A DNA stretch of 64,000 nucleotides, taken from the NCBI GenBank assembly GCA_963744145.1, contig CAVUSO010000001.1:6304001-6368000 (forward strand), in the 5' to 3' direction. Below the pieces are notes generated by a model, which saw nothing but the letters and a program-made list of their open reading frames with translations, was not told the origin of the DNA and did no database searches. Both the position numbers and the translations under genes were made by a program. Source of the stretch: an uncultured cyanobacterium (GTDB lineage: Bacteria; Cyanobacteriota; Cyanobacteriia; Cyanobacteriales; CAWUOF01). Shown piece after piece: positions 1 through 64,000 of this stretch; the stretch's first letter is position 1; every line of letters starts with the position of its first letter.

Positions 1-243
1 GAAGAATATGTCATTAATGCCTCACTGCGTGCAGATCTAGAACAATTAATGGCAGAATTAACACCACAGCAACGGGAAGTCTTAGCCCTACGCTTTGGTT
101 TAGAAGATGGGAAAGGGATGACTCTGTCCAAAATCGGCGATTTACTGAATATTAGCCGCGAACGAGTGAGACAGATTGAGCGAGAGGCTCTCAGTAAACT
201 GCGGAAACGCAAATCTGAAATGGGAGAATATATAGCTAGTTAA
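1..243 (+). CDS. RpoD/SigA-family (group 2-like) sigma factor, C-terminal region 4, 5'-truncated by the window
   Basis: Open frame from base 1; region-4 HTH signature LTPQQREVLALRFGL...ISRERVRQIEREAL. Confidence 0.9.
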   Translation, partial: EEYVINASLRADLEQLMAELTPQQREVLALRFGLEDGKGMTLSKIGDLLNISRERVRQIEREALSKLRKRKSEMGEYIAS

Positions 244-417
244 GGAGGAGTGAGCCAATCCGTCACACAAAGTTCGGTTTCGCCTACTATTATGTACAAA
301 TCATTTTGCTACATTAGTTAATCATAAGCAAAAACATCTTTTTCCTATTGTTCCACGTTTTTAATGTTAACTGATCCCACATTTTAGCTGGGTTTAATTG
401 CTACCAGGAGGTATAAG

Positions 418-759
418 GTGAATAATAAGTCTAATCGGATTCCAGAATTATTTGGAGGGGAAGGTGAAACTAACAATTTATTATGGCAATATGTGCAATC
501 AATGGCCCCTGATACAGTTTCCCAGCTTTCCAAACCCACATCGACCGAAGTATTTCAAGTAATGGAACGGAATATTGTGGGACTTTTGGGAAATCTCCCT
601 TCGGAACATTTTGGAGTAACTGTGACCACCAGTCGGGAAAATCTCGGTCGGCTGTTAGCTTCAGCGATGATTAGTGGTTACTTTCTGCGTAATGCTGAAC
701 AGAGAATGGCTTTTGAAAAATCTTTACAAGTTTCGGAAATTCGGGCTGAAGATGATTAA
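418..759 (+). CDS. DUF760 family protein
   Basis: Motifs NLLWQYVQS, GLLGNLPSEHF and LGRLLASAMISGYFLRNAEQR; AGGAGG RBS upstream. Confidence 0.85.
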   Translation: MNNKSNRIPELFGGEGETNNLLWQYVQSMAPDTVSQLSKPTSTEVFQVMERNIVGLLGNLPSEHFGVTVTTSRENLGRLLASAMISGYFLRNAEQRMAFEKSLQVSEIRAEDD

Positions 760-859
760 AGAAAATTAAATTAATCCTCTTTTTTGAAGGTTCGGCAGAT
801 AATGGTATGTATCTGCCGAATTATTTATTTGGTTGATTATTGTTGCCAATCTATTACCC

Positions 860-1279
860 ATGTCTGAAACACCTACTCCATTAGCCCATAAACATATTGG
901 TGTTGCTGTGATCTGGAACAACCAAGGTAAAATTTTAATTGATCGTCGTCGGCTCGGAGGATTACTAGGTGGGTTATGGGAATTTCCTGGAGGTAAAATT
1001 GAAATTGGTGAAACGATGAAAGCTTGTATTGTCCGGGAAATACGGGAAGAATTAGCCATCGAAGTTGAAGTTGGTGATCATTTGATCACGATTGACCACT
1101 CCTACAGTCATTTCCGAGTTACTCTCAATGTTTATCATTGTCATCATTTATCAGGAGAACCTCAACCTTTAGAATGTGATGAAATTCGTTGGGTAACAGT
1201 TGATGAAATTGACCAGTTTCCTTTTCCCGAAGCAAATATTCAGATTATTGAAGCTTTACGTCGGAATTCTCCTAGATAA
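860..1279 (+). CDS. mutT: Nudix 8-oxo-dGTP diphosphatase (MutT-like)
   Basis: Nudix box WEFPGGKIEIGET...REIREEL; ATG at 860 preferred over the track start at 833. Confidence 0.85.
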   Translation: MSETPTPLAHKHIGVAVIWNNQGKILIDRRRLGGLLGGLWEFPGGKIEIGETMKACIVREIREELAIEVEVGDHLITIDHSYSHFRVTLNVYHCHHLSGEPQPLECDEIRWVTVDEIDQFPFPEANIQIIEALRRNSPR

Positions 1280-1447
1280 TATTTACAGCCTATTCCAGGT
1301 TTATGAAGTATAGGAGTCTTGTTGGTAAGGTCAGATGGTATCCCTCTTTTATCACTTAGCGTCAGAGTATAATTGAGGAAAATCGCTCTTAAGCTGGTGC
1401 TGTCTATGGTAGAACGAAAGCAGAGTACCCCAACCGTAAACGAAAAA

Positions 1448-1525
1448 AATGGCTGGAAAAATCTCCTGAATAATTTACGTTTAATAATTCAGCATTTCGT
1501 CTATTTTAACCTGATTATCCCTATG
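1448..1525 (+). pseudogene. Short C-terminal fragment of an IS701-like transposase
   Basis: Translates NGWKNLLNNLRLIIQHFVYFNLII, which resembles from memory the C-terminus of cyanobacterial IS701-family transposases. Confidence 0.45.
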
Positions 1526-1542
1526 ATTGTCACTCTAGATAG

Positions 1543-1719
1543 TTGAACAAAGGAACAATGGTCTGAGTTTCTGAGTCAAATCCCGCTACAAAATTATAAC
1601 GACGCATTGCAGCGACGACAAGACAATGCCAAGTTATCAGGATTATCTGAACCGCCCAAAGAACGGGGAATAATGTGGTCAAGTAAAGCGCGTACTAGCA
1701 ATGCGCTCTGGTGAATGAC
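1543..1719 (-). pseudogene. 3' part of an HNH endonuclease gene, split by the IS605 element and frameshifted
   Basis: Minus strand reads CHSPERIASTRFT / DHIIPRSLGGSDNPDNLALSCRRCN / RRYNFVAGFDSETQTIVPLFN across two frameshifts. Confidence 0.8.
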
Positions 1720-1799
1720 AAATTTTAACTGCGCTGCAGAGCTTTCCTATGCAAGGGGTCGGGATAAGCGCTGCGGCTGTCTTCCGCCGTCAATATTAA

Positions 1800-2192
1800 T
1801 TAATTGTGTTGATTCTCAATATATTTTCTAACAGTTTCTTCAGAAGCATTGCCAACCGTCCCGCAAAAATAACTTCTAGTCCAAAGAGATGGAATCTTTT
1901 TGAGATCTGGGTATTCACTACGCAGTTGAAACGAGGTAAACCCTTTCAGTCTAAACATAATTTGGTCTGGGGCTAAATTAGGTGGAGCATCAACCAATAA
2001 ATGTACATGATCTGGCATTATTTCCATCGCTACGATAGAACAGTCTAACTCGATACATTTATCAGTTAAAAGTTGCTTTAGGCGTTCCGCTATACCTCCC
2101 ACTAATACTTTTTTGCGTCTAGCTGGTATCCAAACAAAGTGATACCTAATAAGTGTTACTGATGTACGTTTGGGTCTAAATTTATCTTGCAT
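1800..2192 (-). CDS. tnpA: IS200/IS605 Y1 (HUH) transposase TnpA
   Basis: YHFVW, MPDHVHLL (HUH), LWTRSYF and YIENQ motifs; GAGG RBS before the ATG at 2192. Confidence 0.93.
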   Translation of the reverse strand: MQDKFRPKRTSVTLIRYHFVWIPARRKKVLVGGIAERLKQLLTDKCIELDCSIVAMEIMPDHVHLLVDAPPNLAPDQIMFRLKGFTSFQLRSEYPDLKKIPSLWTRSYFCGTVGNASEETVRKYIENQHN

Positions 2193-2452
2193 ATACCTCT
2201 CAATTTGGCTGTAGATAGTCTTGACATAAATACAATAGCACACTAAAATAGCAGTGGGAGGTAAGAAAATGATTTCCAGCTACAAGTACAAGCTTAGGCC
2301 AAGTAAACAATAGGAAAAACAACTAGCTCAATGGTTGCCAATGTTACGCGCTCTTTATAACTGGTGTTTGCGCGACAGGATTGATGGTTGGCATCAGCAG
2401 TTTATTATGGGTGAATGTTGCGACCTAAGAACAAGAGCCATGGCCTGCCCTT

Positions 2453-2480
2453 TAGTACGGGCGTATAGCAATACGCCCCT
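2453..2480. repeat. 28-nt REP-like palindromic insertion in tnpB
   Basis: TAGTACGGGCGTATAGCAATACGCCCCT, one mismatch to the copy at 34327-34354. Confidence 0.85.
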
Positions 2481-3445
2481 GCTGTAGTCAGAGGAACTAA
2501 CTTAGCTAATCCTTGGAAAGATGGCGGAGGCAAAGCTAAAAAAGAAGGGGAAAAAGATAAATCACCCAAAAGAAGTGCCAGTTTAATGCAGGATGCTAAC
2601 TTGCAAGATTTAAAGACTGCAAGACCTTGGTATCAAAGCGTTGATGGTGGAGTATTAGGGGAAATTATAGCCAGGGTCAACGAGGCTTTTAACAAGTTCT
2701 TCAAAGGTGCGGGTTTCCCCAAATTTAAACGTCGCCATGATTTAAAATCTTTCTCCTATAAACCAGGAAGAGTGAAAATTAAAGGTAATAAAATTTATTT
2801 ACCTAAGATTGGCTGGATGCGTTTTCATAATTCACGTCCTATTCCCGATGGCTATGCGATTAAGACAGTAACTGTCAGACAAAAAGCTGACGGATGGTAT
2901 GTTTCTGTCTTGATTGAAGACAAAGAAATCCCGACCCCAACCACTATTCTAGATAGTGAAATCAAGACTATTGTTGGCTGTGATATGGGACTAGGAAAGT
3001 TGGTCTATTTATCAGATGGTAGTGCTATTAATAACCCGCGCTTTGCCACCAACAAGAAAACTAAACATTTAATGCGGATTAGACAACGGCGTGTTAATCG
3101 TAAGCAAAAAGGAAGTAAGAATCGTAACAGAGCTTTATTAAGAGTCAATAATTTGCACAACAAAATTCAGCAGCGACGTGAAGCTTATCAGTGGAATATT
3201 GCTAAGAAAATCATTGATAGAGCAGATGCTGTTGCAGTTGAGGACTTGCAAGTAAAAAATATGATGAAACGGTGTAAACCCGTTAAGTCTGAAACTGGGA
3301 GATTTTTACCTAATAATCAATCAGCTAAACGTGGTTTAAATCGTTCTATTGCAGACGCTGGCTGGTATGCGCTAACTCAAAAACTTGAGGATCTGGCTGT
3401 AAAGTCAGAAAAGAAACTTATGAGAGTTAACCCAAAGCATACCAG

Positions 3446-3473
3446 GTAGGGGCGTATTGCAATACGCCCCTAC
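3446..3473. repeat. Perfect 28-bp GTAG-type palindrome inserted in tnpB
   Basis: GTAGGGGCGTATTG/CAATACGCCCCTAC; its TAG ends ORF 2586-3449. Confidence 0.9.
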
Positions 3474-3649
3474 AGCAAATGTGGTCACGTAGATGCAGCT
3501 AGTAGAAATGGTGAGAAATTCTTATGTACTAATTGCGGTCATATTGATGATGCTAATTTGCAAGCTGCACGGAATGTGAAAGAGAAAGCAATTAAAACCT
3601 ACGGGCTAAATATTGTTAAAAGAATTAAATCAAAAACGGTACGGCGGGA

Positions 3650-3905
3650 CTCGTCGAAACCGATACAATTAAATCTCTTTGAGACTTGCCCTGAGCCTTG
3701 CCCTGAGCGTAGTCGAAGGGGTAGTCGAAGGGTGGAGTTGTATGAACGCTTGTCAGATAATACGCTGCCTATCAAAGGCAAACCGCGTGTGGGCAAGAAC
3801 AAGCGAGAATAAGCAATTATCTCTCTGGGATATTAAGGAAGCAATTTCTTAAGAATTCCATCCCCTTTAGGGGTGGGAGTGTCAAAATATTCACACAAAT
3901 ATTTC
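3650..3905 (+). ncRNA. Probable TnpB omegaRNA region (scaffold through the right end plus flanking guide), likely damaged; boundaries approximate
   Basis: Inferred only from position at the tnpB 3' end and the right-end hairpin. Confidence 0.35.
3685..3732 (+). repeat. Nested pair of 24-nt short dispersed repeats
   Basis: CTTGCCCTGAGC[CTTGCCCTGAGCGTAGTCGAAGGG]GTAGTCGAAGGG. Confidence 0.85.
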
Positions 3906-3946
3906 CCTCGTTCCCTAATTAATTGGCTTGTAGATTCATCAATCAT
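3886..3946 (-). pseudogene. 5' part of the interrupted HNH endonuclease gene
   Basis: MIDESTSQLIRERGKYLCEY; its ATG overlaps the stop of the upstream ORF (ATGA). Confidence 0.8.
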
Positions 3947-4179
3947 CTTTGCGCTACCATCATAGCATTAATATGGGTAAAGATCCGCTCTAATTCTCCA
4001 ATAGCTTCTAATTCAGATGTTTCTTCCATTGTTAATTGGTCAGTTTTCTTTTTTTCAAGTAGTTGTTCCATTCGTTCTTGAAGGTCGTTATTAAATTTGA
4101 ATAGCGTATGCTGTTCAACCTGTTCGAGTTTAATCTTACTAACCAGGGATGAAGGCTTAGAAATAAAGGATGTCACCAT
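3943..4179 (-). CDS. Small hypothetical protein coupled to the HNH gene (antitoxin-like)
   Basis: 78-aa helical ORF (LQERMEQLLEKKK...ELEAIGELERIFT) with an ATGA overlap into the HNH start. Confidence 0.65.
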   Translation of the reverse strand: MVTSFISKPSSLVSKIKLEQVEQHTLFKFNNDLQERMEQLLEKKKTDQLTMEETSELEAIGELERIFTHINAMMVAQR

Positions 4180-4364
4180 TTTTTTTAGTCCATTATAGAT
4201 TAATACGAGCTATGGGCAGGTTGATCATGGTGATCTGTTGGTGACAGAATTTATTGGTTAACCTGCCTCTACCAATTTTATCCTCTATTTGCAGGTTTTT
4301 GTAGGGGCGGATTCACCGATTAATTGGTCTACGCTACAGGATTACATAAGTTACACTACGTGAA

Positions 4365-4394
4365 GTAGGGGCGCAAAAGCTCTTGCGCCCCTAC
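4365..4394. repeat. GTAG-type REP-like hairpin
   Basis: GTAGGGGCGCAA-aagctc-TTGCGCCCCTAC; related GTAGGGGCG-type ends nearby at about 4212-4325. Confidence 0.8.
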
Positions 4395-4403
4395 AGGTTT
4401 TTG

Positions 4404-4988
4404 TTAGCGATTAATCCATAGAATCTCGTCAACAGCGATCGCCACATCCCTAAAAGCTAACGGTGAGATAGTATCACCGCGTCTGAATTGTTGAATACTC
4501 TCATAACCATTAGCGCTGGGAGTGCGATAAACTTCGACCAGTTCGGCTGGTATATTTACGATCCAAAGTTCAATAATTCCAGCTCTGGCATAGAGGACTG
4601 ACTTAACATTACGGTCATCGTCAATGCTGGTATCCGCTACTTCAATCAATAAATATACGTCTTGAGGCTGTGGGTGCGATTCGGTGTAAAAATCAGCGCG
4701 ACGTTTCAGAATTAATAGATCGGGTTGCGGTTCAAATTGTCCATTTAATCTAACTGGAGTTTGTGATGTGACTGTAGCCCGTTTACCCAAAGCGTCAAAG
4801 AAAATTTCCAACAACCGCGCAATACAACCCCCATGACGACTACCCATCGGTGCCATATAAACGATATCCCCATCAATTAGTTCTGTCCGTTCATCCGCTC
4901 CAATGATCCCAACCTCTCCCAGTTGGTAATATTCCTCTACCGTAAATTTTTTTCGCTCTGTTGCTACTAAAGACATCATCCTTACCAT
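4404..4988 (-). CDS. Uma2 family (DUF820) putative endonuclease
   Basis: FTVEEY, ELIDG, PQPDL, LLIEVADTS and YARAGIIELWIVN motifs. Confidence 0.9.
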   Translation of the reverse strand: MVRMMSLVATERKKFTVEEYYQLGEVGIIGADERTELIDGDIVYMAPMGSRHGGCIARLLEIFFDALGKRATVTSQTPVRLNGQFEPQPDLLILKRRADFYTESHPQPQDVYLLIEVADTSIDDDRNVKSVLYARAGIIELWIVNIPAELVEVYRTPSANGYESIQQFRRGDTISPLAFRDVAIAVDEILWINR

Positions 4989-5187
4989 CCGATTGTCAAC
5001 GTGGGTTCTACCTAACCATAAATTCTACTTGCGAAGATTGAGCTAATGCTGATCGTCCCGTAGGCGATCAAAAACGGCTCCACCATTGTTCGAGCGCGGG
5101 TCAAATTGGGTTTGAGGTAGTACAGAATTGATAGAATAGGAAGAGTTAATCATCAATTTAGCCCCCCAATAGAGCAGGAGTAATAGT

Positions 5188-5994
5188 ATGATCCAACAAC
5201 TCCAACCAGAAATCATCTATCCTGAGAGCGACGGTCAACCGATGGCTGATAATACTGAACAATTTAACTGGATTGTGATTATTAAAGAGAATTTAGAAAG
5301 ATTATTTGCTGGGATAGTTAATGTCTTTATCGCGGGGAATCTGCTCTGGTATCCAGTTCAGGGAAGTTTACAATCGATGGCACCCGATGTCATGGTAATC
5401 TTTGGGAGACCAAAAGGTAAACGCGGCTCTTATCAACAATGGCTCGAAGAAAATATTCATCCTCAAGTCGTCTTTGAAATTTTGTCTCCCAGCAATAAAG
5501 CTACCGAAATGTCTAATAAATTCCTATTGTATCAACAATATGGGGTGGAAGAATATTATATTTATTATCCCCAACGAGTCGAATTGAGTGGCTTTTTGCG
5601 TCGAGGAGATGTCTTAGAAGCGATCGACCAGATCCAAGGGTGGGTTAGTCCCAGATTAGGAATCAGATTTGAACTCACACCAGACACTTTAGAGATTTAT
5701 CGTCCCGATGGAGAAAAATTTCTCACCTCGATCGAACTCGATCAACTTACTCAACAAGAGCGTCAACGCGCTGAACAAGAGCGTCAACGCGCTGAACAAG
5801 AACGTCAACGCGCTGAACAAGAACGTCAACGTGCTGAACAAGAACGTCAACGTGCTGAACAAACTATGACCCAGCTTGAGCAAGAACGTCAACGTGCTGA
5901 TCAAACTATGACTCAGCTTGAGCAAGAAAGACAGAATTATCAAGATTTACTGGCACTATTGCAAGCCAAGGGTATTGATTTAGAAAAATTATAG
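5188..5994 (+). CDS. Uma2 family protein with a coiled-coil repeat tail
   Basis: YPESDGQPMADNT, APDVMV, FEILSPSN and YGVEEYY motifs; (QERQRAE)n tail. Confidence 0.9.
   Translation: MIQQLQPEIIYPESDGQPMADNTEQFNWIVIIKENLERLFAGIVNVFIAGNLLWYPVQGSLQSMAPDVMVIFGRPKGKRGSYQQWLEENIHPQVVFEILSPSNKATEMSNKFLLYQQYGVEEYYIYYPQRVELSGFLRRGDVLEAIDQIQGWVSPRLGIRFELTPDTLEIYRPDGEKFLTSIELDQLTQQERQRAEQERQRAEQERQRAEQERQRAEQERQRAEQTMTQLEQERQRADQTMTQLEQERQNYQDLLALLQAKGIDLEKL
5755..5928 (+). repeat. Coding tandem repeats: 5 x 21 bp, then about 1.6 x 42 bp
   Basis: CAAGARCGTCAACGYGCTGAA units encoding QERQRAE. Confidence 0.9.
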
Positions 5995-6019
5995 GAACTT
6001 ACTATAGGGTTTGATCATT

Positions 6020-6143
6020 CAATAGTCCGGACAATTTTCAGGTTGTAGGTTGAAATACTTGATCTACCGTTGGTAGATCGAGAGCAATCTGGGTGCGAAA
6101 CCCTGATTCTACCATTGGCAATCAAAAACTGTCCGAAGTATTG
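6020..6143. mobile_element. Candidate degenerate MITE
   Basis: Imperfect 20-bp inverted ends CAATAGTCCGGACAATTTTC and AAAAACTGTCCGAAGTATTG (4 mismatches); internal hairpin GATCTACC-gtt-GGTAGATC. Confidence 0.4.
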
Positions 6144-6189
6144 TAAATATAACTTCAAGTCTATTTAATCAGTCCCAAAAATTTACCTT

Positions 6190-7374
6190 ATGTCTCACCG
6201 TCCGATCTACTTAGATAACCAAGCAACAACACCTTTAGATGAAAAAGTTTTGGCAGCCATGCTACCTTACTTTACCGAACACTTCGGTAATCCGGCAAGT
6301 ATGAGCCATCAATATGGTTGGGAAGCACAATCAGCCGTGACCAAAGCTCGGAAAATCTGTGCAGAGTTAATCAATGCTACACCCGCAGAAATAATTTTTA
6401 CCAGTGGCGCGACCGAAGCAAATAATCTAGCCATCAAAGGAGTAGCCGAAGCTTACTTTACCAAAGGACGCCACATTATTACTGTCCAAACTGAACATAA
6501 TGCTGTACTCGATCCCTGTCGCTATTTGCAAACTTTAGGATTTGAAGTCACCTTTTTACCAGTTAAAGCAGATGGATTAATTGATTTAAATGAATTAGAG
6601 CAAGCTTTCCAGACTAATACCATTTTAGTTTCGGTGATGACAGCTAATAATGAAATTGGTGTGATCCAACCCGTCGCTGAAATTGGGGCAATGTGTCGCG
6701 ATCGCGATGTTCTGTTCCATACAGACGCGGCTCAAGCGATCGGCAAAATTCCTCTAGATGTGGAAGCAATGCACATCGATTTAATGTCCTTGACTGCACA
6801 TAAAATCTATGGTCCGAAAGGAATTGGGGCTCTGTATGTCCGTCGTCGTGATCCGCGAGTGCAATTAGCCCCCCAAATGCACGGAGGTGGACATGAACGG
6901 GGTTTACGTTCTGGTACTTTATATACACCTCAAATAGTTGGGTTGGGCAAAGCATTAGAAATCGCTAGCTCAGAAATGACATCAGAATCACAAAGACTGA
7001 TGCAATTACGTCAATATCTATGGGAAAGTTTGTCATCGGTAGGGAATATTATTCTCAATGGTCATCCACACCAACGACTTCCAGGTAATCTCAATGTGAG
7101 TATTGACCAAATTGATGCTCAAGCCTTACTTTTAGGCTTACAGCCAATAGTAGCCATATCTTCAGGTTCAGCTTGTACATCAACTAAATCTACTCCTTCC
7201 CATGTCTTACAAGCCTTGGGACGTCCCGATCTCCTCGCCTATGCTTCCCTGCGCTTTGGCATTGGTCGCTTTAATACCTTAGCAGAAATCGAGATCGTCG
7301 CGCAAACCGCGATCGCCACGATTAATTCCCTCCGTCAATTACAATCACGACAACAAGTCAAAGTTGTCAATTAA
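6190..7374 (+). CDS. iscS: IscS/NifS-type cysteine desulfurase
   Basis: YLDNQATTP, FTSGATEANN, HTDAAQ, AHKIYGPKG (PLP lysine) and SSGSACTS (catalytic Cys). Confidence 0.9.
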   Translation: MSHRPIYLDNQATTPLDEKVLAAMLPYFTEHFGNPASMSHQYGWEAQSAVTKARKICAELINATPAEIIFTSGATEANNLAIKGVAEAYFTKGRHIITVQTEHNAVLDPCRYLQTLGFEVTFLPVKADGLIDLNELEQAFQTNTILVSVMTANNEIGVIQPVAEIGAMCRDRDVLFHTDAAQAIGKIPLDVEAMHIDLMSLTAHKIYGPKGIGALYVRRRDPRVQLAPQMHGGGHERGLRSGTLYTPQIVGLGKALEIASSEMTSESQRLMQLRQYLWESLSSVGNIILNGHPHQRLPGNLNVSIDQIDAQALLLGLQPIVAISSGSACTSTKSTPSHVLQALGRPDLLAYASLRFGIGRFNTLAEIEIVAQTAIATINSLRQLQSRQQVKVVN

Positions 7375-7425
7375 CTGTTCCTACGATCGCGATCGCGATC
7401 GTTGGTTTAAACCCAACTTGACTAA

Positions 7426-8613
7426 TTACCACTCAACCTGCGATCGCTCCTGTAATACCCGCTTATACACCAGTTCTGTCTGTTTCGCTAATTTCACCCA
7501 GCTAAAGCGACGTTCTAGGTCTTGATAAGCATTACTGACTAACCATTGAGCATACTCTGGTTTTTTTAATACTTCCAGAATCCCCCAAGCCAAAGATTCA
7601 TAATTATTTACCCAAGTCACAATTCCCGTCTGTCCATGTTTAACTACTTCCGGAAAACCACCAGTATCTGAAACGACCACTGGAACTCGGGCTGCAAAAC
7701 TTTCTAAAGCCACAATTCCAAACGGTTCATACAAACTAGGAAAAACTGCACAATCAGCTACAGCTTGGAATTGGTTAAGATCAGCTTCGTGCATAAAACC
7801 AGTGAAATAACATTTATCCGCAATCCCAATATCCCAAGCAATTCGTTTGATATTGTCTGTATTACCACCACCAATAATCACAAATTTGACATTACCGCCC
7901 ATTTCCCACAACACCTTCGGGGCAGCACTCAACAGTACAGACACCCCCTTCTCATAGCTCATCCGACCGACATAGTAGACAATCTTTTGCTCATCTGTGG
8001 CAAAGTGACGACGGAAATTAATCGAGTCAAATTCTTCCCGACGGGGTTTTTTCTCTGGCCGAATGCCATTGTAAATGACATCCATTTTATCCCATTGGGT
8101 CGCCAAAGCTCGCTCTACTTCTCCCCGCATATAATTAGTGCAAACTATTACTCGCCAAGCATTATAGGCTAAGGCTTTTTCCTTCGTATTAATATATTGA
8201 TGGGTGCCGTCGTGAATCCCGTTGTAACGACCAAATTCTGTTGCATGGATCGTGGCAATCAGTGGCACTTTAAAATGATATTTGAGGGCGATCGCCGCAT
8301 CCCCGACCAGCCAATCATGGGCATGGAGCAAATCAAAAGGGCCTTCTGCTAACATCAACTTGCCCCCATGGCTGCCCATGCTATTATTCATGTTTGCTAC
8401 CCACTGAAAAAAGTCGTGACTCGCACCCACTCGGACGCGGTGAATTTTCACCCCATCTACTAATTCATAGAGAGGTGCTTGACCAAACTCCACCGTAATT
8501 AAGTGGATTTCGTGCCCTAGTTTCACCAGCTCTGGATATAATTCCGCAACATGACGAGCGATGCCCCCTACAATTCGGGGCGGAAATTCCCAGGCGAGTA
8601 CCAGAATCTTCAT
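7426..8613 (-). CDS. Glycosyltransferase family 4 protein
   Basis: WEFPPRIVGG, HAHDW and PSLYEPFGIVALES motifs. Confidence 0.9.
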   Translation of the reverse strand: MKILVLAWEFPPRIVGGIARHVAELYPELVKLGHEIHLITVEFGQAPLYELVDGVKIHRVRVGASHDFFQWVANMNNSMGSHGGKLMLAEGPFDLLHAHDWLVGDAAIALKYHFKVPLIATIHATEFGRYNGIHDGTHQYINTKEKALAYNAWRVIVCTNYMRGEVERALATQWDKMDVIYNGIRPEKKPRREEFDSINFRRHFATDEQKIVYYVGRMSYEKGVSVLLSAAPKVLWEMGGNVKFVIIGGGNTDNIKRIAWDIGIADKCYFTGFMHEADLNQFQAVADCAVFPSLYEPFGIVALESFAARVPVVVSDTGGFPEVVKHGQTGIVTWVNNYESLAWGILEVLKKPEYAQWLVSNAYQDLERRFSWVKLAKQTELVYKRVLQERSQVEW

Positions 8614-9656
8614 CAGCCCCAGTTCCCCAAACTTTAGATCGATTAAGTTAATACTTTACATATTTTTCGCACAGAACGCCCTTTTCTCTTCAGGGGTACT
8701 GCGATGTCGCCCATAATGATTGTCCCGCATTAGACTCACCCTGAAAGAAAGCCAACCAGAAAACCACCATCTAGCCATACTATCTTTCTGATTGTCTAGT
8801 CTTCATTTTTTATTTGCTCAAATCAATTTTTACTGGTAAATTATCTAATCTTCCCCCACCCCTCCATTATATCCCTAAATTTGCTAATCATCAGCTCTGA
8901 AAACATCCCATCTTCGCTTTGAGTCCCCTGGGTAAATTGGCCAAAAAGCACTGCTGATCGGTATCTGCAAAATATCTTTGCCCAATCTCAATTATTAACA
9001 TTTAAAATATTAGACATTCTTCCACACTTATGCTACTGCGGCAACACTAATAAATAGTCTCATCTAGAATAGGGTTAAGGTTGCTGGTGCAGGCAAAAAA
9101 ATAGATGATATAATCTAATGATTAATCATCCAAAAGCGTAAGTTTGCTCCCAAAGTATGGTAAAATTTCCCTAGAATTTAACAAATTTCAGCTTATTTGG
9201 GAAAAGCAGATTACAACTAGGGCAATATCCAGATTAACCGAGTTGATCCCCTAGTTGATCAATTGGGTGAAAAATGTCCTGATTTTCGGAGGTGTGAATA
9301 TCTGTAGCAAAAATCAAAGTTAGCCTGAACGGCCATAGCAATCAGAACTTTCATCGTAACTTTTGTAGTTTCCGCAACAACATTAGTTACCCCTATCCGT
9401 ATAGTAGTTAAAAATCTAAATTTTGGATCAGCATTTTTCAATCACCTCTTTCCCAGTTGATTTACCCGTTTATTTTTGCTGGAAAGCTTAAGCATATCCA
9501 TTTTGAAACGGAATAAGATATTAAATTATGAAAGAATTTGGGATCGAAGAAACGGAAAAGCTACATCCAAGAGAAATGGAAGATAATCATTATTATTTTC
9601 CCATTGTGCCAAATAACCATCTCCTCTATAAATCCTCAGTGCTGGAAACGGATTGC

Positions 9657-10832
9657 ATGCAGGTATCAGTCCCAAAGCTAAATAGCTCAGAAGCACCTCT
9701 TCAACTATTACTGTTTGTTGATCAACGCAGTCGCTCTCAAGAACAAACAAAAGCGATTCACCAATGTCTGTCAAACCTCAAGACCGACTATCCGTTTGAA
9801 CTAAAAATAATCGATGTGGGAAAGCAACCTTATTTAGCTGAACATTATAAATTGGTAGCTACCCCAGCTTTGATTAAAATTCTGCCGGAACCGCGTCACA
9901 CTCTAGCAGGAAGTAATTTAGCGGGTCAATTGGAAAAATGGTGGTCGCGATGGCAACGTTCTGTAGCGGATCATCTGACCCGAAGTAAAACTGAAGAAAA
10001 TAACTATCCTGAGTCAGTTCCCCAAAATTCTCTCAATTCGATGTCTTGTTCGGTGGAATTGATTCGACTGTCCGATGAAATTTTTCGTCTCGAACAAGAA
10101 AAAGCTGAATTACAAGCCCAACTCAAGTTTAAGGATCGGATGATTGAAATGCTAGCCCATGATCTCCGCAATCCTCTTACCGCAGCAGCGATCGCCATGG
10201 AAACGATCGAATTATGTCATCCAGTGGACGAAAGAGTCGAGCCCCGTCTGACTCCGACCTTGATGAATCAGTTACTCAAACAAGCCAGAAATCAAACTCG
10301 GTCAATGGATCGGATGATTACAGACTTACTCGAAGCCGCCCGAGGGACAAACTCAGAATTAGGAATTTATCCACAAAGGCTAGATATTGGTCCTCTATGT
10401 AGCGAAGTCCTGAGTCATTTTCACAACCAAATAGCCAGTAAATCTCTGCATATCAAAAAAGATATTCCCAAGGACTTGCCCTATGTTTATGCTGATCAAG
10501 AAAGGGTGCGTCAAGTCATCACTAATCTGATTGATAATGCAATTAAGTATACTCCAGCGGGGGGGACAATTTGTGTCAGTATCCTCCATCGGACCACTCA
10601 AAAAATTCAAGTTAGTATCATTGATACTGGTCCAGGAATTCCCGAAGAAAAACGCGATCGGATTTTTGAAGACCATTTCCGACTCAAACGAGATGAAAAT
10701 CAACAAGGGTATGGGATTGGACTATCTCTTTGTCAGCGGATTATCCGGGCTCATTATGGGCGAATTTGGGTAGAAGCGAGTCCAACAGGTGGTAGTTGTT
10801 TTCAATTCACCTTACCAGTTTATCGATTTTAG
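9657..10832 (+). CDS. sasA: Circadian output histidine kinase SasA (start could be 9528)
   Basis: N-terminal KaiB-like domain (LLLFVD...QPYLAEHYKLVATPALIK), H-box AHDLRNPL, HATPase domain. Confidence 0.9.
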   Translation: MQVSVPKLNSSEAPLQLLLFVDQRSRSQEQTKAIHQCLSNLKTDYPFELKIIDVGKQPYLAEHYKLVATPALIKILPEPRHTLAGSNLAGQLEKWWSRWQRSVADHLTRSKTEENNYPESVPQNSLNSMSCSVELIRLSDEIFRLEQEKAELQAQLKFKDRMIEMLAHDLRNPLTAAAIAMETIELCHPVDERVEPRLTPTLMNQLLKQARNQTRSMDRMITDLLEAARGTNSELGIYPQRLDIGPLCSEVLSHFHNQIASKSLHIKKDIPKDLPYVYADQERVRQVITNLIDNAIKYTPAGGTICVSILHRTTQKIQVSIIDTGPGIPEEKRDRIFEDHFRLKRDENQQGYGIGLSLCQRIIRAHYGRIWVEASPTGGSCFQFTLPVYRF

Positions 10833-10858
10833 TTACAACCGAGGCCAAATTAATTTTT

Positions 10859-11326
10859 ATGAGTGAAAAAAGTGAAGGTTTTAAAATCATTAGTGATAAC
10901 CGACAGGCCCGTCATCTCTATGAAATCCTGGAAACTTATGAAGCGGGAATTGAACTAAAGGGAACAGAAGTTAAGTCAATTCGACAGGGTAAAGTAAATC
11001 TGAGAGATGGTTACGCCTTAATTCGCAATGGAGAAGCTTGGCTAATTAATGTTCATATTTCCCCTTATCAAACTGCTAGTGAATATTTTAATCATGATCC
11101 GCGTCGAACTCGGAAACTTTTGCTGCATCGACAAGAAATTCGGAAACTAATTGGTAAAGTTGAACAGCAGGGGTTAACTTTAGTACCCTTAAAAATGTAC
11201 TTAAAACGCGGTTGGTTAAAAGTTGCCATTGGATTAGGAAAAGGTAAAAAACTCCATGATAAACGAGAAGATTTGAAAAAACGTGAAGATAAACGGGATA
11301 TGGAACGTGCGCTGAAACGGTTTTAG
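10859..11326 (+). CDS. smpB: SsrA-binding protein
   Basis: YEAGIELKGTEVKSIR, HDPRRTRKLLLH and GKKLHDKR motifs. Confidence 0.97.
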   Translation: MSEKSEGFKIISDNRQARHLYEILETYEAGIELKGTEVKSIRQGKVNLRDGYALIRNGEAWLINVHISPYQTASEYFNHDPRRTRKLLLHRQEIRKLIGKVEQQGLTLVPLKMYLKRGWLKVAIGLGKGKKLHDKREDLKKREDKRDMERALKRF

Positions 11327-11399
11327 GGAAAAAGAATCAGCATATTTTGTCGGTTAGATCAGCCAGGATAAGAAAATCCTGGCAATATTGCTAGTGAAG

Positions 11400-11523
11400 T
11401 AGACCTCTTGCAAAAGTCCTTATTGATCTATTTATTGACAGGCAAGATGCCTGTCCCACCAGAAAAAATCACTTTTGTGGGACAGGCATCTTGCCTGTCC
11501 TATTTATTTTTGCAAGAGGTCTA
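11400..11523. mobile_element. 124-bp MITE with 16-bp perfect terminal inverted repeats enclosing an inverted REP pair
   Basis: TAGACCTCTTGCAAAA ... TTTTGCAAGAGGTCTA; REP units at 11437-11459 (minus) and 11477-11499 (plus). Confidence 0.8.
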
Positions 11524-11527
11524 GTGA

Positions 11528-12292
11528 TTAAGCCATAGTTAAAGCAATTAAGTCTTCACTCATCTCAAAGTTAGAAGTCACACATTGGACATCATCAAGA
11601 TCTTCTAAAGCATCCATTAACTTCAAAAGCGATCGAGCTTGGTCGGGAGCAGTGACAGTGATCGTATTACTGGGAATCCAACGCAATTCTGCTTGAATTA
11701 CCTGATAACCCAGCTCTTTTAAAGTTTGACTGAGATATTCAAGCTCAGAGACTTCACCCCACACCTCGGCACCAGGTGGATCATCATCTAAAAACTGATA
11801 GGATTGAGCACCAGCAGCCAGAGAAGCTTCTAACAGGTCATCCTCCACCAACTCTCCTTTCAGAGTACAAACACTTTTTTGGTCAAACATCCAACTCACA
11901 CAACCAGTTTCACCTAGATTGCCGCCATTTTTACTAAAAGCAGCCCGTAAATCAGCCGCAGTGCGATTGCGATTATCCGTCAACGCTTCAATCAAAATGG
12001 CCACACCCCCTGGACCATAACCCTCATAACGAATCGCTTCCCAAGCCGAACTACCAGGATCAAGTTTACCAGCCCCTTTCGCGATCGCCCGTTCAATATT
12101 TTCTTGAGGAATTCCAGCAGATTTAGCTTTTTCAACTGCATTCCGCAACTGAAAATTGGCTTCAGGTTCAGGGAACCCAGTGCGAGCTGCCACAATAATT
12201 TCGCGAGAGATTTTCGTAAAAATCTTGCCTTTGACAGCATCAACTCTCGCCTTTTGACGCTTAATATTAGCCCATTTACTATGACCAGCCAT
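11528..12292 (-). CDS. yebC: YebC/PmpR family protein
   Basis: MAGHSKWANIKRQK, YEGYGPGG and TDNRNRT motifs. Confidence 0.95.
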   Translation of the reverse strand: MAGHSKWANIKRQKARVDAVKGKIFTKISREIIVAARTGFPEPEANFQLRNAVEKAKSAGIPQENIERAIAKGAGKLDPGSSAWEAIRYEGYGPGGVAILIEALTDNRNRTAADLRAAFSKNGGNLGETGCVSWMFDQKSVCTLKGELVEDDLLEASLAAGAQSYQFLDDDPPGAEVWGEVSELEYLSQTLKELGYQVIQAELRWIPSNTITVTAPDQARSLLKLMDALEDLDDVQCVTSNFEMSEDLIALTMA

Positions 12293-12471
12293 TGCTGCTC
12301 CGAAATCCCTAATTCTATATAACTGTAAACCCGCTCATGGTAATTGGTTTGAGCGTTTAGGCGGATACTTGACTATCCTGTCTGAGCTTGACAAATTTTT
12401 ACCGCGCTGGCAGACTACCGAGCTACATGGGTGAGAAAAGCCCTGCGACTAAAATCGCAGTCAAATTTTTA

Positions 12472-12480
12472 TGTTATAAT
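12472..12480 (+). promoter_or_regulatory. Extended -10 promoter candidate for the rimP operon
   Basis: TGnTATAAT consensus upstream of rimP. Confidence 0.45.
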
Positions 12481-12617
12481 AAATGCTGTTATATCAGACA
12501 TTAAAACCTGCCCTCGAACTGAGGTAATTGCGACTGGGCTCACAGCAAGGCTCAAGGTAAACCTTTTCAGCAGTGGGAATGTCAAAAACTTCGTTTTTTT
12601 TGTTAGAAATCAAAAAA

Positions 12618-12646
12618 AGAAGTGGGTCAATGCCCACTTTTTTTTT
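12618..12646 (+). promoter_or_regulatory. rimP leader hairpin (attenuator-like)
   Basis: AAGTGGG-tcaatg-CCCACTT followed by a T run, just before the rimP RBS. Confidence 0.65.
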
Positions 12647-12662
12647 GTTGGAGGGCATTATT

Positions 12663-13124
12663 ATGACACATCCTATCATCCCACAAATTATTGATTTGGC
12701 CACACCCGTTGCCCAAGCATTAGGATTGGAGGTGGTCGGAGCAGTTTTTCATACCAACCAAAACCCCCCAGTGCTGCGAGTAGATATCCGCCATCTCCAG
12801 CAAGGCACCAGTCTAGATGACTGTGAGCGGATGAGTCGAGCCATGGAAGCAACCCTAGATCAGATGGACATTATTCCCGATACCTACGTACTAGAGATTT
12901 CCAGTCCGGGAATTGATCGCGAATTAAGTACAGATCGAGAATATATCTCATTTAAAGGATTTGCAGTAATTGTGAAAACTGCCACACCAGTAGAGGGCAA
13001 AAGTGAATGGCTCGGACAATTAATCGGTCGGGATGAAGAGAAAGTATATCTCAATCAAAAAGGACGAGCGATCGGCCTACCCCGACAACTAATTACCAAG
13101 GTACAGCTCGACGAACGCAGATGA
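12663..13124 (+). CDS. rimP: Ribosome maturation factor RimP
   Basis: LDDCERMSR and [14 protein letters not shown] motifs; upstream of nusA. Confidence 0.95.
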
Positions 13125-13182
13125 ACAGGTTGATATCTGTGCCCCAACCAAATTATCCCCAATCTTCCAGGAGGTTTTTTCT

Positions 13183-14427
13183 ATGTCAATAGTCCGTCTG
13201 CCCGGACTCAAAGAAATGATCGACAACATCTCTCAAGAGCGAAACTTACCTAGAAACGCAGTTCGAGAAGCCCTAAAAGAAGCATTAATCAAAGGGTATG
13301 AGCGATATCGTCGCACGATCAGCATCGAGCGCCCCTACTTTGACGAAAATTACTTTGACAATTTTGAAGTCGAACTTGATGTTGAACAAGAAGGTTTTCG
13401 GATTCTGGTCACCAAAACGATCGTCGAAAGTGTCAGTAGTGCTGACCACCAAATTTCCCTAACTGAAGTCCAAGAAGTTGCGCCCGAAGCCCAACTAGGA
13501 GACACCGTCATTTTAGACGTGACTCCTGAACAGGGAGAATTTGGGCGGATGGCGGCGATCCAAACCAAACAGGTACTTTCGCAAAAACTGCGAGATCAAC
13601 AACGCAAACTGATCCAAGAAGAATTTCAAGATTTAGAAGATCCAGTTCTCAACGCCAGAGTGTTGCGGTTTGAAAGACAATCAGTCATTATGGTCGTCAG
13701 CAGCGGTTTTGGCCAACCAGAAGTAGAAGCCGAACTGCCCAAATATGAGCAATTACCCAACGACAACTATCGCGCCAATGCTACCTTTAAGGTATATCTG
13801 AAAAAAGTCTTTGAAGGTTCGCGTCGTGGCCCTCAACTCCAAGTTTCTCGCGGTGCTGCGGGATTAGTCGCCGAATTATTTGCCAATGAAGTCCCAGAAA
13901 TTCAAGACGAAATTGTCAGAATTGTCGCCGTAGCCAGGGAAGCCAATCCACCTTCCCGGTATGTTGGTCCGCGCACCAAAATCGCCGTCGATACTCTAGA
14001 ACGAGATGTCGATCCGGTTGGTGCTTGTATCGGAGCCAGGGGATCACGAATCCAAGTAGTAGTCAACGAATTACGAGGAGAAAAGATCGATGTCATCCGC
14101 TGGTCTCCCGATCCAGCCACCTATATTGCCAATGCCTTAAGTCCTGCCCGAGTAGATGAGGTACGATTAATAGACCCCGATCGCCGACAAGCTCATATTC
14201 TAGTATCAGAAAATCAACTTAGTTTAGCCATTGGCAAGGAAGGACAGAATGTGCGTTTAGCAGCCCGGTTAACGGGTTGGAAAATCGATATTAAAGACAC
14301 AGCTTTGTATGACTACGAAGCCGAAGATAACAAAATCGCCCAAGCCGGCCAAGCCAATCTGTCAGAACCAGATGATGAGTATGATGAAATTGAGGAAGAA
14401 TTAACTCATAAGGAGACAACTGCATAA
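13183..14427 (+). CDS. nusA: Transcription termination factor NusA
   Basis: FGRMAAIQTKQ, DPVGACIGARGSRI and LAIGKEGQNVRLA motifs. Confidence 0.97.
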   Translation: MSIVRLPGLKEMIDNISQERNLPRNAVREALKEALIKGYERYRRTISIERPYFDENYFDNFEVELDVEQEGFRILVTKTIVESVSSADHQISLTEVQEVAPEAQLGDTVILDVTPEQGEFGRMAAIQTKQVLSQKLRDQQRKLIQEEFQDLEDPVLNARVLRFERQSVIMVVSSGFGQPEVEAELPKYEQLPNDNYRANATFKVYLKKVFEGSRRGPQLQVSRGAAGLVAELFANEVPEIQDEIVRIVAVAREANPPSRYVGPRTKIAVDTLERDVDPVGACIGARGSRIQVVVNELRGEKIDVIRWSPDPATYIANALSPARVDEVRLIDPDRRQAHILVSENQLSLAIGKEGQNVRLAARLTGWKIDIKDTALYDYEAEDNKIAQAGQANLSEPDDEYDEIEEELTHKETTA

Positions 14428-14499
14428 ATAAATCACCCATTGGCTCCGAACGGTAGGAAAACCACCCAAGGGTTTTGGTCATTCACAAGTTAGACAGAA

Positions 14500-14754
14500 A
14501 TGAAACCTAATTATCGCCGTTGCCTGAGCTGTCGCCAAATTGCTCTCAAAGAAAAATTCTGGCGAATTGTGCGAGTCTACCCTTCCCACCAGGTACAATT
14601 AGACCAAGGGATAGGTCGTTCTGCCTATCTTTGTGCCCAATCCGCTTGTCTTAGTGCAGCTCAGAAGAAAAATCGACTGGGTAAAGCGCTAAAAGTATCG
14701 GTGCCCCAAGAAATATATCAAACCCTGTGGCAACGTTTATCGGCATCCCCCTGA
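14500..14754 (+). CDS. ylxR: YlxR family protein
   Basis: RRCLSCR and GRSAYLC motifs; between nusA and infB. Confidence 0.9.
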   Translation: MKPNYRRCLSCRQIALKEKFWRIVRVYPSHQVQLDQGIGRSAYLCAQSACLSAAQKKNRLGKALKVSVPQEIYQTLWQRLSASP

Positions 14755-15062
14755 CGATCAAACTCGTATTGGTAAGAACTAAATCATTCTCGTTACCAAC
14801 ATCTGTGCCCGAACCCTCGCCAAAAGGGTCAGAGCCATCAACAGAGTAGTGGTAAACAAGCCAACTAGCCACAGTTTTTCCAAGATTTGTGCAAGATTAT
14901 AAAGGAAGCGGTTCACAAGCAATGGGGGGGCGGCAGCAGTCTATTCCCAATTTTCTCGTTCTTTGTCAGAAAAGCTGGCAGCGGCCTTAACCCCTAACAC
15001 ATTAGTTATTTTGCGAGTAGGCCACTATGTAAAAACCGGCAGGTACAAAGAGGGAGAAGTGG

Positions 15063-18000
15063 ATGAACAACGCCAAAGTCAGAATTTACGATCTATCAAA
15101 GGAATTGAATTTGGATAATAAGGACATATTGGCCGTTTGCGATCAGCTAAATATTGCGGTCAAAAGCCATAGCAGCACGATTACAGAATCAGAGGCGGAG
15201 CGGATTCGCAATACGGCTGCCAAAGTAGTGGCCAACCACTCCCCTCGTCGCAGTGCCAGCAGTGCAGCCCCACCCGCCGTTCCTGCTAAACATCGGGACC
15301 ATTCTCTCCCAGCAGAGTCCGCCTCGCGGCCAAATGTACGCAAAAAACAAGAGATTTTGGAGGTTCGTCAACTGCCAACTCCCCGCCCAGGGCCTAATCC
15401 CAAACCCCAGGGAGAAGGGGGTGGGGCAAAACCATCGGGGTTAGCTCCTGTCCCTCCCCAGCCCCCAGCCAGTCAGCAAATGTCAGCATCTATGAAGCCG
15501 GCGGCACCAAATCGACCTGTATTACAAAAATCCGTACTCCCTAATACCCCCCCCATAGGAGAGCCTGTCAGTTTGCCCGATCTTGACCAAGAAGAGGTCG
15601 AGATGACGCTATCAGCAGAGGGTGAAACCAAATCGGAACTGGTTAACCCCCCACCAAGACCAGTGATAACGCCAAATCGTGGTTTATTGACTGGTGCTAA
15701 TCGACCAGTTTTAAAAAAGGCCAAGACTGAAAAACCGGAAAAGACATCCAGCGATTCAGTGGCTACACCCCCACCGCCCACCCGTTCCGAGAATGCACCA
15801 GCACCGAAAAAGCCTCGTAATCGTAGTAATCAACAATCAGGTGCATCGGAACGTCATCCCATTGCAGCACCAAATTTGGAACTGCATCGACCGCGACCAG
15901 TTCTTAAACTGGAACGCGATCAGGTAGTTCCGGAAATTCCGACTACCCCAGCCCGGGATGTTGATTCTGAACCTGATGACGATTTACTCATCCTCAATCG
16001 ACCGACCCCACCACGTCCACCAAAACGGGCGAAAAAACGGGAGGAAGAAGATGATGATATGACCGAATTGGGCGATAAAAGCCTGAAAGCTGGTGCGAAA
16101 GCCAAACGACGGACGAAACCAGCTATTGACGATGACGATGATGATTTTGAAAGTGATCTGGATGAATTGGGTGCAACGGTGCAGGTAAGTCTATCTGTTG
16201 CCCGTCCAGCTAAACCCAAAGGTCGTCCAGCAGCGGCTGTTGCTACCCTCGCTCCGACGGCTAAAGGTCCTGAAGTTGGCCAGTTCCCAACGGGCGGCGG
16301 AAATGTCCAAAGCTGCTCGTCGGGAACGTCGTGAACAAGCTGGCAAAAAAGAACGTCCAGAACTGATTACCCTGACGGGGCCACTAACTGTTCGAGAATT
16401 GGCGGCGGTAATGGTGATCCCGGAAACAGAAATTGTGAAAAAGCTGTTTTTTAAGGGGATGGCAGTCCAAATTACCCAAACCTTGGATGTTCCTACTGCC
16501 ATGATGGTGGCTGAAGAACTAGGAGTTTTGGTAGAAACGGCAGCACCAGAATCAGAAGCAATTAAATCCACAGAAATGCTGGATGCGGAAGACATGGAAA
16601 GTCTTCAACGTCGTCCACCAGTAGTGACAATTATGGGTCACGTTGACCATGGGAAAACTACTTTGCTTGACTCCATTCGCAAAACGAAGGTGGCGCAAGG
16701 AGAAGCAGGTGGGATTACTCAGCATATTGGTGCTTATCATGTTGATGTTGAGCATAATGGCGAAACTCAACAAATTGTCTTCCTTGATACTCCTGGTCAC
16801 GAAGCCTTTACGGCCATGCGAGCGCGTGGGGCAAGGGTGACGGATATTGCGATTCTGGTGGTGGCAGCAGATGATGGTGTTCAACCCCAGACCATTGAAG
16901 CGATTAGTCACGCTAAAGCGGCTGAAGTGCCGATTATTGTGGCTATTAATAAGATCGATAAAGAGGATGCTAATCCCGATCGCGTTAAACAAGAGTTAAT
17001 GGCTCATAGTCTGGTTTCGGATGAATGGGGTGGTGATACCACGATGGTGCCGGTCAGTGCGATCCGCGGTGAAAACTTGGATACCCTGCTGGAAATGATT
17101 CTTTTGGTCGCAGACCTAGAAGAATTATCAGCTAATCCCGATCGCTCAGCCCGAGGAACGGTGATTGAAGCTAACTTAGATAAATCTCGCGGTCCGGTAG
17201 CAACTCTATTAGTCCAAAATGGCACCCTCCACATTGGTGATATCCTGGTGGCAGGTTCGGCGATGGGTAAGGTCCGGGCGATGATTGATGACCGGGGACA
17301 CCGTGTCGAAGTCGCTGGTCCCTCTTTTGCCGTAGAAGTCCTTGGTCTGGGGGATGTGCCCGCAGCTGGGGATGAGTTCGAGGTGTTCCAAAATGAGAAA
17401 GAAGCTCGGGCGATCGCCGAAGCTCGCGGTGAGGCTCAACGTCAATCTCGTCTGCTTCAAGGTCGAGTTACCCTTAATACCCTCTCGGCTCGCGCTCAAG
17501 AAGGTCAGCTGAAGGAACTCAATTTGATTCTGAAAGCGGATGTCCAAGGTTCCGTGGAAGCGATTATTGGTGCCCTCAGACAACTGCCCCAAAATGAAGT
17601 GCAATTACGTGTTCTCTTAGGTGCCCCAGGCGAAATCACGGAAACTGATATCGATTTGGCTGCGGCTAGTGATGCGGTAATTATTGGCTTCAATACTACT
17701 CTGGCTACAGGAGCGCGGCAAGCAGCTGACCAAACTGGTGTAGATGTGCGCGAATACAATATCATCTATAAACTGTTGGATGATATCCAAGGTGCCATGG
17801 AAGGTCTGCTCGAACCGGAACTGGTGGAAGAATCCCTCGGTCAAGTTGAAGTCCGACAAGTATTCCCCATTAGTAAAGGAGCTGTCGCTGGTTGTTATGT
17901 TCTGTCTGGTAAAGTGATCCGCAACTGTAAAGTCCGGATTCGCCGCAGCGGTAATGTGATCTATGAAGGTACTCTTGATTCACTCCGACGCATGAAAGAA

Positions 18001-18129
18001 GACGCTAAAGAAGTCAATGCTGGATATGAATGTGGGATTAGTATCAATAATTTCCATGACTGGGCGGAAAATGACATTATGGAAACCTTCCGGATGGTAG
18101 CAAAACGTCGCACCTTATCTCCTAATTAG
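15063..18129 (+). CDS. infB: Translation initiation factor IF-2, with an apparent frameshift near 16200-16320
   Basis: N-domain [11 protein letters not shown] in ORF 15063-16334; G-domain [13 protein letters not shown] and NKID in ORF 16198-18129. Confidence 0.93.
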
Positions 18130-18136
18130 AGGTGAA

Positions 18137-18190
18137 AAAGGTGAAAAGTGAAAAGTGAAAGCTTGACTGATGCTTCACTTTTCACTATTT
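18137..18190 (+). terminator. Hairpin built from TGAAAAG heptamers after infB
   Basis: AGTGAAAAGTGAA ... TTCACTTTTCACT inverted arms followed by T-rich sequence. Confidence 0.5.
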
Positions 18191-18233
18191 ATTTCTCGTT
18201 GTTTAAAATTGACCATTTACGGTTCATTTAATA

Positions 18234-18884
18234 ATGTTTTCTTTCAGATCAGATCCTTTTTTGTGGATTCATATTGCTGGGATAGCAGCCCTACCAATTT
18301 TTCTAGAACTCTGTCTAGTAGGATTGGCGATCGGTGATCCGATTATGCCAGTTTGGTTGGAGTTATTATTAATTGCAATGATCGGCATTGGGCCGATTTT
18401 GTGGATGCAATGGGTACGTCCTTTTGATATTTTTAGTATTTTGGTAGTAGCTATTAAACCAGAGCAACTCACTTCTGACCAGCGTCAAATTCTCAGCCGA
18501 TTCAAAACTCCTGGTAATCGGGTGGTAGCTGTGGTAGTTGCGATCGCTTTGCTGTTAGTTCTTGGGCTACTTTACCAGATTTACCCTCTGGTCAAATTTG
18601 CGCTACTTGAGCTACCTCAATCGCGATGGTTGGGATTAGCTTTAGCTTCCTTAGCTTTTCTAGCTAGCAATTTGTTTGTCCAAATACCGGTGAGTGTGTT
18701 GCGAGTTGTGTTGACTAATGAAGCTGAATTTGCTAGCACTGAACCCTATAGTTTAGAGCGGATTCCCAAGGATTTTACGATTCTTGGTTTTCGGATTAAT
18801 CAAATTTTTTCAAATTCAGAAAATCGGGCTAGCCAAAATCTAGCAGGTGCAGCAACTGACAGTTTGACTAATCAGGAAAAATAG
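18234..18884 (+). CDS. Conserved cyanobacterial membrane protein (low-complexity tail type)
   Basis: Four hydrophobic segments; DPFLWIH and SNLFVQIP motifs; position after infB. Confidence 0.75.
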   Translation: MFSFRSDPFLWIHIAGIAALPIFLELCLVGLAIGDPIMPVWLELLLIAMIGIGPILWMQWVRPFDIFSILVVAIKPEQLTSDQRQILSRFKTPGNRVVAVVVAIALLLVLGLLYQIYPLVKFALLELPQSRWLGLALASLAFLASNLFVQIPVSVLRVVLTNEAEFASTEPYSLERIPKDFTILGFRINQIFSNSENRASQNLAGAATDSLTNQEK

Positions 18885-19871
18885 TTAATCAAACTAATTA
18901 ATACTAAAATAAGTAGGAGCCAGCTCATCTGTTCCTACTTATTTTTATGCTACATCTGACGTTGATATTCTTCAAGAATATCAATCAGTTTAACTTTGAC
19001 ATTGCATGATATTGGCTATTATCCTGCTAGTAAAATTATTGAAGCCGATCATAATTCTGATGCAGATTTTCAATTTTTCGTAAAAAAGATTCTCACCACT
19101 CGAGCTGAAGAAGAAATTTTTGCTCAAGCGATCGCTTTATTAGATCCTCATGGATAAGGGGCTTATTAAAATACGTCCCTAGGTGATCGCAACTAACTAT
19201 TTTTTCAAATTAACTGATCATTTACGTTTACGATCCGCTCATACCAATTAACAAAACTTCAAATTCTCTCAAAGTTGGAAATATGTCAGAATCTTGACAA
19301 AAGAGTAATAGTTGTGCTTGCTGAATGGGTTAGATGGGAGGACTAGATGTGAGCGCGATCGCCAAATATCTTCTCTCATCATCATTGATAAATAAAATCA
19401 TCATAAATGGACTCATATAATTAATAAATTTTATATTTTTCGCGTTCTTTATATGACATTATATTTCACCTATACGGGAGATTAAACCGATTTATTAAAA
19501 TAAAATGTAATTTAGAATATTAGTGATATATAACACGATTTTTTACTTAGGGAGTTTTATAATTATAGGAAAACTTCTAAATGAATAATATGCCTCAACT
19601 TATAAAGGGATCAAATAATCAACGATCAAATTGCTCAACTTACACCACCGGGAAAGCATTATTAAGCTATCTTGATGAAAAAGAGTGTGATTTAAAAGAA
19701 TTAATTAATGATTTAAGCAAAATATTTAATAATCTAGTTCAGGCGATCGAGGATGCCACTCTTGAGTGATATGTTAACAAGTTAATGCCGATGCTGCCGA
19801 ACCAAGTGTCCAAGAAATTAAAAGGAATTGGAACCTTTGAGGTTTATTAAATAAGCAGAAGGTTTTACCCA

Positions 19872-22800
19872 TTAATTACCTTCAATTACTGCTTCTGCTG
19901 CAAGAGCGATCGCTCGTAATTTATCTAACATTAGATGATCCACTTCTTCCCACAAACCACGCTGATGCGCTTCTAATAATCTTTCCGCAATATCTCGTAA
20001 AGCCCAAGGATTTTTTTCCTGAATGAATTGCTGTACAGTTGAGTCAAGTAAGTAAGCTTGTGCTATTCCTGTATACATAAAATCCTCTACACAACTAGTA
20101 GTAGCATCATAAGCAAATAAATAATCTACTGTTGCGGACATTTCAAAAGCTCCTTTATAACCATGACGCATTACTCCAGCAATCCATTTGGGATTAATCA
20201 CTCGACTCCGATATACTTTAGCTATTTCTTCTTTTAAATGACGAATTTTTGGATTACTAGGGAGGGAATTATCTCCAAAATAAATTTCTGGATTTTGACC
20301 ACTAATCGCTCTGACTGCTACCGTTAAACCACCCTGAAATTGATAATAGTCATCCGAATCAAGTAAATCATGTTCACGGTTATCCTGATTATGGAGAACA
20401 ACTTGCAGATCTTTTAAACGTTGGATAAATGCTTCGGGAGCTGATACTCCATCCTCTCCGACTCTGGTAGATGTATAAGCATAAGAACTCCAGTTAATAT
20501 AAGCGCGAGCTAAATCTTGCTCATCAGTCCAATTTTGTGCTTCAATTAAACCCTGCAATCCCGCTCCATAAGCACCTGGTTTAGAACCAAAAATCCGATA
20601 ACTCGATCGCATCTGCGCTTGTTCTGGTGTTAATCCTGCATTCTCCCACATTTTCCGTTCTTGTTTTACCTTTGCAGCTAAAGGATTTTCCTCGATCGGT
20701 TCATCTAATTCAGCTACTACTCTGACCGCGCGATCGAATAAATCGATTAAATTCGCAAAAGCGTCTCGGAAAAAACCAGAAATTCGCAAAGTGACATCTA
20801 TTCTTGGACGTCCTAAAGCAGAGAGAGCGATAATTTCTAGATCGATCACCCTTCTCGATGGTCCGATCCCAAACTGGTTGTACTCCCAACAATGCGATCG
20901 CTTCCGCAATATCATCACCCCCAGTTCTCATGGTGGAAGTTCCCCACACTGATAACCCGACTGTTTTTGGATATTCTCCATGTTCTTGGACGTAACGTTC
21001 AATCAAATTCTCTGCTGCAATTTTACCTACACTCCAAGCAGTTTCCGTCGGTATTGCCCGAATATCAACTGAATAAAAATTAACACCTGTCGGTAAAACA
21101 TCTGGACGACCCCGGGTTGGGGCTCCAGCGGGACCACTAGGGACATAATCACCATTTAATCCGCGTAAAAGATTAACTATTTCTTGATTAGTTTGTTGTA
21201 GTGCTGGAAGTAAGCGATCGCTAATCCACTGTAATTCCCGTTGAGTGTGAATATATTGGTGTATATTAATACTTGGTAATGATTGGTGGATTAACTCTTC
21301 TACTAATTCAGCCGCTTTTTCTTCTAAAACTGCAATTACATCACTAATTCGCGTCCAAGATTGGTCAAAAATAGTAATTGGGGAGCTAGTTAACGTGAGA
21401 TCAACTGTCAACGGATCGAAATCTAACCCTAAGTCTTGAGCTAAAGCACGAGTAATTCCCAAACGTTCCTTTCCAGGATGACGCGCGATCGCGACAATTA
21501 AATCTCGAAGCTGACGACCCTGGGGACATTGACCAAAAATATGCAATCCATCCCGAATTTGTGCTTCTTTCAATTCACACAAATAAGCATCAAGTCGATT
21601 TTCAAGTAGGGATTTGTGATGGTTAACTTCTGCTAGCTTAATCCCTAAATCTTGATCGAGTTTTTCTTGAATCACTAATTGCACAATCCGTTCACGAATT
21701 AAGGGTAATCGGGATGGATCTAAACTTTCAGCTTGATAGTATTCATCCATCAGACTTTCTAACTGTTGTAACGGTCCATACAACTCAGCTCGAGTCATGG
21801 GAGGAGTTAAGTGATCAATAATAACTGCGTTAGCTCGTCGTTTTGCTTGAGATCCTTCTCCTGGATCATTAACAATAAAGGGATAAAAATGAGGTAAACA
21901 ACCATGAGCTACTTCCGGATAACATTGAGCGGATAAAGCTACACTTTTACCAGGGAGCCATTCTAAATTTCCATGTTTACCTAAATGGACAATTGCATGA
22001 GCGCCAAAATTTTCTCTAATCCAATCATAAAAAGCTAAATAAGCATGGGGAGGTTCTAAATCAGGAGCATGATAATTTAAACTCGGATCAAGATCATAAC
22101 CTCGACTTGGTTGAATCCCGACAAATATATTACCTAATTGGATACCCGCGATCGGAAATTTTTCCTGTTCCTGTGGTAAAGACCAGCGATCGCTAATTCC
22201 CGTTTGGACTGCCATGGGTAAAGTGGCAAAATAGGTTTGATATTCTGTTAAAGTAAGATATTGCCGGACCGATCGCAACTCTTTCCCTTCTGGATCATTA
22301 GTTACTCCAGAGGTTAAATCTTTAATTAACTCATCTCCGGAATTAGGTATATGATCAATGTCATAACCATTTACCCGTAATGCTTGCAGAATTTCGATAC
22401 AACTAGCAGGAGTATCTAACCCAACTCCATTAGCTAAACGTCCATCACGACAGGGATAATTAGCTAAAATTAGGGCAATTTTTCGGTTACTTGGTGAGGT
22501 TAAACGCAATCGGACCCAGTTAGCTGCTAAATCTGCAACAAAATTAATCCGCTCTAAGTGGGGAACATAACCTACCACATTAGTTTGCAATACTGGATGC
22601 CAATTTTGGACAGCTTTAAAAGAAACTGCTCGACTAATAATATTCCCATCGACTTCTGGAAGTGCGATATTAATCGCTAGATCACGAGGAGAAAGTCCGT
22701 GAACACCTGACTCCCACTGGAATAAGGTTTCACTACTAAAAATTACTTGTAGTGTCGGGATATTGAGTCGGGAAAATAGGGGAGGAGCGGAAACTAATTT

Positions 22801-23652
22801 TTTTCCCCGATCATTTACTCCGAGATGATCGTGATGCAAATTTCCACTGATGGAAAAACTTGTGGTATTCAGTAATAGCTGAATCGGAGTCGAATCGGTT
22901 GGTTGGAAATATTGAGCAAGTTCAGCTTGGATCTCTGGAGTCCGTAACGAAGAGACAAAGACGGGAATCGGTTGTAATTTTCGGGTGAGCAACTCTTGAC
23001 AAAGTGCATCAATCGGCGCTAGGTTGCCTGCTAAATAGTGAGCGCGATAAAAGATAATTCCGACTTTAGGATATAATAAATGGGTAGGAATGGCTTGATT
23101 CGGCCCAGAATAAAGCCCAAACTGAGGAATTGGTTGGGGATGTGGAGGATGATAGGATTCGCGATCGCAAACATCAGCGACAAATTTTAGAGCATTGAGG
23201 AAATTATCTTTACCACCTTCGGCAAAATAGCGCCAAATTTGGTTAACTATGGGTAGGGAAACTGTGGAGTGACTAATTAAATCGGGATCTGGGTGATCAT
23301 CTCCGGGAATCACAATTAAAGCAGCACCGGTGGTTTGGACTGTCTCTTTTACTACTTCTAAACCATAGGACCAGTAAGATCGACCACCGAGCAATCGCAA
23401 AATAATAATCCTTGCTTGAGCTAAAACTGATTCAGCATAATGATCAATGCTTAATTGTTGTTGTAGCTGTAGAATATTCACAGCTCGCAGATTCCTTAAA
23501 GATTCTGGTAAATGGGGGATTACCGTAGCTAGGGTTTGAATATCTGTATCCGCAGCTGTCAGAAAGATCAGAGGAGCTGGAGTTTGGTTAATGAAAATTA
23601 TTCCTTCTGCTGGGAGATTCTCTGTCCCAGCTGCGATCGCGAAACGATGCAT
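19872..23652 (-). CDS. cobN: Cobaltochelatase subunit CobN, with a +1 frameshift at about 20865
   Basis: HLGKHGNLEWLPGK, DHLTPP, GRPRIDV, HNQDNREHDLLDSDDYYQF and HGYKGAFE motifs across two ORFs. Confidence 0.93.
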
Positions 23653-24057
23653 GATCTTGTCCTTTTGGGGTGATCCCACCAGCTAATAACATATAGTCCC
23701 AATTCTAAATGTAATTTGATTTACCAAAGTAATTATGTTTTCTTAAACTTTTACTTACCGCTACAGATGTTAACGTCGATGTATAGATAATTCTAAATTT
23801 GGAACCTTGTCTATTTCAGGAGGATCTCAAGTCCGGGTTTAGGGTGTGATCATCTAGATTACTAGCTAAACACAAACATCTGATTGGTAAAGCCCCATCT
23901 TACCATAAGAGAAATATTTCCCTTATGCGTCTGTTTGGCTCTATTTGACCAAATGTTTAGTGTCCAGGGGTCTGGTCTTTTCCTATCCCCAGGAAAATGC
24001 TCAGTAACTGAAATCCACTTTAACCCATGGCTAAGGAATAGAAATTAAGTAATTTGC

Positions 24058-24096
24058 TTGTTTGTAGTAAGCGCTCTCATCGCTTACTACAAACAA
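24058..24096. repeat. GTAG-containing hairpin (REP-like)
   Basis: TTGTTTGTAGTAAGCG-ctctcat-CGCTTACTACAAACAA, 16-bp perfect arms. Confidence 0.7.
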
Positions 24097-24172
24097 TCAT
24101 CATTTATTTTTTATTCCTACGTTTCCTACCTCATCATAGTTTTGGTATAGTTTTAGAAAGTAATTTGATTAA

Positions 24173-26614
24173 ATGTCCGCTGTTGAACCATCACTGATCC
24201 GTCGGATTTTGTCCTTAGAGATTTTTGAACAGTTGCAGCAACTGTTACAGCAGATTGCCAAAAAATCAGAGTCGATAATTATCACCGAAAAAATATTTGC
24301 TCTGGTTGAATTTCCCCAGGAATATCAGTCAGAACGTTTCACTATTTTGGTATCAGACGGTTTTAGTGTGATCCTGTCAGGATGCTCGCTTGATCAAGGT
24401 AAGCAAACAGAAGAAAAACTTAACCAGCTCTATGTTCAAGAAGAAATAAATCAGGTAGATCATCAACCAGCTCAACCAAATTTCACCTCTGGGACTGATT
24501 TATTAGTAGGATTAAGTTTTGATTGTGGAGTAATTGCAACTGAAATCAAAAAACTTAACAATATTTTAATTAATTTTCCTCCAGTTCAAGCAATTTTGGC
24601 AAAAGCAAATCTAATGCTCACACCTAACAATGCCACAATTCAGGCTGAATTTACTCTTTCCCTGATTAAAATTCTCAGTGATTACCGGAATCCAACTATG
24701 CAACCTAACATCATTGAAACTCCGACTTTGGTTTATCAATCGATTGAAGATACTTTACGTCAGCAAGTAGAACAGGAACGATTGCTCAATCAAGTTACTA
24801 CGCAAATCCGTCAAAGTCTAGAATTACCAGTTATTTTAGAAACAGCAGTGCAACAAGTACGAAGTTTTCTCCAAGTAGACAGATTGCTGATTTATCAATT
24901 AAATGCACCTCCGATTGTGACTGATCAACAAGTTGATTGGCAAACATCACTCTCAAATTCCGAATTTTTTACTAATTTTAAATCAGCTTTTTGTGGGATT
25001 TCTCAGCCAAAATTAGATCGGATTACCTATGAAGCTAGAGCTAATGATACTATTATCTCTGTGCTGAATTTAGTCGAAGATGAACAGTGTTTTCTGAAAA
25101 TTCCTAATGGTCGAGAAAAATATTCTCAAGGTTTAACTGTAGCGATAGAAGATGTAGATATTGCTTACTCTTTCTCACCTTGTTTGCTAGAAGTATTGCA
25201 AAGAAATCAGGTAAAAGCTAAGTTAATTGTCCCGATAATTGTGACCGGAAAACTCTGGGGAATGCTAATTGCTCACCAATGTTTTACTGCTCGTCAATGG
25301 GAAGATAATGAGAAAAAGTTTTTACAACAGATCGCTGCTCATTTAGCTGTTGCGATTCATCAAGCTGAATTATATGCTCAGTTACAACAACAAAAAGAAA
25401 CCTTAGAACAGCGCGTCATAGAACGTACCCAAGACTTACATGATGCTCTCTTAGCAGCTCAAGCTGCTAATCTGGTTAAGAATGAATTTTTAGCGACCAT
25501 GAGTCATGAATTACGGACTCCTCTAACTTGTGTAATTGGGATGTCTGCAACTCTATTACGCTGGTCATTTGGTCAGTTAAGTCAAAGACAGCGCAATTAT
25601 CTCCAAACAATTCATAATAGTGGTGCACATTTGCTGGAGTTAATTAATAATATCCTCGAACTGTCGCAAATGGAAGCAGGAAAAACGGTTTTAAAGATGG
25701 GTGAGTTTTCCCTTTCTAAGTTAGCAAGACAAAGTTTACAAACTTTCCAAGAAAAAGCGGCTGAGGCTGTGATAGAATTGGGAATAGAACTGCAAATTGA
25801 TCCGACTAAAGATCAGTTTTGGGCTGACCAACGTCGGGTGAAACAAATTCTATTTAATTTATTGAGTAATGGAATTAAATTTACTCCTGCTCATGGAAAA
25901 GTAACCCTCAGAGTTTGGGTCGAAAATAATTATGCAGTTTTTCAGGTTGAAGATACGGGAATTGGAATTCCAGAACAACAGCGATCGCTATTATTTCAAA
26001 AATTCCAACAGTTAGAGATGTCTTACCACCGCAAATATGAAGGAATGGGACTGGGTTTAGCACTGACTAAACAACTGGTAGAACTTCATAATGGTTGGAT
26101 TGAAGTGGACTCTACTGTTGATCTTGGTTCCACTTTTACGGTTTGGTTACCAAATCAATTAGCAGTTAACCCGATGATTACATCTGCTCCCACTGGAGCA
26201 TCTACCAATAGTAATTATAAAGGTAGTATTGTGTTAATTGAAGAAGATGAAGAAACAGCTTGGTTGGTTTGCGATTTACTCACAAGTGCTGGTTATCAAG
26301 TGGTGTGGATGGTGGAAGGTTCAACTGCTTTAAAACAAATTAGACTATTAAAACCTAATCTCGCGATCGCGAGTATGAACTTACCTGAATATGAAGGGGA
26401 TAAGCTAATTCGTCAGTTATCTTTAACTACCCCAAATTTAAAAATTCTGGTCTTAACTAATAATTCTACCCCAGCGGAAATTGCTGTTTATCAATCTGCT
26501 GGAGCTGATGATTATTTAATTCAACCAGTTGAACCAGAAGATTTATTAGACAAAATTACTAACTTAATTGAAGATCGAGCTTATGACCTTGGTTATTTTA
26601 ATGAACAAAATTGA
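24173..26614 (+). CDS. cikA: Circadian input kinase CikA-like (GAF, HisKA, HATPase, pseudo-receiver)
   Basis: SHELRTPLTCVIGMSATLLRW; GAF with LWGMLIAHQC; receiver lacks the phospho-Asp (IASMNLP). Confidence 0.85.
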   Translation: MSAVEPSLIRRILSLEIFEQLQQLLQQIAKKSESIIITEKIFALVEFPQEYQSERFTILVSDGFSVILSGCSLDQGKQTEEKLNQLYVQEEINQVDHQPAQPNFTSGTDLLVGLSFDCGVIATEIKKLNNILINFPPVQAILAKANLMLTPNNATIQAEFTLSLIKILSDYRNPTMQPNIIETPTLVYQSIEDTLRQQVEQERLLNQVTTQIRQSLELPVILETAVQQVRSFLQVDRLLIYQLNAPPIVTDQQVDWQTSLSNSEFFTNFKSAFCGISQPKLDRITYEARANDTIISVLNLVEDEQCFLKIPNGREKYSQGLTVAIEDVDIAYSFSPCLLEVLQRNQVKAKLIVPIIVTGKLWGMLIAHQCFTARQWEDNEKKFLQQIAAHLAVAIHQAELYAQLQQQKETLEQRVIERTQDLHDALLAAQAANLVKNEFLATMSHELRTPLTCVIGMSATLLRWSFGQLSQRQRNYLQTIHNSGAHLLELINNILELSQMEAGKTVLKMGEFSLSKLARQSLQTFQEKAAEAVIELGIELQIDPTKDQFWADQRRVKQILFNLLSNGIKFTPAHGKVTLRVWVENNYAVFQVEDTGIGIPEQQRSLLFQKFQQLEMSYHRKYEGMGLGLALTKQLVELHNGWIEVDSTVDLGSTFTVWLPNQLAVNPMITSAPTGASTNSNYKGSIVLIEEDEETAWLVCDLLTSAGYQVVWMVEGSTALKQIRLLKPNLAIASMNLPEYEGDKLIRQLSLTTPNLKILVLTNNSTPAEIAVYQSAGADDYLIQPVEPEDLLDKITNLIEDRAYDLGYFNEQN

Positions 26615-26624
26615 GGAGTGAACC

Positions 26625-27326
26625 ATGAATAATAATTTTTCCCAACTTAGGTTATCTCTAGCTCAAGGTTTAATTGTTTCCTGTCAAGCACCAATCGATT
26701 CACCCTTACATCAACCAATCGTCATCTCAGCGATCGCAGCAGCAGCAATTAATCAAGGTGCTGTAGGTGTTCGGATTGATACCCCCGCTCATATTCAAGC
26801 AGTGCGATCGCAAATTACAGCACCAATAATTGGTTTATGGAAACAGCAAATACCTGGGTTTGAAGTCTATATTACTCCCCAGTTTCATCATGCTCAAGCG
26901 ATCGCGACAGCAGGAGCTGATATTATTGCGATCGATGCAACTTCCAGACCACGTCCAGAAGGGGAAACTGTATCTACTCTAATTCAGAGAATCCATGAAG
27001 AATTAGGTAAACCAGTCATGGCTGATGTTGATACTATAGAAGCAGCAATATTAGCTGAATCTGCTGGTGCAGAAATAGTTGGGACTACTCTCTATGGTTA
27101 TACTCCTCAAACTCACCATCTCACTCCTCCTGGGTTTGAGCTGGTGAGCCAAATGTCTGAGAAAAAAATTAGTGCTATAATTATTTGTGAAGGTGGAATT
27201 TCTTCTCCAGCAATGGCTCAACAAGCTCTCCGTTTAGGTGCTAATTCAGTAGTTGTTGGTACTGATATTACGGGGATAGATCATAAAGTCAAAACTTACT
27301 GTGCTGTTTTTCCTAATCAGGGTTAA
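26625..27326 (+). CDS. nanE: N-acetylmannosamine-6-phosphate 2-epimerase
   Basis: GLIVSCQA, PIIGLWK, VYITP, GTTLYGYT and EGGI motifs. Confidence 0.9.
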   Translation: MNNNFSQLRLSLAQGLIVSCQAPIDSPLHQPIVISAIAAAAINQGAVGVRIDTPAHIQAVRSQITAPIIGLWKQQIPGFEVYITPQFHHAQAIATAGADIIAIDATSRPRPEGETVSTLIQRIHEELGKPVMADVDTIEAAILAESAGAEIVGTTLYGYTPQTHHLTPPGFELVSQMSEKKISAIIICEGGISSPAMAQQALRLGANSVVVGTDITGIDHKVKTYCAVFPNQG

Positions 27327-28189
27327 TTGGGGATGATTGGTGAACGACGTTTAAAAATTATCATTTCTGAACCAATTACGGGACTACGAGCTAAGAAATT
27401 TCCTTGTTGATCAGTAATTTCTACTTTACTGAAATCTAGTTCATTAGCTCGCTTTTGAATATCCTGTGCTAATTGGTTTTGACGAGATTCGCTCAGTTCA
27501 TACCATGTGTTAGCGATTTTAACCACTAACAGACTATCAGGAAAGTTAGCTTGAATTGAGTCAACTAAACCATCAGTATATTGTTTAGTAATTTCCCTAA
27601 CTTGATTTTGAATTGATGCAATCAAATTTTGTTCTGGGGTTAATTGGGGAACTGGAAGTGGTGTAGTTTCGATTGGTTGTTCTGGTAAGGGTAATTTTAC
27701 TTTTGGTGGAGTAGTTGGGGTTTCTGAGGGTGGAACTTCTGGTGGAGTAGTTGGGGTTTCTGAGGGTGGAACTTCTGGTGGAGTAGTTGGTATTTCTGAG
27801 GGTGGAACTTCTGGTGGAGTAGTTGGTATTTCTGGAGGTGGAACTTCTGGTGGAGTAGGAGTAGTTGGTATTTCTGGGGGTGGAACTTCTGGTTGAGTGG
27901 AAGTTATCGGGGGTCTGGGTAGTAATGTGACAATTTCGAGCAGCTTTTTGGGACTAATCAGAACGACCGTCGTCCCGATTAATAACACTAAAACTAACGC
28001 GATCGCTCCCTTTAAACTCCAATTTGGCTTTTTAACTGGAGCTGTTTCTAATTTGTTTACCCATACTTCTAAAATATTAATTATCGATCGCAATAAGTTA
28101 ATCACGATCGCTTTGGGTAAACTAGTAGATCCACTCTTGCTTGGTTGTGAGGTTGCTGGTTTTTCTGGTTCTGGTTGATTTGGTGACAT
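27323..28189 (-). CDS. Hypothetical single-pass membrane protein with Pro-rich repeats
   Basis: TM segment, Pro-rich linker, C-terminal LTPEQNLIASIQ...ARSPVIG domain. Confidence 0.75.
   Translation of the reverse strand: MSPNQPEPEKPATSQPSKSGSTSLPKAIVINLLRSIINILEVWVNKLETAPVKKPNWSLKGAIALVLVLLIGTTVVLISPKKLLEIVTLLPRPPITSTQPEVPPPEIPTTPTPPEVPPPEIPTTPPEVPPSEIPTTPPEVPPSETPTTPPEVPPSETPTTPPKVKLPLPEQPIETTPLPVPQLTPEQNLIASIQNQVREITKQYTDGLVDSIQANFPDSLLVVKIANTWYELSESRQNQLAQDIQKRANELDFSKVEITDQQGNFLARSPVIGSEMIIFKRRSPIIPN
27705..27893 (-). repeat. About 5 copies of a 36-bp coding repeat (PPEVPPSETPTT)
   Basis: GGTGGAGTAGTTGGGGTTTCTGAGGGTGGAACTTCT units. Confidence 0.85.
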
Positions 28190-28197
28190 GATTATTT

Positions 28198-29103
28198 CTA
28201 ACTTACCTGAACAACTCCTCGGTCAAAAATACGATGATCCGTACCGATTCCATTAATAATAATCCGGTTTTCATAGACTTCTAAAGCTGCAAAACTTAGT
28301 TGAGAAACTGCATATTCTGTCCAAGATGAATGTTCGACTGGTCGAGTACCTGCTCCTGCTCCACAAATTAGGTAAGTTGTCCCATTAATTGCTCGCGATC
28401 GCTCATAATGATGGTCGTGACCATTGATATAAAGTTGAACTTGATATTTTTTAAACAAAGGTGTGAGAGTTTGAATAAACGGTTGATTGACTCCGTAAAT
28501 ACCAGAGGAGTAAATCTGATGATGACCAAAGACAATTTTCCACAATGCTTGACTTTGAGATAGTTCTTTTTCTAACCAGACTAATTGATTATCCCAGTCA
28601 GCGTTACCGTTAGTATCTAAAGCAAAAAATTGGACTTTTCCACGCTTAAATGTATAGTAGCGTCCCCCCATATTAAAACCTGGATAACTAACTTGTAAGT
28701 CACCGTTAGCTGTGCGAATATCGTGATTACCTAAAACAGCCTGAAATTTTACCCCTTTTTTCAACAAAGATTGATAAGGTTGCTCAAATACTGCGTCAAT
28801 TTTTTCGATTTCACCATTAGTGTAGATATTATCCCCTGCTAGCAGAGCTAAATCAAAAGGATTTTTTTGATGATATTGGGTAATCGCTTCCGCAACTGCG
28901 TATTGTCCCGCATCCCCTGTACCTGTATCTGCGACAGAAATAAAGCGTAAAAGAGGGGCTGTTGATGCTAAGTTGGGAGGATGAGTAGGTTTTGACTTTA
29001 GCTCTGCTGGACTGGAACTTTGATGACCGAATTGTTTAATTGCACCAAACCCAAGACCAAATAAGCTCGCTAAAAGTAAAAAATGACGACGTTTAATACC
29101 CAT
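28198..29103 (-). CDS. Metallophosphoesterase (purple acid phosphatase-like) with a Tat signal
   Basis: KRRHFL signal; DTG, GDNIY, GNHD and GHDH motifs. Confidence 0.9.
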   Translation of the reverse strand: MGIKRRHFLLLASLFGLGFGAIKQFGHQSSSPAELKSKPTHPPNLASTAPLLRFISVADTGTGDAGQYAVAEAITQYHQKNPFDLALLAGDNIYTNGEIEKIDAVFEQPYQSLLKKGVKFQAVLGNHDIRTANGDLQVSYPGFNMGGRYYTFKRGKVQFFALDTNGNADWDNQLVWLEKELSQSQALWKIVFGHHQIYSSGIYGVNQPFIQTLTPLFKKYQVQLYINGHDHHYERSRAINGTTYLICGAGAGTRPVEHSSWTEYAVSQLSFAALEVYENRIIINGIGTDHRIFDRGVVQVS

Positions 29104-29163
29104 AAGTAGAAAGCTCTAACATAAAATTATATTTTCTCATCAAATGGTTCAGATCCCACCAAG

Positions 29164-29349
29164 AGGGGAGCAAGAATGACCTCTCCCCCAACCCCTCGAC
29201 CCAAAGGAAAGGGGAGCAAGGATCACCTCTCCCCCAACCCCTCGACCCAAAGGAAAGGGGAGCAGAATAAATCCCCTAAATCTCCCATCAATTTAACCAT
29301 CTTTCTTACTCCCTATCCCTAGTAGGGAAGGGGGTTGGGGGGTTAGGTC
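29164..29349. repeat. 46-bp tandem repeat with an inverted partner copy
   Basis: ACCTCTCCCCCAACCCCTCGACCCAAAGGAAAGGGGAGCA at 29179 and 29225; related inverted copy at 29309-29349. Confidence 0.8.
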
Positions 29350-29357
29350 GGATTGCT

Positions 29358-30011
29358 TTATTTTCCACCTTCAACTATTACCGCATTTTCCGTGCGATCT
29401 TTTAACTCAATAGCATCAATATTGGGAATAGCACTTTCAAAGGGGTTTTTACTAAAGACTTTAAAGCCAATTTCTGACATTTTTCTAATTAGAGTTTCTG
29501 TATCATACATACATCTATGGGGAAAATTCGTCAAATATGCTAATCCTTTTTTGATTGGATTAGTCAAATCATGTCTTTCCTCAATTACTCCTAAAACATC
29601 AACAAAGTCATCAGCAGCAATACTTCCATTCAGATAGTCGGACACCACAGATTTTAAATCTGGCACAACTATTCTAATCACTCCATCTGATTTCAATACT
29701 CGATAGCATTCTTTTAAAAAATTAAGCCCATCTGGTTTATTCAAATGTTCTAAAGTATGGGAACTATAAATAATATCAATTGTTTCATCTTCCCAAGGAA
29801 ATTTCTTCCTGAGATCATGAAGAAATATATCTTCACTCCAGTCAATATTAAAAAACTTGAATTTTTTATTAATTGCTGGAAAAAATGGTACTTTAGAAAG
29901 TCTCGAACCTAAAGAATAATCGACGTTAATCCATTCTTCTATCACAACGCTCCCTGAACCTAAATTAACTTTAACAGGTTTCGTTGGCAAGCTATTTTTA
30001 GCATCTGACAT
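29358..30011 (-). CDS. Class I SAM-dependent methyltransferase
   Basis: VNLGSG, IYSSHTLEHL and ECYRVLKSDGVIRIVVPD motifs; AT-rich. Confidence 0.85.
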   Translation of the reverse strand: MSDAKNSLPTKPVKVNLGSGSVVIEEWINVDYSLGSRLSKVPFFPAINKKFKFFNIDWSEDIFLHDLRKKFPWEDETIDIIYSSHTLEHLNKPDGLNFLKECYRVLKSDGVIRIVVPDLKSVVSDYLNGSIAADDFVDVLGVIEERHDLTNPIKKGLAYLTNFPHRCMYDTETLIRKMSEIGFKVFSKNPFESAIPNIDAIELKDRTENAVIVEGGK

Positions 30012-30596
30012 ATTTTGTACTCTTGTTTGATAGGATAAGGTAAACTAGGTCAAAATTATTTTCGGAAAACTAAAATAACCCGAAAAAGTGACGCACTTTC
30101 TAATTAAAAAACTGTCCGATTCCATCATTAAATATGATAATGCACCTTCCTATTATCACTATACACAAGCATTGCCTATTGTAACAAAAATTTACATAAT
30201 CAATTTTTGTTACTAAAACCGTCCAATTTGTGACCATCTTGATTGGTGGAAGGACATCAATATCAATGATAGTAATGAGCCATCATCTGTTCCCTGCTTA
30301 ATCAAACAGATTAACAGAAAAGTTACCATCAGCCTGATGATCAAAGAGTTGGACACCGATTGGGCCAAATGTAGCCATGATTGACTCTGGATGAAGACCA
30401 AAAACTATCACCCGTATACCTTGTCCCTACTTATGTGTTAAGGTGCGATCGCACCATCAGTGTAAAGTCCCTGTTCTGCTCAAGGTGGAACTAAGACCGA
30501 TCGGGATGGTCAATGAGTAAATAATTTATTCCTAGTCAAGTGTTTGTCCATCATCTGGATAGAATTTTTTTTAGTCGTAAGGAGTCACGAGAACCA

Positions 30597-31430
30597 ATGG
30601 ATAGCCATCAAACTTCCCCTCTAGCAGCGCAAATTCTTAAGCTAGTTGGGATAATTATGATTATAGTTGCTTTACTGGATTATTTAATCATCTTATTGCC
30701 CACTAACTTCTCCAACCTAGCTTGGCAAATAACTGTAACAACTCAAATAGTTGAGCGGGGGGTGATCCCATTAATTGCCTTTGCTTTATTATTTACTGGA
30801 TTTTGGATCGACAGTTTAGCTGGAATTTTCGTAGAAAAACCTAAACCTTGGTTGAACGGTCGATTTTGGATTTTAATACTATCGATTGGATTCGGATTAA
30901 TGTTTCTAGTAATTTTGCCTTATCATTTGAATAATGTGCAGTTGAACAAAAACGAAACCTTAGCACAAATTGATCAGCAAGTCAACCAAAGCGATCAAGT
31001 TAAGGGGCAAGCTGAACAGCGTAAAGCTCAGATCAAAAGCCAGGTTTCAGAATTAGTAAAAGATGAAAAAAAGATGAATGAATATATTGATAGATTGAAC
31101 CAAATTAAGGATAGTGGTCAACTTAAAGGAGAGCAGCTAACGAGCTTAAAAAATGAACTAGAGTTAGTGAAAAAAGCTAAAGAAGATCCAAAAGGATTTG
31201 ATAAGTTTGTAGATCAAAAAATCGATGAATTGGAAAATCAGATGCAGAAAAAACTCAAAGATGATCAGCAAAAAGCTGAAGAACAAGCCAATTTGGGCTT
31301 ATGGAAATCGGCATTACAAACAGGTGCTAGCAGTTTAGCTCTATCAATTGGTTACAGTTTAATTGGTTGGTTGGGATTAAGAGAAATGTTTTCTCCGAAA
31401 TTAAGTCGTCGTCAAACATCTCTGCGTTAA
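30597..31430 (+). CDS. HpsJ-family membrane protein
   Basis: Three N-terminal TMs (LKLVGII, QIVERGVIPL), a coiled coil and a C-terminal TM. Confidence 0.7.
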   Translation: MDSHQTSPLAAQILKLVGIIMIIVALLDYLIILLPTNFSNLAWQITVTTQIVERGVIPLIAFALLFTGFWIDSLAGIFVEKPKPWLNGRFWILILSIGFGLMFLVILPYHLNNVQLNKNETLAQIDQQVNQSDQVKGQAEQRKAQIKSQVSELVKDEKKMNEYIDRLNQIKDSGQLKGEQLTSLKNELELVKKAKEDPKGFDKFVDQKIDELENQMQKKLKDDQQKAEEQANLGLWKSALQTGASSLALSIGYSLIGWLGLREMFSPKLSRRQTSLR

Positions 31431-31509
31431 GCTGATCCTGGGGGAGTCGAACTTTCGTCTCTCCTGACTTAGGAATTTCACCATCGGTTAGACTAGATCA
31501 TGTTCACAT

Positions 31510-32262
31510 TTGCAGCCAGTTACAAGGAAAATAGGAAATCTCGTGCTACAACGCCTCAAGCAGGACTTAAAAAATGACCTGATTGCGGGTCTTCTGGTAG
31601 TTATTCCCCTGGCTACCACGATTTGGCTAACAATTACGATCGCGAGCTGGGTCGTCAATTTTCTCACCCGCATTCCCAAACAAATTAACCCATTTGACAA
31701 TTTACACCCAATCTTAGGGAATCTCATTAATTTATTGGTCGGGTTTGCTGTACCGTTGAGCTGCATTTTGTTAATTGGATTGATGGCTCGGAATATTGCC
31801 GGACGATGGTTGCTCGATTTAGGTGAAAGACTTTTACAAGCAATCCCCTTAGCAGGAGCCGTATACAAAACCCTGAAACAGTTACTAGAAACTCTACTCA
31901 AAGACTCAAATGGAAAATTTCGGCGGGTAATTTTAATCGAATATCCTCGTCGTGGGATCTGGACGATCGGGTTTGTGACGGGTACTCTCGGTGAGGATTT
32001 TCCTTGTCCGAGATCAGGACCGATGTTAAGTGTTTTTCTACCCACCACTCCCAACCCAGCGACAGGTTGGTATGCTGTGGTGAGTGAAGATGAGGTGATC
32101 GACTTGCCGATTTCAGTGGAAGATGCCTTTAAGGTGATTGTGTCTGGTGGAATCGTGAGTCCAAGCGATATCTCTGCTAGCTACATTACCTCAATTAAAG
32201 AAAAGCCAGTAGAAAGACCATTCCGAGAAGTGAAACACCAAACTATACCTGTAGAAGAATGA
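31510..32262 (+). CDS. DUF502 family protein
   Basis: AGLLVVIPLATT, IEYPRRG and PTTPNPATGW motifs. Confidence 0.9.
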   Translation: MQPVTRKIGNLVLQRLKQDLKNDLIAGLLVVIPLATTIWLTITIASWVVNFLTRIPKQINPFDNLHPILGNLINLLVGFAVPLSCILLIGLMARNIAGRWLLDLGERLLQAIPLAGAVYKTLKQLLETLLKDSNGKFRRVILIEYPRRGIWTIGFVTGTLGEDFPCPRSGPMLSVFLPTTPNPATGWYAVVSEDEVIDLPISVEDAFKVIVSGGIVSPSDISASYITSIKEKPVERPFREVKHQTIPVEE

Positions 32263-32344
32263 TGCCGATCGCCCATAAATTAACCTAGGGGCGAAGACAG
32301 CTAACGCCCCTCATACTTAATAATTACTAGAAATACCCTTAATT

Positions 32345-32974
32345 ATGCAAGCCCGTCGAATTGCCCGTGAATTAGCTCTGCTTGGTTTAAGTCAGTTGAG
32401 TAGCAATCAGGAAAAACTGGAAAATCAGCAATTACAAGATGTCATCCTCGCTGCGATCCGGACTTTGACTACAGAAGCGCAAGAAACGTTAGAAACCGCT
32501 GTAGCTGAACTCAAGCGCGGTAGTGATTGGCTCCTGAAAAGTGAAACTCGTGCTACTGATGTTAAGAGCGCAACAGTAATGGTGCAAGATGCAATCAATC
32601 TGACTCAGACTGCAATTAACCGCATGGGAATAGCGATCGAGTTACCAGAATTTATCCAACTAGCTAATCAAAAAGAAGTCCGCTCTTATGCTCTGGAAAT
32701 TCTCAGCCACGTCAATATTAAAAAAGCCCAGATTGATGAGGAAATTACCCAATCAATGGTCGATTGGCAATTAAGTCGTTTACCGAGAATCGATCGAGAT
32801 ATTTTGAGAATAGCTGTAGCAGAAATGCTATTTATTGGTCTTCCTAATCGTGTTGCTATTAATGAAGCGGTCGAGTTGGCTAAACGTTATAGTGGGGAAG
32901 AAGGACATAAATTTATTAACGGAGTTCTGCGTCGTTTTACTGACAAACAAAAAGATCTGGAAACTAAGAGTTAA
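32345..32974 (+). CDS. nusB: Transcription antitermination factor NusB
   Basis: [30 protein letters not shown] and FINGVL motifs. Confidence 0.95.
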
Positions 32975-32995
32975 GTTGATCCAGGGATTCGGTGG

Positions 32996-33134
32996 TTGAT
33001 GAAGTACAGTCAGATTATGGGACAGGTATCTGCTTGTCCGATCAGTTAAAGTCAATTGTGATTGATCTGTGTTGGTTGGGCGGGTTTATGATATTGATCT
33101 ATTGGTGTCAGAATTAATTGGTGAACCCGCTCCT
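32996..33134 (+). repeat. About 140-bp dispersed composite repeat, copy 1
   Basis: Aligns by eye with 47818-47956; contains a degenerate GTGG-type REP and a GGGCGGGTT...AACCCGC hairpin. Confidence 0.8.
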
Positions 33135-33199
33135 TGTATCTTTAAAGGATACAGATAATTGGACTCTAGCTGGTGATATTCCTCTATCGTATCCATTGA

Positions 33200-33784
33200 T
33201 CACAAAATATCGTCAACACTAATTACTAAATCTGGAAACGCAAGGGGTGAGATACTTTCACCGCGTCTGAATTGTTGGACACTTTCATAGCCATTAGCGC
33301 CGGGATGGCGATAAACCTCAACTAATTCAGCCCTAATATCTACGATCCAAAGTTCTATAATTCCTGCTTGACGGTAGAGGACTGATTTCTCATTACGGTC
33401 ATATTCCACCGTAGTAACCGATACTTCAATTAATAGATATACGTCTTGGGGTTGTGGAATCTGATGCCTGTAACCATCTTCACGTCGTCTCAAAATTGAT
33501 AGATCGGGTTCTGGTTCTAATCCGCCGTTTAGCCTGACTGGGGTCTGTGACAAGATTGTGGCACGTTTAACTAACCCCAGGATGAAAATCTCAAGCAAAC
33601 GACCAACACAACTTAAATGACCACTACCCATCGGTGCCATAAGCATAATATCCCCATTAATTAGTTCTGTCCGTTCATCCGGTCCTATTATCCCTAATTC
33701 ACCTAGTTTGTGATATTCCTCGACCGTGAACTTCTTTCTTGTTGGTTTTGTTGCTGTTGCTACTGCGATCATCTTTCTCACCAT
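33200..33784 (-). CDS. Uma2 family putative endonuclease
   Basis: FTVEEY, PEPDL and LLIEVS motifs; paralog of 4404 and 34201. Confidence 0.9.
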   Translation of the reverse strand: MVRKMIAVATATKPTRKKFTVEEYHKLGELGIIGPDERTELINGDIMLMAPMGSGHLSCVGRLLEIFILGLVKRATILSQTPVRLNGGLEPEPDLSILRRREDGYRHQIPQPQDVYLLIEVSVTTVEYDRNEKSVLYRQAGIIELWIVDIRAELVEVYRHPGANGYESVQQFRRGESISPLAFPDLVISVDDIL

Positions 33785-33953
33785 CCTATTTACTGAATAG
33801 CTCCGATCATTCTCATTCTAATTGCATTCACTTAGAACTATGGGATTTAGCACTCAAACGATTATTCAATCAGGTTTTGCGGTACTTGCGAAAATTCAGA
33901 ATTTACGACTAAACCAGAGACAGTCGCTATTCGCTATAATAATTCAAGTTTCC

Positions 33954-34027
33954 GTAGCAAAATCTTCTGAGTCAATATCCCAGTTTACCCAACGAATTGC
34001 TTCTCGAGCAGAATCCAAATCGGGGGG
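33954..34027 (-). pseudogene. C-terminal gene remnant (DUF6745-like)
   Basis: PPDLDSAREAIRWVNWDIDSEDFATET-stop; family recognised from memory only. Confidence 0.45.
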
Positions 34028-34200
34028 GTTGTTTTTCGATCGCAGTCCCATCACCCTAACGATCCAATGGCTGTCAATTCTCTGGCTAGAGAATGAACGA
34101 TATTTTCAATAATTACGAGTATTAAGCAAACGGATATAAAATTTGAAAGTGTTATTTATAAATGATTACAGCGATTAAATCCGGTTGATTAATTTTGTTG

Positions 34201-34800
34201 TTATTCCCCAAAAATCGCATCGATACTAATCACTATGTCTGGAAATGAAAGAGGGGAGATACTTTCACCGCGTCTAAATTGTTGGATACTTTCATAACCA
34301 TTAGCGCCGGGATGGCGATAAACCTCTAGTACGGGCGTATTGCAATACGCCCCTTCGATATCTACGATCCAAAGTTCAATAATCCCAGCTCTAGCATAGA
34401 CAACTGACTTGACATTACGGTCATGGTCAATAGTGGTATCCGATACTTCTATTAATAAATAGATGTCTTGGACTTGGGGTAAGGATTTTATATAATCATC
34501 CCTACGATGTTTCAAAATTGATAGATCGGGTTCCGGTTGTAATCTTCCGTTTAATCTGACTGGGATTTGGTCTATGACCAAAGCTCGCTTTCTTAAATTT
34601 TCAGAAAAAATTCTATCCAACCGAATTATGTACCCAGCATGACGAGTACCCATTGGTGCCATATAAATAATATCCCCATCAATTAGTTCTGTCCTACCAT
34701 CCCCAAGCATCCCCAATTCACTCAGTTGGTAATATTCCTCTACTGTGAATTGCTTTCTTGTTGGTTTTGTTGCTGTTGCTACTGCGGTCATCTTTCTCAC
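34201..34800 (-). CDS. Uma2 family putative endonuclease with an in-frame palindrome insertion
   Basis: Same Uma2 motifs; EGAYCNTPVL replaces the RAELV/PAELV seen in the paralogs. Confidence 0.9.
   Translation of the reverse strand: MRKMTAVATATKPTRKQFTVEEYYQLSELGMLGDGRTELIDGDIIYMAPMGTRHAGYIIRLDRIFSENLRKRALVIDQIPVRLNGRLQPEPDLSILKHRRDDYIKSLPQVQDIYLLIEVSDTTIDHDRNVKSVVYARAGIIELWIVDIEGAYCNTPVLEVYRHPGANGYESIQQFRRGESISPLSFPDIVISIDAIFGE
34327..34354. repeat. 28-nt REP-like palindromic element inside the Uma2 CDS
   Basis: TAGTACGGGCGTATTGCAATACGCCCCT. Confidence 0.85.
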
Positions 34801-34880
34801 TATCCTATTTACTGACTAGCTCGGCTAATTCTCATTCTAATTGCGTTCACGTAGTGATTAAATCTTTGATCCACGGTTGT

Positions 34881-35570
34881 TTAAATATAACCATGTTCTG
34901 TCAAAAACGCGGGAGTAATATCCGCTAAATTGCTCGTAGCATTAATTACTCTAGTACCAAGTAACCGAGCCACATATTTACCTAAAATATCAGCTTCAAT
35001 ATTGACCAAATTGCCAGATTTTAAATGGTAGAGATTAGTCTGAGTAAAAGTATGGGGAATAACCGCCACTTTAAACCAACTACCATCCCGATCGCAATCA
35101 GCTACAGTTAAACTAACTCCATTAACGGCAATACTCCCCTTGGGAACTAAATAAGGAGAAATTTGTTCTTCCCACAGAGACGTTAGCTTGGTTGGAGTTG
35201 TAAAAGTCATTTCCCAAGAATTGGCTGTAGGGACAGATGTTTGTAAGCAACCCACTCCATCAATATGTCCAGTGACAAAATGTCCTCCGAGTTTACTACC
35301 TACTCGCAAGGAAGTTTCGAGATTAACATAACCAACTGACTCGGATTGTCCCAAGGTAGTCCGGGACAAAGTTTCCGGAGATGTAGCAGCAACAAAACCT
35401 TGGGGTAAGATTTTCACGACGGTTAAACAAATACCATCGACAGAAACACTATCACCGATCACTAAGTCCTGCAAAATTAGATCGGAGGAATCCCCCCCAC
35501 AGCTAATTTGCAAATTATCCGTACCTAATGGCTCAATCGTGCCTAATCCTTGGATTAATCCGGTAAACAC
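34881..35570 (-). CDS. ribE: Riboflavin synthase alpha chain
   Basis: MFTGLI N-terminus; GGHFVTGHIDG and KGSIAVNGVSLTV motifs. Confidence 0.95.
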   Translation of the reverse strand: MFTGLIQGLGTIEPLGTDNLQISCGGDSSDLILQDLVIGDSVSVDGICLTVVKILPQGFVAATSPETLSRTTLGQSESVGYVNLETSLRVGSKLGGHFVTGHIDGVGCLQTSVPTANSWEMTFTTPTKLTSLWEEQISPYLVPKGSIAVNGVSLTVADCDRDGSWFKVAVIPHTFTQTNLYHLKSGNLVNIEADILGKYVARLLGTRVINATSNLADITPAFLTEHGYI

Positions 35571-35786
35571 TGTTTTTAATTTGAAGGTAGAGTTTATCGC
35601 TTTATTTCACTAAGGTATCTTATTCTAGGAGATAAATAGGTTAGAGTGGACATAATGTAGTAATTTTTGGTTGGAATTTTGCTTTAAGCACCTAACCAAA
35701 AAACGGGCACACTATATATCAAGGAAAGCGGTTTTTGCCCCGCTGTCCTGCTGGTCAAAACGAGTTTGGATGGGGTAAGATGCAAC

Positions 35787-36284
35787 ATGATTGAAATGAG
35801 AGTGGCTGGAATTGCCTTGGATGCAGCAACAAGAAGTCCGATTGTCCTACTCAAAGATGCTGGAGAGCGACGGGCTCTTCCCATCTATATAGGTCAAGAT
35901 CAAGCAAAAGCAATTATTAGTGCCCTAGAAAACCAAGCCCCACCTCGACCCCTGACCCATGATCTGTTTGTAAATATTTTACAAGCTTGGGACTTGACTT
36001 TGGATCGGGTGGTGATTCATTCGCTGCAAGACAATACATTTTATGCAGTGCTGATGGTTCATCATGGAGAAGTCAAAAAAGAAATTGACGCTCGTCCCAG
36101 TGATGCGATCGCCATTGCACTCAGAACGAATAGCCCCATCTGGGTGATGGAAGAAGTAATTGCTGATGCTTCCATTCCTGTTGATCGGGATGCGGATGAA
36201 GCTGAACGTCAAGCTTTTCGTGATTTTATCTCGAAATTACGACCGGAGGATTTTAGTCAAAGAGGAAGAACTCATGGAGATTAA
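35787..36284 (+). CDS. Bifunctional nuclease family protein (DUF151)
   Basis: LPIYIG, PRPLTHDL and DARPSDAIAIALR motifs. Confidence 0.92.
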   Translation: MIEMRVAGIALDAATRSPIVLLKDAGERRALPIYIGQDQAKAIISALENQAPPRPLTHDLFVNILQAWDLTLDRVVIHSLQDNTFYAVLMVHHGEVKKEIDARPSDAIAIALRTNSPIWVMEEVIADASIPVDRDADEAERQAFRDFISKLRPEDFSQRGRTHGD

Positions 36285-36344
36285 TTTTTGCTCAACTAAA
36301 AATCTGGAATCTAACCACTAATTTGTAATCGTTAAAATTAACCG

Positions 36345-37473
36345 ATGCGTTATCGACCGATTTGGCAAAACTAATTTGCTCCTGTCTGTACTTTCTTTGG
36401 GAACCATGCGTTATTTGGTTTCTGAAGAAAATGCGATCGCGACAGTAGAGCAAGCTGTAGCTGTTGGCATTAATCATTTGGAAACTGCCAGAGGCTATGG
36501 TAAAAGTGAGAGTTATCTGGGTGCAGCTTTATCAGGTTTGTCCAAAGATCGCTCCCAATTATATATAACTACAAAAATACCTCCCGTCGCTGATCCGAGC
36601 CTGATGGCTAGGTATATTGATGAATCCTTAGTACGTTTACAGGTAGACTATCTCGATGCTCTAGCTATTCATGGGGTGAATACTTGGGACCACTTACAGT
36701 TGGTGCAGTCGGAAAGTGGTTGTATGCAAGCAGTAGCTCAAGCGATCGCGGAGGGAAAAGTAAGAGCTGTGGGGTTTTCCAGTCATGGACCGTTAGAGGT
36801 AATTCTCGGAGCGATTAATACAGATCGATTTGATTTTGTGAATCTCCATTATTATTATTTCTTTCAGCGTCATGCTCAAGCGATCGCTTTGGCTCACCAA
36901 AAAGATTTAGGTATATTTATTATCTCTCCAGGTGATAAGGGTGGAAGACTCTATACACCACCCCAAACCTTAACCGATTTATGCACTCCTTTTACACCAC
37001 TAGAATTAACTTATCGATTTTTGTTAAATGATGCTAGGATTAGTACACTTAGTGTGGGTGCCAGTAATCCGGAAGAATTAGCAATACCCGTCAGTATTAG
37101 CGATCGCGATTATCCTCTAACGCCCGAGGAAAAAGAGGTTTTTCAACGTTTAGAACATCATGCTACTGTTACTTTAGGAACAACTAAATGTAGTCAATGC
37201 TATGCTTGTTTACCTTGTCCAGCAGCCATTAATATTCCCGAAGTATTAAGACTACGCAACCTCGCGATCGGCTATGACATGACCGATTATGGTAAATATC
37301 GTTACGGAATGTTTGAAAATGCTGGTCACTGGTTTGCTGGAGCTAAAGCTAGTCGTTGTACTGAATGTGGGGACTGTTTACCTCGATGTCCGGAAGAGCT
37401 AAATATTCCCTTGTTATTAAAAGATACGGATCAACGTCTTGCTGGTAAATCAGGACGACGATTGTGGGATTAA
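36345..37473 (+). CDS. Aldo/keto reductase with a C-terminal 4Fe-4S domain; +1 frameshift at about 36357
   Basis: MRYR/RFGKTNL start, LETARGYG, GFSSHG, CSQCYACLPCP and CTECGDCLPRCP. Confidence 0.9.
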
Positions 37474-37510
37474 AGTGATCGAGAAAGAGAAGTCAAAAAA
37501 AAAGCTGATT

Positions 37511-38014
37511 ATGAAATTTGATACACCCCAAATCTACCGCAATGCGATGGAATATTTGGTTGCTGAAGAAGTTCAGCAACAGTTGAAGCTAGTACCACCT
37601 AAATTAGCGGAATATTTAGAGGGACATAATCTAGTGGAAGTGATCGCTTATGCTCTCAACCGTTTACCAGCTTTATATGCGACTAGCGAAGAAGGTTGGG
37701 AACAACAAAAATTAAAAGGAAAAAGAGATTTTAATGAACAAATTGTAGTCGCAGTTCGTCAAGCAATAGCAGCAGTTAACAAAGATCCATTGCGGGTTTC
37801 TAATCCGTTGAAACTGACTGAGGAAAACGAATATGAGTCAATATTTTTAAGACTAAAAAGCTTACTCCAACGGGAGGACATCTCTTGGGCAAATTTAGTT
37901 GATGTGATCGAAGAAACTCTCCTGTTAACCGTGCAGGGAAAGATTACTTGGCGTCGGACAAAACAGAACAATTCAGAGTATAAATTGTATCAACGAATGC
38001 GAGGCAATTCTTAA
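37511..38014 (+). CDS. ComFB family protein
   Basis: NAMEYLV, AYALNRLPALYATSEEGW and AVNKDPLR motifs. Confidence 0.8.
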   Translation: MKFDTPQIYRNAMEYLVAEEVQQQLKLVPPKLAEYLEGHNLVEVIAYALNRLPALYATSEEGWEQQKLKGKRDFNEQIVVAVRQAIAAVNKDPLRVSNPLKLTEENEYESIFLRLKSLLQREDISWANLVDVIEETLLLTVQGKITWRRTKQNNSEYKLYQRMRGNS

Positions 38015-38041
38015 TTAGGATTTAGGGGAAAATTAGCAGTT

Positions 38042-38551
38042 ATGAAAAAATCAAAGCTAAAAAACTTATTGATCATTCCTTTTTTGCTAATGTCAGCTTA
38101 TGGTGCGGATGGGAAGGAGCAAATGGCTCCACCTCCACCAACAACTACATCTACCTCAGCTTGCACTCCCCTCCCACCTGACTATCCTTCCCCCAGTCCA
38201 TTACCAACAGAATTAAATCTGCCCAGTTTGTGGTGGGCTAAGGAACAATATCAAAAACAATGTGGTTGTAAACTGCTTGATAGTTGGTTAGTTGATGCCA
38301 ATACATTATGGATCAATTTGATTATCAATCGACAAGTATGGAGTTTACTAAATTACGTCGAACGCTATCAATTTGTGAATCGTATTGGTCTAGATGCTCA
38401 ACATCAAGGTTTTAATATCCGAGTTTGCAATCATCAAGGTGATCAATTAGCTACTTATGCTTGTACTAAAAACAGTTGCCAAATTAAATTAGATGCTTCT
38501 GGAAAGTCTGGATTGACAGGTAATACGGGCAATGATTTATTTGATAACTAA
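38042..38551 (+). CDS. Conserved hypothetical exported protein
   Basis: Signal-like N-terminus; PSLWWAKEQ and WSLLNYVERYQFVN motifs. Confidence 0.7.
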   Translation: MKKSKLKNLLIIPFLLMSAYGADGKEQMAPPPPTTTSTSACTPLPPDYPSPSPLPTELNLPSLWWAKEQYQKQCGCKLLDSWLVDANTLWINLIINRQVWSLLNYVERYQFVNRIGLDAQHQGFNIRVCNHQGDQLATYACTKNSCQIKLDASGKSGLTGNTGNDLFDN

Positions 38552-38555
38552 TTCA

Positions 38556-39644
38556 TCATACTTCTTCATTGACAATTAAACTTCCATCCAATAAAATTTT
38601 TTCTAGATCCAAAATACTCATCATTTTTTCCCGATAGTGAGCAGTTCCACGTAAGTAGTCTTCGCGACCAGAATGAACTGCAACAGGTACAGGTTGGATC
38701 GCTGATGGATGCAAATACATCACATCAAAAACTTCATCAACTGTAATCCCAGCAACTACATGATCAACATGAACCACCATAGTTTTTGAGCGATCGGATA
38801 TCTCACTTAAAGGTAGATTCAAGACCCCGCGAATATCGACTAGAGTGACGATTTCACCCCGGAGATTCATACTACCGACAATATGGCTCGGACAACAGGG
38901 CACAGGAGTCACTTGACCAATCTCAGTAAATTCCCGTACTATCGGTAAATTTAAACCAAAATATTCACCATTTAAACCAATCACAGCTAAGGGAATTAAT
39001 CCAGTAGAAGCTTCAATTTCGGTTGAAAGCATTAAATTTTCAGCGCGATCGCGAAATATTTTTCTAACTTCTGGGGTAGCATTGGGACAAAATAGGGGAG
39101 GTTCTCGTAAGCTGTTGTGATCTAATAGCTCTACTGAGTCTAAATCAGTAGTGAGTGGATTTTGGCTCAATCTGGCTAGAGCAGCATTTGATGTATGATT
39201 GCCCGTTGTGAGTAAATTTTCATGATTGAGGAGCATCACCACATCATTACCTAGATTAGCAATGCCAGCAATAAAATTAGCATGAGCTAGAGCTGTGCCA
39301 TTTTTTTTAGTCCGACTAGAAGCTAAGTTGGTTTTTATTTCAGCGGGGGTAAAGTTTTTAATTTCATAGACTTCATTAACAATTAGCCCGTATTGATGTG
39401 CTGGTGTCTGTAAAACAATAATGGTATCGCTGAGAGAATATTCTGATGATTGATAACCTAACCGTAGATTCAAATCTATGATCGGTAGGATCTCTCCGCG
39501 CAGATTCATCACCCCAACGATATCAATTCTGGTTTCGGCAATAGGTGTTAATTCTGGTAAGAAAAAAATTTCTTGCACAGAGAAGGATGATAGACCATAG
39601 AGAGAATGATGTAAGCGAAAAATTAAATAAGGGATAAATTCCAT
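38556..39644 (-). CDS. cheW: Double-domain CheW protein
   Basis: Two CheW repeats, GVMNLRGEILPIIDL and GSMNLRGEIVTLVDI. Confidence 0.9.
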   Translation of the reverse strand: MEFIPYLIFRLHHSLYGLSSFSVQEIFFLPELTPIAETRIDIVGVMNLRGEILPIIDLNLRLGYQSSEYSLSDTIIVLQTPAHQYGLIVNEVYEIKNFTPAEIKTNLASSRTKKNGTALAHANFIAGIANLGNDVVMLLNHENLLTTGNHTSNAALARLSQNPLTTDLDSVELLDHNSLREPPLFCPNATPEVRKIFRDRAENLMLSTEIEASTGLIPLAVIGLNGEYFGLNLPIVREFTEIGQVTPVPCCPSHIVGSMNLRGEIVTLVDIRGVLNLPLSEISDRSKTMVVHVDHVVAGITVDEVFDVMYLHPSAIQPVPVAVHSGREDYLRGTAHYREKMMSILDLEKILLDGSLIVNEEV

Positions 39645-39700
39645 TACAGGGATCAGGGTTCAGGGTTCAGGTGTTGAGAGCAACACCTCAATACATTATT

Positions 39701-41521
39701 TTAACGTTCTCTTTCGATTTTTTCTGGGTTCAGATTTTTCTGAAAATAGGTCTTGTAGATTTCATGAGCGATCGGTACTGCTGAGACAGCACCAAAACCT
39801 CCATTTTCCACAACTACAGCCACAGCAATTTGGGGATTTTGAGCAGGTCCAAACCCAATATACATGGCATTATCTGGTTGTCCTGGCACTTCTGCTGTAC
39901 CAGTTTTACCTCCAGTCAAAGGAATAGAACCATCATTAAGCTCTTGAGCAGTACCTTTTTGCACCACAGCAATTAATCCAGACCGAATCGTAGCTAGAAC
40001 TTCAGGAGCAATTCCAATTGGTTCTGGTGTAGTTTGGGCAGTATTAGTTTGGGATGCTAATAAATGAGGTTTGACTCGAAACCCACCATTAGCGATCGCT
40101 GACACCATCACTGCTTCTTCTAAAGGTGTCAACAATACCGGACCTTGACCAATTGCCATACTTACCGTATCACCAGTATACCAGGGTTCACCATAAATTT
40201 TTTCCTTATCAGCAGGAGATAAAAGAACACCTGTACTACCAGAATCTAATCCCAAAATATCTAAATTACTTTTATCTCCAATCCCTAATTTATGTCCCCA
40301 TTTAGAAATTTCTTCAGGTCCGGCTGCCATACCAACTTGATAGAAAAAAGTATTGCTACTATAAGCAAAAGCATCAGGGAATCCGATCACACCATAACCA
40401 CCACCATGTTCATGAAATTCAATGCCACCAATATTAATTGAATCATAAGTCATCAAAGTTGAATCAGGTGAAAACTTGCCAGATTGCATTCCCGCAGTTG
40501 CAGTTACTATTTTAAAAGTGCTACCAGGGGGATACCCTTGAAGAGCACGATTAAGCAGGGGATTTTCTTGACTTTGTAATTTCTGCCAATCCCGATTACT
40601 AATAGTATGAGTAAATAAGTTAGGATCAAAAGTCGGTCCGCTTGCCATTACTAATACAGCACCAGTTTTCACATCCATTACCACTACAGCTCCGCGACGA
40701 TTATTCAGCGCTTTTTCCGCAGTTTTTTGGAGATCAAGGTCTAAAGTTGTCTCTACTGGTAAACCAGATAAGGGAGATTGCTGTCCGATTTGACGCAATT
40801 CTTCACCACGAACATCTACTTCAATTAAACGACTACCCCAAGTTCCAGTTAGCTGAGGGTTAGCGATATGTTCGATCCCGACTTTACCCACAATCATCCC
40901 AAAGGGATATTTGGGATTATTTTTTAAGTCTTCCGCACTTGCTTCACCAATATAGCCTAGCACATGGGCAGCTAGGTTTCCATAGGGATAGGAACGGTTA
41001 AATTCAGCCCGAATTTCAATTCCTGGTAATCCAGATAAACGCTCGACGATCGCGACAAAAGTTGGTGAGGTAATATTTTGACTAATGCGTACAGGCATGG
41101 CAGAATTATAACCGCGCTCAGACAATCGATTCAGAATATCCTGAGCAGGTATATTGATAATTGAACTTAATTCAGTTGCTGTACTTTGCCATTGCTCGGG
41201 TGTCTGATCACGCGGCCATAAATATATAGAACGAATGAGATGATTAGAAGCTAATACTCTACCTTTGCGGTCAAAAATACCACCACGAGGTGCAGGAAGT
41301 GCCATCAGACGAATCCGATTTTTGTCAGCTTGCTGTCTGTGTACTTCTCCTTCAATCAATTGTAAGTTGATTAAGCGAATAGTCGGAAATACCATGACAA
41401 TCGTAATGATGATCATTAAAATAATTGCTCGATTTCCTCGATTAATTTGAGCCATCGCTGATGAGGAAAATGCTTTAGTAATAAAGCGTTTGTCTGATGA
41501 AAAAGTTAGTTCTTTAGTCAT
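39701..41521 (-). CDS. mrdA: Penicillin-binding protein 2
   Basis: PRGGIFDRKG, STFK (SxxK), SSN (SxN) and KTGTAE motifs. Confidence 0.93.
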   Translation of the reverse strand: MTKELTFSSDKRFITKAFSSSAMAQINRGNRAIILMIIITIVMVFPTIRLINLQLIEGEVHRQQADKNRIRLMALPAPRGGIFDRKGRVLASNHLIRSIYLWPRDQTPEQWQSTATELSSIINIPAQDILNRLSERGYNSAMPVRISQNITSPTFVAIVERLSGLPGIEIRAEFNRSYPYGNLAAHVLGYIGEASAEDLKNNPKYPFGMIVGKVGIEHIANPQLTGTWGSRLIEVDVRGEELRQIGQQSPLSGLPVETTLDLDLQKTAEKALNNRRGAVVVMDVKTGAVLVMASGPTFDPNLFTHTISNRDWQKLQSQENPLLNRALQGYPPGSTFKIVTATAGMQSGKFSPDSTLMTYDSINIGGIEFHEHGGGYGVIGFPDAFAYSSNTFFYQVGMAAGPEEISKWGHKLGIGDKSNLDILGLDSGSTGVLLSPADKEKIYGEPWYTGDTVSMAIGQGPVLLTPLEEAVMVSAIANGGFRVKPHLLASQTNTAQTTPEPIGIAPEVLATIRSGLIAVVQKGTAQELNDGSIPLTGGKTGTAEVPGQPDNAMYIGFGPAQNPQIAVAVVVENGGFGAVSAVPIAHEIYKTYFQKNLNPEKIERER

Positions 41522-41764
41522 ATTTATAAGTTACATTGTTTTGCTGAAAAGATTTATTCTCAGACCTAGAACTCAAATCCGGTTTAATTACTTATTTATC
41601 ACCCGGTGAATTATTAGAGTTTTATAGCTAATTATACCCATTGTTAAAGTAGCTACAATTAAGCGACGCTTATATACTTCATACTCCTGACTACTAATTC
41701 CGGAAATTTTTTTGAAAAGATTTGAAACTGGCGATCGCTTTAAGGATTTTGGTAGATAATTTAC

Positions 41765-43306
41765 TTATTTCAGCATCTTGCTAATATCCACCAATAGTTC
41801 TCCGGCTGTTAATGCTGTTGGTGGTTTTATCATTGTGGATGGGGGTAATTTTTGGAGTAATTCCAAAGCGGTTTGACGCATTTTTCGGGATCGGGTTAGA
41901 TCTCCTTCGATTTCGTAGATAGAACTTAATTCTAAATAAGCGTAGATGGATGAAGGGGCTAGATAAATAATTCGTTTAAACAAAAGTTTTGCTTGCTCGA
42001 TCTTACCCTGTTCTTCGGCAATATGTGCTAATAGGTAATAAGGTGCTATGGACAGAGCATCTAAATTTAGTGCTAATTGACAATAGTAATGTGCTTTAAT
42101 ATATTCACCAAGATTTGCATAAGCTTGTGCTACTAAAGCATAAGCGTCAACATAATTTGGATCTAACTCGATCATTTTTTTAGCATTTTCGATCGCGGCT
42201 GGATAATCTTCATGTTGAAAAAACTGTTCAGTTTCAGCTAGAATGAGGTTTAGCGGTGAAACTGGATTTTCATTGGTTAAGTATTGAGGAGGTAAAACTC
42301 CTGAATTGAGTGGTTGAGAAACTGGGGTTTCTCCCAAAGATTGAATTGTTTTCGTTGGAGGAATTTGTGCAAATGGTAGGGTGGGATCAATAATTTGTTT
42401 GCTCAGATTTTTACTCTTGGTTAAACTCCCATTATTGAGATGAGAGTAAGATATTTCTGGTAACCAATTTTCCCGAAGTTGATAAATAATTGATTCAGCA
42501 AAAACTTTGGCTTCTAACTGACCCAGGTTTTGTCCGTGAAGTTCCGTGTGTCCTGTGATCAGATACCCTCCTGGTCTCAAGGTTTGCTGAAACTTTTTTA
42601 AAACTGTAGCGATCGCTTGATGCTCAAAGTAGATAAAAACATTACGACAGATAATTAAATCCATATTATGAATATCGATGGGATTAGGAAAGTAATCATG
42701 CACTAAATTACCATACCTAAATTTCACCATCTGACGAATTTTTTCATCAATTTGCCATAGGTTTTTTTGGTGATGAAAATATCGATTCTGTAAATCTGCA
42801 CCGACGAGACGAAATGACCAAGAATTATATATTCCCCGCTGGGCTTTTTCTAAAACTTCTACATTTATATCCGTACCAATAATAGTAATATTCCATTCTT
42901 GATGATTAGGAATTAACTCATTGAGCAAAATTGCTAAGGAGTATACTTCCTCTCCGGTAGAACATCCAGCACTCCAAATTCGTAGCGATCGCGCTTCTTT
43001 CTTGGTTTTAATTAGTTCTGGTAAAATCTGATTTTCCAGGAGTGTAAACTGTCCTCTATCTCGAAAAAAATAACTTTCTACAGTAGTTATTTGGATCTCT
43101 AAATCTTTCCATTCTTGTTCACTCTGATCAGTCTTTCCATCCAGCAAACCATAATATTCTTCTGGATTAGATATTTTTAATATTTTCATTCTCATCTCGA
43201 TTTTATTACATAATAATTCTCGATCTTGGGGGCGAATATATAAACCTGTGTGAGTCGATATCAATTGCCTAAAATTTTCGATTAATGCTTCTTTCATTGT
43301 CATCAA
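41765..43306 (-). CDS. cheR: CheR methyltransferase with C-terminal TPRs
   Basis: ESYFFRD, IWSAGCSTGEEVYS and CRNVFIYF motifs; TPR tail. Confidence 0.92.
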   Translation of the reverse strand: MMTMKEALIENFRQLISTHTGLYIRPQDRELLCNKIEMRMKILKISNPEEYYGLLDGKTDQSEQEWKDLEIQITTVESYFFRDRGQFTLLENQILPELIKTKKEARSLRIWSAGCSTGEEVYSLAILLNELIPNHQEWNITIIGTDINVEVLEKAQRGIYNSWSFRLVGADLQNRYFHHQKNLWQIDEKIRQMVKFRYGNLVHDYFPNPIDIHNMDLIICRNVFIYFEHQAIATVLKKFQQTLRPGGYLITGHTELHGQNLGQLEAKVFAESIIYQLRENWLPEISYSHLNNGSLTKSKNLSKQIIDPTLPFAQIPPTKTIQSLGETPVSQPLNSGVLPPQYLTNENPVSPLNLILAETEQFFQHEDYPAAIENAKKMIELDPNYVDAYALVAQAYANLGEYIKAHYYCQLALNLDALSIAPYYLLAHIAEEQGKIEQAKLLFKRIIYLAPSSIYAYLELSSIYEIEGDLTRSRKMRQTALELLQKLPPSTMIKPPTALTAGELLVDISKMLK

Positions 43307-43660
43307 ATTTATTTTAAGGGAGATAAAAGACGAAGAAAAAATAAAAATTTACCAAAAATCTTTAGGCCAGAAACATCAAAGATCATGATCCAAACTTGGG
43401 AAAGATATTTAGAGGCACCTCTTTAATTTCAGCCAACCATTTTCCCTAGAAAAGTTAATTAATTTGGTTTCACCTTTAACTTCATTATAACACAATACAG
43501 TTCAGTTAAGCTAGATCAGGCATATTTATGCTGACATTGGTTACTGATGCTTGTCTGCTCGTTTACTACAGTTAATACCAATTCTTAAAATCCTTAATTT
43601 TCAAATAATTCAATCATGATACCCCATTTAATACCTTTAATTTTCAAAATTTTACTTCAG

Positions 43661-46600
43661 TTATTTATCTTCATCAATAACACTTTTTAAATCTAAAGTC
43701 AATTGTCCAGGTTCTAAAAGCAATTCCTGTTGCACATAAACTACTTTGGCTTTAATCTCATCCATTGCTAACCATAAATTTAATAAGGCTTTTTCTTCAG
43801 GGATGCGTTTACGTTCGTCTCCGATGCGGGGGATAACTTTTAAGGCTATTTCCCAAGCTCGCATAAACCTATCATTGGTGATTAGTTCTGTGGCTTTCAT
43901 AAAACGGCGGATTGGTTCGATGGTTTGTTCTTGTTGATAAATAGCAATGATCGTGTGGAGTCCGTCAATCAGATAATGGGCAGAAAATTCATTGTCTACG
44001 ATCGAGAATGCGTGTTTTTTATAGCGTTGTTCAGGGCTGAGGAATTTACAAGTTCCGCTTTTGATGTCGAGGATTTTGTAACTTTTGCCTAGGTCAGCAA
44101 CATTGAAACCACCTACGGCTAGGGCAAGTTGTCGAGCGTCATCAAAGGGGAATTCGCGGGCGCGGAAAGCATCCCAAGCGAGGAAATACCATTGGCTAAC
44201 AGGGTCAAAACCCATGGTGTCAGTTTGAGCGAGTTTGCGGAAGCGGTAGTTAGCAACAGCTTTGCGAGCTTCAGCAAATGCAACTTCGGGGCGGACTTCG
44301 TTACCTGTACTATCAAGAACTGGCCAGGAGCGGGAAAAGACATTGAGAGCGGGACCAAAGGCACTGAGATAGAGATCGATCCCTTGAATATCATTGTCTT
44401 CAAATTCTGGGGCGCGTTGTTCGACTAGATTGGAGACTTCGGGGCGGAGGTCATCCCACCAGGCTTGTTCGGCGTTGGGGTCGCGTTTGCGGCACACAAG
44501 TAATACTGTACTAGCGACGGAGTTCTTTTGGGCTTGGTGGAGGTTTTGCGGGTTTTCGGTGCTGACTGACCATGATGCGGTGATCTCAAAGCCTGCATTA
44601 ATTAAGGAATATGCTAGGGTATCCCATGCTCCTGATTCTTTGTGATTGAATTGCACAGTCATTACCCCATCTTCTCGTAAGACGCGATGATATTCGGCAA
44701 ATGCCATTGCCATTTTTGCTTCATAATCTTGGTTAGCGAGTTCTTCGGGGGATACTCCCATATTGCGAAAGCGTGAGGGATTGGCTACGGCTTCGCGATC
44801 TTTGTCGGTGAGTTCCATCCAGAAGAGATCGGGGAAGATATCGCCGAGGGTGCGTTTTTGCCAAACATAGAAAAAATCTGATAGTTCAGCGTATTGGATG
44901 GTTGCGTAATAAGGTGGATCTGTGATAATTACATCTACTGAGTTATCAGAAATATGAGAAAGGTTATCAGCAGAAGCGGAGAAAATTTCAAGAGAATTTG
45001 TCCTTGTGGGTCGGGCATCTTGCCCGACATTTCCGATGACATTTCCCCTATCCTCAAACAAATCATTATTTGTTAATAGTTGTTCATTAGTTTCAGCAAT
45101 TGACAGGCTAGAAGCCTGTCCCACAATTTGAGATTGCCATAGGAAAACATAATCTTCAGGGGTTAGAGATAAACTGGCTTTTACAGGATTTTGCCTGATA
45201 TATTCCCAAGTATTAAAAAACTCTCTTTCATCTCGAATAATTCGATCATATCGGCGATCCTGCCAAACAGTACCAATATGATTCATCACCTTTGAAATTT
45301 GTTTAGCTGTATAGCTTTTAATACTGTGTAAAATATTTGCTGATGTCCAATATTCTCCCTCATTTTTTGATAATGGTTCCAACAATAAATGCACATGGTC
45401 AGGCATAACCACTGCACAGTATAACTGATATCTTTGATCATTAAAGAATCGACAAGCATCTAAAACAATTTGTCTAGCTTCAAGTGTTAACTCAATTCTC
45501 TCAATCGTATTGAAAGTAATAAAGTATATAGAACCATTCAGTTCCCAGTGTGGAAGTGTACCCCAATTGCTGTAAGTAATTTTCAAGTTTGGATTTAGAT
45601 ATATTTCATCATCATCATTCCTTGTGGGTCGGGCATCCTGCCCGACATTTCCACCATCATCATTAACAATCAAACTGCCATTAATAACTAAATTATTGTT
45701 ATGAGTAGCTAATTTGTTATGATCATTGGTAATTGACAGGCTAGAAGCCTGTCCCACAAAATTAAGATTAAAAAGTATTCTGTTATCCTCCGTACCTAGC
45801 AAATTACAAAGATTTTGATAATCTGAGGCAAAAGCATCAGCACAGGAATTCCAGAGTTCACCTTTCCCACTAATTTCTGGATAATTCCACATTAAGTTTA
45901 ATGAGTGTTGTGCAGATGCTGTCTTAGAGCCGGCTCTTGAGGAATCCCAATGGGCTAACCTACAATTCGTGTCAGCACAACGATCTAATACTAACCCTAA
46001 ATAAGTGGCGATCGCCTCAACTTTATTCTGATAGTATAATTCAATATTTGCGATCGCCCTCTGGATATCCTCTACTTCTGGATTAGATTTTAATTTGGCG
46101 ATCACTGTTTCTTTTTCTTCTTCACATTCATCCTGAATTAGTGATTTTGCTTCATTGATAATTTCTAAATATGTAACAAGAGTTAAAAGTTGGCGAGAAT
46201 TGAAATAATCTAGGCTTTTTGCTAAACCATAAGCAATACATCTATCTGAAAAACCATCAAATCTTTCTTCTACTGGCAAAATTCCACTTGCTTTTAAATA
46301 ATCTAACTTCTCATTCAAATAAATTACTACTTTATTAATTCCGTCAATATCGATCTGAGTTGGTATTCTAAAATCTAAACTAGCTTTGCCTTTACGATAG
46401 GCTACAGCATACAAATGATGTCTAAAATTACCCGCCAAAGCTTGAGATTTAATTACATCATCTTCGATCACATTGTCGCAATTAGGACATCTACCAACGC
46501 CCCGACCAATAGTAGTTGTTGTATCCGGATCATATTCTCCATCATCAGTTTGAATAGTTGTTCCTTTTCCCTTCTTCCCCTTCACCAATTCAAAATCAAC

Positions 46601-47341
46601 CCGCTTATTCTCAGGGTTAGGAATTGGCTTGACTGCACACCATTTATGTAAATTCTGCTTTTCTGGACGTTTATATAACCACCAATTCGGACTCAAAGGT
46701 ACAACCGATTCACAATTCGGACAAACCACCGTATGTGCCCACAGATAATTCTGTACAGTTTCCCCAGGTAAAGAAGGGAAAAACTCCGCTAATCTTTTCT
46801 CGGCTTCATCACCTACCCACTTCACCCATTGATCAATATCCTGCTGCAAATCCGGTCCAAACTTTAGGGGATATTCCATCGCAGCTTTCATCGTCACAAC
46901 AGCGACAGGATTCAGATCCGATGCTAATACATTAAACCCATATCTTGCTGCTTCAAAGGGAATACTCCCACCCCCCGCAAACGCATCTAAAACTGTAGGT
47001 GTACGAGTTCCCCACAATTTTTCACAATAATCCTGCACCTTTTTAATTCTCAATTTACCAGGAGGTGTTTTATACAACTTAATATCAGGATCTGGTTTCA
47101 AACCTTCTTGTTCTGGGTACAAACCTAACAGATATTTAAACTCCTCCATTGTTACATCCCCAGGTAACAAGGAAGCTAACACACTGGCTCGACTAAAGGA
47201 CAAAGGTTTGCGCGAATACCACCGATGTAAACCCTTAAACGGATTACCCCCATGTTCGTAATATACCTGCTCGTTGAGTAACTTCACGGGCATAATTTTT
47301 TCAATAAAAACTTGAGGACGGTGGGAACTAGAGTTAGTCAT
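43661..47341 (-). CDS. DUF1156-family adenine DNA methyltransferase with an in-frame RAYT transposase domain
   Basis: LHRWYSRKP, LDAFAGGGSIP (motif I), CPNC Zn ribbons and TDPPYY (motif IV); inserted residues about 529-780 contain an HUH-Y1 transposase. Confidence 0.9.
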   Translation of the reverse strand: MTNSSSHRPQVFIEKIMPVKLLNEQVYYEHGGNPFKGLHRWYSRKPLSFSRASVLASLLPGDVTMEEFKYLLGLYPEQEGLKPDPDIKLYKTPPGKLRIKKVQDYCEKLWGTRTPTVLDAFAGGGSIPFEAARYGFNVLASDLNPVAVVTMKAAMEYPLKFGPDLQQDIDQWVKWVGDEAEKRLAEFFPSLPGETVQNYLWAHTVVCPNCESVVPLSPNWWLYKRPEKQNLHKWCAVKPIPNPENKRVDFELVKGKKGKGTTIQTDDGEYDPDTTTTIGRGVGRCPNCDNVIEDDVIKSQALAGNFRHHLYAVAYRKGKASLDFRIPTQIDIDGINKVVIYLNEKLDYLKASGILPVEERFDGFSDRCIAYGLAKSLDYFNSRQLLTLVTYLEIINEAKSLIQDECEEEKETVIAKLKSNPEVEDIQRAIANIELYYQNKVEAIATYLGLVLDRCADTNCRLAHWDSSRAGSKTASAQHSLNLMWNYPEISGKGELWNSCADAFASDYQNLCNLLGTEDNRILFNLNFVGQASSLSITNDHNKLATHNNNLVINGSLIVNDDGGNVGQDARPTRNDDDEIYLNPNLKITYSNWGTLPHWELNGSIYFITFNTIERIELTLEARQIVLDACRFFNDQRYQLYCAVVMPDHVHLLLEPLSKNEGEYWTSANILHSIKSYTAKQISKVMNHIGTVWQDRRYDRIIRDEREFFNTWEYIRQNPVKASLSLTPEDYVFLWQSQIVGQASSLSIAETNEQLLTNNDLFEDRGNVIGNVGQDARPTRTNSLEIFSASADNLSHISDNSVDVIITDPPYYATIQYAELSDFFYVWQKRTLGDIFPDLFWMELTDKDREAVANPSRFRNMGVSPEELANQDYEAKMAMAFAEYHRVLREDGVMTVQFNHKESGAWDTLAYSLINAGFEITASWSVSTENPQNLHQAQKNSVASTVLLVCRKRDPNAEQAWWDDLRPEVSNLVEQRAPEFEDNDIQGIDLYLSAFGPALNVFSRSWPVLDSTGNEVRPEVAFAEARKAVANYRFRKLAQTDTMGFDPVSQWYFLAWDAFRAREFPFDDARQLALAVGGFNVADLGKSYKILDIKSGTCKFLSPEQRYKKHAFSIVDNEFSAHYLIDGLHTIIAIYQQEQTIEPIRRFMKATELITNDRFMRAWEIALKVIPRIGDERKRIPEEKALLNLWLAMDEIKAKVVYVQQELLLEPGQLTLDLKSVIDEDK
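45003..45760 (-). mobile_element. REPtron-like unit (REP doublet, RAYT/TnpA-REP domain, REP doublet) in frame within the methyltransferase
   Basis: RAYT motifs LPHW, YFITF, VVMPDHVHLL, WQDRRYDRIIR and EYIRQNPVKA at about 45134-45585; REPs at 45006-45028, 45102-45124, 45624-45646 and 45735-45757. Confidence 0.88.
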
Positions 47342-47477
47342 AATTAATTTTCGAGTAAGTGAAGTAAAAAGAAATTACCCCTTGACTTTCCTGGGTAATT
47401 GCTATACTATAGCATCATGGGAATCTGTGCCGACCTATAAAGTAAGTTAAATTTAGTAAAATAATAATTTATCCTGA

Positions 47478-47803
47478 TTTTGATCGTCATCTACCAGAAA
47501 ATATCATCAACGATTTGAGCAATCCAACTCCACCTCAAACTTCTGAAGAATTAGGCTGGTCTTCGGTTTTTTTTGAATAGATGAACCACCAAGGCACCAA
47601 GGCACTAAGGTTAGGAAGTTTGGTCCGATCGCTTCTTCGTGTCTTGGTGTCTTGGTGGTAAAAATCTCATGACTGTTACCTCTGAAGAATTAGGCTGGTC
47701 TTCTGGTTTTTTTTGAACAGACAGCAGGATGTTTAGCTGATGAGCTATTGGTGCGATATCCCCAAGGTGAATATGAGATCAGAGAGGAAATCGAATGATT
47801 TAC
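47478..47803 (+). pseudogene. Degraded antitoxin-like gene, internally duplicated, followed by a truncated ATGATTTAC start
   Basis: EELGWS.GFFEQTAGCLADE.LVRYPQGEYEIREEIE-stop with frameshift; direct repeats at 47542-47580 and 47681-47720. Confidence 0.5.
47585..47659. repeat. Hairpin element built from 9-mer CACCAAGRC units
   Basis: ACCACCAAGGCACCAAGGCAC ... GTGTCTTGGTGTCTTGGTGGT. Confidence 0.7.
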
Positions 47804-47817
47804 AGAGGATTTCTATA

Positions 47818-47956
47818 TTGATGAAGTACAGTAAGATTGTGGGACAGGCATCTTGCCTGTCAGTCAGTTAAAGTCGATTGTGATTGATCTGTGTTGGTTG
47901 GGCGGGTTTATGATGGTGATCGGTTTGTCACAAAATTAATTGGTGAACCCGCCCCT
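47818..47956 (+). repeat. About 140-bp dispersed composite repeat, copy 2
   Basis: Contains an intact REP GTGG-GACAGGCA-TCT-TGCCTGTC at 47839-47861 and runs out into AACCCGCCCCTAC. Confidence 0.8.
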
Positions 47957-48300
47957 ACAAATCCCGGTTAATTGTAATCATAAATTTATCGACCATCTAT
48001 TATGATCATCTAATTTAATCTTGATGGTCTGGGAATTATTCCCTTGGTCATACAATTGCACCGCCCAACCTTACAGATCACATGGATGAATCCACCCCAT
48101 CTGACTAACGGAGATGGTTAAAATTTAATATATTTATTTTGTCTATAGCTTTGAAACAGAGAAAGAGTATAGCGATCGATCATAACTCCCGAATTTTCAT
48201 AAATTGCAGCGATCGCACATTCAAATTCAATCCTAGCAAACTGCACCAGATCACCAACGACCTGGGGTGTTAATTCCCACTTGCTCTGCTAGTCAGAATT

Positions 48301-49770
48301 TTAATAATTAGGATCAGACTGAGGGAGTTGAGGTTGAGGTGCTTCAGGAATTAGACGTGCTACTGCTTGCTTTACAAAAGACTGTAAAAAAGCTACTTTT
48401 TCGTTTTGCTGAAAAACTTTTTGCACAGTTTCACCCAATTTCTTTAAGTTTAAACCACTAGATTCTGGGCTATTTACATCCTGTGCTTGGAAATATTCAA
48501 TTAAACTTAATCCTGCTAATCGAGTTAAATAAGCAGCACTGATTCCCTGGGCTAATCCACCGGCTACATAGGTAATTGCATTACTTTTTAATATACTGCT
48601 AATGGTTTGAGTTGAAAGTTCTACTAACCCTAATTGTAACATTAATTTACCCAATGTTACCGCTAAAGTTTGGGCTTGTTGGAGGGAAAATTTTTGGTGA
48701 TAAATCCCACCTAAATCAACCACTAATTGAGCATTAATTGCTGCTGTTGCTAATAAATCTAGGGCTGGAAATGGATTAGCAAAAGCTGTAGCTGCGGCAA
48801 TCCATTGTGATTGTTCAATGATTGGTAGAGCCCGATCGCGTCGCACTCCATTTAATACTAACTTGACTTCAGCTTGGGTAGTTTGAGCAGCACGTAAGGT
48901 GGTAGACCAAACTAATTTTTGACCTACACTATTCAGAATTTGAGTTAAGCGATGAGTAAGTTCTTTAATCTCTGGGGTGGGTTGTTCTAACCATTCTTTT
49001 ACGCTCCGATCGGGTTGATGTTGCATAACTTTACGCGGATCGGGTAAAGTCGCGATCGCCACTACATCGGACTCATCAATTATTCCCTTAACTCGCTGTT
49101 TGAGTTGCTGTAAGATGATGGTGCGTTCGGTCGGTAAATATTGATCTTGCTTATTAAACACTAAGACTATATGCACCGCAATTTGGGCGAGTTTCTGTAA
49201 GATTTGATATTCAGGTTCAGTTAAATCTCCATTAACTACAAATAAGACTAAATCCGAGGCGATCGCCAGATCCAGGACTTCTTTTTCTGCGGTCATTTCC
49301 CCATCATCACTGACAAATAATGATGGTGCTTCCTGAAAAATGAGGGGTGTTTTTTGTCTTGCACCTGTCAACAGTTTTAGCAAGGTACTTTTACCGACTG
49401 ATTTACCACCAATAATCCCCAGACGTAGCTCAATTCGCTCTAATTCAGTTGTAATTTGGGCAATTGTCTCTTGGAATTTCCCATTAGCATCAAAACCGGG
49501 TGTTTCTGCTTCCAGCAGTGCGATCGTCTTGGTTGTTTCTTTAATTGCTTGTTCTACTGTAGTTCGTTCGATCAACTGGGGTGATGATAGTAGTTCCATT
49601 TGGGTAGTCTGTTGTTTCGACCACCAGATCACTGTCCCAATGGCGATCGCACCCAATACCAGGATCTCGTCCAGATTCTCGATGGAGTTATGTAAACTCT
49701 CCCATATCCATAATGCAATCGATATACCAATTCCACCAATTAAAATGGGTCGTCGCCAGGTTAGAGTCAT
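48301..49770 (-). CDS. YcjF/DUF697 family protein with a GTPase-like domain
   Basis: GGKSVGKST, VFNKQD, ANPFPALDLLA and QGISAAYLTRLAG motifs. Confidence 0.85.
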   Translation of the reverse strand: MTLTWRRPILIGGIGISIALWIWESLHNSIENLDEILVLGAIAIGTVIWWSKQQTTQMELLSSPQLIERTTVEQAIKETTKTIALLEAETPGFDANGKFQETIAQITTELERIELRLGIIGGKSVGKSTLLKLLTGARQKTPLIFQEAPSLFVSDDGEMTAEKEVLDLAIASDLVLFVVNGDLTEPEYQILQKLAQIAVHIVLVFNKQDQYLPTERTIILQQLKQRVKGIIDESDVVAIATLPDPRKVMQHQPDRSVKEWLEQPTPEIKELTHRLTQILNSVGQKLVWSTTLRAAQTTQAEVKLVLNGVRRDRALPIIEQSQWIAAATAFANPFPALDLLATAAINAQLVVDLGGIYHQKFSLQQAQTLAVTLGKLMLQLGLVELSTQTISSILKSNAITYVAGGLAQGISAAYLTRLAGLSLIEYFQAQDVNSPESSGLNLKKLGETVQKVFQQNEKVAFLQSFVKQAVARLIPEAPQPQLPQSDPNY

Positions 49771-49846
49771 AATCTTAAATTTAGCAGCGCTGTTGACTTC
49801 TATTTTAAACTGGCAGAGCTAATTAGCGTTGTTTTTTTTCCTAACT

Positions 49847-49884
49847 AAAAAGCCCTACAACCGGATTTGGTTGTAAGGCTTTTT
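49847..49884 (-). terminator. Intrinsic terminator downstream of the tRNA
   Basis: AAAAAGCCCTACAACC-loop-GGTTGTAAGGCTTTTT. Confidence 0.7.
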
Positions 49885-49895
49885 CATCTGTAATT

Positions 49896-49972
<77 letters not shown>

Positions 49973-50061
49973 TTGTTTTCCTTCGCTTTATCTAGTATAA
50001 ACACAACTTCCTCAGATTGGCAACCCCTAATCAGAAAATAATTTACTTTTTTTTCCTGGAG

Positions 50062-51015
50062 CTACAACATGGACAATTCACCGATTACTTCTAAACGTTT
50101 GAACTTACTCAAACTTACAAAAGTTTCAGCCAAAGTCTCAGCGATCGCAGGGGTCAACCAACCCATCTGCTTGAGCAAGTAAATCGCGACAGCATATTTA
50201 GCCCGTTTGGCTCCATCAATTACCTTAATGGCTAATCCCATCCCTTCTCCGACCCTACCAATACACTGAATTCCTTCTGCACCTGACTTACTGACCAATT
50301 CACCTTCACTTAAACGCATCAATAGGGTATCAAATTCTCCTTCTCCAGCGATCATCGCCGGATGATGGGTCATTGCCCTGACAATCCGCTCCATATCCAA
50401 ATTATTCCCAGAGGCTAATTGAGCATATAAATTCGCCATTTGCCCAAGTTGCATGAAATAAGTAGGGGCACCACAGTCATCATGGGCACAGATAAATTCT
50501 TCTGCGGGCATTCGTAGTAATTCCGCAATTTTGCCTAAAATCAACTTCTGAACCGGATGATTTTTATGTAAATAATTATTAAGTGGCCAATTACGTTGCT
50601 TACAAACAGCTAGCATCCCAGCGTGTTTGCCAGAGCAATTATATTCCAGACTACTGCGTTTGCCTTCAGGAATCGGACATTGGAGGACTGAAGGGTCAAT
50701 ATCAGCACGCCAAAGCACATTAAAAGCTTGTCTGACCTGTGGTGTTGTTCCTAAATGGGAACTACAGATAATGGCCAAATCTCTATCGGTCAGGTTATAG
50801 CGTTCAAGAGTGCCCGTAGTAGTTACAGCCAACGCTTGAAAAGGTTTAAGTGCTGAACGGACGAAGGCGGCAGTTTCGGCGTTACCTGCAACTGATAGGA
50901 CCCGTCCTCGCTGGTCAGAGACGACTGCTTGGACTTGGTGTTTGGATTCAATTATGCCTTCCCGCAATAGTCTGACTTCTAATTCTGCGGCTTGAGTTCG
51001 TTTTCCCATTGTCAT
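50062..51015 (-). CDS. L-asparaginase II family protein
   Basis: RSALKPFQA, NCSGKHAGML, DDCGAP and SKSGAEG motifs. Confidence 0.9.
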   Translation of the reverse strand: MTMGKRTQAAELEVRLLREGIIESKHQVQAVVSDQRGRVLSVAGNAETAAFVRSALKPFQALAVTTTGTLERYNLTDRDLAIICSSHLGTTPQVRQAFNVLWRADIDPSVLQCPIPEGKRSSLEYNCSGKHAGMLAVCKQRNWPLNNYLHKNHPVQKLILGKIAELLRMPAEEFICAHDDCGAPTYFMQLGQMANLYAQLASGNNLDMERIVRAMTHHPAMIAGEGEFDTLLMRLSEGELVSKSGAEGIQCIGRVGEGMGLAIKVIDGAKRAKYAVAIYLLKQMGWLTPAIAETLAETFVSLSKFKRLEVIGELSML

Positions 51016-51065
51016 GTTTATGACTTTAACATCCTTCAAGGACAGGAGAAAGGAGAGCTAAAAAA

Positions 51066-51596
51066 TTAATTTTTATTACCAACGCTCAAAAGCTGGTAAG
51101 AGAGTAAACTCCAACTGAAACCACTCACCAAAATGAATATGGTTAAAATTTTCAAAGTGTGATTTAGTCTTTGGAGTAGGGGTTGGATTTGATAGGTAAC
51201 GATGAGTTGATCTTGAGCTAGAACTTCGGGCGGTTTCACCCAAATTTGACCATCATACCAACCTGATTCTTCATATATTACCGTCGGACTACGGAGGCGA
51301 TCGCCCACATAGCGCCAGCCTAAATATAGACGCAATAGAGCTAACCCCAAAATTACTGTTGTGCCCGCAGCACCACTGAGGAAAAACCGCAATGGGTATT
51401 TCAGGGGAGGAAAACTCGCTGCGGTTACTGGACTGATCAATAACCAACTCACACTCCAAATTCCCAGGATTTTGGTGACATAAGTCCTTAGTGCTAGAGC
51501 CGTCCAACCAAAACAACAGGATTCTTTTAATTCTTGGTATTCATTAATCGGACGTTGTTCAGGTGGAACTGGGCATACTTTCACAGAAGCATCCAT
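51066..51596 (-). CDS. CGLD27/Ycf36 (DUF1230) family protein
   Basis: CPVPPEQRPINEY and YEESGWYDGQIW motifs. Confidence 0.9.
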   Translation of the reverse strand: MDASVKVCPVPPEQRPINEYQELKESCCFGWTALALRTYVTKILGIWSVSWLLISPVTAASFPPLKYPLRFFLSGAAGTTVILGLALLRLYLGWRYVGDRLRSPTVIYEESGWYDGQIWVKPPEVLAQDQLIVTYQIQPLLQRLNHTLKILTIFILVSGFSWSLLSYQLLSVGNKN

Positions 51597-51604
51597 GATC
51601 GTTG

Positions 51605-52040
51605 CTACGCTCCTAATCGATTAGGGTCGTCAAAATCGATCCGGTCTGCGTGTCCCCAAAATGCTTCTAAATTATAAAACTCCCGTTCCTTCGGCATCAT
51701 CAGATGGACAATTACATCTCCATAATCTTGGATGATCCAAGAACCTTGGCTTTGTCCTTCCGTCCTTAAGGGAGTCCGATCGCAGATTACTTCTCCCGCT
51801 TCTTTAATTGCTTGGGCGATCGCTCGGACCTGCACCCGCGAAAATCCGGTCACGATCATAAAATAATCGGCTAGATAGGATACTTTGGTCATATCTAGCA
51901 CAATAATATCACCTCCTTTCCGATCGGCGGCGGCGGTGGCGATGGTTAATGCTAATGTGCGACTATCACTATCTTTCGTCGACCTTGAGGGTAAATAGAT
52001 TAGGGGATGATGACGCTTGAATTGTGGTGTAATCTGACAT
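51605..52040 (-). CDS. rsfS: Ribosome silencing factor RsfS, with an apparent +1 frameshift in the 5' region
   Basis: [20 protein letters not shown] and [11 protein letters not shown] motifs; the ATG at 52040 is one base out of frame. Confidence 0.88.
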
Positions 52041-52238
52041 TCAGTTCTCTTTCATTTCTCAATTGTATAATCCATCATCTGGCAATTGCCCAAAATTGGC
52101 TGCCGCGCCAATGTAAATAAATGTTAATTTTTGCAGCAGATGTTGTTTGCCAGCCTTTTCTTTTCTGTCATGCTAACAAAAATTTTCCACCATCTGGGGG
52201 AGGGAAAAATAAATATTAGTTGCCGATTGAAAATTCAG

Positions 52239-52853
52239 CTACTCAATGGGAAAATCTGAGCGGGATTGGGATTTGGTCTGATGGAGGAACCAATTGCGGG
52301 TCAAAACCGTGCGAGGATGAATCAGCAGATGAGTTTTGAGCAAATATCTGAGGGAATAATCACAGGTTAACCAAACCGCTTGGTAGAGATTTTGCCGACT
52401 AATTTGTCGTAAAGTCTCAAGTTCGGGAGTATTACCTCGACCGACTTCCAGACTATCTGCTAAAAAAATAATACAGCTTAATAAACCCATTCCGGGTCTT
52501 CCTAAAGTATGATCCGCGATCGCCAGACAGATTTCTTGATCAACAATCCCAAATTGATCGCGAGCGATGATCGCACTAATATCAGCATGGAGTAGATGGG
52601 GATTTGCGCTCAAGATCGAATCAATCTCCAATCCTTCATCATTTGCCATTTGTAGTAATAACAAGGGCTGGAAATATTTAGCTAAATCGTGCATTAAACC
52701 AGCGATCGCCGCTTTATCAACATCAGCCTGATAATGGGTAGCTAAGTCGATCGCCATTTGCTCTACTCCAAGAATATGCTTAATTCTTGCGACTGGTACA
52801 TGTTCTGCTAACCAAGTTAAAACGCGATCGCGCTTTAATTCTAATTCACTCAT
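52239..52853 (-). CDS. yqeK: YqeK HD-domain Ap4A hydrolase
   Basis: HILGV, MHDLAK, HTLG and ADSLE motifs; next to rsfS. Confidence 0.9.
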   Translation of the reverse strand: MSELELKRDRVLTWLAEHVPVARIKHILGVEQMAIDLATHYQADVDKAAIAGLMHDLAKYFQPLLLLQMANDEGLEIDSILSANPHLLHADISAIIARDQFGIVDQEICLAIADHTLGRPGMGLLSCIIFLADSLEVGRGNTPELETLRQISRQNLYQAVWLTCDYSLRYLLKTHLLIHPRTVLTRNWFLHQTKSQSRSDFPIE

Positions 52854-52938
52854 AATTTCGCTGGTATCTAAACATCACCTGATGGCAATTGCTATTTGGT
52901 GAAAAGATTTATTTTAGCAGAAGTTGAACCTGATTGCG

Positions 52939-54168
52939 TTATGCCTGATCAACAGAGATAATTTCAGCAAATAATGCTTCATAATGATTCAAAGCTTCCT
53001 CGAATCCATAATTTGCTACAGCAAACTGCCGTCCTTTTGTACCTAGACTTTCAGCTAACTGAGGATTATGATATAAATCCAGAATTGCTTGGGCTAAAGC
53101 TGCGGGATCTTCAGGGGGAACGATCAAACCACCACCACTATTTTGTAAAGCTTTTGCTGCTGTACCAAGCGCTGGCACCGAGGCAATAATCGGACGTCCA
53201 CTCGCTAAGAGAACAGGAATTTTAGAAGGCATATTAAAAGCAATTACCTTTTGTTTTTGTACCACTAAACTGACATCAGCAGCTGCCAACATTTCCGGCA
53301 ATTCAGACCGAGGTTGAAATTTTTTCAATAAAACATTATCCGTGGGGAGATATTGTTGGCGTAATTCTTCCAGAGCTAGAGGTTCTCCCACAATCACGAT
53401 CGCAATATTGGGGATATCTGTCAAGATTTGGGCAGCTTTAATTACTGTATTTAACCCTTGAGTAAGTGCAATATTACCAGCATATAAGACTACAAATTTG
53501 TTAGTAAGTTGATGAGCGACCCGAAAAGAGTTATTTCTTGGTAGGGGACGAATAAAATTTAGATTTACCCAATTAGAAATTAAAGCAATTTTGGCTGATG
53601 GTACCTTTTTTTGGAGTAAATTTTCGACAAAACCATCAGCAATAACAGTAATTTTGCTAGCAGTCAAATAGGCAAATTTTTCTAAAGCTGCAAACACCCG
53701 AATAATGACTTGGTTTTTCAGCAGTCCGACATGAACTGCTGCTTCATGTTGAATATCTTGAATATTTAATACTACTGGACAACGCTGTAACCAGCCTAGC
53801 AAGGTCGCAGGTAGACATACAGGCAACGGTGGGACAGTGGCCAAAATGACATCAGGTTTAAATCCACACAAAGCATTGGAAAAGCTAGTCAGCACAAAAC
53901 TACCATCGAGAAAAACTCGATCTAGCAAACTAGGGTGAGGACGAATCCAGACATAACTACGTTGCAATAAAACACCATTTCTTTGTTCTTTTAAATACCA
54001 TTTACCCTGATATTCAGGATAGATCCGTCGTTCGGGATAGTTGGGCATAGCTGTGACTACTCGGACTTGGTGTCCTCTACTGACTAATCCTTCTGCAAGT
54101 TCAGTCATTAAGGGGGCAATCCCGATTGGTTCTGGATGATAGTTATAGGAATAAATGAGAATTCGCAT
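52939..54168 (-). CDS. Glycosyltransferase family 4 (WcaI/WbuB-like)
   Basis: NYHPEPIGIAP, LYAGNIALTQG and NMPSKI motifs. Confidence 0.88.
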   Translation of the reverse strand: MRILIYSYNYHPEPIGIAPLMTELAEGLVSRGHQVRVVTAMPNYPERRIYPEYQGKWYLKEQRNGVLLQRSYVWIRPHPSLLDRVFLDGSFVLTSFSNALCGFKPDVILATVPPLPVCLPATLLGWLQRCPVVLNIQDIQHEAAVHVGLLKNQVIIRVFAALEKFAYLTASKITVIADGFVENLLQKKVPSAKIALISNWVNLNFIRPLPRNNSFRVAHQLTNKFVVLYAGNIALTQGLNTVIKAAQILTDIPNIAIVIVGEPLALEELRQQYLPTDNVLLKKFQPRSELPEMLAAADVSLVVQKQKVIAFNMPSKIPVLLASGRPIIASVPALGTAAKALQNSGGGLIVPPEDPAALAQAILDLYHNPQLAESLGTKGRQFAVANYGFEEALNHYEALFAEIISVDQA

Positions 54169-54257
54169 ATATATATTAGTTGAGTGTTATTGGTCAGTCG
54201 GACTTCCACACCCAATTTAATTTGCTGGGGTTCTCCAAGCGAGCCAGGGGTAGGAAA

Positions 54258-54320
54258 TTTTTGTGGGACAGATATCTGGTCAGATATCTTGCTTGTCCCA
54301 TTTATTTTCCTAAGAGGTCT
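54258..54320 (+). repeat. Degenerate right half of the 11400 MITE/REP element
   Basis: TTTTGTGGGACAG...TTGCTTGTCCCATTTATTTTCCTAAGAGGTCT, compared with 11473-11522; internal 12-bp duplication. Confidence 0.65.
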
Positions 54321-55444
54321 CTTGATTAACAAACTAACATCTAAATATGGATTTAAATCAGACTGGTTCACAAATTCTCAGGGGTCAGAAAATTTGCAAC
54401 CAGAACCAAGGTTAAAAAAACTCTGTGACCTTTGAACTGTCCCCGAAACTTTCCCCCTTGCGGATATGCCTGTACAAGGGATGACAATTTCGAGTTTTTG
54501 CGATGGGAAAGTTCAGCTTAAATTTAAAGCTTTCATAAAGCAGAAGTTAAGAAGATAAAAAATTACTGTAAATTATCTCAATTGGTATTGCTTACGTAAA
54601 TTTACTATGGTTAATATTTACATGCGCGGATCACACTATATGGCTTAGTTAAGATATCAAGGTCAACGGACAGATAAGATGTCTGTTCTACAAGGGTCTT
54701 TTTGGTTATGGCACAGGCCATTCCAAAACTTTTCTCCCAACTCTTAATTTTAACCAAACCTTAATTGACATCTCGCAAGAACAAATGTATAATTGGCCTC
54801 CTCACATAAAAAAGGTAACAATTATGTTTTGCACCTTGACCGAACCAATTTCTGATAAACAACAAACCAATCAAGAGGATTTAATACTTTGCTACTTACT
54901 AATTAATAGTCTAATTTTCCATTTTTCTTATCGAAGTCCGATAAGTATTTAATCTGTCGCTTTTTCAACGCGATACATATAGCGACAGATTAGCTAATAG
55001 TATAGATTTTCCTAAAATTTATCGCAGAATAGACAACGCTAGCGATCGCAGTGCAACTGATCCAAGTAGAGGGTGAACCTCTTCTTTCTTGGCGTCTGAG
55101 GATAGTAATACTGTGCGATCGCAGACAGATTTAGGAATAACACCAGTTTCATAAATTGGCACTACAGATCATAGGTATACCATCTGTAGTCAGAATTAAT
55201 ACGACTTGGTGATCAATAGAACGGACGATCGCGATCGAAAATGTGCGATCGTCCAGAGTGGAATGTCTGGATTCAGGCAAAAATGTTAACCCTATTGGAA
55301 AAAAAGAGGACAAAATCATGTTGACTAAAGATTTGACTCTCTCCTGGACTATAAAAACTGATGATTTTGGGCAAAATAATTTAGGGAACGAAATTAAACT
55401 TAAAATAAAGAACGGTTTACCAGAATTATTTTTTTAACTTCCCA

Positions 55445-57009
55445 ATGTTTCTAAATCGCAGATCCTTACTAAGAGCTTTCTTGCTGGGTTTAACTTCTCC
55501 ATCTTTATTACGGGTTGTAGTATCCTTACCAAAAAATGAATTATCCAGCGTCAAAGATTCCCATAACTCTAAAAATCCCACTGTCCTCGAAAACAAAAAA
55601 CTAGGAACTTCTGAATGGAAACTAACTAACCCAGCTCGCAACAGAGAAATCGAAGGTTATGCTTCTCTGACCAGTGTGAATCGGGGTGAACCAATTAAAT
55701 TGTTTGTTAATACTGCTGATCCGACCTATACTATTGATATTTTTCGGATGGGATGGTATAATGGCGATGGTGGGCGTCGAGTAACTAACTCCATTACTCG
55801 GACAGGAATTAGGCAATCACCACCCATTGAGAAAGATCGATCAGGATTGATTGAATGTAACTGGCAAGATCCTTACATTTTAAATATACCTAATGATCTG
55901 GGAGATCCGACTAATTGGGCGAGTGGATTTTATTTAGCTAAGTTAACAGGTAACAAATCTGGTAAACAAAGCTACATTATCTTTGTTGTTCGTGACGATC
56001 TGCGGGTTTCTGATATTTTATTTCAATCTAGTGTAACTACTTTTCAGGCATATAATAATTGGGGGGGAAGATTCTTTATCGGTGGAATAGTAAAGGTAAA
56101 CAAGCTTATAAAGTTTCCTTTAATCGTCCCTATGCACCTAGTCCTAACCCAATTGCTGCTTATGGAGTTGGTGCTGGTGAGTTTTTAACTAATCTGCAAC
56201 CCAAACGAAGAACCCCAAGTTCAGGGTGGGAATATAATTTGGTACGCTGGTTAGAACGTGAAGGGTATGATGTGACCTATTGTACTAATATTGATACTCA
56301 TTTTGATCGTCAATTACTGTTACCTCATCAAGCGTTTTTTTCAGTAGGTCATGATGAGTATTGGTCATGGGAAATGCGTGAAAATGTGGAAAATGCTCGC
56401 AATCAAGGCATAAATTTATGCTTCTTTTCTGCGAATACTTGTTATTGGCAAATTCGGTTAGGAACTAGCCTCATTACAGGAGATGTAAATCGAACTATTA
56501 TTGCTTATAAAGAAATGATAGATTTAGATCCGTTTGGACACGATCGCGATCGCAGTAACGATCGTAAAATTACTACCCTCTGGCGCAAACAACCAGTAAA
56601 TTATCCAGAAGATGCTTTAATTGGAGTGATGTATGAAACATTTAATGTACATGGAGATATTGTGATTGATCAGGCTCCAGATTGGTTACTTGCAGACACA
56701 AAATTAACCAAAGGGGATCGCTTACCAGGATTATTAGGTTATGAAGTAGATCGAATTTTTGGGAATGCTCCTGGGAATTTGATCCGGATTGGTCATTCAC
56801 CCTATTCTCATAAAGGTGGTACACGCTACTCGGATATGACTCTTTATTATACTCCTAAAGGAAGTCTAGTTTTTGCCGTAGGTTCTATGCAATGGAGTTG
56901 GGGATTAGATGACTATAATGCTCCCCTCTTACGTCCATCGGTACTTAATCCTGCGGTCCAAACCTTAACTCGGAATCTGATGGCAAGAATTTTAAAACGT
57001 TCAACCTAA
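55445..57009 (+). CDS. N,N-dimethylformamidase beta-subunit-like (DUF6605) protein with a Tat signal; frameshift at the G7 run 56061-56067
   Basis: NRRSLL signal; IEGYAS, FRMGWY, TFQAYNNWGG, SFNRPY and SVGHDEYWS motifs across two ORFs. Confidence 0.8.
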
Positions 57010-57014
57010 AATAG

Positions 57015-58190
57015 TCAAGATTGCCAATATTGATAAGCTGCATAAGCTAAGGTGACAACTCCAGTCATAATCGCAGATTCATCTACTCTAAATTGAGGAT
57101 GATATAAAGGATAGTTAGGTTGATCTTGATCACCAACACCAAGAAGGAACATAGTTCCCGGAGCTTGTTGTAAATAAAGGGAAAAATCTTCAGCACTAAG
57201 AGATGGTTCAAGTAAGAGTTGAACGCGATCGCTACCCCAAGCTTCTTGAGCTGCTGTTTGTAATAATCTAGTCAAAGCTGGATCATTTTGGACTCCCGGT
57301 ACTCCAGGTCTATAATTAAGCTCATAGGTAGCACCATAAGCATGACAAATACCAGAAACAATTTGCTCAATCCATCCCGATAGATTAGGGATAGTTTCTG
57401 GATGTAGCGATCGCACTGTTCCCACCAAACTAACTCTTTCTGCAATTACATTGGCTGCGGTTCCACCATGAATTTGTCCGATCGTTAACACCAATGGATG
57501 TAAAGGATTTTGAGTCCGACTAATCGCTTGCTGAAGAGTTGTAATCACTTGAGCTGCAATCCAAATTGCATCAATTGCTTCATGAGGACGCGCTCCGTGT
57601 CCTGATTCACCAATAATAATGATCTCAATATCATCGGTAGCTGCGGTTAAAGTACCATAGCGAATCCCAATATTTCCAGCAGGAATATTTGGGAAAACTT
57701 GTAAACTAAAAATTGCCTCCACATCACACATTGCTCCAGCTTGAATCATCCAACTAGCACCTTGAGAAATTGCTTGAGCAGGTTGAAATAAAAAACGCAT
57801 TTTCCCTGGTAACTGATCTACCAATCCAGCTAATACCATTGCTGTTCCTAAACCTACAGTGGTATGGACATCGTGACCACCAGCGTGCATGACCCCGGGT
57901 TGACGAGAAGCAAAATCCAAGTGAGGATATTCGCTAATAGGTAAAGCGTCCATATCGGTACGAATTGCTAACAGTCGGCGATCGCTATTTTTACCAACTA
58001 ATTCTCCAATAATACCAGTTTTACCTACCGATTCTTGGACGTGAATACCCCAGGAAGATAGTATCCCAGCGATATAACTTGCGGTTTGATATTCTGCACC
58101 GCTTAACTCTGGGTGAGAGTGGAGGTGACGACGAATTTCAATCAGTCGAGGTGCTAGGGTTTTCGCTAAATCTTTGATTTGAGTCAGCAT
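57015..58190 (-). CDS. M20D amidohydrolase-like protein with a degenerate active site
   Basis: RRHLHSHPELS, RTDMDALP, GHGARPH and EDF motifs, but HAGGHD, FQPAQA, SLQV and LYHP at ligand positions. Confidence 0.85.
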   Translation of the reverse strand: MLTQIKDLAKTLAPRLIEIRRHLHSHPELSGAEYQTASYIAGILSSWGIHVQESVGKTGIIGELVGKNSDRRLLAIRTDMDALPISEYPHLDFASRQPGVMHAGGHDVHTTVGLGTAMVLAGLVDQLPGKMRFLFQPAQAISQGASWMIQAGAMCDVEAIFSLQVFPNIPAGNIGIRYGTLTAATDDIEIIIIGESGHGARPHEAIDAIWIAAQVITTLQQAISRTQNPLHPLVLTIGQIHGGTAANVIAERVSLVGTVRSLHPETIPNLSGWIEQIVSGICHAYGATYELNYRPGVPGVQNDPALTRLLQTAAQEAWGSDRVQLLLEPSLSAEDFSLYLQQAPGTMFLLGVGDQDQPNYPLYHPQFRVDESAIMTGVVTLAYAAYQYWQS

Positions 58191-58192
58191 CT

Positions 58193-60247
58193 TTATGGAA
58201 TTAAAGGAGTCTCTTCTTTCTTAGTTGGAGTTTTTGGTTTAATTAGCTGTTCCCGATTCACAGGAGCCAAAACTAACAGAGAATTTACTTGTTGTCTGAG
58301 ATTGGTAGCAGAAGTAGAAAAACTCAAACTCCGCATCGTTCCCAGAAAACGTTTAAAGTCATCATTTTGGGGAGAATTACGTTGTTTCGGCGGTCCAAAA
58401 TTATTAAATAGAGCGAAAGTAGAGCCTAGATTCATGTAAAAATAGCCCGCATTGGGACGAGGGAAAGGATTAGTGGCTATTTTAAAAGCGAAGTTTTGAA
58501 TTAAGGATTGATTTGGAGCTGGATTGAGCAGTGCTAATGGTCCTATTCCTGTACTGATCATTAAGGTATCATTGTCAGCCCAACTGTGAGCTAAAACACT
58601 AGTATTTTTGGCTGGTGCTGATTGCACTTCCCAACTCACCGCAGGTTGATCGCGAATATTACGGGAAATGATATTAAAAGGTTTACCTGCTTTAGCAGCA
58701 AAAAATTTATCTAATTTAGCTAAAGCTGCTTCAGCCGCAGGGCGATCGCTAGTTTGGATGATGAAAGCTGCACCAAGCGGAAAACTTTTCCCAAATAAAC
58801 TAAATAGACCTTCATTACTGGGGAAAAAAGAAATTCCATATTTTCCATCCATCCAAGGAATAATGTCTTTATCGATATCTAAACCAATCCATTGACGAAC
58901 AAATGTCCGCATTTGATCCAAGAACTTTTTCGATGATGGTTGAATTTCTAGACCAGCAATAGCACTTTTCCAGACAGTTTTCAAATTAGAAGTGGTGGTG
59001 GCCAGATAGACATTAGCTGGTAGTTTAGAAAAAACTGGATCGGTTTCATTAGTATTGTTATTGCCGATAATTAATTGCGGCATTTGGTAATAAAGATTGG
59101 TTTGATTACGCAGCCCTTCCTCTTGAATCCAAATATAGGTTTCATAGTGAGAAAGGACTGTTTCTAAGGTTTTAAAATCTCTAGTTAAAGGATAAGGTAA
59201 GGGCAGGGGTATCCCTACACTTGGTTGCAAAGGAAGCAATTGTTGGAGACTGCTAATGGGTAAATAACCAACTGCTAGCGATCGCCCAAATTGGGGATTT
59301 TCAATGAGCCGTTGGAACTTGGGATTATTAGTCAATGGCTCTAAATTAGTTTGACTATCAATCAACTTTTCTAGTGGTTCACCCAGAGTAGAAATCCCTA
59401 AATATCCCGGTAACATAGCGATCGCTAACCCGGGAATGACTCGTTGGGGGACTCGGTATAATGGTCTTTTTTTCGATGGTGGTCGATGCTCGGGAATTTC
59501 GGCTGCTGAGTTTTTAAATTGTTTAAGATTAGTTGTGTCAGTTGGTTGATTTAAAGACAAATATTCTGTTTCAGTCTGCGAGAGCTGAACAAAAAATTCC
59601 GTCAAATTTTCTGGTGATAATAGTGATAATAAAGACCAAGTTTCCTTTACGGGTTGACTAGGTGCAGGAAACGGCACAGGTTTATTACCTGGTGATGGCT
59701 CAGGATTGGGTGGTGTGGGAAAATTTGGATGATGACTGGGCAACTTTTCTGGGAGCCATTCGATGATAGTAATACCTTTGTATTGACGCTCTATAGGTGG
59801 TTTTTTATGATTAGTTTTTACTTTTTCTAAAAAACTTTTTACCCCATCCTGATTTTTTACTGGTGCTAACATCACACTGAGGGAATCAGTGCTTTTTTTC
59901 GGAGAATTAGTGGTTTGTGGCCAAAGAACGAGGGCTGTCCATTCCCCGATCCAAGGTTGAACATCAGTTTTAAAATTAATTTTTGTAGGGAAGTAAGGTA
60001 ATCCTGGTGGACCATCAATTTCCGTCGGAAAGGGATTAAAGCGATTAAAGCTGCTCCAGTTTTGGGTGGTAGTGTTGATTAATAATACTCCGGCTGTATC
60101 ACTTGGTAATATAGTTGTGACAGGTGGAGGTGTGAGAGGCTGTGGTGTAGTTACTGGTTGGGCATGGACGCTGGTAATCCCTAGTACCAGCATTGAACTA
60201 GGGACAATTGTGAGCAAGGATAGCAGTGGTAAGGTAATCCGACCCAT
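58193..60247 (-). CDS. DUF3352-like exported protein
   Basis: Signal peptide; DVQPWIGEW, DIIPWMDG, SDRPAAEAALAKLD and NAGYFYMN motifs. Confidence 0.7.
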   Translation of the reverse strand: MGRITLPLLSLLTIVPSSMLVLGITSVHAQPVTTPQPLTPPPVTTILPSDTAGVLLINTTTQNWSSFNRFNPFPTEIDGPPGLPYFPTKINFKTDVQPWIGEWTALVLWPQTTNSPKKSTDSLSVMLAPVKNQDGVKSFLEKVKTNHKKPPIERQYKGITIIEWLPEKLPSHHPNFPTPPNPEPSPGNKPVPFPAPSQPVKETWSLLSLLSPENLTEFFVQLSQTETEYLSLNQPTDTTNLKQFKNSAAEIPEHRPPSKKRPLYRVPQRVIPGLAIAMLPGYLGISTLGEPLEKLIDSQTNLEPLTNNPKFQRLIENPQFGRSLAVGYLPISSLQQLLPLQPSVGIPLPLPYPLTRDFKTLETVLSHYETYIWIQEEGLRNQTNLYYQMPQLIIGNNNTNETDPVFSKLPANVYLATTTSNLKTVWKSAIAGLEIQPSSKKFLDQMRTFVRQWIGLDIDKDIIPWMDGKYGISFFPSNEGLFSLFGKSFPLGAAFIIQTSDRPAAEAALAKLDKFFAAKAGKPFNIISRNIRDQPAVSWEVQSAPAKNTSVLAHSWADNDTLMISTGIGPLALLNPAPNQSLIQNFAFKIATNPFPRPNAGYFYMNLGSTFALFNNFGPPKQRNSPQNDDFKRFLGTMRSLSFSTSATNLRQQVNSLLVLAPVNREQLIKPKTPTKKEETPLIP

Positions 60248-60513
60248 TACGTTTTAAAACCATCGTGTTTTTCCAGACCCAGACTATCTTATTAGATTAT
60301 TTTTAGCAACTGAGAATTTTAGACCAACAAGCACTTTTTTTTTGAGTAATTCCGAAATTGGTCTAGTTATTAAGTGTTTCTGGTTGGGTTAATGTTGTTT
60401 ATAAAAAAAAACGATCACTTTTGACTAAAAAGCGATCGTGAATAATGTTGATTTAGGTGAAATTAGAAAAATTACCAAGATGGAAACCAAAATATCTTTT
60501 GGTTACTTTCTAT

Positions 60514-62466
60514 TTACATTAGCCCTGCGGGAATGTCCGTAAAAGCTTTGGAACCGAGGGCAATTTGCTTGGCCATTCCTGGGGGGAGACCTTTTAGCTT
60601 CTTCAACTTCGCACCATGAGTCCCAAAATCTGAACCAGCTAATTTAACTGGTGTTGTCCCCGTAGTGGTGGTATCAGCAAAACCAATTTGGAAATCCGAT
60701 GCTTGTACAACATTCTTGGAGAAAATGGTAATCGAGAATTGTTGAGAAAGTTTGAGGATATAAGTGTTGATCCCGCTAGCAGTCACACCTGTATTCGTGA
60801 TTGCACTTAATAACGTCTGTGTACTAGTAAACCCAAAGTCAGCAGCAATCTGAATCTGATCTTTCGAGTCATCGAAATTATAGATCGTAGTCATACCAGT
60901 TAAGGGGTCTACTGTCGATCCACCAGGCGTCTGGCCAGGCATCGGACCAGGCATCGGACTAGGCATCGGGCCAGGAGCAGGACCAGACATCGGACCAGGC
61001 ATCGGACCAGGAGCAGGAGCAGGACCAGGACCAGGCATCGGACCAGACATCGGACCAGGCATCGGGCCAGGAGCAGGTGGTACAGTACCTTGACCAATGA
61101 CAAAGGTGGTCTGACCGGAACCGCTGATGAGGGAATCGCTTCCAGAACCAGTGATCAGAATATCTTGTCCTGCACCACCAACCAGAGTATCGCTACCTAC
61201 GTTATTATCACTAATTAGACAATCGTTGCCAGCACCTGCTTGGAGAAGACTTTTGCCACCGCTACTGATGATTAAATCATTTCCTTTACCACCGATAAGT
61301 ACGCTACCGCTAGCAAAGGAAAGAAGTTTACTATCACTGCTACCACCAGTTAATATGTCACCAGGAGTTGTACTAACAGTTAAACTAGGAATATTGCCTT
61401 GAGCAGGAGTGTTAGCAATAGTAGTTTTTAAGTTACTAGTTTTACCAAACTCAAGATAGTGTAAGAATGCAGATGTAACTTGACCTTGATTTACCGCTGT
61501 TTGGACACTAGGATTTAAAGATAGGTAAAGATCAGCGTTAAAGTTAGGATTAGGACTCAGATTTTCAGTTAATCCGAATTGGAGAAAATGATCGACCGCG
61601 CTAACACATTGACCACTAGCAATTGATTGTGAAACTTCTGGGTTAGCTTGTTGATAGTAGGCAACATTTAATAGGGCGTTAGGACTACGGTTTTCTTGAA
61701 TACCAAAGGTTAAGAAATGTTGAATAGCCGTAGTTTTTCCAGCAGCAACTGCTTGGGCAACATCAGGGTTAGTTTGCAAATAGTAGTTGGAATCGAAAAG
61801 AGGTGTGCAACTACGATTTTCTTTAAGACCAAACATCAAAAAATGCTGGGCTGCACTTTCTACTGTACCTTTCTGAATTGCCTTAGCTACATCTGGGTTT
61901 TGTGCTAAGTAAAAGCTGGTATCAAATATAGCGCTAGTATTGCGTTCTTCTTTGGCACCAAATGCTAAGAAGTGGAGATAACCTCCTTTAAATGAACCTT
62001 CCTGAACTGCTTTGGCAACATCTGGATTAGAGTCGAGATAGAAGGTGTTGTTATAGAAAGGGTTAGGATTTAGTCCACTACTAATACCAACTTTGATGAA
62101 CTGTTCGTAAGCACTGCTATATTGTCCGCTAGCTACCTGTTGATTAGCTTGCGGATTTTCTTGCAGATAGTATTTTGAATCTAACCCCATGATGGGAGCG
62201 TCTCCCTTGGCACTACCGACTTTGAGAAAATAGTCAAAGGCACTTGTATATTGCCCTGATTGTACTGCTAGTGCCGCTTGGGAATTTGTGGCTAAATAAT
62301 ACTTACTATTGAACCAAAGACTTGGATCATCACCTCGCGCTGCACCGACATTAATATAAAAATCTAATGCAGTTTTATACTTACCACTAGCAACAGCTTG
62401 TTGTGCATCGGGATGACCGTTGAGATAATATTGTTGGTCAAATAAATCGCTTGCAGTTATACTCAC
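60514..62466 (-). CDS. Repetitive surface or secreted protein
   Basis: About 8 repeats of FDxxYYLxxNPDVAxAVxxG...HFLxFG; RTX-like GGxGxD motifs; (PGPM)n linker. Confidence 0.75.
   Translation of the reverse strand: MSITASDLFDQQYYLNGHPDAQQAVASGKYKTALDFYINVGAARGDDPSLWFNSKYYLATNSQAALAVQSGQYTSAFDYFLKVGSAKGDAPIMGLDSKYYLQENPQANQQVASGQYSSAYEQFIKVGISSGLNPNPFYNNTFYLDSNPDVAKAVQEGSFKGGYLHFLAFGAKEERNTSAIFDTSFYLAQNPDVAKAIQKGTVESAAQHFLMFGLKENRSCTPLFDSNYYLQTNPDVAQAVAAGKTTAIQHFLTFGIQENRSPNALLNVAYYQQANPEVSQSIASGQCVSAVDHFLQFGLTENLSPNPNFNADLYLSLNPSVQTAVNQGQVTSAFLHYLEFGKTSNLKTTIANTPAQGNIPSLTVSTTPGDILTGGSSDSKLLSFASGSVLIGGKGNDLIISSGGKSLLQAGAGNDCLISDNNVGSDTLVGGAGQDILITGSGSDSLISGSGQTTFVIGQGTVPPAPGPMPGPMSGPMPGPGPAPAPGPMPGPMSGPAPGPMPSPMPGPMPGQTPGGSTVDPLTGMTTIYNFDDSKDQIQIAADFGFTSTQTLLSAITNTGVTASGINTYILKLSQQFSITIFSKNVVQASDFQIGFADTTTTGTTPVKLAGSDFGTHGAKLKKLKGLPPGMAKQIALGSKAFTDIPAGLM
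60935..61077 (-). repeat. 12-bp coding tandem repeat (PGPM / PAPG)
   Basis: CCAGGCATCGGA units. Confidence 0.85.
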
Positions 62467-62989
62467 CTGGATTAACCTCGTTTTCAGTCAAATATTATTA
62501 CCTTACATTCCCAGCATGACGGTAAGTGAAACATCTAGTTCCCCATGACTTTTATTGATAATTCACTATTTTCTTGCATTTATAAATTATACGATTATTT
62601 CCAAAAATAGATCATTTATATTTATTCTGATAAAATCTAGAAAAATAAATCTGGAGTTTTGGCAACTAAATAGTGAATATCCTCTTTATAACAAAAGTTT
62701 TACGAAAAAATCTGCTTTTTTCAGTAAAAATACGGATAAATCTTTGAGGAAAACAAAAATTTTCATTAGATATCTAGTTAATTATATAAATATATTGATA
62801 TTAGTGTTACTGATCACCAATATAGTTAGAACTGGAAATCTAGAAGCTACTTGATTTAATTAGTTAGGTACTTATCTATAAAAATCAATCAGGTAACAGG
62901 GAAATCAGGAAAAATTAGGATGTTCTTTTTTAGTTGCTCGATTTCAAGTCTAATTGGGAGAAAATCAAAACTGAATCAGCAATAGTCGC

Positions 62990-64000
62990 TTAAATACTAG
63001 GTGGGAGAGGATTAGGGATATAGCCCCATAGGTAGTCAATTTCTACTGCTGCTAATCCTTCTGAAAATGAATTAGCATCATCAAATTGAGGTGCGATCGC
63101 GATATTACCATTTTGATCAATAAATCCCCATTTTCCGTCGATTTCTACTGCTGCTAATCCTTCAGCAAAAGGATAAGCGATAAAATATTCATTAATTTCT
63201 GGGAATTGTGGTGGGATGACGAAATTTCCTGTTTGATTAATATATCCTACTTGTTCACCAACTTTTACAGCAGCAAGTCCTTCATAAAATCCTTCAGCAG
63301 CATCAAATATAAATGGAATTATCACTTGAGAATTTTGATTGATGTAACCATACTTATTGTCGCGTTTTACTACTGTTAAACCAGCTAAAAAATTTCCAGC
63401 TTGTTCAAATTGTGGCTGGATCATTAAATTTCCTTGTTGATCAATGTAACCCCATTTTTGCTGCAATTTTACTGCTGCTAATCCTTCTGAAAATATTCTA
63501 GCACTGTCAAATTGTGGGGAAATGACTATATTGCCACTATAATTAATAAATCCCCATTTATCTTGGATTTGAATACCTACTAAACCCTGAGCATACCCTT
63601 CGACTTCGCTCAGGGTGCAGTCGAAACATTCAGAAAATCCACTCACACCATCGAAAATTGCTGGAATCACTAAATTTCCTGTTTGATCTATAAAGCCCCA
63701 TTTATTATTAATTTGAACCGCTGCTAAACCTGAACAGAACGCGGAAGTATTAGCAAATTGGGGCTGAATAACTAAGTTACCATTTTTATCGATAAAACCA
63801 TTTTTTCCCCCAATAGTTACTTGAGCTAAACCTTCAAAAAATGGTTCAGCAAAATTAAATTGTCCTGCAATTACTAACTCTCCAGATGGATCGATATAAC
63901 CCCATTTGTTGCGAATGGTTACTTCAGCTCTTCCTTCAGAGAAAGACCCAACATTATCAAACTGAGGTGCGATCGCGAATTTTTTAGTTTGATGATAATT
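62990..64000 (-). CDS. WG-repeat protein, 5'-truncated by the window
   Basis: Repeated FSEGLAAV...KWGFID..G..VI.PQF units continue to the window edge. Confidence 0.88.
   Translation of the reverse strand, partial: NYHQTKKFAIAPQFDNVGSFSEGRAEVTIRNKWGYIDPSGELVIAGQFNFAEPFFEGLAQVTIGGKNGFIDKNGNLVIQPQFANTSAFCSGLAAVQINNKWGFIDQTGNLVIPAIFDGVSGFSECFDCTLSEVEGYAQGLVGIQIQDKWGFINYSGNIVISPQFDSARIFSEGLAAVKLQQKWGYIDQQGNLMIQPQFEQAGNFLAGLTVVKRDNKYGYINQNSQVIIPFIFDAAEGFYEGLAAVKVGEQVGYINQTGNFVIPPQFPEINEYFIAYPFAEGLAAVEIDGKWGFIDQNGNIAIAPQFDDANSFSEGLAAVEIDYLWGYIPNPLPPSI
63587..63628. repeat. Nested short dispersed repeats, 42 nt in frame within a WG repeat
   Basis: CTGAGC[ATACCCTTCGACTTCGCTCAGGGT]GCAGTCGAAACA inserted between the FSE and GL codons. 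Confidence 0.8.

Follow-up and report, generated by a model that had tools for sequence, protein, structure and literature searches.

RAYT transposases are usually discussed as single-copy, free-standing and vertically inherited genes that may have been domesticated, and the benefit they bring to the cell is debated. In the classification of RAYT/TnpA-REP REPtrons by Quentin et al. (2018; PMC6006769), subclass 2.7 is cyanobacterial and is characterised by the consensus motifs [ND]HVH, WQ and YI[LR][NQ]NP and by long flanking REPs with a 5′ GT[AG]G. The same account gives W94, Q95, E100 and R104 as the residues of E. coli TnpA-REP that contact the GTAG guide, mentions REPs inside tnpA-REP itself, and records the exclusion of proteins longer than expected ('gene fusions or annotation errors').

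Mobile DNA that is read in the frame of a host gene has been described in other settings. Di Nocera et al. (2013; PMC3733652) reported REP DNA read as extra residues, notably in replication and repair genes and tRNA synthetases, and suggested that the added peptides are flexible linkers. Arsenault et al. (2025; PMC11855218) described ShiLan, an in-frame element in a phage DNA methylase that contains no host-frame stops, should loop out according to prediction and carries its HNH out of frame. Unlike known REPtrons, the transposase and REPINs analysed here, in a 64-kb stretch of DNA (the window), would be translated inside a host protein, and they lack a start and stop of their own.

A methylase reading frame containing a REPIN-RAYT-REPIN cassette

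The host is a single ORF at 43661..47341 on the minus strand, which runs from an ATG start through 1226 aa with zero internal stops; the plus-strand translation of the interval is riddled with stops. It encodes a DUF1156-type N6-adenine DNA methylase split in frame by a 270-aa cassette, in the order DUF1156 methylase N-part, REPIN, RAYT core, REPIN and methylase C-part, all coordinates below being on the minus strand unless stated. The features expected of this methylase family, its DUF1156 N-domain, SAM motif I and DPPY motif IV, are all present. The N-part (aa 1–515; 45797..47341) matches Pfam DUF1156 at 31.8 bits (aa 17–61) and holds the D12-class SAM motif I FAGGG (46967–46981), two CxxC pairs and a variable middle region. 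The C-part (aa 786–1226 plus stop; 43661..44986) matches Pfam N6_N4_Mtase at 802–956, contains the catalytic motif IV DPPY at 44909–44920, and has HmaB as its best PADLOC match (251 bits). The original prediction of an uninterrupted 1226-aa ORF therefore holds, and the motifs it named lie where it placed them: FAGGG at residues 121–125, DPPY at 808–811, HVH at 649–651, WQDRRYDRIIR at 693–703 and YIRQNP at 714–719. Its statement that two active-site motif sets are intact within one polypeptide is correct at the sequence level.

The RAYT (TnpA-REP, HUH-Y1) core occupies aa 586–737 (45131..45586). A profile search had been proposed for the insert, and the curated RAYT model NF047646 (NCBIfam REP_Tyr_transpos) scores 95.3 bits against the whole protein and 100.5 against the domain alone, above its cut-off of 80, although Pfam Y1_Tnp falls marginally below threshold (22.6 vs 23 bits). 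E. coli TnpA-REP (4ER8) is matched by sequence (E 2e-4) and is also the top Foldseek PDB match of the AF2 core model, which has pLDDT >90 (E 9e-9, TMt 0.68, rmsd 3.0); the next matches are IS200/IS608/ISDra2 TnpA. The HUH motif H649-V-H651 (45389–45397) and the catalytic Y714 of YIRQNP (45185–45202) have the right order and spacing. The guide-contact block WQ..D..R (45233–45265) supplies W693, Q694, D699, R700 and R703, their correspondence to E. coli TnpA-REP being taken from the 4ER8 alignment. All 11 copies at this insertion site retain HUH, Tyr and W-Q-D-R-R. Across a wider set of relatives, HUH and Tyr are preserved in 166 of 168 that are embedded or long and in 68 of 69 that are free. 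The insert is a genuine RAYT accompanied by cognate REPINs, but one that is continuous with the host ORF instead of forming a separate gene with a start and a stop codon.

Two REP doublets had been predicted to bracket the transposase core, and both were found. On the coding strand, each reads GTGG-hairpin B, spacer, hairpin A-CCAC, so that four GTGG-footed hairpins, the 5′ GT[AG]G foot of cognate REPs, make up two REPINs at the domain borders. The left REPIN (45620..45759; aa ~529–574, VGQASSLSI...GNVGQDARPTR; fold −28.1 kcal/mol, z −5.5; pLDDT <50) comprises REP-B GTGGGACAGGCTTCTAGCCTGTC at 45735–45757 on the coding strand and an inverted REP-A at 45624–45646 with its GTGG foot on the plus strand. 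The right REPIN (45002..45126; aa ~740–780, again VGQASSLSI...GNVGQDARPTR; fold −24.9 kcal/mol, z −5.9) comprises REP-B at 45102–45124 on the coding strand and an inverted REP-A at 45006–45028. The B copies of the two doublets are identical at 29/29 nt and their A-containing 50-mers are 84% identical. Shuffled sequence would be expected to contain 0.01 and 0.02 matches to the two hairpin patterns, and 4 and 7 were found, far above chance; for each doublet 0/200 shuffles folded as stably.

Three further copies of the cassette's REP family occur elsewhere in the window: two inverted, intergenic copies (GTGGGACAGGCATCTTGCCTGTC) at 11437..11499, and one at 47839..47861 on the plus strand, ~500 nt upstream of the methylase start codon. 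Among 75 loci, the pattern was otherwise present only in L033 and L034, both with a clade-I RAYT, and in L024. Cognate REP flanks likewise accompany the RAYTs of L033 and L034, and surround the free-standing RAYTs of L046 and L054.

In the structure models, confidence is high in the RAYT core and low in the linkers on either side of it. The full-length model is of moderate quality (mean pLDDT 67.6, pTM 0.45) and, because aa 740–857 around DPPY have pLDDT <50, is uninformative on how the methylase active site tolerates the insert. REPIN, RAYT and REPIN account for the insert fully. No intein or Hint family appeared among Pfam hits at E ≤ 0.01, and an Rfam scan of 43000–48500 at E ≤ 0.1 returned no group I/II intron, its two sub-threshold hits (a miRNA family and a Clostridioides sRNA) being chance matches.

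Neutral evolution of the insert had been named as an outcome that would count against a functional fusion; selection on it is instead strongly purifying, with dN/dS about 0.04–0.08. The RAYT gave 0.08 vs L034 and 0.04 vs L033, the methylase parts 0.05–0.13 (C-part ~0.05 vs L033 and L043) and the REP-encoded linkers a near-neutral 0.52–0.99, values that are approximate because dS is saturated; mosaic recombination also blurs what was co-inherited. The 270 insert codons contain 0 stops, compared with 9–39 in the other five frames. Both REP linkers were open in 1/20,000 shuffles; chance alone is very unlikely to leave 118 REP-derived codons free of stops.

Site turnover and embedded relatives

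Among the 120 best methylase homologues, this linker is filled by a RAYT in 7, by REP sequence only in 3 (P0091, P0092 and P0117) and by a DUF559 nuclease in 2. Empty alleles, sought among DUF1156 homologues at the suggestion of the original prediction, are present, with an empty-site spacing of 69–77 aa in 95 of 107 scorable homologues. In-frame copies at the site also occur in L033, L034 and L043. On the methylase tree, the 10 RAYT-bearing rows require at least 7 gains or losses, and the nearest relatives without the insert are close (P0001–P0002, 90% identical; P0003–P0057, 92%). P0003 and P0006 are 100% identical over the 250 aa after DPPY, yet their RAYTs are 62% identical, their REP peptides differ, and the two RAYTs fall in different well-supported subclades (95/98 and 98/96). 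The window ORF and its paralogue P0002 are 98–99% identical over aa 1–300, 52% over aa 300–400 and 93–99% in the C-part. The locus thus displays the intein-like combination of site lineages and patchy occupancy of a fixed in-frame site.

Other RAYT-methylase fusions had also been proposed as a search target, and they were found in DUF1156 proteins and other MTases, together with unrelated hosts. In total, 143 proteins of 674–2146 aa match the window RAYT, in a long-protein survey that can capture in-frame insertions only. Of these, 120 were listed, and counting their Pfam assignments by hand gives as hosts DUF1156 (33), other MTases (11), Eco57I-type (4), class-I aaRS including ValRS/IleRS (24), AlaRS (11), PriA (11), RecG (9), PurH (9), DnaK (1), SerA (1), helicase (1) and none (5). 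In 10/10 re-scanned representatives the RAYT is both preceded and followed by host domains, and in 5 of these one host Pfam model matches in two stretches.

Embedded RAYTs cluster by host and insertion site. In a FastTree phylogeny built from few columns for 237 rows, with 96/231 inner branches unresolved, 10 of the 11 PriA-borne RAYTs form one clade (support 99), those of PurH form another (support 95), and the two AlaRS clusters match the two places of insertion, near position 330 and near position 455. Only 30/123 long proteins have exact repeated peptides on either side of the RAYT, so a general REP read-through is supported for the cyanobacterial set only. The premise that REPtrons are normally free-standing agrees with the literature examined, but 55 of the 150 best representative relatives of this RAYT exceed 260 aa, most of them with the domain in an internal position. 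Databases have labelled some fusions automatically, for example as 'adenine-specific DNA methylase/REP element-mobilizing transposase RayT'. A literature search found no paper on RAYTs embedded in frame in host proteins, or on the intein-like lifestyle that this arrangement suggests.

Proposed origin of the fused reading frame

The original prediction offered two readings: (a) a methylase-ssDNA nuclease fusion linking methylation with REP processing or defence and (b) a REPtron kept as a tolerated coding insertion. The second emerges stronger and more general, because the insert is a bona fide RAYT under purifying selection, is present or absent in close relatives and recurs in unrelated hosts; the first is left without specific support. 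It is therefore probable that the REPtron is a non-splicing in-frame passenger, produced as one domain of the host protein, and not part of a designed methylase-nuclease enzyme. It is proposed that a REPtron entered a DUF1156 adenine methylase at a permissive surface linker, which lies between the W[ND]YPE helix region and motif IV, and lost its own start and stop codons, so that transcription and translation of the host gene would produce it as an internal domain. The REP DNA would be read through as two disordered peptide linkers, and the element would not be spliced. Its RAYT domain may have kept its catalytic ability and, like free RAYTs, would presumably bind and cut single-stranded REP hairpins with a GTGG foot; the methylase halves would remain under selection. 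Expression as a fusion, with both moieties active, is what we infer for the window protein.

The lifestyle of such an element would resemble that of an intein or homing element, with the chemistry of a RAYT: one lineage per insertion site, gained, lost and replaced there, perhaps by REP-to-REP strand transfer or by homologous recombination between methylase alleles. As a tentative extension, it may belong to an undescribed class of RAYT/REPtron, whose members are domains inserted in frame, without splicing, into conserved genes (DNA methylases, Val/Ile/Ala-tRNA synthetases, PriA, RecG, PurH and DnaK), each site with its own transposase lineage, expressed only within the host and gained, lost and swapped at the site.

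A bifunctional enzyme, in which a methylase or defence system recruited the RAYT as a hairpin-binding or ssDNA-nicking module and the fusion is the selected unit, is unlikely. Such an enzyme might direct its methylation or restriction to ssDNA that is REP-like or replicating, and it would suit the intact motif sets and the purifying selection on both parts. RAYTs and DUF1156 methylases are moreover associated in several ways: in frame here (site B), in frame at a second site (site A) between the positions of P0002 aa 192 and 199 in distant relatives, and as free-standing RAYT genes 284 nt upstream of the methylase in L046 and ~1.7 kb upstream in L054. DUF559 and GIY-YIG nuclease domains also occur in frame in the same proteins, and the DUF499-DUF1156-SNF2 operon (DUF499 / methylase / small ORF / SNF2), present in L002, L033, L034 and L046, has no universal nuclease in the loci scanned. 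However, a recruited domain would need no REPIN copies at both sides, and the same group of RAYTs resides in tRNA synthetases, PurH and DnaK, where coupling to methylation would make no sense. The insert also comes and goes between methylases that are 90–92% identical, different RAYT lineages sit on an identical backbone, and the 95 homologues with an empty site work without one.

It is more doubtful still that the cassette is in frame just to spare the host ORF, with active RAYT released by proteolysis or started internally at a codon such as TTG 586 or GTG 529. TTG and GTG codons in the reading frame do precede the core, free-standing relatives of 155–228 aa fall in the same RAYT clade, and the database ORF P0121 was called from a Met where the RAYT core begins, albeit on a 3.8-kb contig. 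As had been claimed, though, the insert lacks an ATG or stop of its own: codons 500–640 hold only TTG 514, GTG 529, TTG 557 and TTG 586, with no purine-rich stretch upstream of TTG 586. An aligned Met at the start of the RAYT domain is found in 0/7 fused homologues and a stop codon at its end in 0/7, so any product begun inside the insert would extend through the methylase C-part as well.

The surroundings of the gene bear on whether it is a decaying, redundant copy of P0002 that a REPtron entered in frame by chance, leaving neither moiety functional. It lies outside the usual operon: no DUF499 or SNF2 partner occurs among the 24 ORFs scanned in the window, where its neighbours encode CheR-TPR, PBP2, CheW and a DUF697 GTPase. 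The NCBIfam model NF042963 gives 218 bits, far from the equivalog cut-off of 1000, and 243.5 for P0002, the insert-free paralogue of 978 aa that is inferred to share the genome. As a solitary paralogue without DUF499 and SNF2 partners, the window methylase may be dispensable in its own function, and three other genes in the 64 kb appear frameshifted. Decay is nevertheless very unlikely: the 3.7-kb ORF is intact with all its motifs and open across the REP-derived codons, the same architecture occurs in the operon-embedded copies of L033 and L034, and the terminal branch of the window RAYT is just 0.095 substitutions per site, with zero catalytic changes. Misassembly, which the original prediction named as a possible undoing, or a mis-called ORF is the least likely reading, despite the frameshift-like breaks elsewhere in the window that hint at imperfect assembly, because independent records from other organisms have the same in-frame arrangement at the same site, and the junctions are REP-bounded and cleanly read through.

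Embedded RAYTs among known systems

If the passenger reading is true, embedded RAYTs are a transposase counterpart of inteins, for which the host supplies promoter and ribosome and, in the case of PriA, RecG and methylases, also delivery to DNA. Their retention as conserved internal host domains would alter the view of how RAYTs are expressed, regulated and kept, and would offer a new example of selfish DNA that persists by making imprecise loss costly. RAYT function could be tested where the host protein gives a read-out, and the sites would be natural, evolution-tested permissive positions in host enzymes. For annotation, over-long methylases, synthetases and helicases may hide an active ssDNA nuclease.

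By its motifs, the window RAYT is closest to subclass 2.7 of Quentin et al. (PMC6006769): its DHVH, WQ and YIRQNP fit the printed consensus, and its D and R at the positions of E. coli E100 and H101 are the substitutions reported there for subclasses 2.5 and 2.7. The host methylase resembles the 'anti-phage-associated' methylase of the DUF499-DUF1156-SNF2 system (HmaB; NF042963) in its DUF1156 N-domain and in having motif I before motif IV, but it differs in scoring below the equivalog cut-off, in being solitary and in carrying the 270-aa cassette.

The REP-only occupants of the same methylase site in relatives are like the in-frame REP insertions set out by Di Nocera et al. (PMC3733652). Unlike the short repeats alone of those reports, here the transposase itself is embedded and conserved, in host- and site-specific lineages. 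With inteins and ShiLan, as the latter is presented by Arsenault et al. (PMC11855218), the cassette shares an in-frame insertion in a conserved gene, patchy occurrence at one site and a nuclease cargo. Unlike ShiLan, the window nuclease is read in the host frame and is flanked by REPs, with no intron signal. Unlike inteins, the insert has no Hint or splicing domain, and it brings an HUH-Y1 ssDNA transposase between REP palindromes in place of a LAGLIDADG or HNH nuclease.

Architecture of the methylase–RAYT open reading frame

An uninterrupted methylase–RAYT open reading frame was proposed in the original prediction at window positions 43661..47341; its existence, ATG start and length of 1226 aa hold, with the qualification that it lies on the minus strand. 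The motifs assigned to it were all correctly placed: FAGGG at residues 121–125, HVH at 649–651, WQDRRYDRIIR at 693–703, YIRQNP at 714–719 and DPPY at 808–811. Pfam locates DUF1156 at residues 17–61, a D12-type motif I at 114–164, N6_N4_Mtase from residue 802 and Y1_Tnp at 633–717, the last with 22.6 bits, slightly below the cut-off of 23. Along the coding strand, the N-terminal methylase part (residues 1–515) is followed by a left REPIN, or pair of REP hairpins (45759–45620), the RAYT core (residues 586–737) between the two REPINs, a right REPIN (45126–45002) and the C-terminal methylase part (residues 786–1226). The left REPIN reads as a GTGG-footed hairpin B, a spacer and an inverted hairpin A ending in CCAC, and the right REPIN has the same orientation. 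With its 60 HIP1 octamers and 40.5% G+C, the window has a cyanobacterial character.

The hairpin patterns were matched 4 and 7 times, against 0.01 and 0.02 matches expected from shuffles. As a single strand, each REPIN forms a pair of 8-bp hairpins with a closing TTGTGGG/CCCACAA stem; the folding z-scores are -5.5 and -5.9, and none of 200 shuffles was equally stable. The REP DNA is translated as VGQASSLSI...GNVGQDARPTR on both flanks of the RAYT core. The 270 insert codons hold no stop in frame, compared with 9–39 stops in each of the other five frames, and both REP linkers remain open in only 1 of 20,000 shuffles. As predicted, the RAYT core has no ATG of its own upstream in frame, where only TTG and GTG codons occur. 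Beyond the methylase gene, the window has three further members of the REP family, one dispersed copy reading GTGGGACAGGCATCTTGCCTGTC, and among the 75 loci the pattern was found only in L033, L034 and L024. The Chamaesiphon locus L033 carries a copy (L033:11740-11762) within an SNF2 helicase ORF (10903-14103).

Pfam alone gave marginal RAYT membership; NCBIfam, together with PDB comparisons by sequence and by fold, settled it. The expected match of the insert to Y1/RAYT profiles was borne out by the NCBIfam RAYT model NF047646 (REP_Tyr_transpos), which was passed clearly with 95.3 bits for the whole protein and 100.5 bits for the domain alone (cut-off 80). By sequence, the insert matched 4ER8, the E. 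coli TnpA-REP structure, with E 2e-4. An AlphaFold model of residues 516–790, built with 56 free-standing relatives, had pLDDT >90 in the core and <50 in the REP-encoded flanks; its top PDB fold match was again 4ER8 (E 9e-9, TMt 0.68), followed by the IS200/IS608/ISDra2 transposases. The full-length AF2 model (mean pLDDT 67.6, pTM 0.45, low around DPPY) was too weak for domain packing or methylase integrity, and was left out of the fold search. The guide-contact positions in the window RAYT are W693, Q694, D699, R700 and R703. Its DHVH, WQ and YIRQNP motifs agree with the consensus of subclass 2.7, whose members are described in the available text of Quentin et al. 2018 (PMC6006769) as cyanobacterial and as being flanked by long REPs that have a GT[AG]G foot.

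Set against the in-frame copies of L034 and L033, the window sequence gave dN/dS values of 0.08 and 0.04, respectively, for the RAYT core, 0.05–0.13 for the methylase parts and 0.52–0.99 for the REP linkers, all of them only rough because dS is saturated. The dN was 0.10–0.17 in the RAYT core versus 0.48–0.60 in the linkers. A neutrally evolving insert, which the original prediction named as a refutation, is therefore rejected.

Occupancy and turnover of the methylase linker

Site B, the linker between W[ND]YPE and DPPY that holds the window RAYT, was compared across the 120 best homologues (8000 candidates scored, 4029 hits), occupancy being gauged by the spacing of these anchors. Empty-site homologues, sought since the original prediction, predominate: 95 of the 107 that could be scored have a spacing of 69–77 aa, and the 13 unscored homologues, at 926–987 aa, have no room for a RAYT-sized insert. 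Among the 120, site B holds a RAYT in seven (P0001, P0003–P0006, P0008 and P0010), REP peptides only in three (P0091, P0092 and P0117) and a DUF559 nuclease in two (P0028 and P0043). In the seven fused homologues, no Met aligns at the RAYT start and no stop at the RAYT end. The flanking REP-derived peptides differ per RAYT, being VGQASSLS/GQDARPT, SKRDACAD/AQASSLQ or VAQPSRLQ/SKPEACAT.

The DUF559/Vsr-like endonuclease (PF04480) of P0028 and P0043 also lies in frame in the site B linker at two loci (L001:1060-1658 and L061:11731-12428). A palindromic repeat of another kind, translated 'PP.PP..KGG.GG', borders this cassette, and at L061 the domain is preceded by a REP-derived VAQASRLQT peptide; site B seems to host a second type of in-frame nuclease cassette. 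For site A, the second RAYT site, found in distant DUF1156 proteins, a guessed position in the Zn-ribbon loop was rejected, as pairwise alignment places it before the ribbon, between residues 192 and 199 of P0002. The Zn-ribbon loop itself (around residue 257 in P0001 numbering) is a third place of in-frame REPINs (P0003, alignment columns ~300–350; L034:10795-11267), and in L034 a unit of ~20 aa is expanded in tandem.

A window-type RAYT was present in 5 of 75 kept genome loci, in frame in L033, L034 and L043. In L046, a free-standing RAYT (L046:10001-10426) that has a Met and a stop of its own separates the DUF499 gene from the DUF1156 methylase (10710-13695) and lies 284 nt upstream of the latter. 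The RAYT of L054 (L054:10001-10462) is a separate upstream copy, ~1.7 kb from the methylase. These two free-standing RAYTs belong to the same clade and have their own GTAG/GTGG REPs. The methylase frame is split into 2–3 ORFs at L034:10001-14173 (change near 11475) and L046:10710-13710 (near 11900), possibly as pseudogenes or through MAG errors.

In a 123-row methylase tree built without the linker, the 10 rows that carry a RAYT require no fewer than seven changes, and their closest relatives are insert-free (P0001–P0002, 90% identity; P0003–P0057, 92%). After DPPY, P0003 and P0006 share 100% identity for 250 aa, yet they share 62% in their RAYTs, which fall into separate, well-supported subclades (IQ-TREE; 95/98 and 98/96). 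Given this case and a Spearman coefficient of 0.19 (p 0.065) between pairwise RAYT and methylase identities, simple vertical co-divergence is rejected. All site-B RAYTs fall within one 22-row clade (IQ-TREE, 99/99), which includes the free-standing L046, P0237, P0239 and P0241 and the Eco57I-type-methylase-embedded P0124 and P0125. The window protein is a mosaic relative to P0002, an insert-free protein of 978 aa that we infer to be a paralogue in the same genome. Their identity is 98–99% over residues 1–300 and 900–1050, 96% over 1050–1226 and 52% over 300–400, a pattern as would be expected if target-recognition regions had been swapped or the ends had undergone gene conversion.

Relatives of the methylase, including those at the RAYT-bearing L033 and L034, lie in operons of a DUF499 ATPase, the DUF1156 methylase, a small ORF and an SNF2 helicase. 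The window methylase is solitary, its neighbours being CheR-TPR, PBP2, CheW and a DUF697 GTPase, and neither DUF499 nor SNF2 was found among the 24 window ORFs scanned. Its best PADLOC match is HmaB (251 bits), and it scores 218 bits against the NCBIfam equivalog, far below the cut-off of 1000. Two copies of a ~37-nt direct repeat (47540-47716, minus strand) lie within the 960 nt that precede the methylase start. An Rfam scan gave chance matches only, among them a weak mir-5881 match at 47578-47668, far below the gathering score. Elsewhere in the window, CobN (19872-23679, minus), IF-2 (15063-18129, plus) and a DMFA2_C-family gene (55445-57009, plus; break at a G7 run) each consist of two overlapping ORFs, a sign of sequencing indels or of genuine frameshifts; three split genes in 64 kb suggest an assembly with homopolymer errors.

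RAYTs embedded in other host proteins

A search of the RAYT segment against proteins of 674–2146 aa returned 143 hits among 267 candidates, in a sample seeded by similarity to the window RAYT and with long proteins that can show in-frame cases only. The further RAYT-in-methylase fusions that the original prediction proposed to look for were found: by hand tally from the Pfam column, the 120 listed of the 143 hits comprise 33 DUF1156, 11 other and 4 Eco57I-type methylases. The remaining hosts are class-I tRNA synthetases (24), AlaRS (11), PriA (11), RecG (9), PurH (9), DnaK, SerA and another helicase (one each) and proteins with no host domain given (5).

The RAYT domain was present in all 123 long proteins examined, with >80 residues on either side in all but four, which are contig-end fragments such as P0121, P0131, P0144 and P0145. 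An identical peptide of at least five residues flanks the RAYT on both sides in 30 of the 123. Host domains lie on both sides in each of ten re-scanned representatives, and in five a single host Pfam model is split into two stretches (ValRS, AlaRS, Hsp70, PurH and RecG). In a distant DUF1156 protein (P0139 and P0137), GIY-YIG and RAYT are embedded in one polypeptide (P0139 residues 228–294 and 392–529).

Among 1.84 billion representatives, the RAYT domain had 2489 hits at E ≤ 1e-10; for the best 150 of these, 95 proteins are ≤260 aa long, 18 are 261–400 aa and 37 exceed 400 aa. By tblastn of the domain, 72,556 plasmid records yielded nothing at E ≤ 1e-10, and hence no annotated plasmid example. 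A FastTree of 237 RAYT domains, with few columns relative to its rows, groups them by host: 10 of 11 PriA RAYTs form a single clade (support 99), those of PurH form one clade (support 95), those of RecG group together and those of AlaRS form two clusters, corresponding to insertion positions ~330 and ~455. Of the 168 rows that are embedded or long, 166 keep both the HUH motif and the Tyr.

Proposed mechanism and comparison with known systems

On balance, the REPtron, comprising the RAYT and its REPINs, seems to have turned into an in-frame, non-splicing passenger of the methylase gene. The host gene would provide transcription and translation of the RAYT, the REPINs would be translated into disordered linkers and the methylase would tolerate the loop-out. 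The RAYT domain would stay active as a REP-specific ssDNA endonuclease and strand transferase. E. coli TnpA-REP works as a monomer. The chemistry of the embedded RAYT would be that of free RAYTs, for which the accessible part of PMC8266576 describes a REP hairpin and a GTAG-type guide that selects dinucleotides for cleavage. Movement between alleles could proceed by RAYT-mediated REP-to-REP exchange, under which REP-only site occupants would be landing pads or scars, or by homologous recombination between methylase alleles.

Full-text literature searches and term look-ups in RAYT papers turned up no account of RAYTs sitting inside host proteins; supplementary lists (Di Nocera Additional file 3, Quentin length filters) could include unremarked cases, and Quentin et al. 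state in the text available that unexpectedly long proteins were discarded (PMC6006769). Database records of embedded RAYTs bear automatic double names only. REPs within tnpA-REP itself are already known, as excerpts of the same paper report (PMC6006769). In-frame REPs inside genes are likewise known (PMC3733652), but the elements described there are the short repeats only, whereas here the transposase is embedded. A non-splicing in-frame homing insertion in a phage methylase, ShiLan, is also on record in the available portion of PMC11855218. The embedded REPtron is similar to inteins and homing elements in its persistence and its site-specific lineages.

Follow-up and report, generated by a model that had tools for sequence, protein, structure and literature searches.

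Nuclease-coding elements can live in frame inside conserved or essential genes, as inteins with homing endonucleases do. REP-associated tyrosine transposases (RAYTs), for their part, have been described as free-standing genes present in one copy, and why they are maintained has not been explained (PMC5581495). REPtrons of subclass 2.7 are flanked on either side by long REPs with a GT[AG]G foot, a type listed in the supplementary table of Quentin et al. (2018, PMC6006769), who discarded proteins of unusual length, taking them for "gene fusions or annotation errors". The E. coli protein TnpA-REP is a monomer (PMC3479197). Palindromes that lie in frame within genes and yield short peptides are known from intragenic REPs (Di Nocera 2013, PMC3733652) and Rickettsia palindromic elements (Delihas 2011, PMC3184786). 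The methyltransferases of the BR type-2/Gao_RL/MANTIS MtsC type (PMC12839542; bioRxiv 10.64898/2026.09.23.753747) and PADLOC HmaB share a DUF1156 N-terminus, a FAGGG motif, a central target-recognition region (TRD), and a DPPY motif; the main text of the BR paper (PMC12839542) makes no mention of an HUH or transposase insert. Here, we describe a locus at which a RAYT and its REPs lie in frame within such a methyltransferase.

A DUF1156 methyltransferase and its in-frame cassette

The window, a stretch of 64,000 nucleotides from an uncultured cyanobacterium, contains on its minus strand a single ORF of 1226 amino acids (positions 43661 to 47341). As stated in the preliminary description, this frame is free of internal stops and contains both FAGGG (aa 121 to 125; 46967 to 46981), the predicted SAM-binding motif I, which is also present in MANTIS MtsC, and the motif IV DPPY (aa 808 to 811; 44909 to 44920). 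Between the two lies a variable region, about aa 301 to 527 (45761 to 46441, minus strand), which by its likeness to MtsC is probably the TRD. Compared with a paralog in the same genome, this region is a mosaic, with 90-column windows of 54 to 77% identity and two windows of 93 to 94%, against 91 to 100% in most flanking windows. DUF1156, motif I, a central TRD, and motif IV are thus all present, and the ORF is confirmed at the sequence level as an N6-adenine methyltransferase of the BR type-2/MANTIS MtsC-like type (PADLOC HmaB), with a score of 218 bits against NCBIfam NF042963, which is below the equivalog cut-off of 1000. In the RAYT carrier P0001, 9 of the 446 covered conserved methyltransferase columns differ, compared with a median of 6 and a maximum of 26 in proteins with an empty loop. 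A promoter scan returned 21 sites, against 14.5 ± 4.0 in shuffles, and was thereby uninformative.

The cassette (45006 to 45757, minus strand; 752 bp between the outer REP ends) lies in the loop before DPPY, which exceeds that of empty alleles by 249 aa. As proposed earlier, two REP doublets flank the transposase, composed of four GTGG-footed 23-nt hairpins with fold z-scores of −3.9 to −5.4. In the direction of the gene, REP A1 (45735 to 45757, minus strand; 8-bp stem), read as VGQASSLS, is followed by the inverted REP B1 (45624 to 45646, plus strand; gene-strand reading VGQDARPT), the RAYT core (aa 598 to 733; 45143 to 45550, minus strand), REP A2 (45102 to 45124, minus strand), which is identical to A1, and the inverted REP B2 (45006 to 45028, plus strand), which is one base off B1. 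These variants are private to this locus and related to a genome-wide REP family. The core matches NCBIfam NF047646 (REP-associated tyrosine transposase) with 95 bits (cut-off 80) and contains, on the minus strand, HVH at aa 649 to 651 (45389 to 45397), WQDRRYDRIIR at 693, and YIRQNP at 714 with the predicted catalytic Tyr714 (45200 to 45202), so that the HUH-Y1 assignment was borne out. All subclass 2.7 motifs ([ND]HVH, WQ, YI[LR][NQ]NP, HUH plus catalytic Tyr) were found, and the TnpA-REP structure 4ER8, with which DHVH, WQ, YIRQNP, and the fold are shared, was matched by profile (E = 1.3e-12) and by fold (E = 7.7e-5, the top fold match). These motifs and hairpins confirm the cassette as a complete subclass 2.7 REPtron in frame, with both the methyltransferase and the transposase motif sets intact. 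An IS200/IS605 insertion sequence was also considered and ruled out by the score of the IS200 profile NF033573 (about 16.8 to 19.8 bits, below the cut-off of 55) and by the single copy.

Unlike the free-standing REPtrons of subclass 2.7, the insert has no start or stop of its own: it contains no Met and no stop codon, only an in-frame TTG at aa 586, as noted before, and would be translated inside the host enzyme. It also differs from intragenic REPs and Rickettsia palindromic elements in that a whole transposase is included, which is under purifying selection (see below). Like inteins, it is a nuclease-coding element residing in frame in a conserved or essential gene, but no intein family was found among the Pfam/NCBIfam matches of the ORF at E ≤ 0.01, no splicing domain was matched, and the nuclease is a single-stranded DNA HUH enzyme that needs REP hairpins. 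Classical homing is unsupported because these hairpins are mostly missing from empty alleles. The cassette junctions are blurred, with about 15 to 20 loop residues of the empty allele replaced, and showed neither a target-site duplication nor a clean boundary for excision. The AlphaFold model predicts disordered REP-encoded arms (aa 514 to 598 and 737 to 821, pLDDT below 50) around a separately folded RAYT (aa 601 to 740, about 64 to 96 per block); the methyltransferase core was not resolved in this model (pTM 0.54, DPPY region below 50), and a fold search with it returned no methyltransferase at E ≤ 0.001.

A segment of the window (43600 to 48206, minus strand) is homologous (89 to 95% at the DNA level) to the methyltransferase gene, and the DNA upstream of it, in a complete DUF499-DUF7680-MTase-PLD/SNF2 operon at C1:1948609-1952328. 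The methyltransferase of that operon, the in-genome paralog (84%/92% amino acid identity), has an empty loop and is accompanied by a DUF499 ATPase, a small DUF7680 gene (instead of the DUF3780 of BR type-2/MANTIS), and a PLD-SNF2 helicase, whereas the copy in the window is an orphan, around which neither the ATPase nor the small co-factor nor the PLD-helicase is encoded. Upstream of the gene lies an intergenic copy (47839 to 47861, plus strand) of a genome-wide master REP with 188 identical copies. The genome contains 224 REP pattern matches and no further RAYT above the NF047646 cut-off. A scan of genome contigs with the single insert as query gave one weak locus. We rejected a high REP number as a sign of an active embedded RAYT, given the order-wide counts (by hand tally, at least 50 pattern matches in 25 of the 104 genomes of the order that lack a clade match and in 11 of the 25 that have one) and the low counts in other carriers (G681, 6; G572, 6; G470, 4).

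Loop states, selection, and other hosts

The check for empty-site orthologs revealed that among 118 measured homologs (8 others, missing a motif, were excluded), the loop is empty in 106 (spacing of 70 to 85 aa), contains a RAYT in 8, and contains an unrelated DUF559 nuclease in 4. RAYTs in the same loop were found in 11 further proteins (ENA/JGI and the representative set) and in genome G681. On a backbone tree of the C-terminal part (120 rows, after exclusion of 11 that were short or lacked DPPY), the RAYT label requires 9 changes for 10 carriers. Sister pairs include P0001/P0263 (RAYT/empty, 100) and P0015/P0274 (RAYT/DUF559, 99), as well as P0016/P0361 (90) and P0004/P0300 (94). At the level of sequence comparison, this shows that the loop content is exchangeable and has been swapped between near-identical backbones. 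The TRD of empty alleles, the majority, is as variable as that of filled ones. The same-loop RAYTs share 58 to 92% identity, have open frames, and retain their catalytic residues; they form two clades, whose single origin was neither demonstrated nor rejected (p-AU 0.09). Both same-loop alleles from GTDB are damaged: in G572, the reading frame is broken within the first REP and the allele is distributed over two contigs; in G681, where the carrier is resident in a full operon, about 88 aa are missing close to the C-terminus and the frame changes. One homolog (P0351) contains a true intein at a different site of the same methyltransferase.

The insert does not behave as a merely tolerated, neutral one. 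In three pairwise comparisons, dN/dS of the embedded RAYT was 0.09, 0.15, and 0.04, compared with 0.6 to 1.1 in the linker arms, at dS values of 1.2 to 2.0 that are near saturation; part of this divergence may predate embedding. On these codon comparisons, the embedded RAYT is shown to be under purifying selection, while the arms keep only their frame. Constraint may be relaxed in the same-loop clades, since their conserved/variable change ratio is 0.33, against 0.11 in all fused and 0.14 in free RAYTs. P0001 departs from 2 of the 26 columns conserved in free RAYTs.

A search for further fusions yielded 157 fused domains in 29 host/site classes, with both catalytic His residues in all 157 and the Tyr in 155; DNA methyltransferases host 70 of these domains and tRNA synthetases 43. 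The same RAYT clade also forms an in-frame part of methyltransferases of BREX and type IIG systems, of tRNA synthetases (including ValRS), and of PurH and RdgB, and in its cyanobacterial part, every named host is a DNA methyltransferase or an EVE domain. Fusions are in the minority, making up 1 of 31 matches of a phylum sample, 3 long frames among 59 in an order sample, and 7 of 80 metagenome loci. Five rows marked "unk" were excluded from the tallies of fused and free domains, and long frames with no recognisable host (L079, L135, and the 313-aa frame of G653) were not scored as fusions; as matches were chosen by RAYT similarity, decayed copies are under-sampled. Among 44 distinct free clade loci (duplicates removed by hand), 8 lie near a DUF499-DUF7680-MTase-helicase operon gene, all within one 14-member subclade (99) whose grouping with the clade of the window is weak (82).

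Possible origins of the in-frame form

On balance, these sequence data make it probable that the locus holds a subclass 2.7 REPtron as a catalytically intact, non-splicing passenger inside an anti-phage methyltransferase, rather than a dedicated methylase-nuclease fusion. The cassette occupies a permissive loop that separates the target-recognition region from motif IV, and the RAYT would be produced only within the host polypeptide, using the promoter and ribosome-binding site of the host. TnpA-REP acts on single-stranded REP hairpins as a monomer, which is why the embedded RAYT may be able to work in place as a tethered domain. It would spread mainly through homologous recombination, travelling along with the variable specificity region from allele to allele of defence operons that are themselves transferred horizontally; landings in new genes would be rare. 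Insertions that break the frame of essential or self-protecting genes would be purged, so that survivors are in frame, and the methyltransferase presumably tolerates the domain without needing it. Of the two readings offered in the preliminary description, a persisting coding insertion fits better than a coupling of methylation to REP processing because the loop is mostly empty, sometimes contains DUF559, and swaps its content, and because the clade also occurs in unrelated housekeeping enzymes. The host bias toward methylation defence is not fully explained by such passenger behaviour.

It is possible, if doubtful, that the RAYT is instead coupled to defence in BR/MANTIS, BREX, and type IIG systems, nicking single-stranded DNA at the REPs of the gene that encodes it, right beside the TRD, and thereby promoting specificity exchange, or serving as an accessory nuclease. 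The prominence of DNA methyltransferases among the hosts, the position of the cassette next to a mosaic TRD, and the fact that MANTIS specificity is switched by TRD exchange alone are consistent with this, and a functional tie is conceivable because free RAYTs of a related subclade occur inside the same operons. However, these eight operon-linked genes may reflect one ancestral event, and the operons also bear other cargo, such as small toxin-antitoxin-like genes; moreover, the unrelated DUF559 cassette fills the same loop, empty alleles have an equally variable TRD, and the clade is equally present in ValRS, PurH, and RdgB. That the in-frame form is not the working form, a normal methyltransferase and/or a free transposase arising by DNA excision, an internal start, or proteolysis of the disordered arms, seems unlikely. 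REP-guided dinucleotide cutting on both REP sides is known (PMC8266576), empty alleles neighbour filled ones on the tree, and the TTG and the long arms would suit release, but an internal start would give a RAYT-MTase C-terminal fusion because no stop follows the RAYT, and neither an intein match nor a cleanly excisable boundary was found.

A recent neutral accident, in which a REPtron landed by chance in frame in a redundant orphan gene and is now decaying, would agree with the intact paralog, the damaged GTDB alleles, and the departures of P0001 from conserved columns. It is nevertheless improbable and, for the lineage, largely refuted by the low dN/dS, the open and catalytically intact same-loop RAYTs, and the G681 carrier in its full operon. 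We consider the chance negligible that the methyltransferase and a free REPtron were joined at repeats during assembly: REPs do break assemblies and the 3' junction was not bridged by the runs used, but a contig of run X1, which may be the source sample, spans 45260 to 45998 across the 5' junction with 0 differences, the architecture recurs in the other same-loop carriers, and the REP variants occur nowhere else.

Significance for RAYT persistence

The preliminary description had left open whether such fusions are catalogued. They are present in databases, for instance at JGI as [quoted passage not shown], and such genes are often named "REP-associated tyrosine transposase", which hides the host enzyme. 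Our literature search, which mostly covered papers outside subscription, did not turn up any account of an entire RAYT embedded in frame. It is tempting to speculate, though we think it rather doubtful, that the embedded RAYT actively diversifies specificity while tethered to its own product, nicking its gene at the REPs beside the TRD and driving an exchange of methylation specificities among BREX-related and type IIG systems, that the loop is a shared slot into which hairpin-guided nucleases of either kind, RAYT or DUF559, can fit, and that embedded non-splicing transposases form a distinct class of mobile elements. The locus makes the passenger idea testable, as it offers an empty in-genome paralog, a loop with three natural states (empty, RAYT, and DUF559), and a host family whose biochemistry has just been worked out. 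A conserved RAYT that has neither start nor stop and is maintained, without splicing, within essential or self-protecting enzymes would provide a concrete route to persistence and spread, and suggests that RAYT transposases can persist as passengers within other proteins.

A REPtron inside a methyltransferase frame

The open reading frame at 43661–47341 on the minus strand runs for 1226 codons without an internal stop, and all motif positions claimed for its methyltransferase and HUH-Y1 transposase parts in the preliminary description were found in place. Residues 598–733 score above the curated NF047646 cut-off (95 bits vs 80), in line with the proposed RAYT (REP-associated tyrosine transposase) assignment. 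An IS200 identity for the same residues was rejected, as the IS200 profile was not passed. A profile built from free relatives retrieved the Escherichia coli TnpA-REP structure 4ER8 (E 1.3e-12), which the AlphaFold model also matches by fold; in this model the RAYT is folded, the REP-encoded arms on either side are disordered, and the methyltransferase core is unresolved (mean pLDDT 68.5, pTM 0.54). The two REP doublets described around the domain comprise four GTGG-footed hairpins, the doublets facing inward, and RAYT motifs and REP type correspond to subclass 2.7 when set against PMC6006769. As for a possible misassembly, the 5′ junction is crossed with 0 differences by a contig from sequencing run X1, which may itself be the source sample, and the 3′ junction is unbridged.

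The genome carries 227 REP copies, 188 of them identical, with 77 neighbouring pairs arranged head-to-head and spaced by 15–19 nt in all but one. We set REP abundance aside as a sign of RAYT activity, for which it is not usable as evidence. One REP copy, in the 47800–48030 region of the window, lies within a composite repeat of ~200 bp that has >100 partial matches.

The host enzyme and its exchangeable loop

Homolog names suggest that the host methyltransferase is cyanobacterial, and the empty-site allele sought for comparison is present in the same genome as an uninterrupted paralog (contig C1:1949330–1952266), with 84% and 92% amino acid identity to the two halves of the window ORF. The paralog's operon partners are a DUF499 ATPase, DUF7680 and a PLD-SNF2 helicase, the same layout as that reported for type-2 BREX-related systems (PMC12839542), since characterised as MANTIS (bioRxiv 10.64898/2026.09.23.753747), except that the small gene there is DUF3780. 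Window segment 43600–48206 matches the paralog region at 89–95% and lacks the ATPase and helicase genes, leaving its methyltransferase an orphan; since MANTIS methylation is described as requiring MtsA and MtsB (bioRxiv 10.64898/2026.09.23.753747), any activity of this copy would presumably be exerted only in trans. The central part of the orphan is mosaic: identity to the paralog is mostly 54–77% there vs 91–100% outside, which suggests that it recognises a different target. Excess decay is not evident: the orphan differs at 9 of the 446 conserved columns covered, where 69 empty homologs have a median of 6 differences and at most 26. Beyond the window, C1 has four DUF1156 loci (1.94, 6.66, 6.87 and 7.16 Mb), each near a DUF499-like gene or fragments, the 6.66-Mb locus adjoining a free RAYT of another subclass. 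C1 also holds a stray C-terminal fragment of a window-type methyltransferase (5323774–5323992) and a 21-nt tandem array (6885400–6886400) within a long ORF, open in several frames.

Loop length was taken as the distance from a WNYP-like motif to DPPY and examined in 126 proteins (118 homology-search homologs and 8 known carriers), 8 of which lack a motif and hence a value. The spacing is 70–85 residues in 106 proteins; a RAYT fills the loop in 8, and 4 others carry a DUF559 nuclease there, with repeat-like flanks that differ from those of the RAYT cassette. Among the unbiased best 120 homologs, the corresponding counts are 2 and 4. On a C-terminal backbone tree (120 rows, 11 excluded), 9 changes of the RAYT label are required to account for 10 carriers, and loop content varies among backbones that are nearly identical: P0001 (the window protein)/P0263, P0015/P0274, P0016/P0361 and P0004/P0300, as well as P0002/P0003 with P0287, P0368 and P0369. 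The same-loop RAYTs form two supported clades (4 and 7 members), a single origin not being rejected (p-AU 0.09). Together with the backbone switches, this points to one or two entries followed by movement between methyltransferase backbones, which would most simply have occurred by homologous recombination. The cassette junction is blurred, ~15–20 residues of the loop being replaced.

Other inserts occur in this family. The DUF559 (Vsr-like) cassettes of P0267, P0274, P0287 and P0361 bring their own repeat-like peptides; in two of these, P0267 and P0274, repeats alone are also inserted at a second loop, which a RAYT occupies in P0005. A short VRAFRETPL-type peptide in the otherwise empty loop of P0264, P0294, P0301, P0303 and P0305 resembles, at the protein level, what may be a translated REP of another family, and P0351 carries a LAGLIDADG intein directly after the DPPY region.

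Selection on the RAYT and its recurrence in other hosts

Between the window and G681 and G572, two GTDB genomes with a RAYT in the same loop, dN/dS over 145–147 RAYT codons amounts to 0.09 for window vs G681 (dS 2.0), 0.15 for window vs G572 (dS 1.2) and 0.04 for G681 vs G572 (dS 1.2), with dS near saturation and RAYT matches picked by similarity. Neutral evolution of the RAYT itself is not seen (0.04–0.15); the arms give 0.6–1.1 (21–54 codons) and the C-terminal part of the methyltransferase 0.05. The catalytic residues are retained in 157/157 (both His) and 155/157 (Tyr) fused domains. Across 29 same-host clades, columns conserved in free RAYTs change at 0.11 times the frequency of variable columns; this ratio is 0.33 for the window's loop and 0.14 for free RAYTs, the last figure being circular. 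These comparisons indicate conservation of the embedded RAYT. The alleles of the two GTDB genomes are both damaged today, and the C-terminal deletion in that of G681 has GCGATCG at its junction (locus L180, ~8640), which we take to be HIP1-like.

Long proteins with a RAYT domain gave 122 matches, the best 120 of which were listed. Among 150 length-unbiased representatives the domain is internal in 28 and has a long extension on one side in 16, a share inflated by clustering. The 157 fused domains fall into 29 host/site classes, with labels assigned from Pfam, PADLOC and BLAST against proteins of the window's genome: DUF1156 methyltransferases (41, six sites), BREX PglXI-like (22) and type IIG-like (7) proteins, tRNA synthetases (43), RdgB (15), PurH (13) and others (16). 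The names GcvP and AroK for fused classes are our presumption. RAYT-in-methyltransferase fusions, of which the preliminary description had proposed to seek further examples, account for 70/157 domains. At the DNA level fusion is a minority state of the clade, found in 1/31 matches from 401 phylum genomes, in 3 long frames/59 matches (plus the broken G572 allele) from 401 order genomes, and in 7/80 metagenome loci. On this sequence evidence, in-frame residence in host proteins is a habit of this RAYT clade.

Passenger or partner in defence

We consider it probable that the RAYT is a passenger, carried as an in-frame internal domain of its host enzyme; frame, motifs, fold, selection and exchangeability are established by the observations reported here. 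The RAYT would then be translated solely as part of the host polypeptide and could act while embedded: TnpA-REP of E. coli works as a monomer (PMC3479197), and the sites at which it cuts single-stranded REPs are determined by the GTRG foot (PMC8266576). In-frame copies would persist because frame-breaking ones would be purged wherever the host is essential or shields the cell against the restriction effector that the cell itself makes. The main rival, that the RAYT is functionally tied to methylation-based defence, seems unlikely, although 8/44 distinct free loci of the clade, all of one subclade, lie within or beside these operons, and the named hosts in the cyanobacterial clade are methyltransferases or EVE; against it, the loop also exists in DUF559-filled and empty alleles, and the clade has housekeeping hosts too. 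The free RAYTs of that subclade (loci L019, L054, L057, L062, L071, L075, L177 and L179) are separate genes that lie within or next to operons of the DUF499-DUF7680-DUF1156-helicase type, in many cases between the DUF7680 and methyltransferase genes.

REPtrons have been described as free-standing genes (PMC5581495) and REPs in frame without a transposase are already on record (PMC3733652, PMC3184786), and Quentin et al. (PMC6006769) took long proteins to be fusions or misannotations and excluded them. The terms "fusion", "methyl" and "synthetase" are absent from two of their supplements, as are "HUH", "transposase" and "RAYT" from the main text of PMC12839542, and our literature search turned up no description of complete RAYTs lying in frame inside other proteins. 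Whether such fusions are already catalogued can be answered in the affirmative for databases, where protein names reveal them. The embedded REPtron is real and recurrent, and its RAYT cassette is apparently a variant of the REPtron undescribed in the literature. This locus contributes a loop in a defence enzyme that occurs naturally in three states, direct evidence from dN/dS, and a paralog with an empty loop in the window's own genome.
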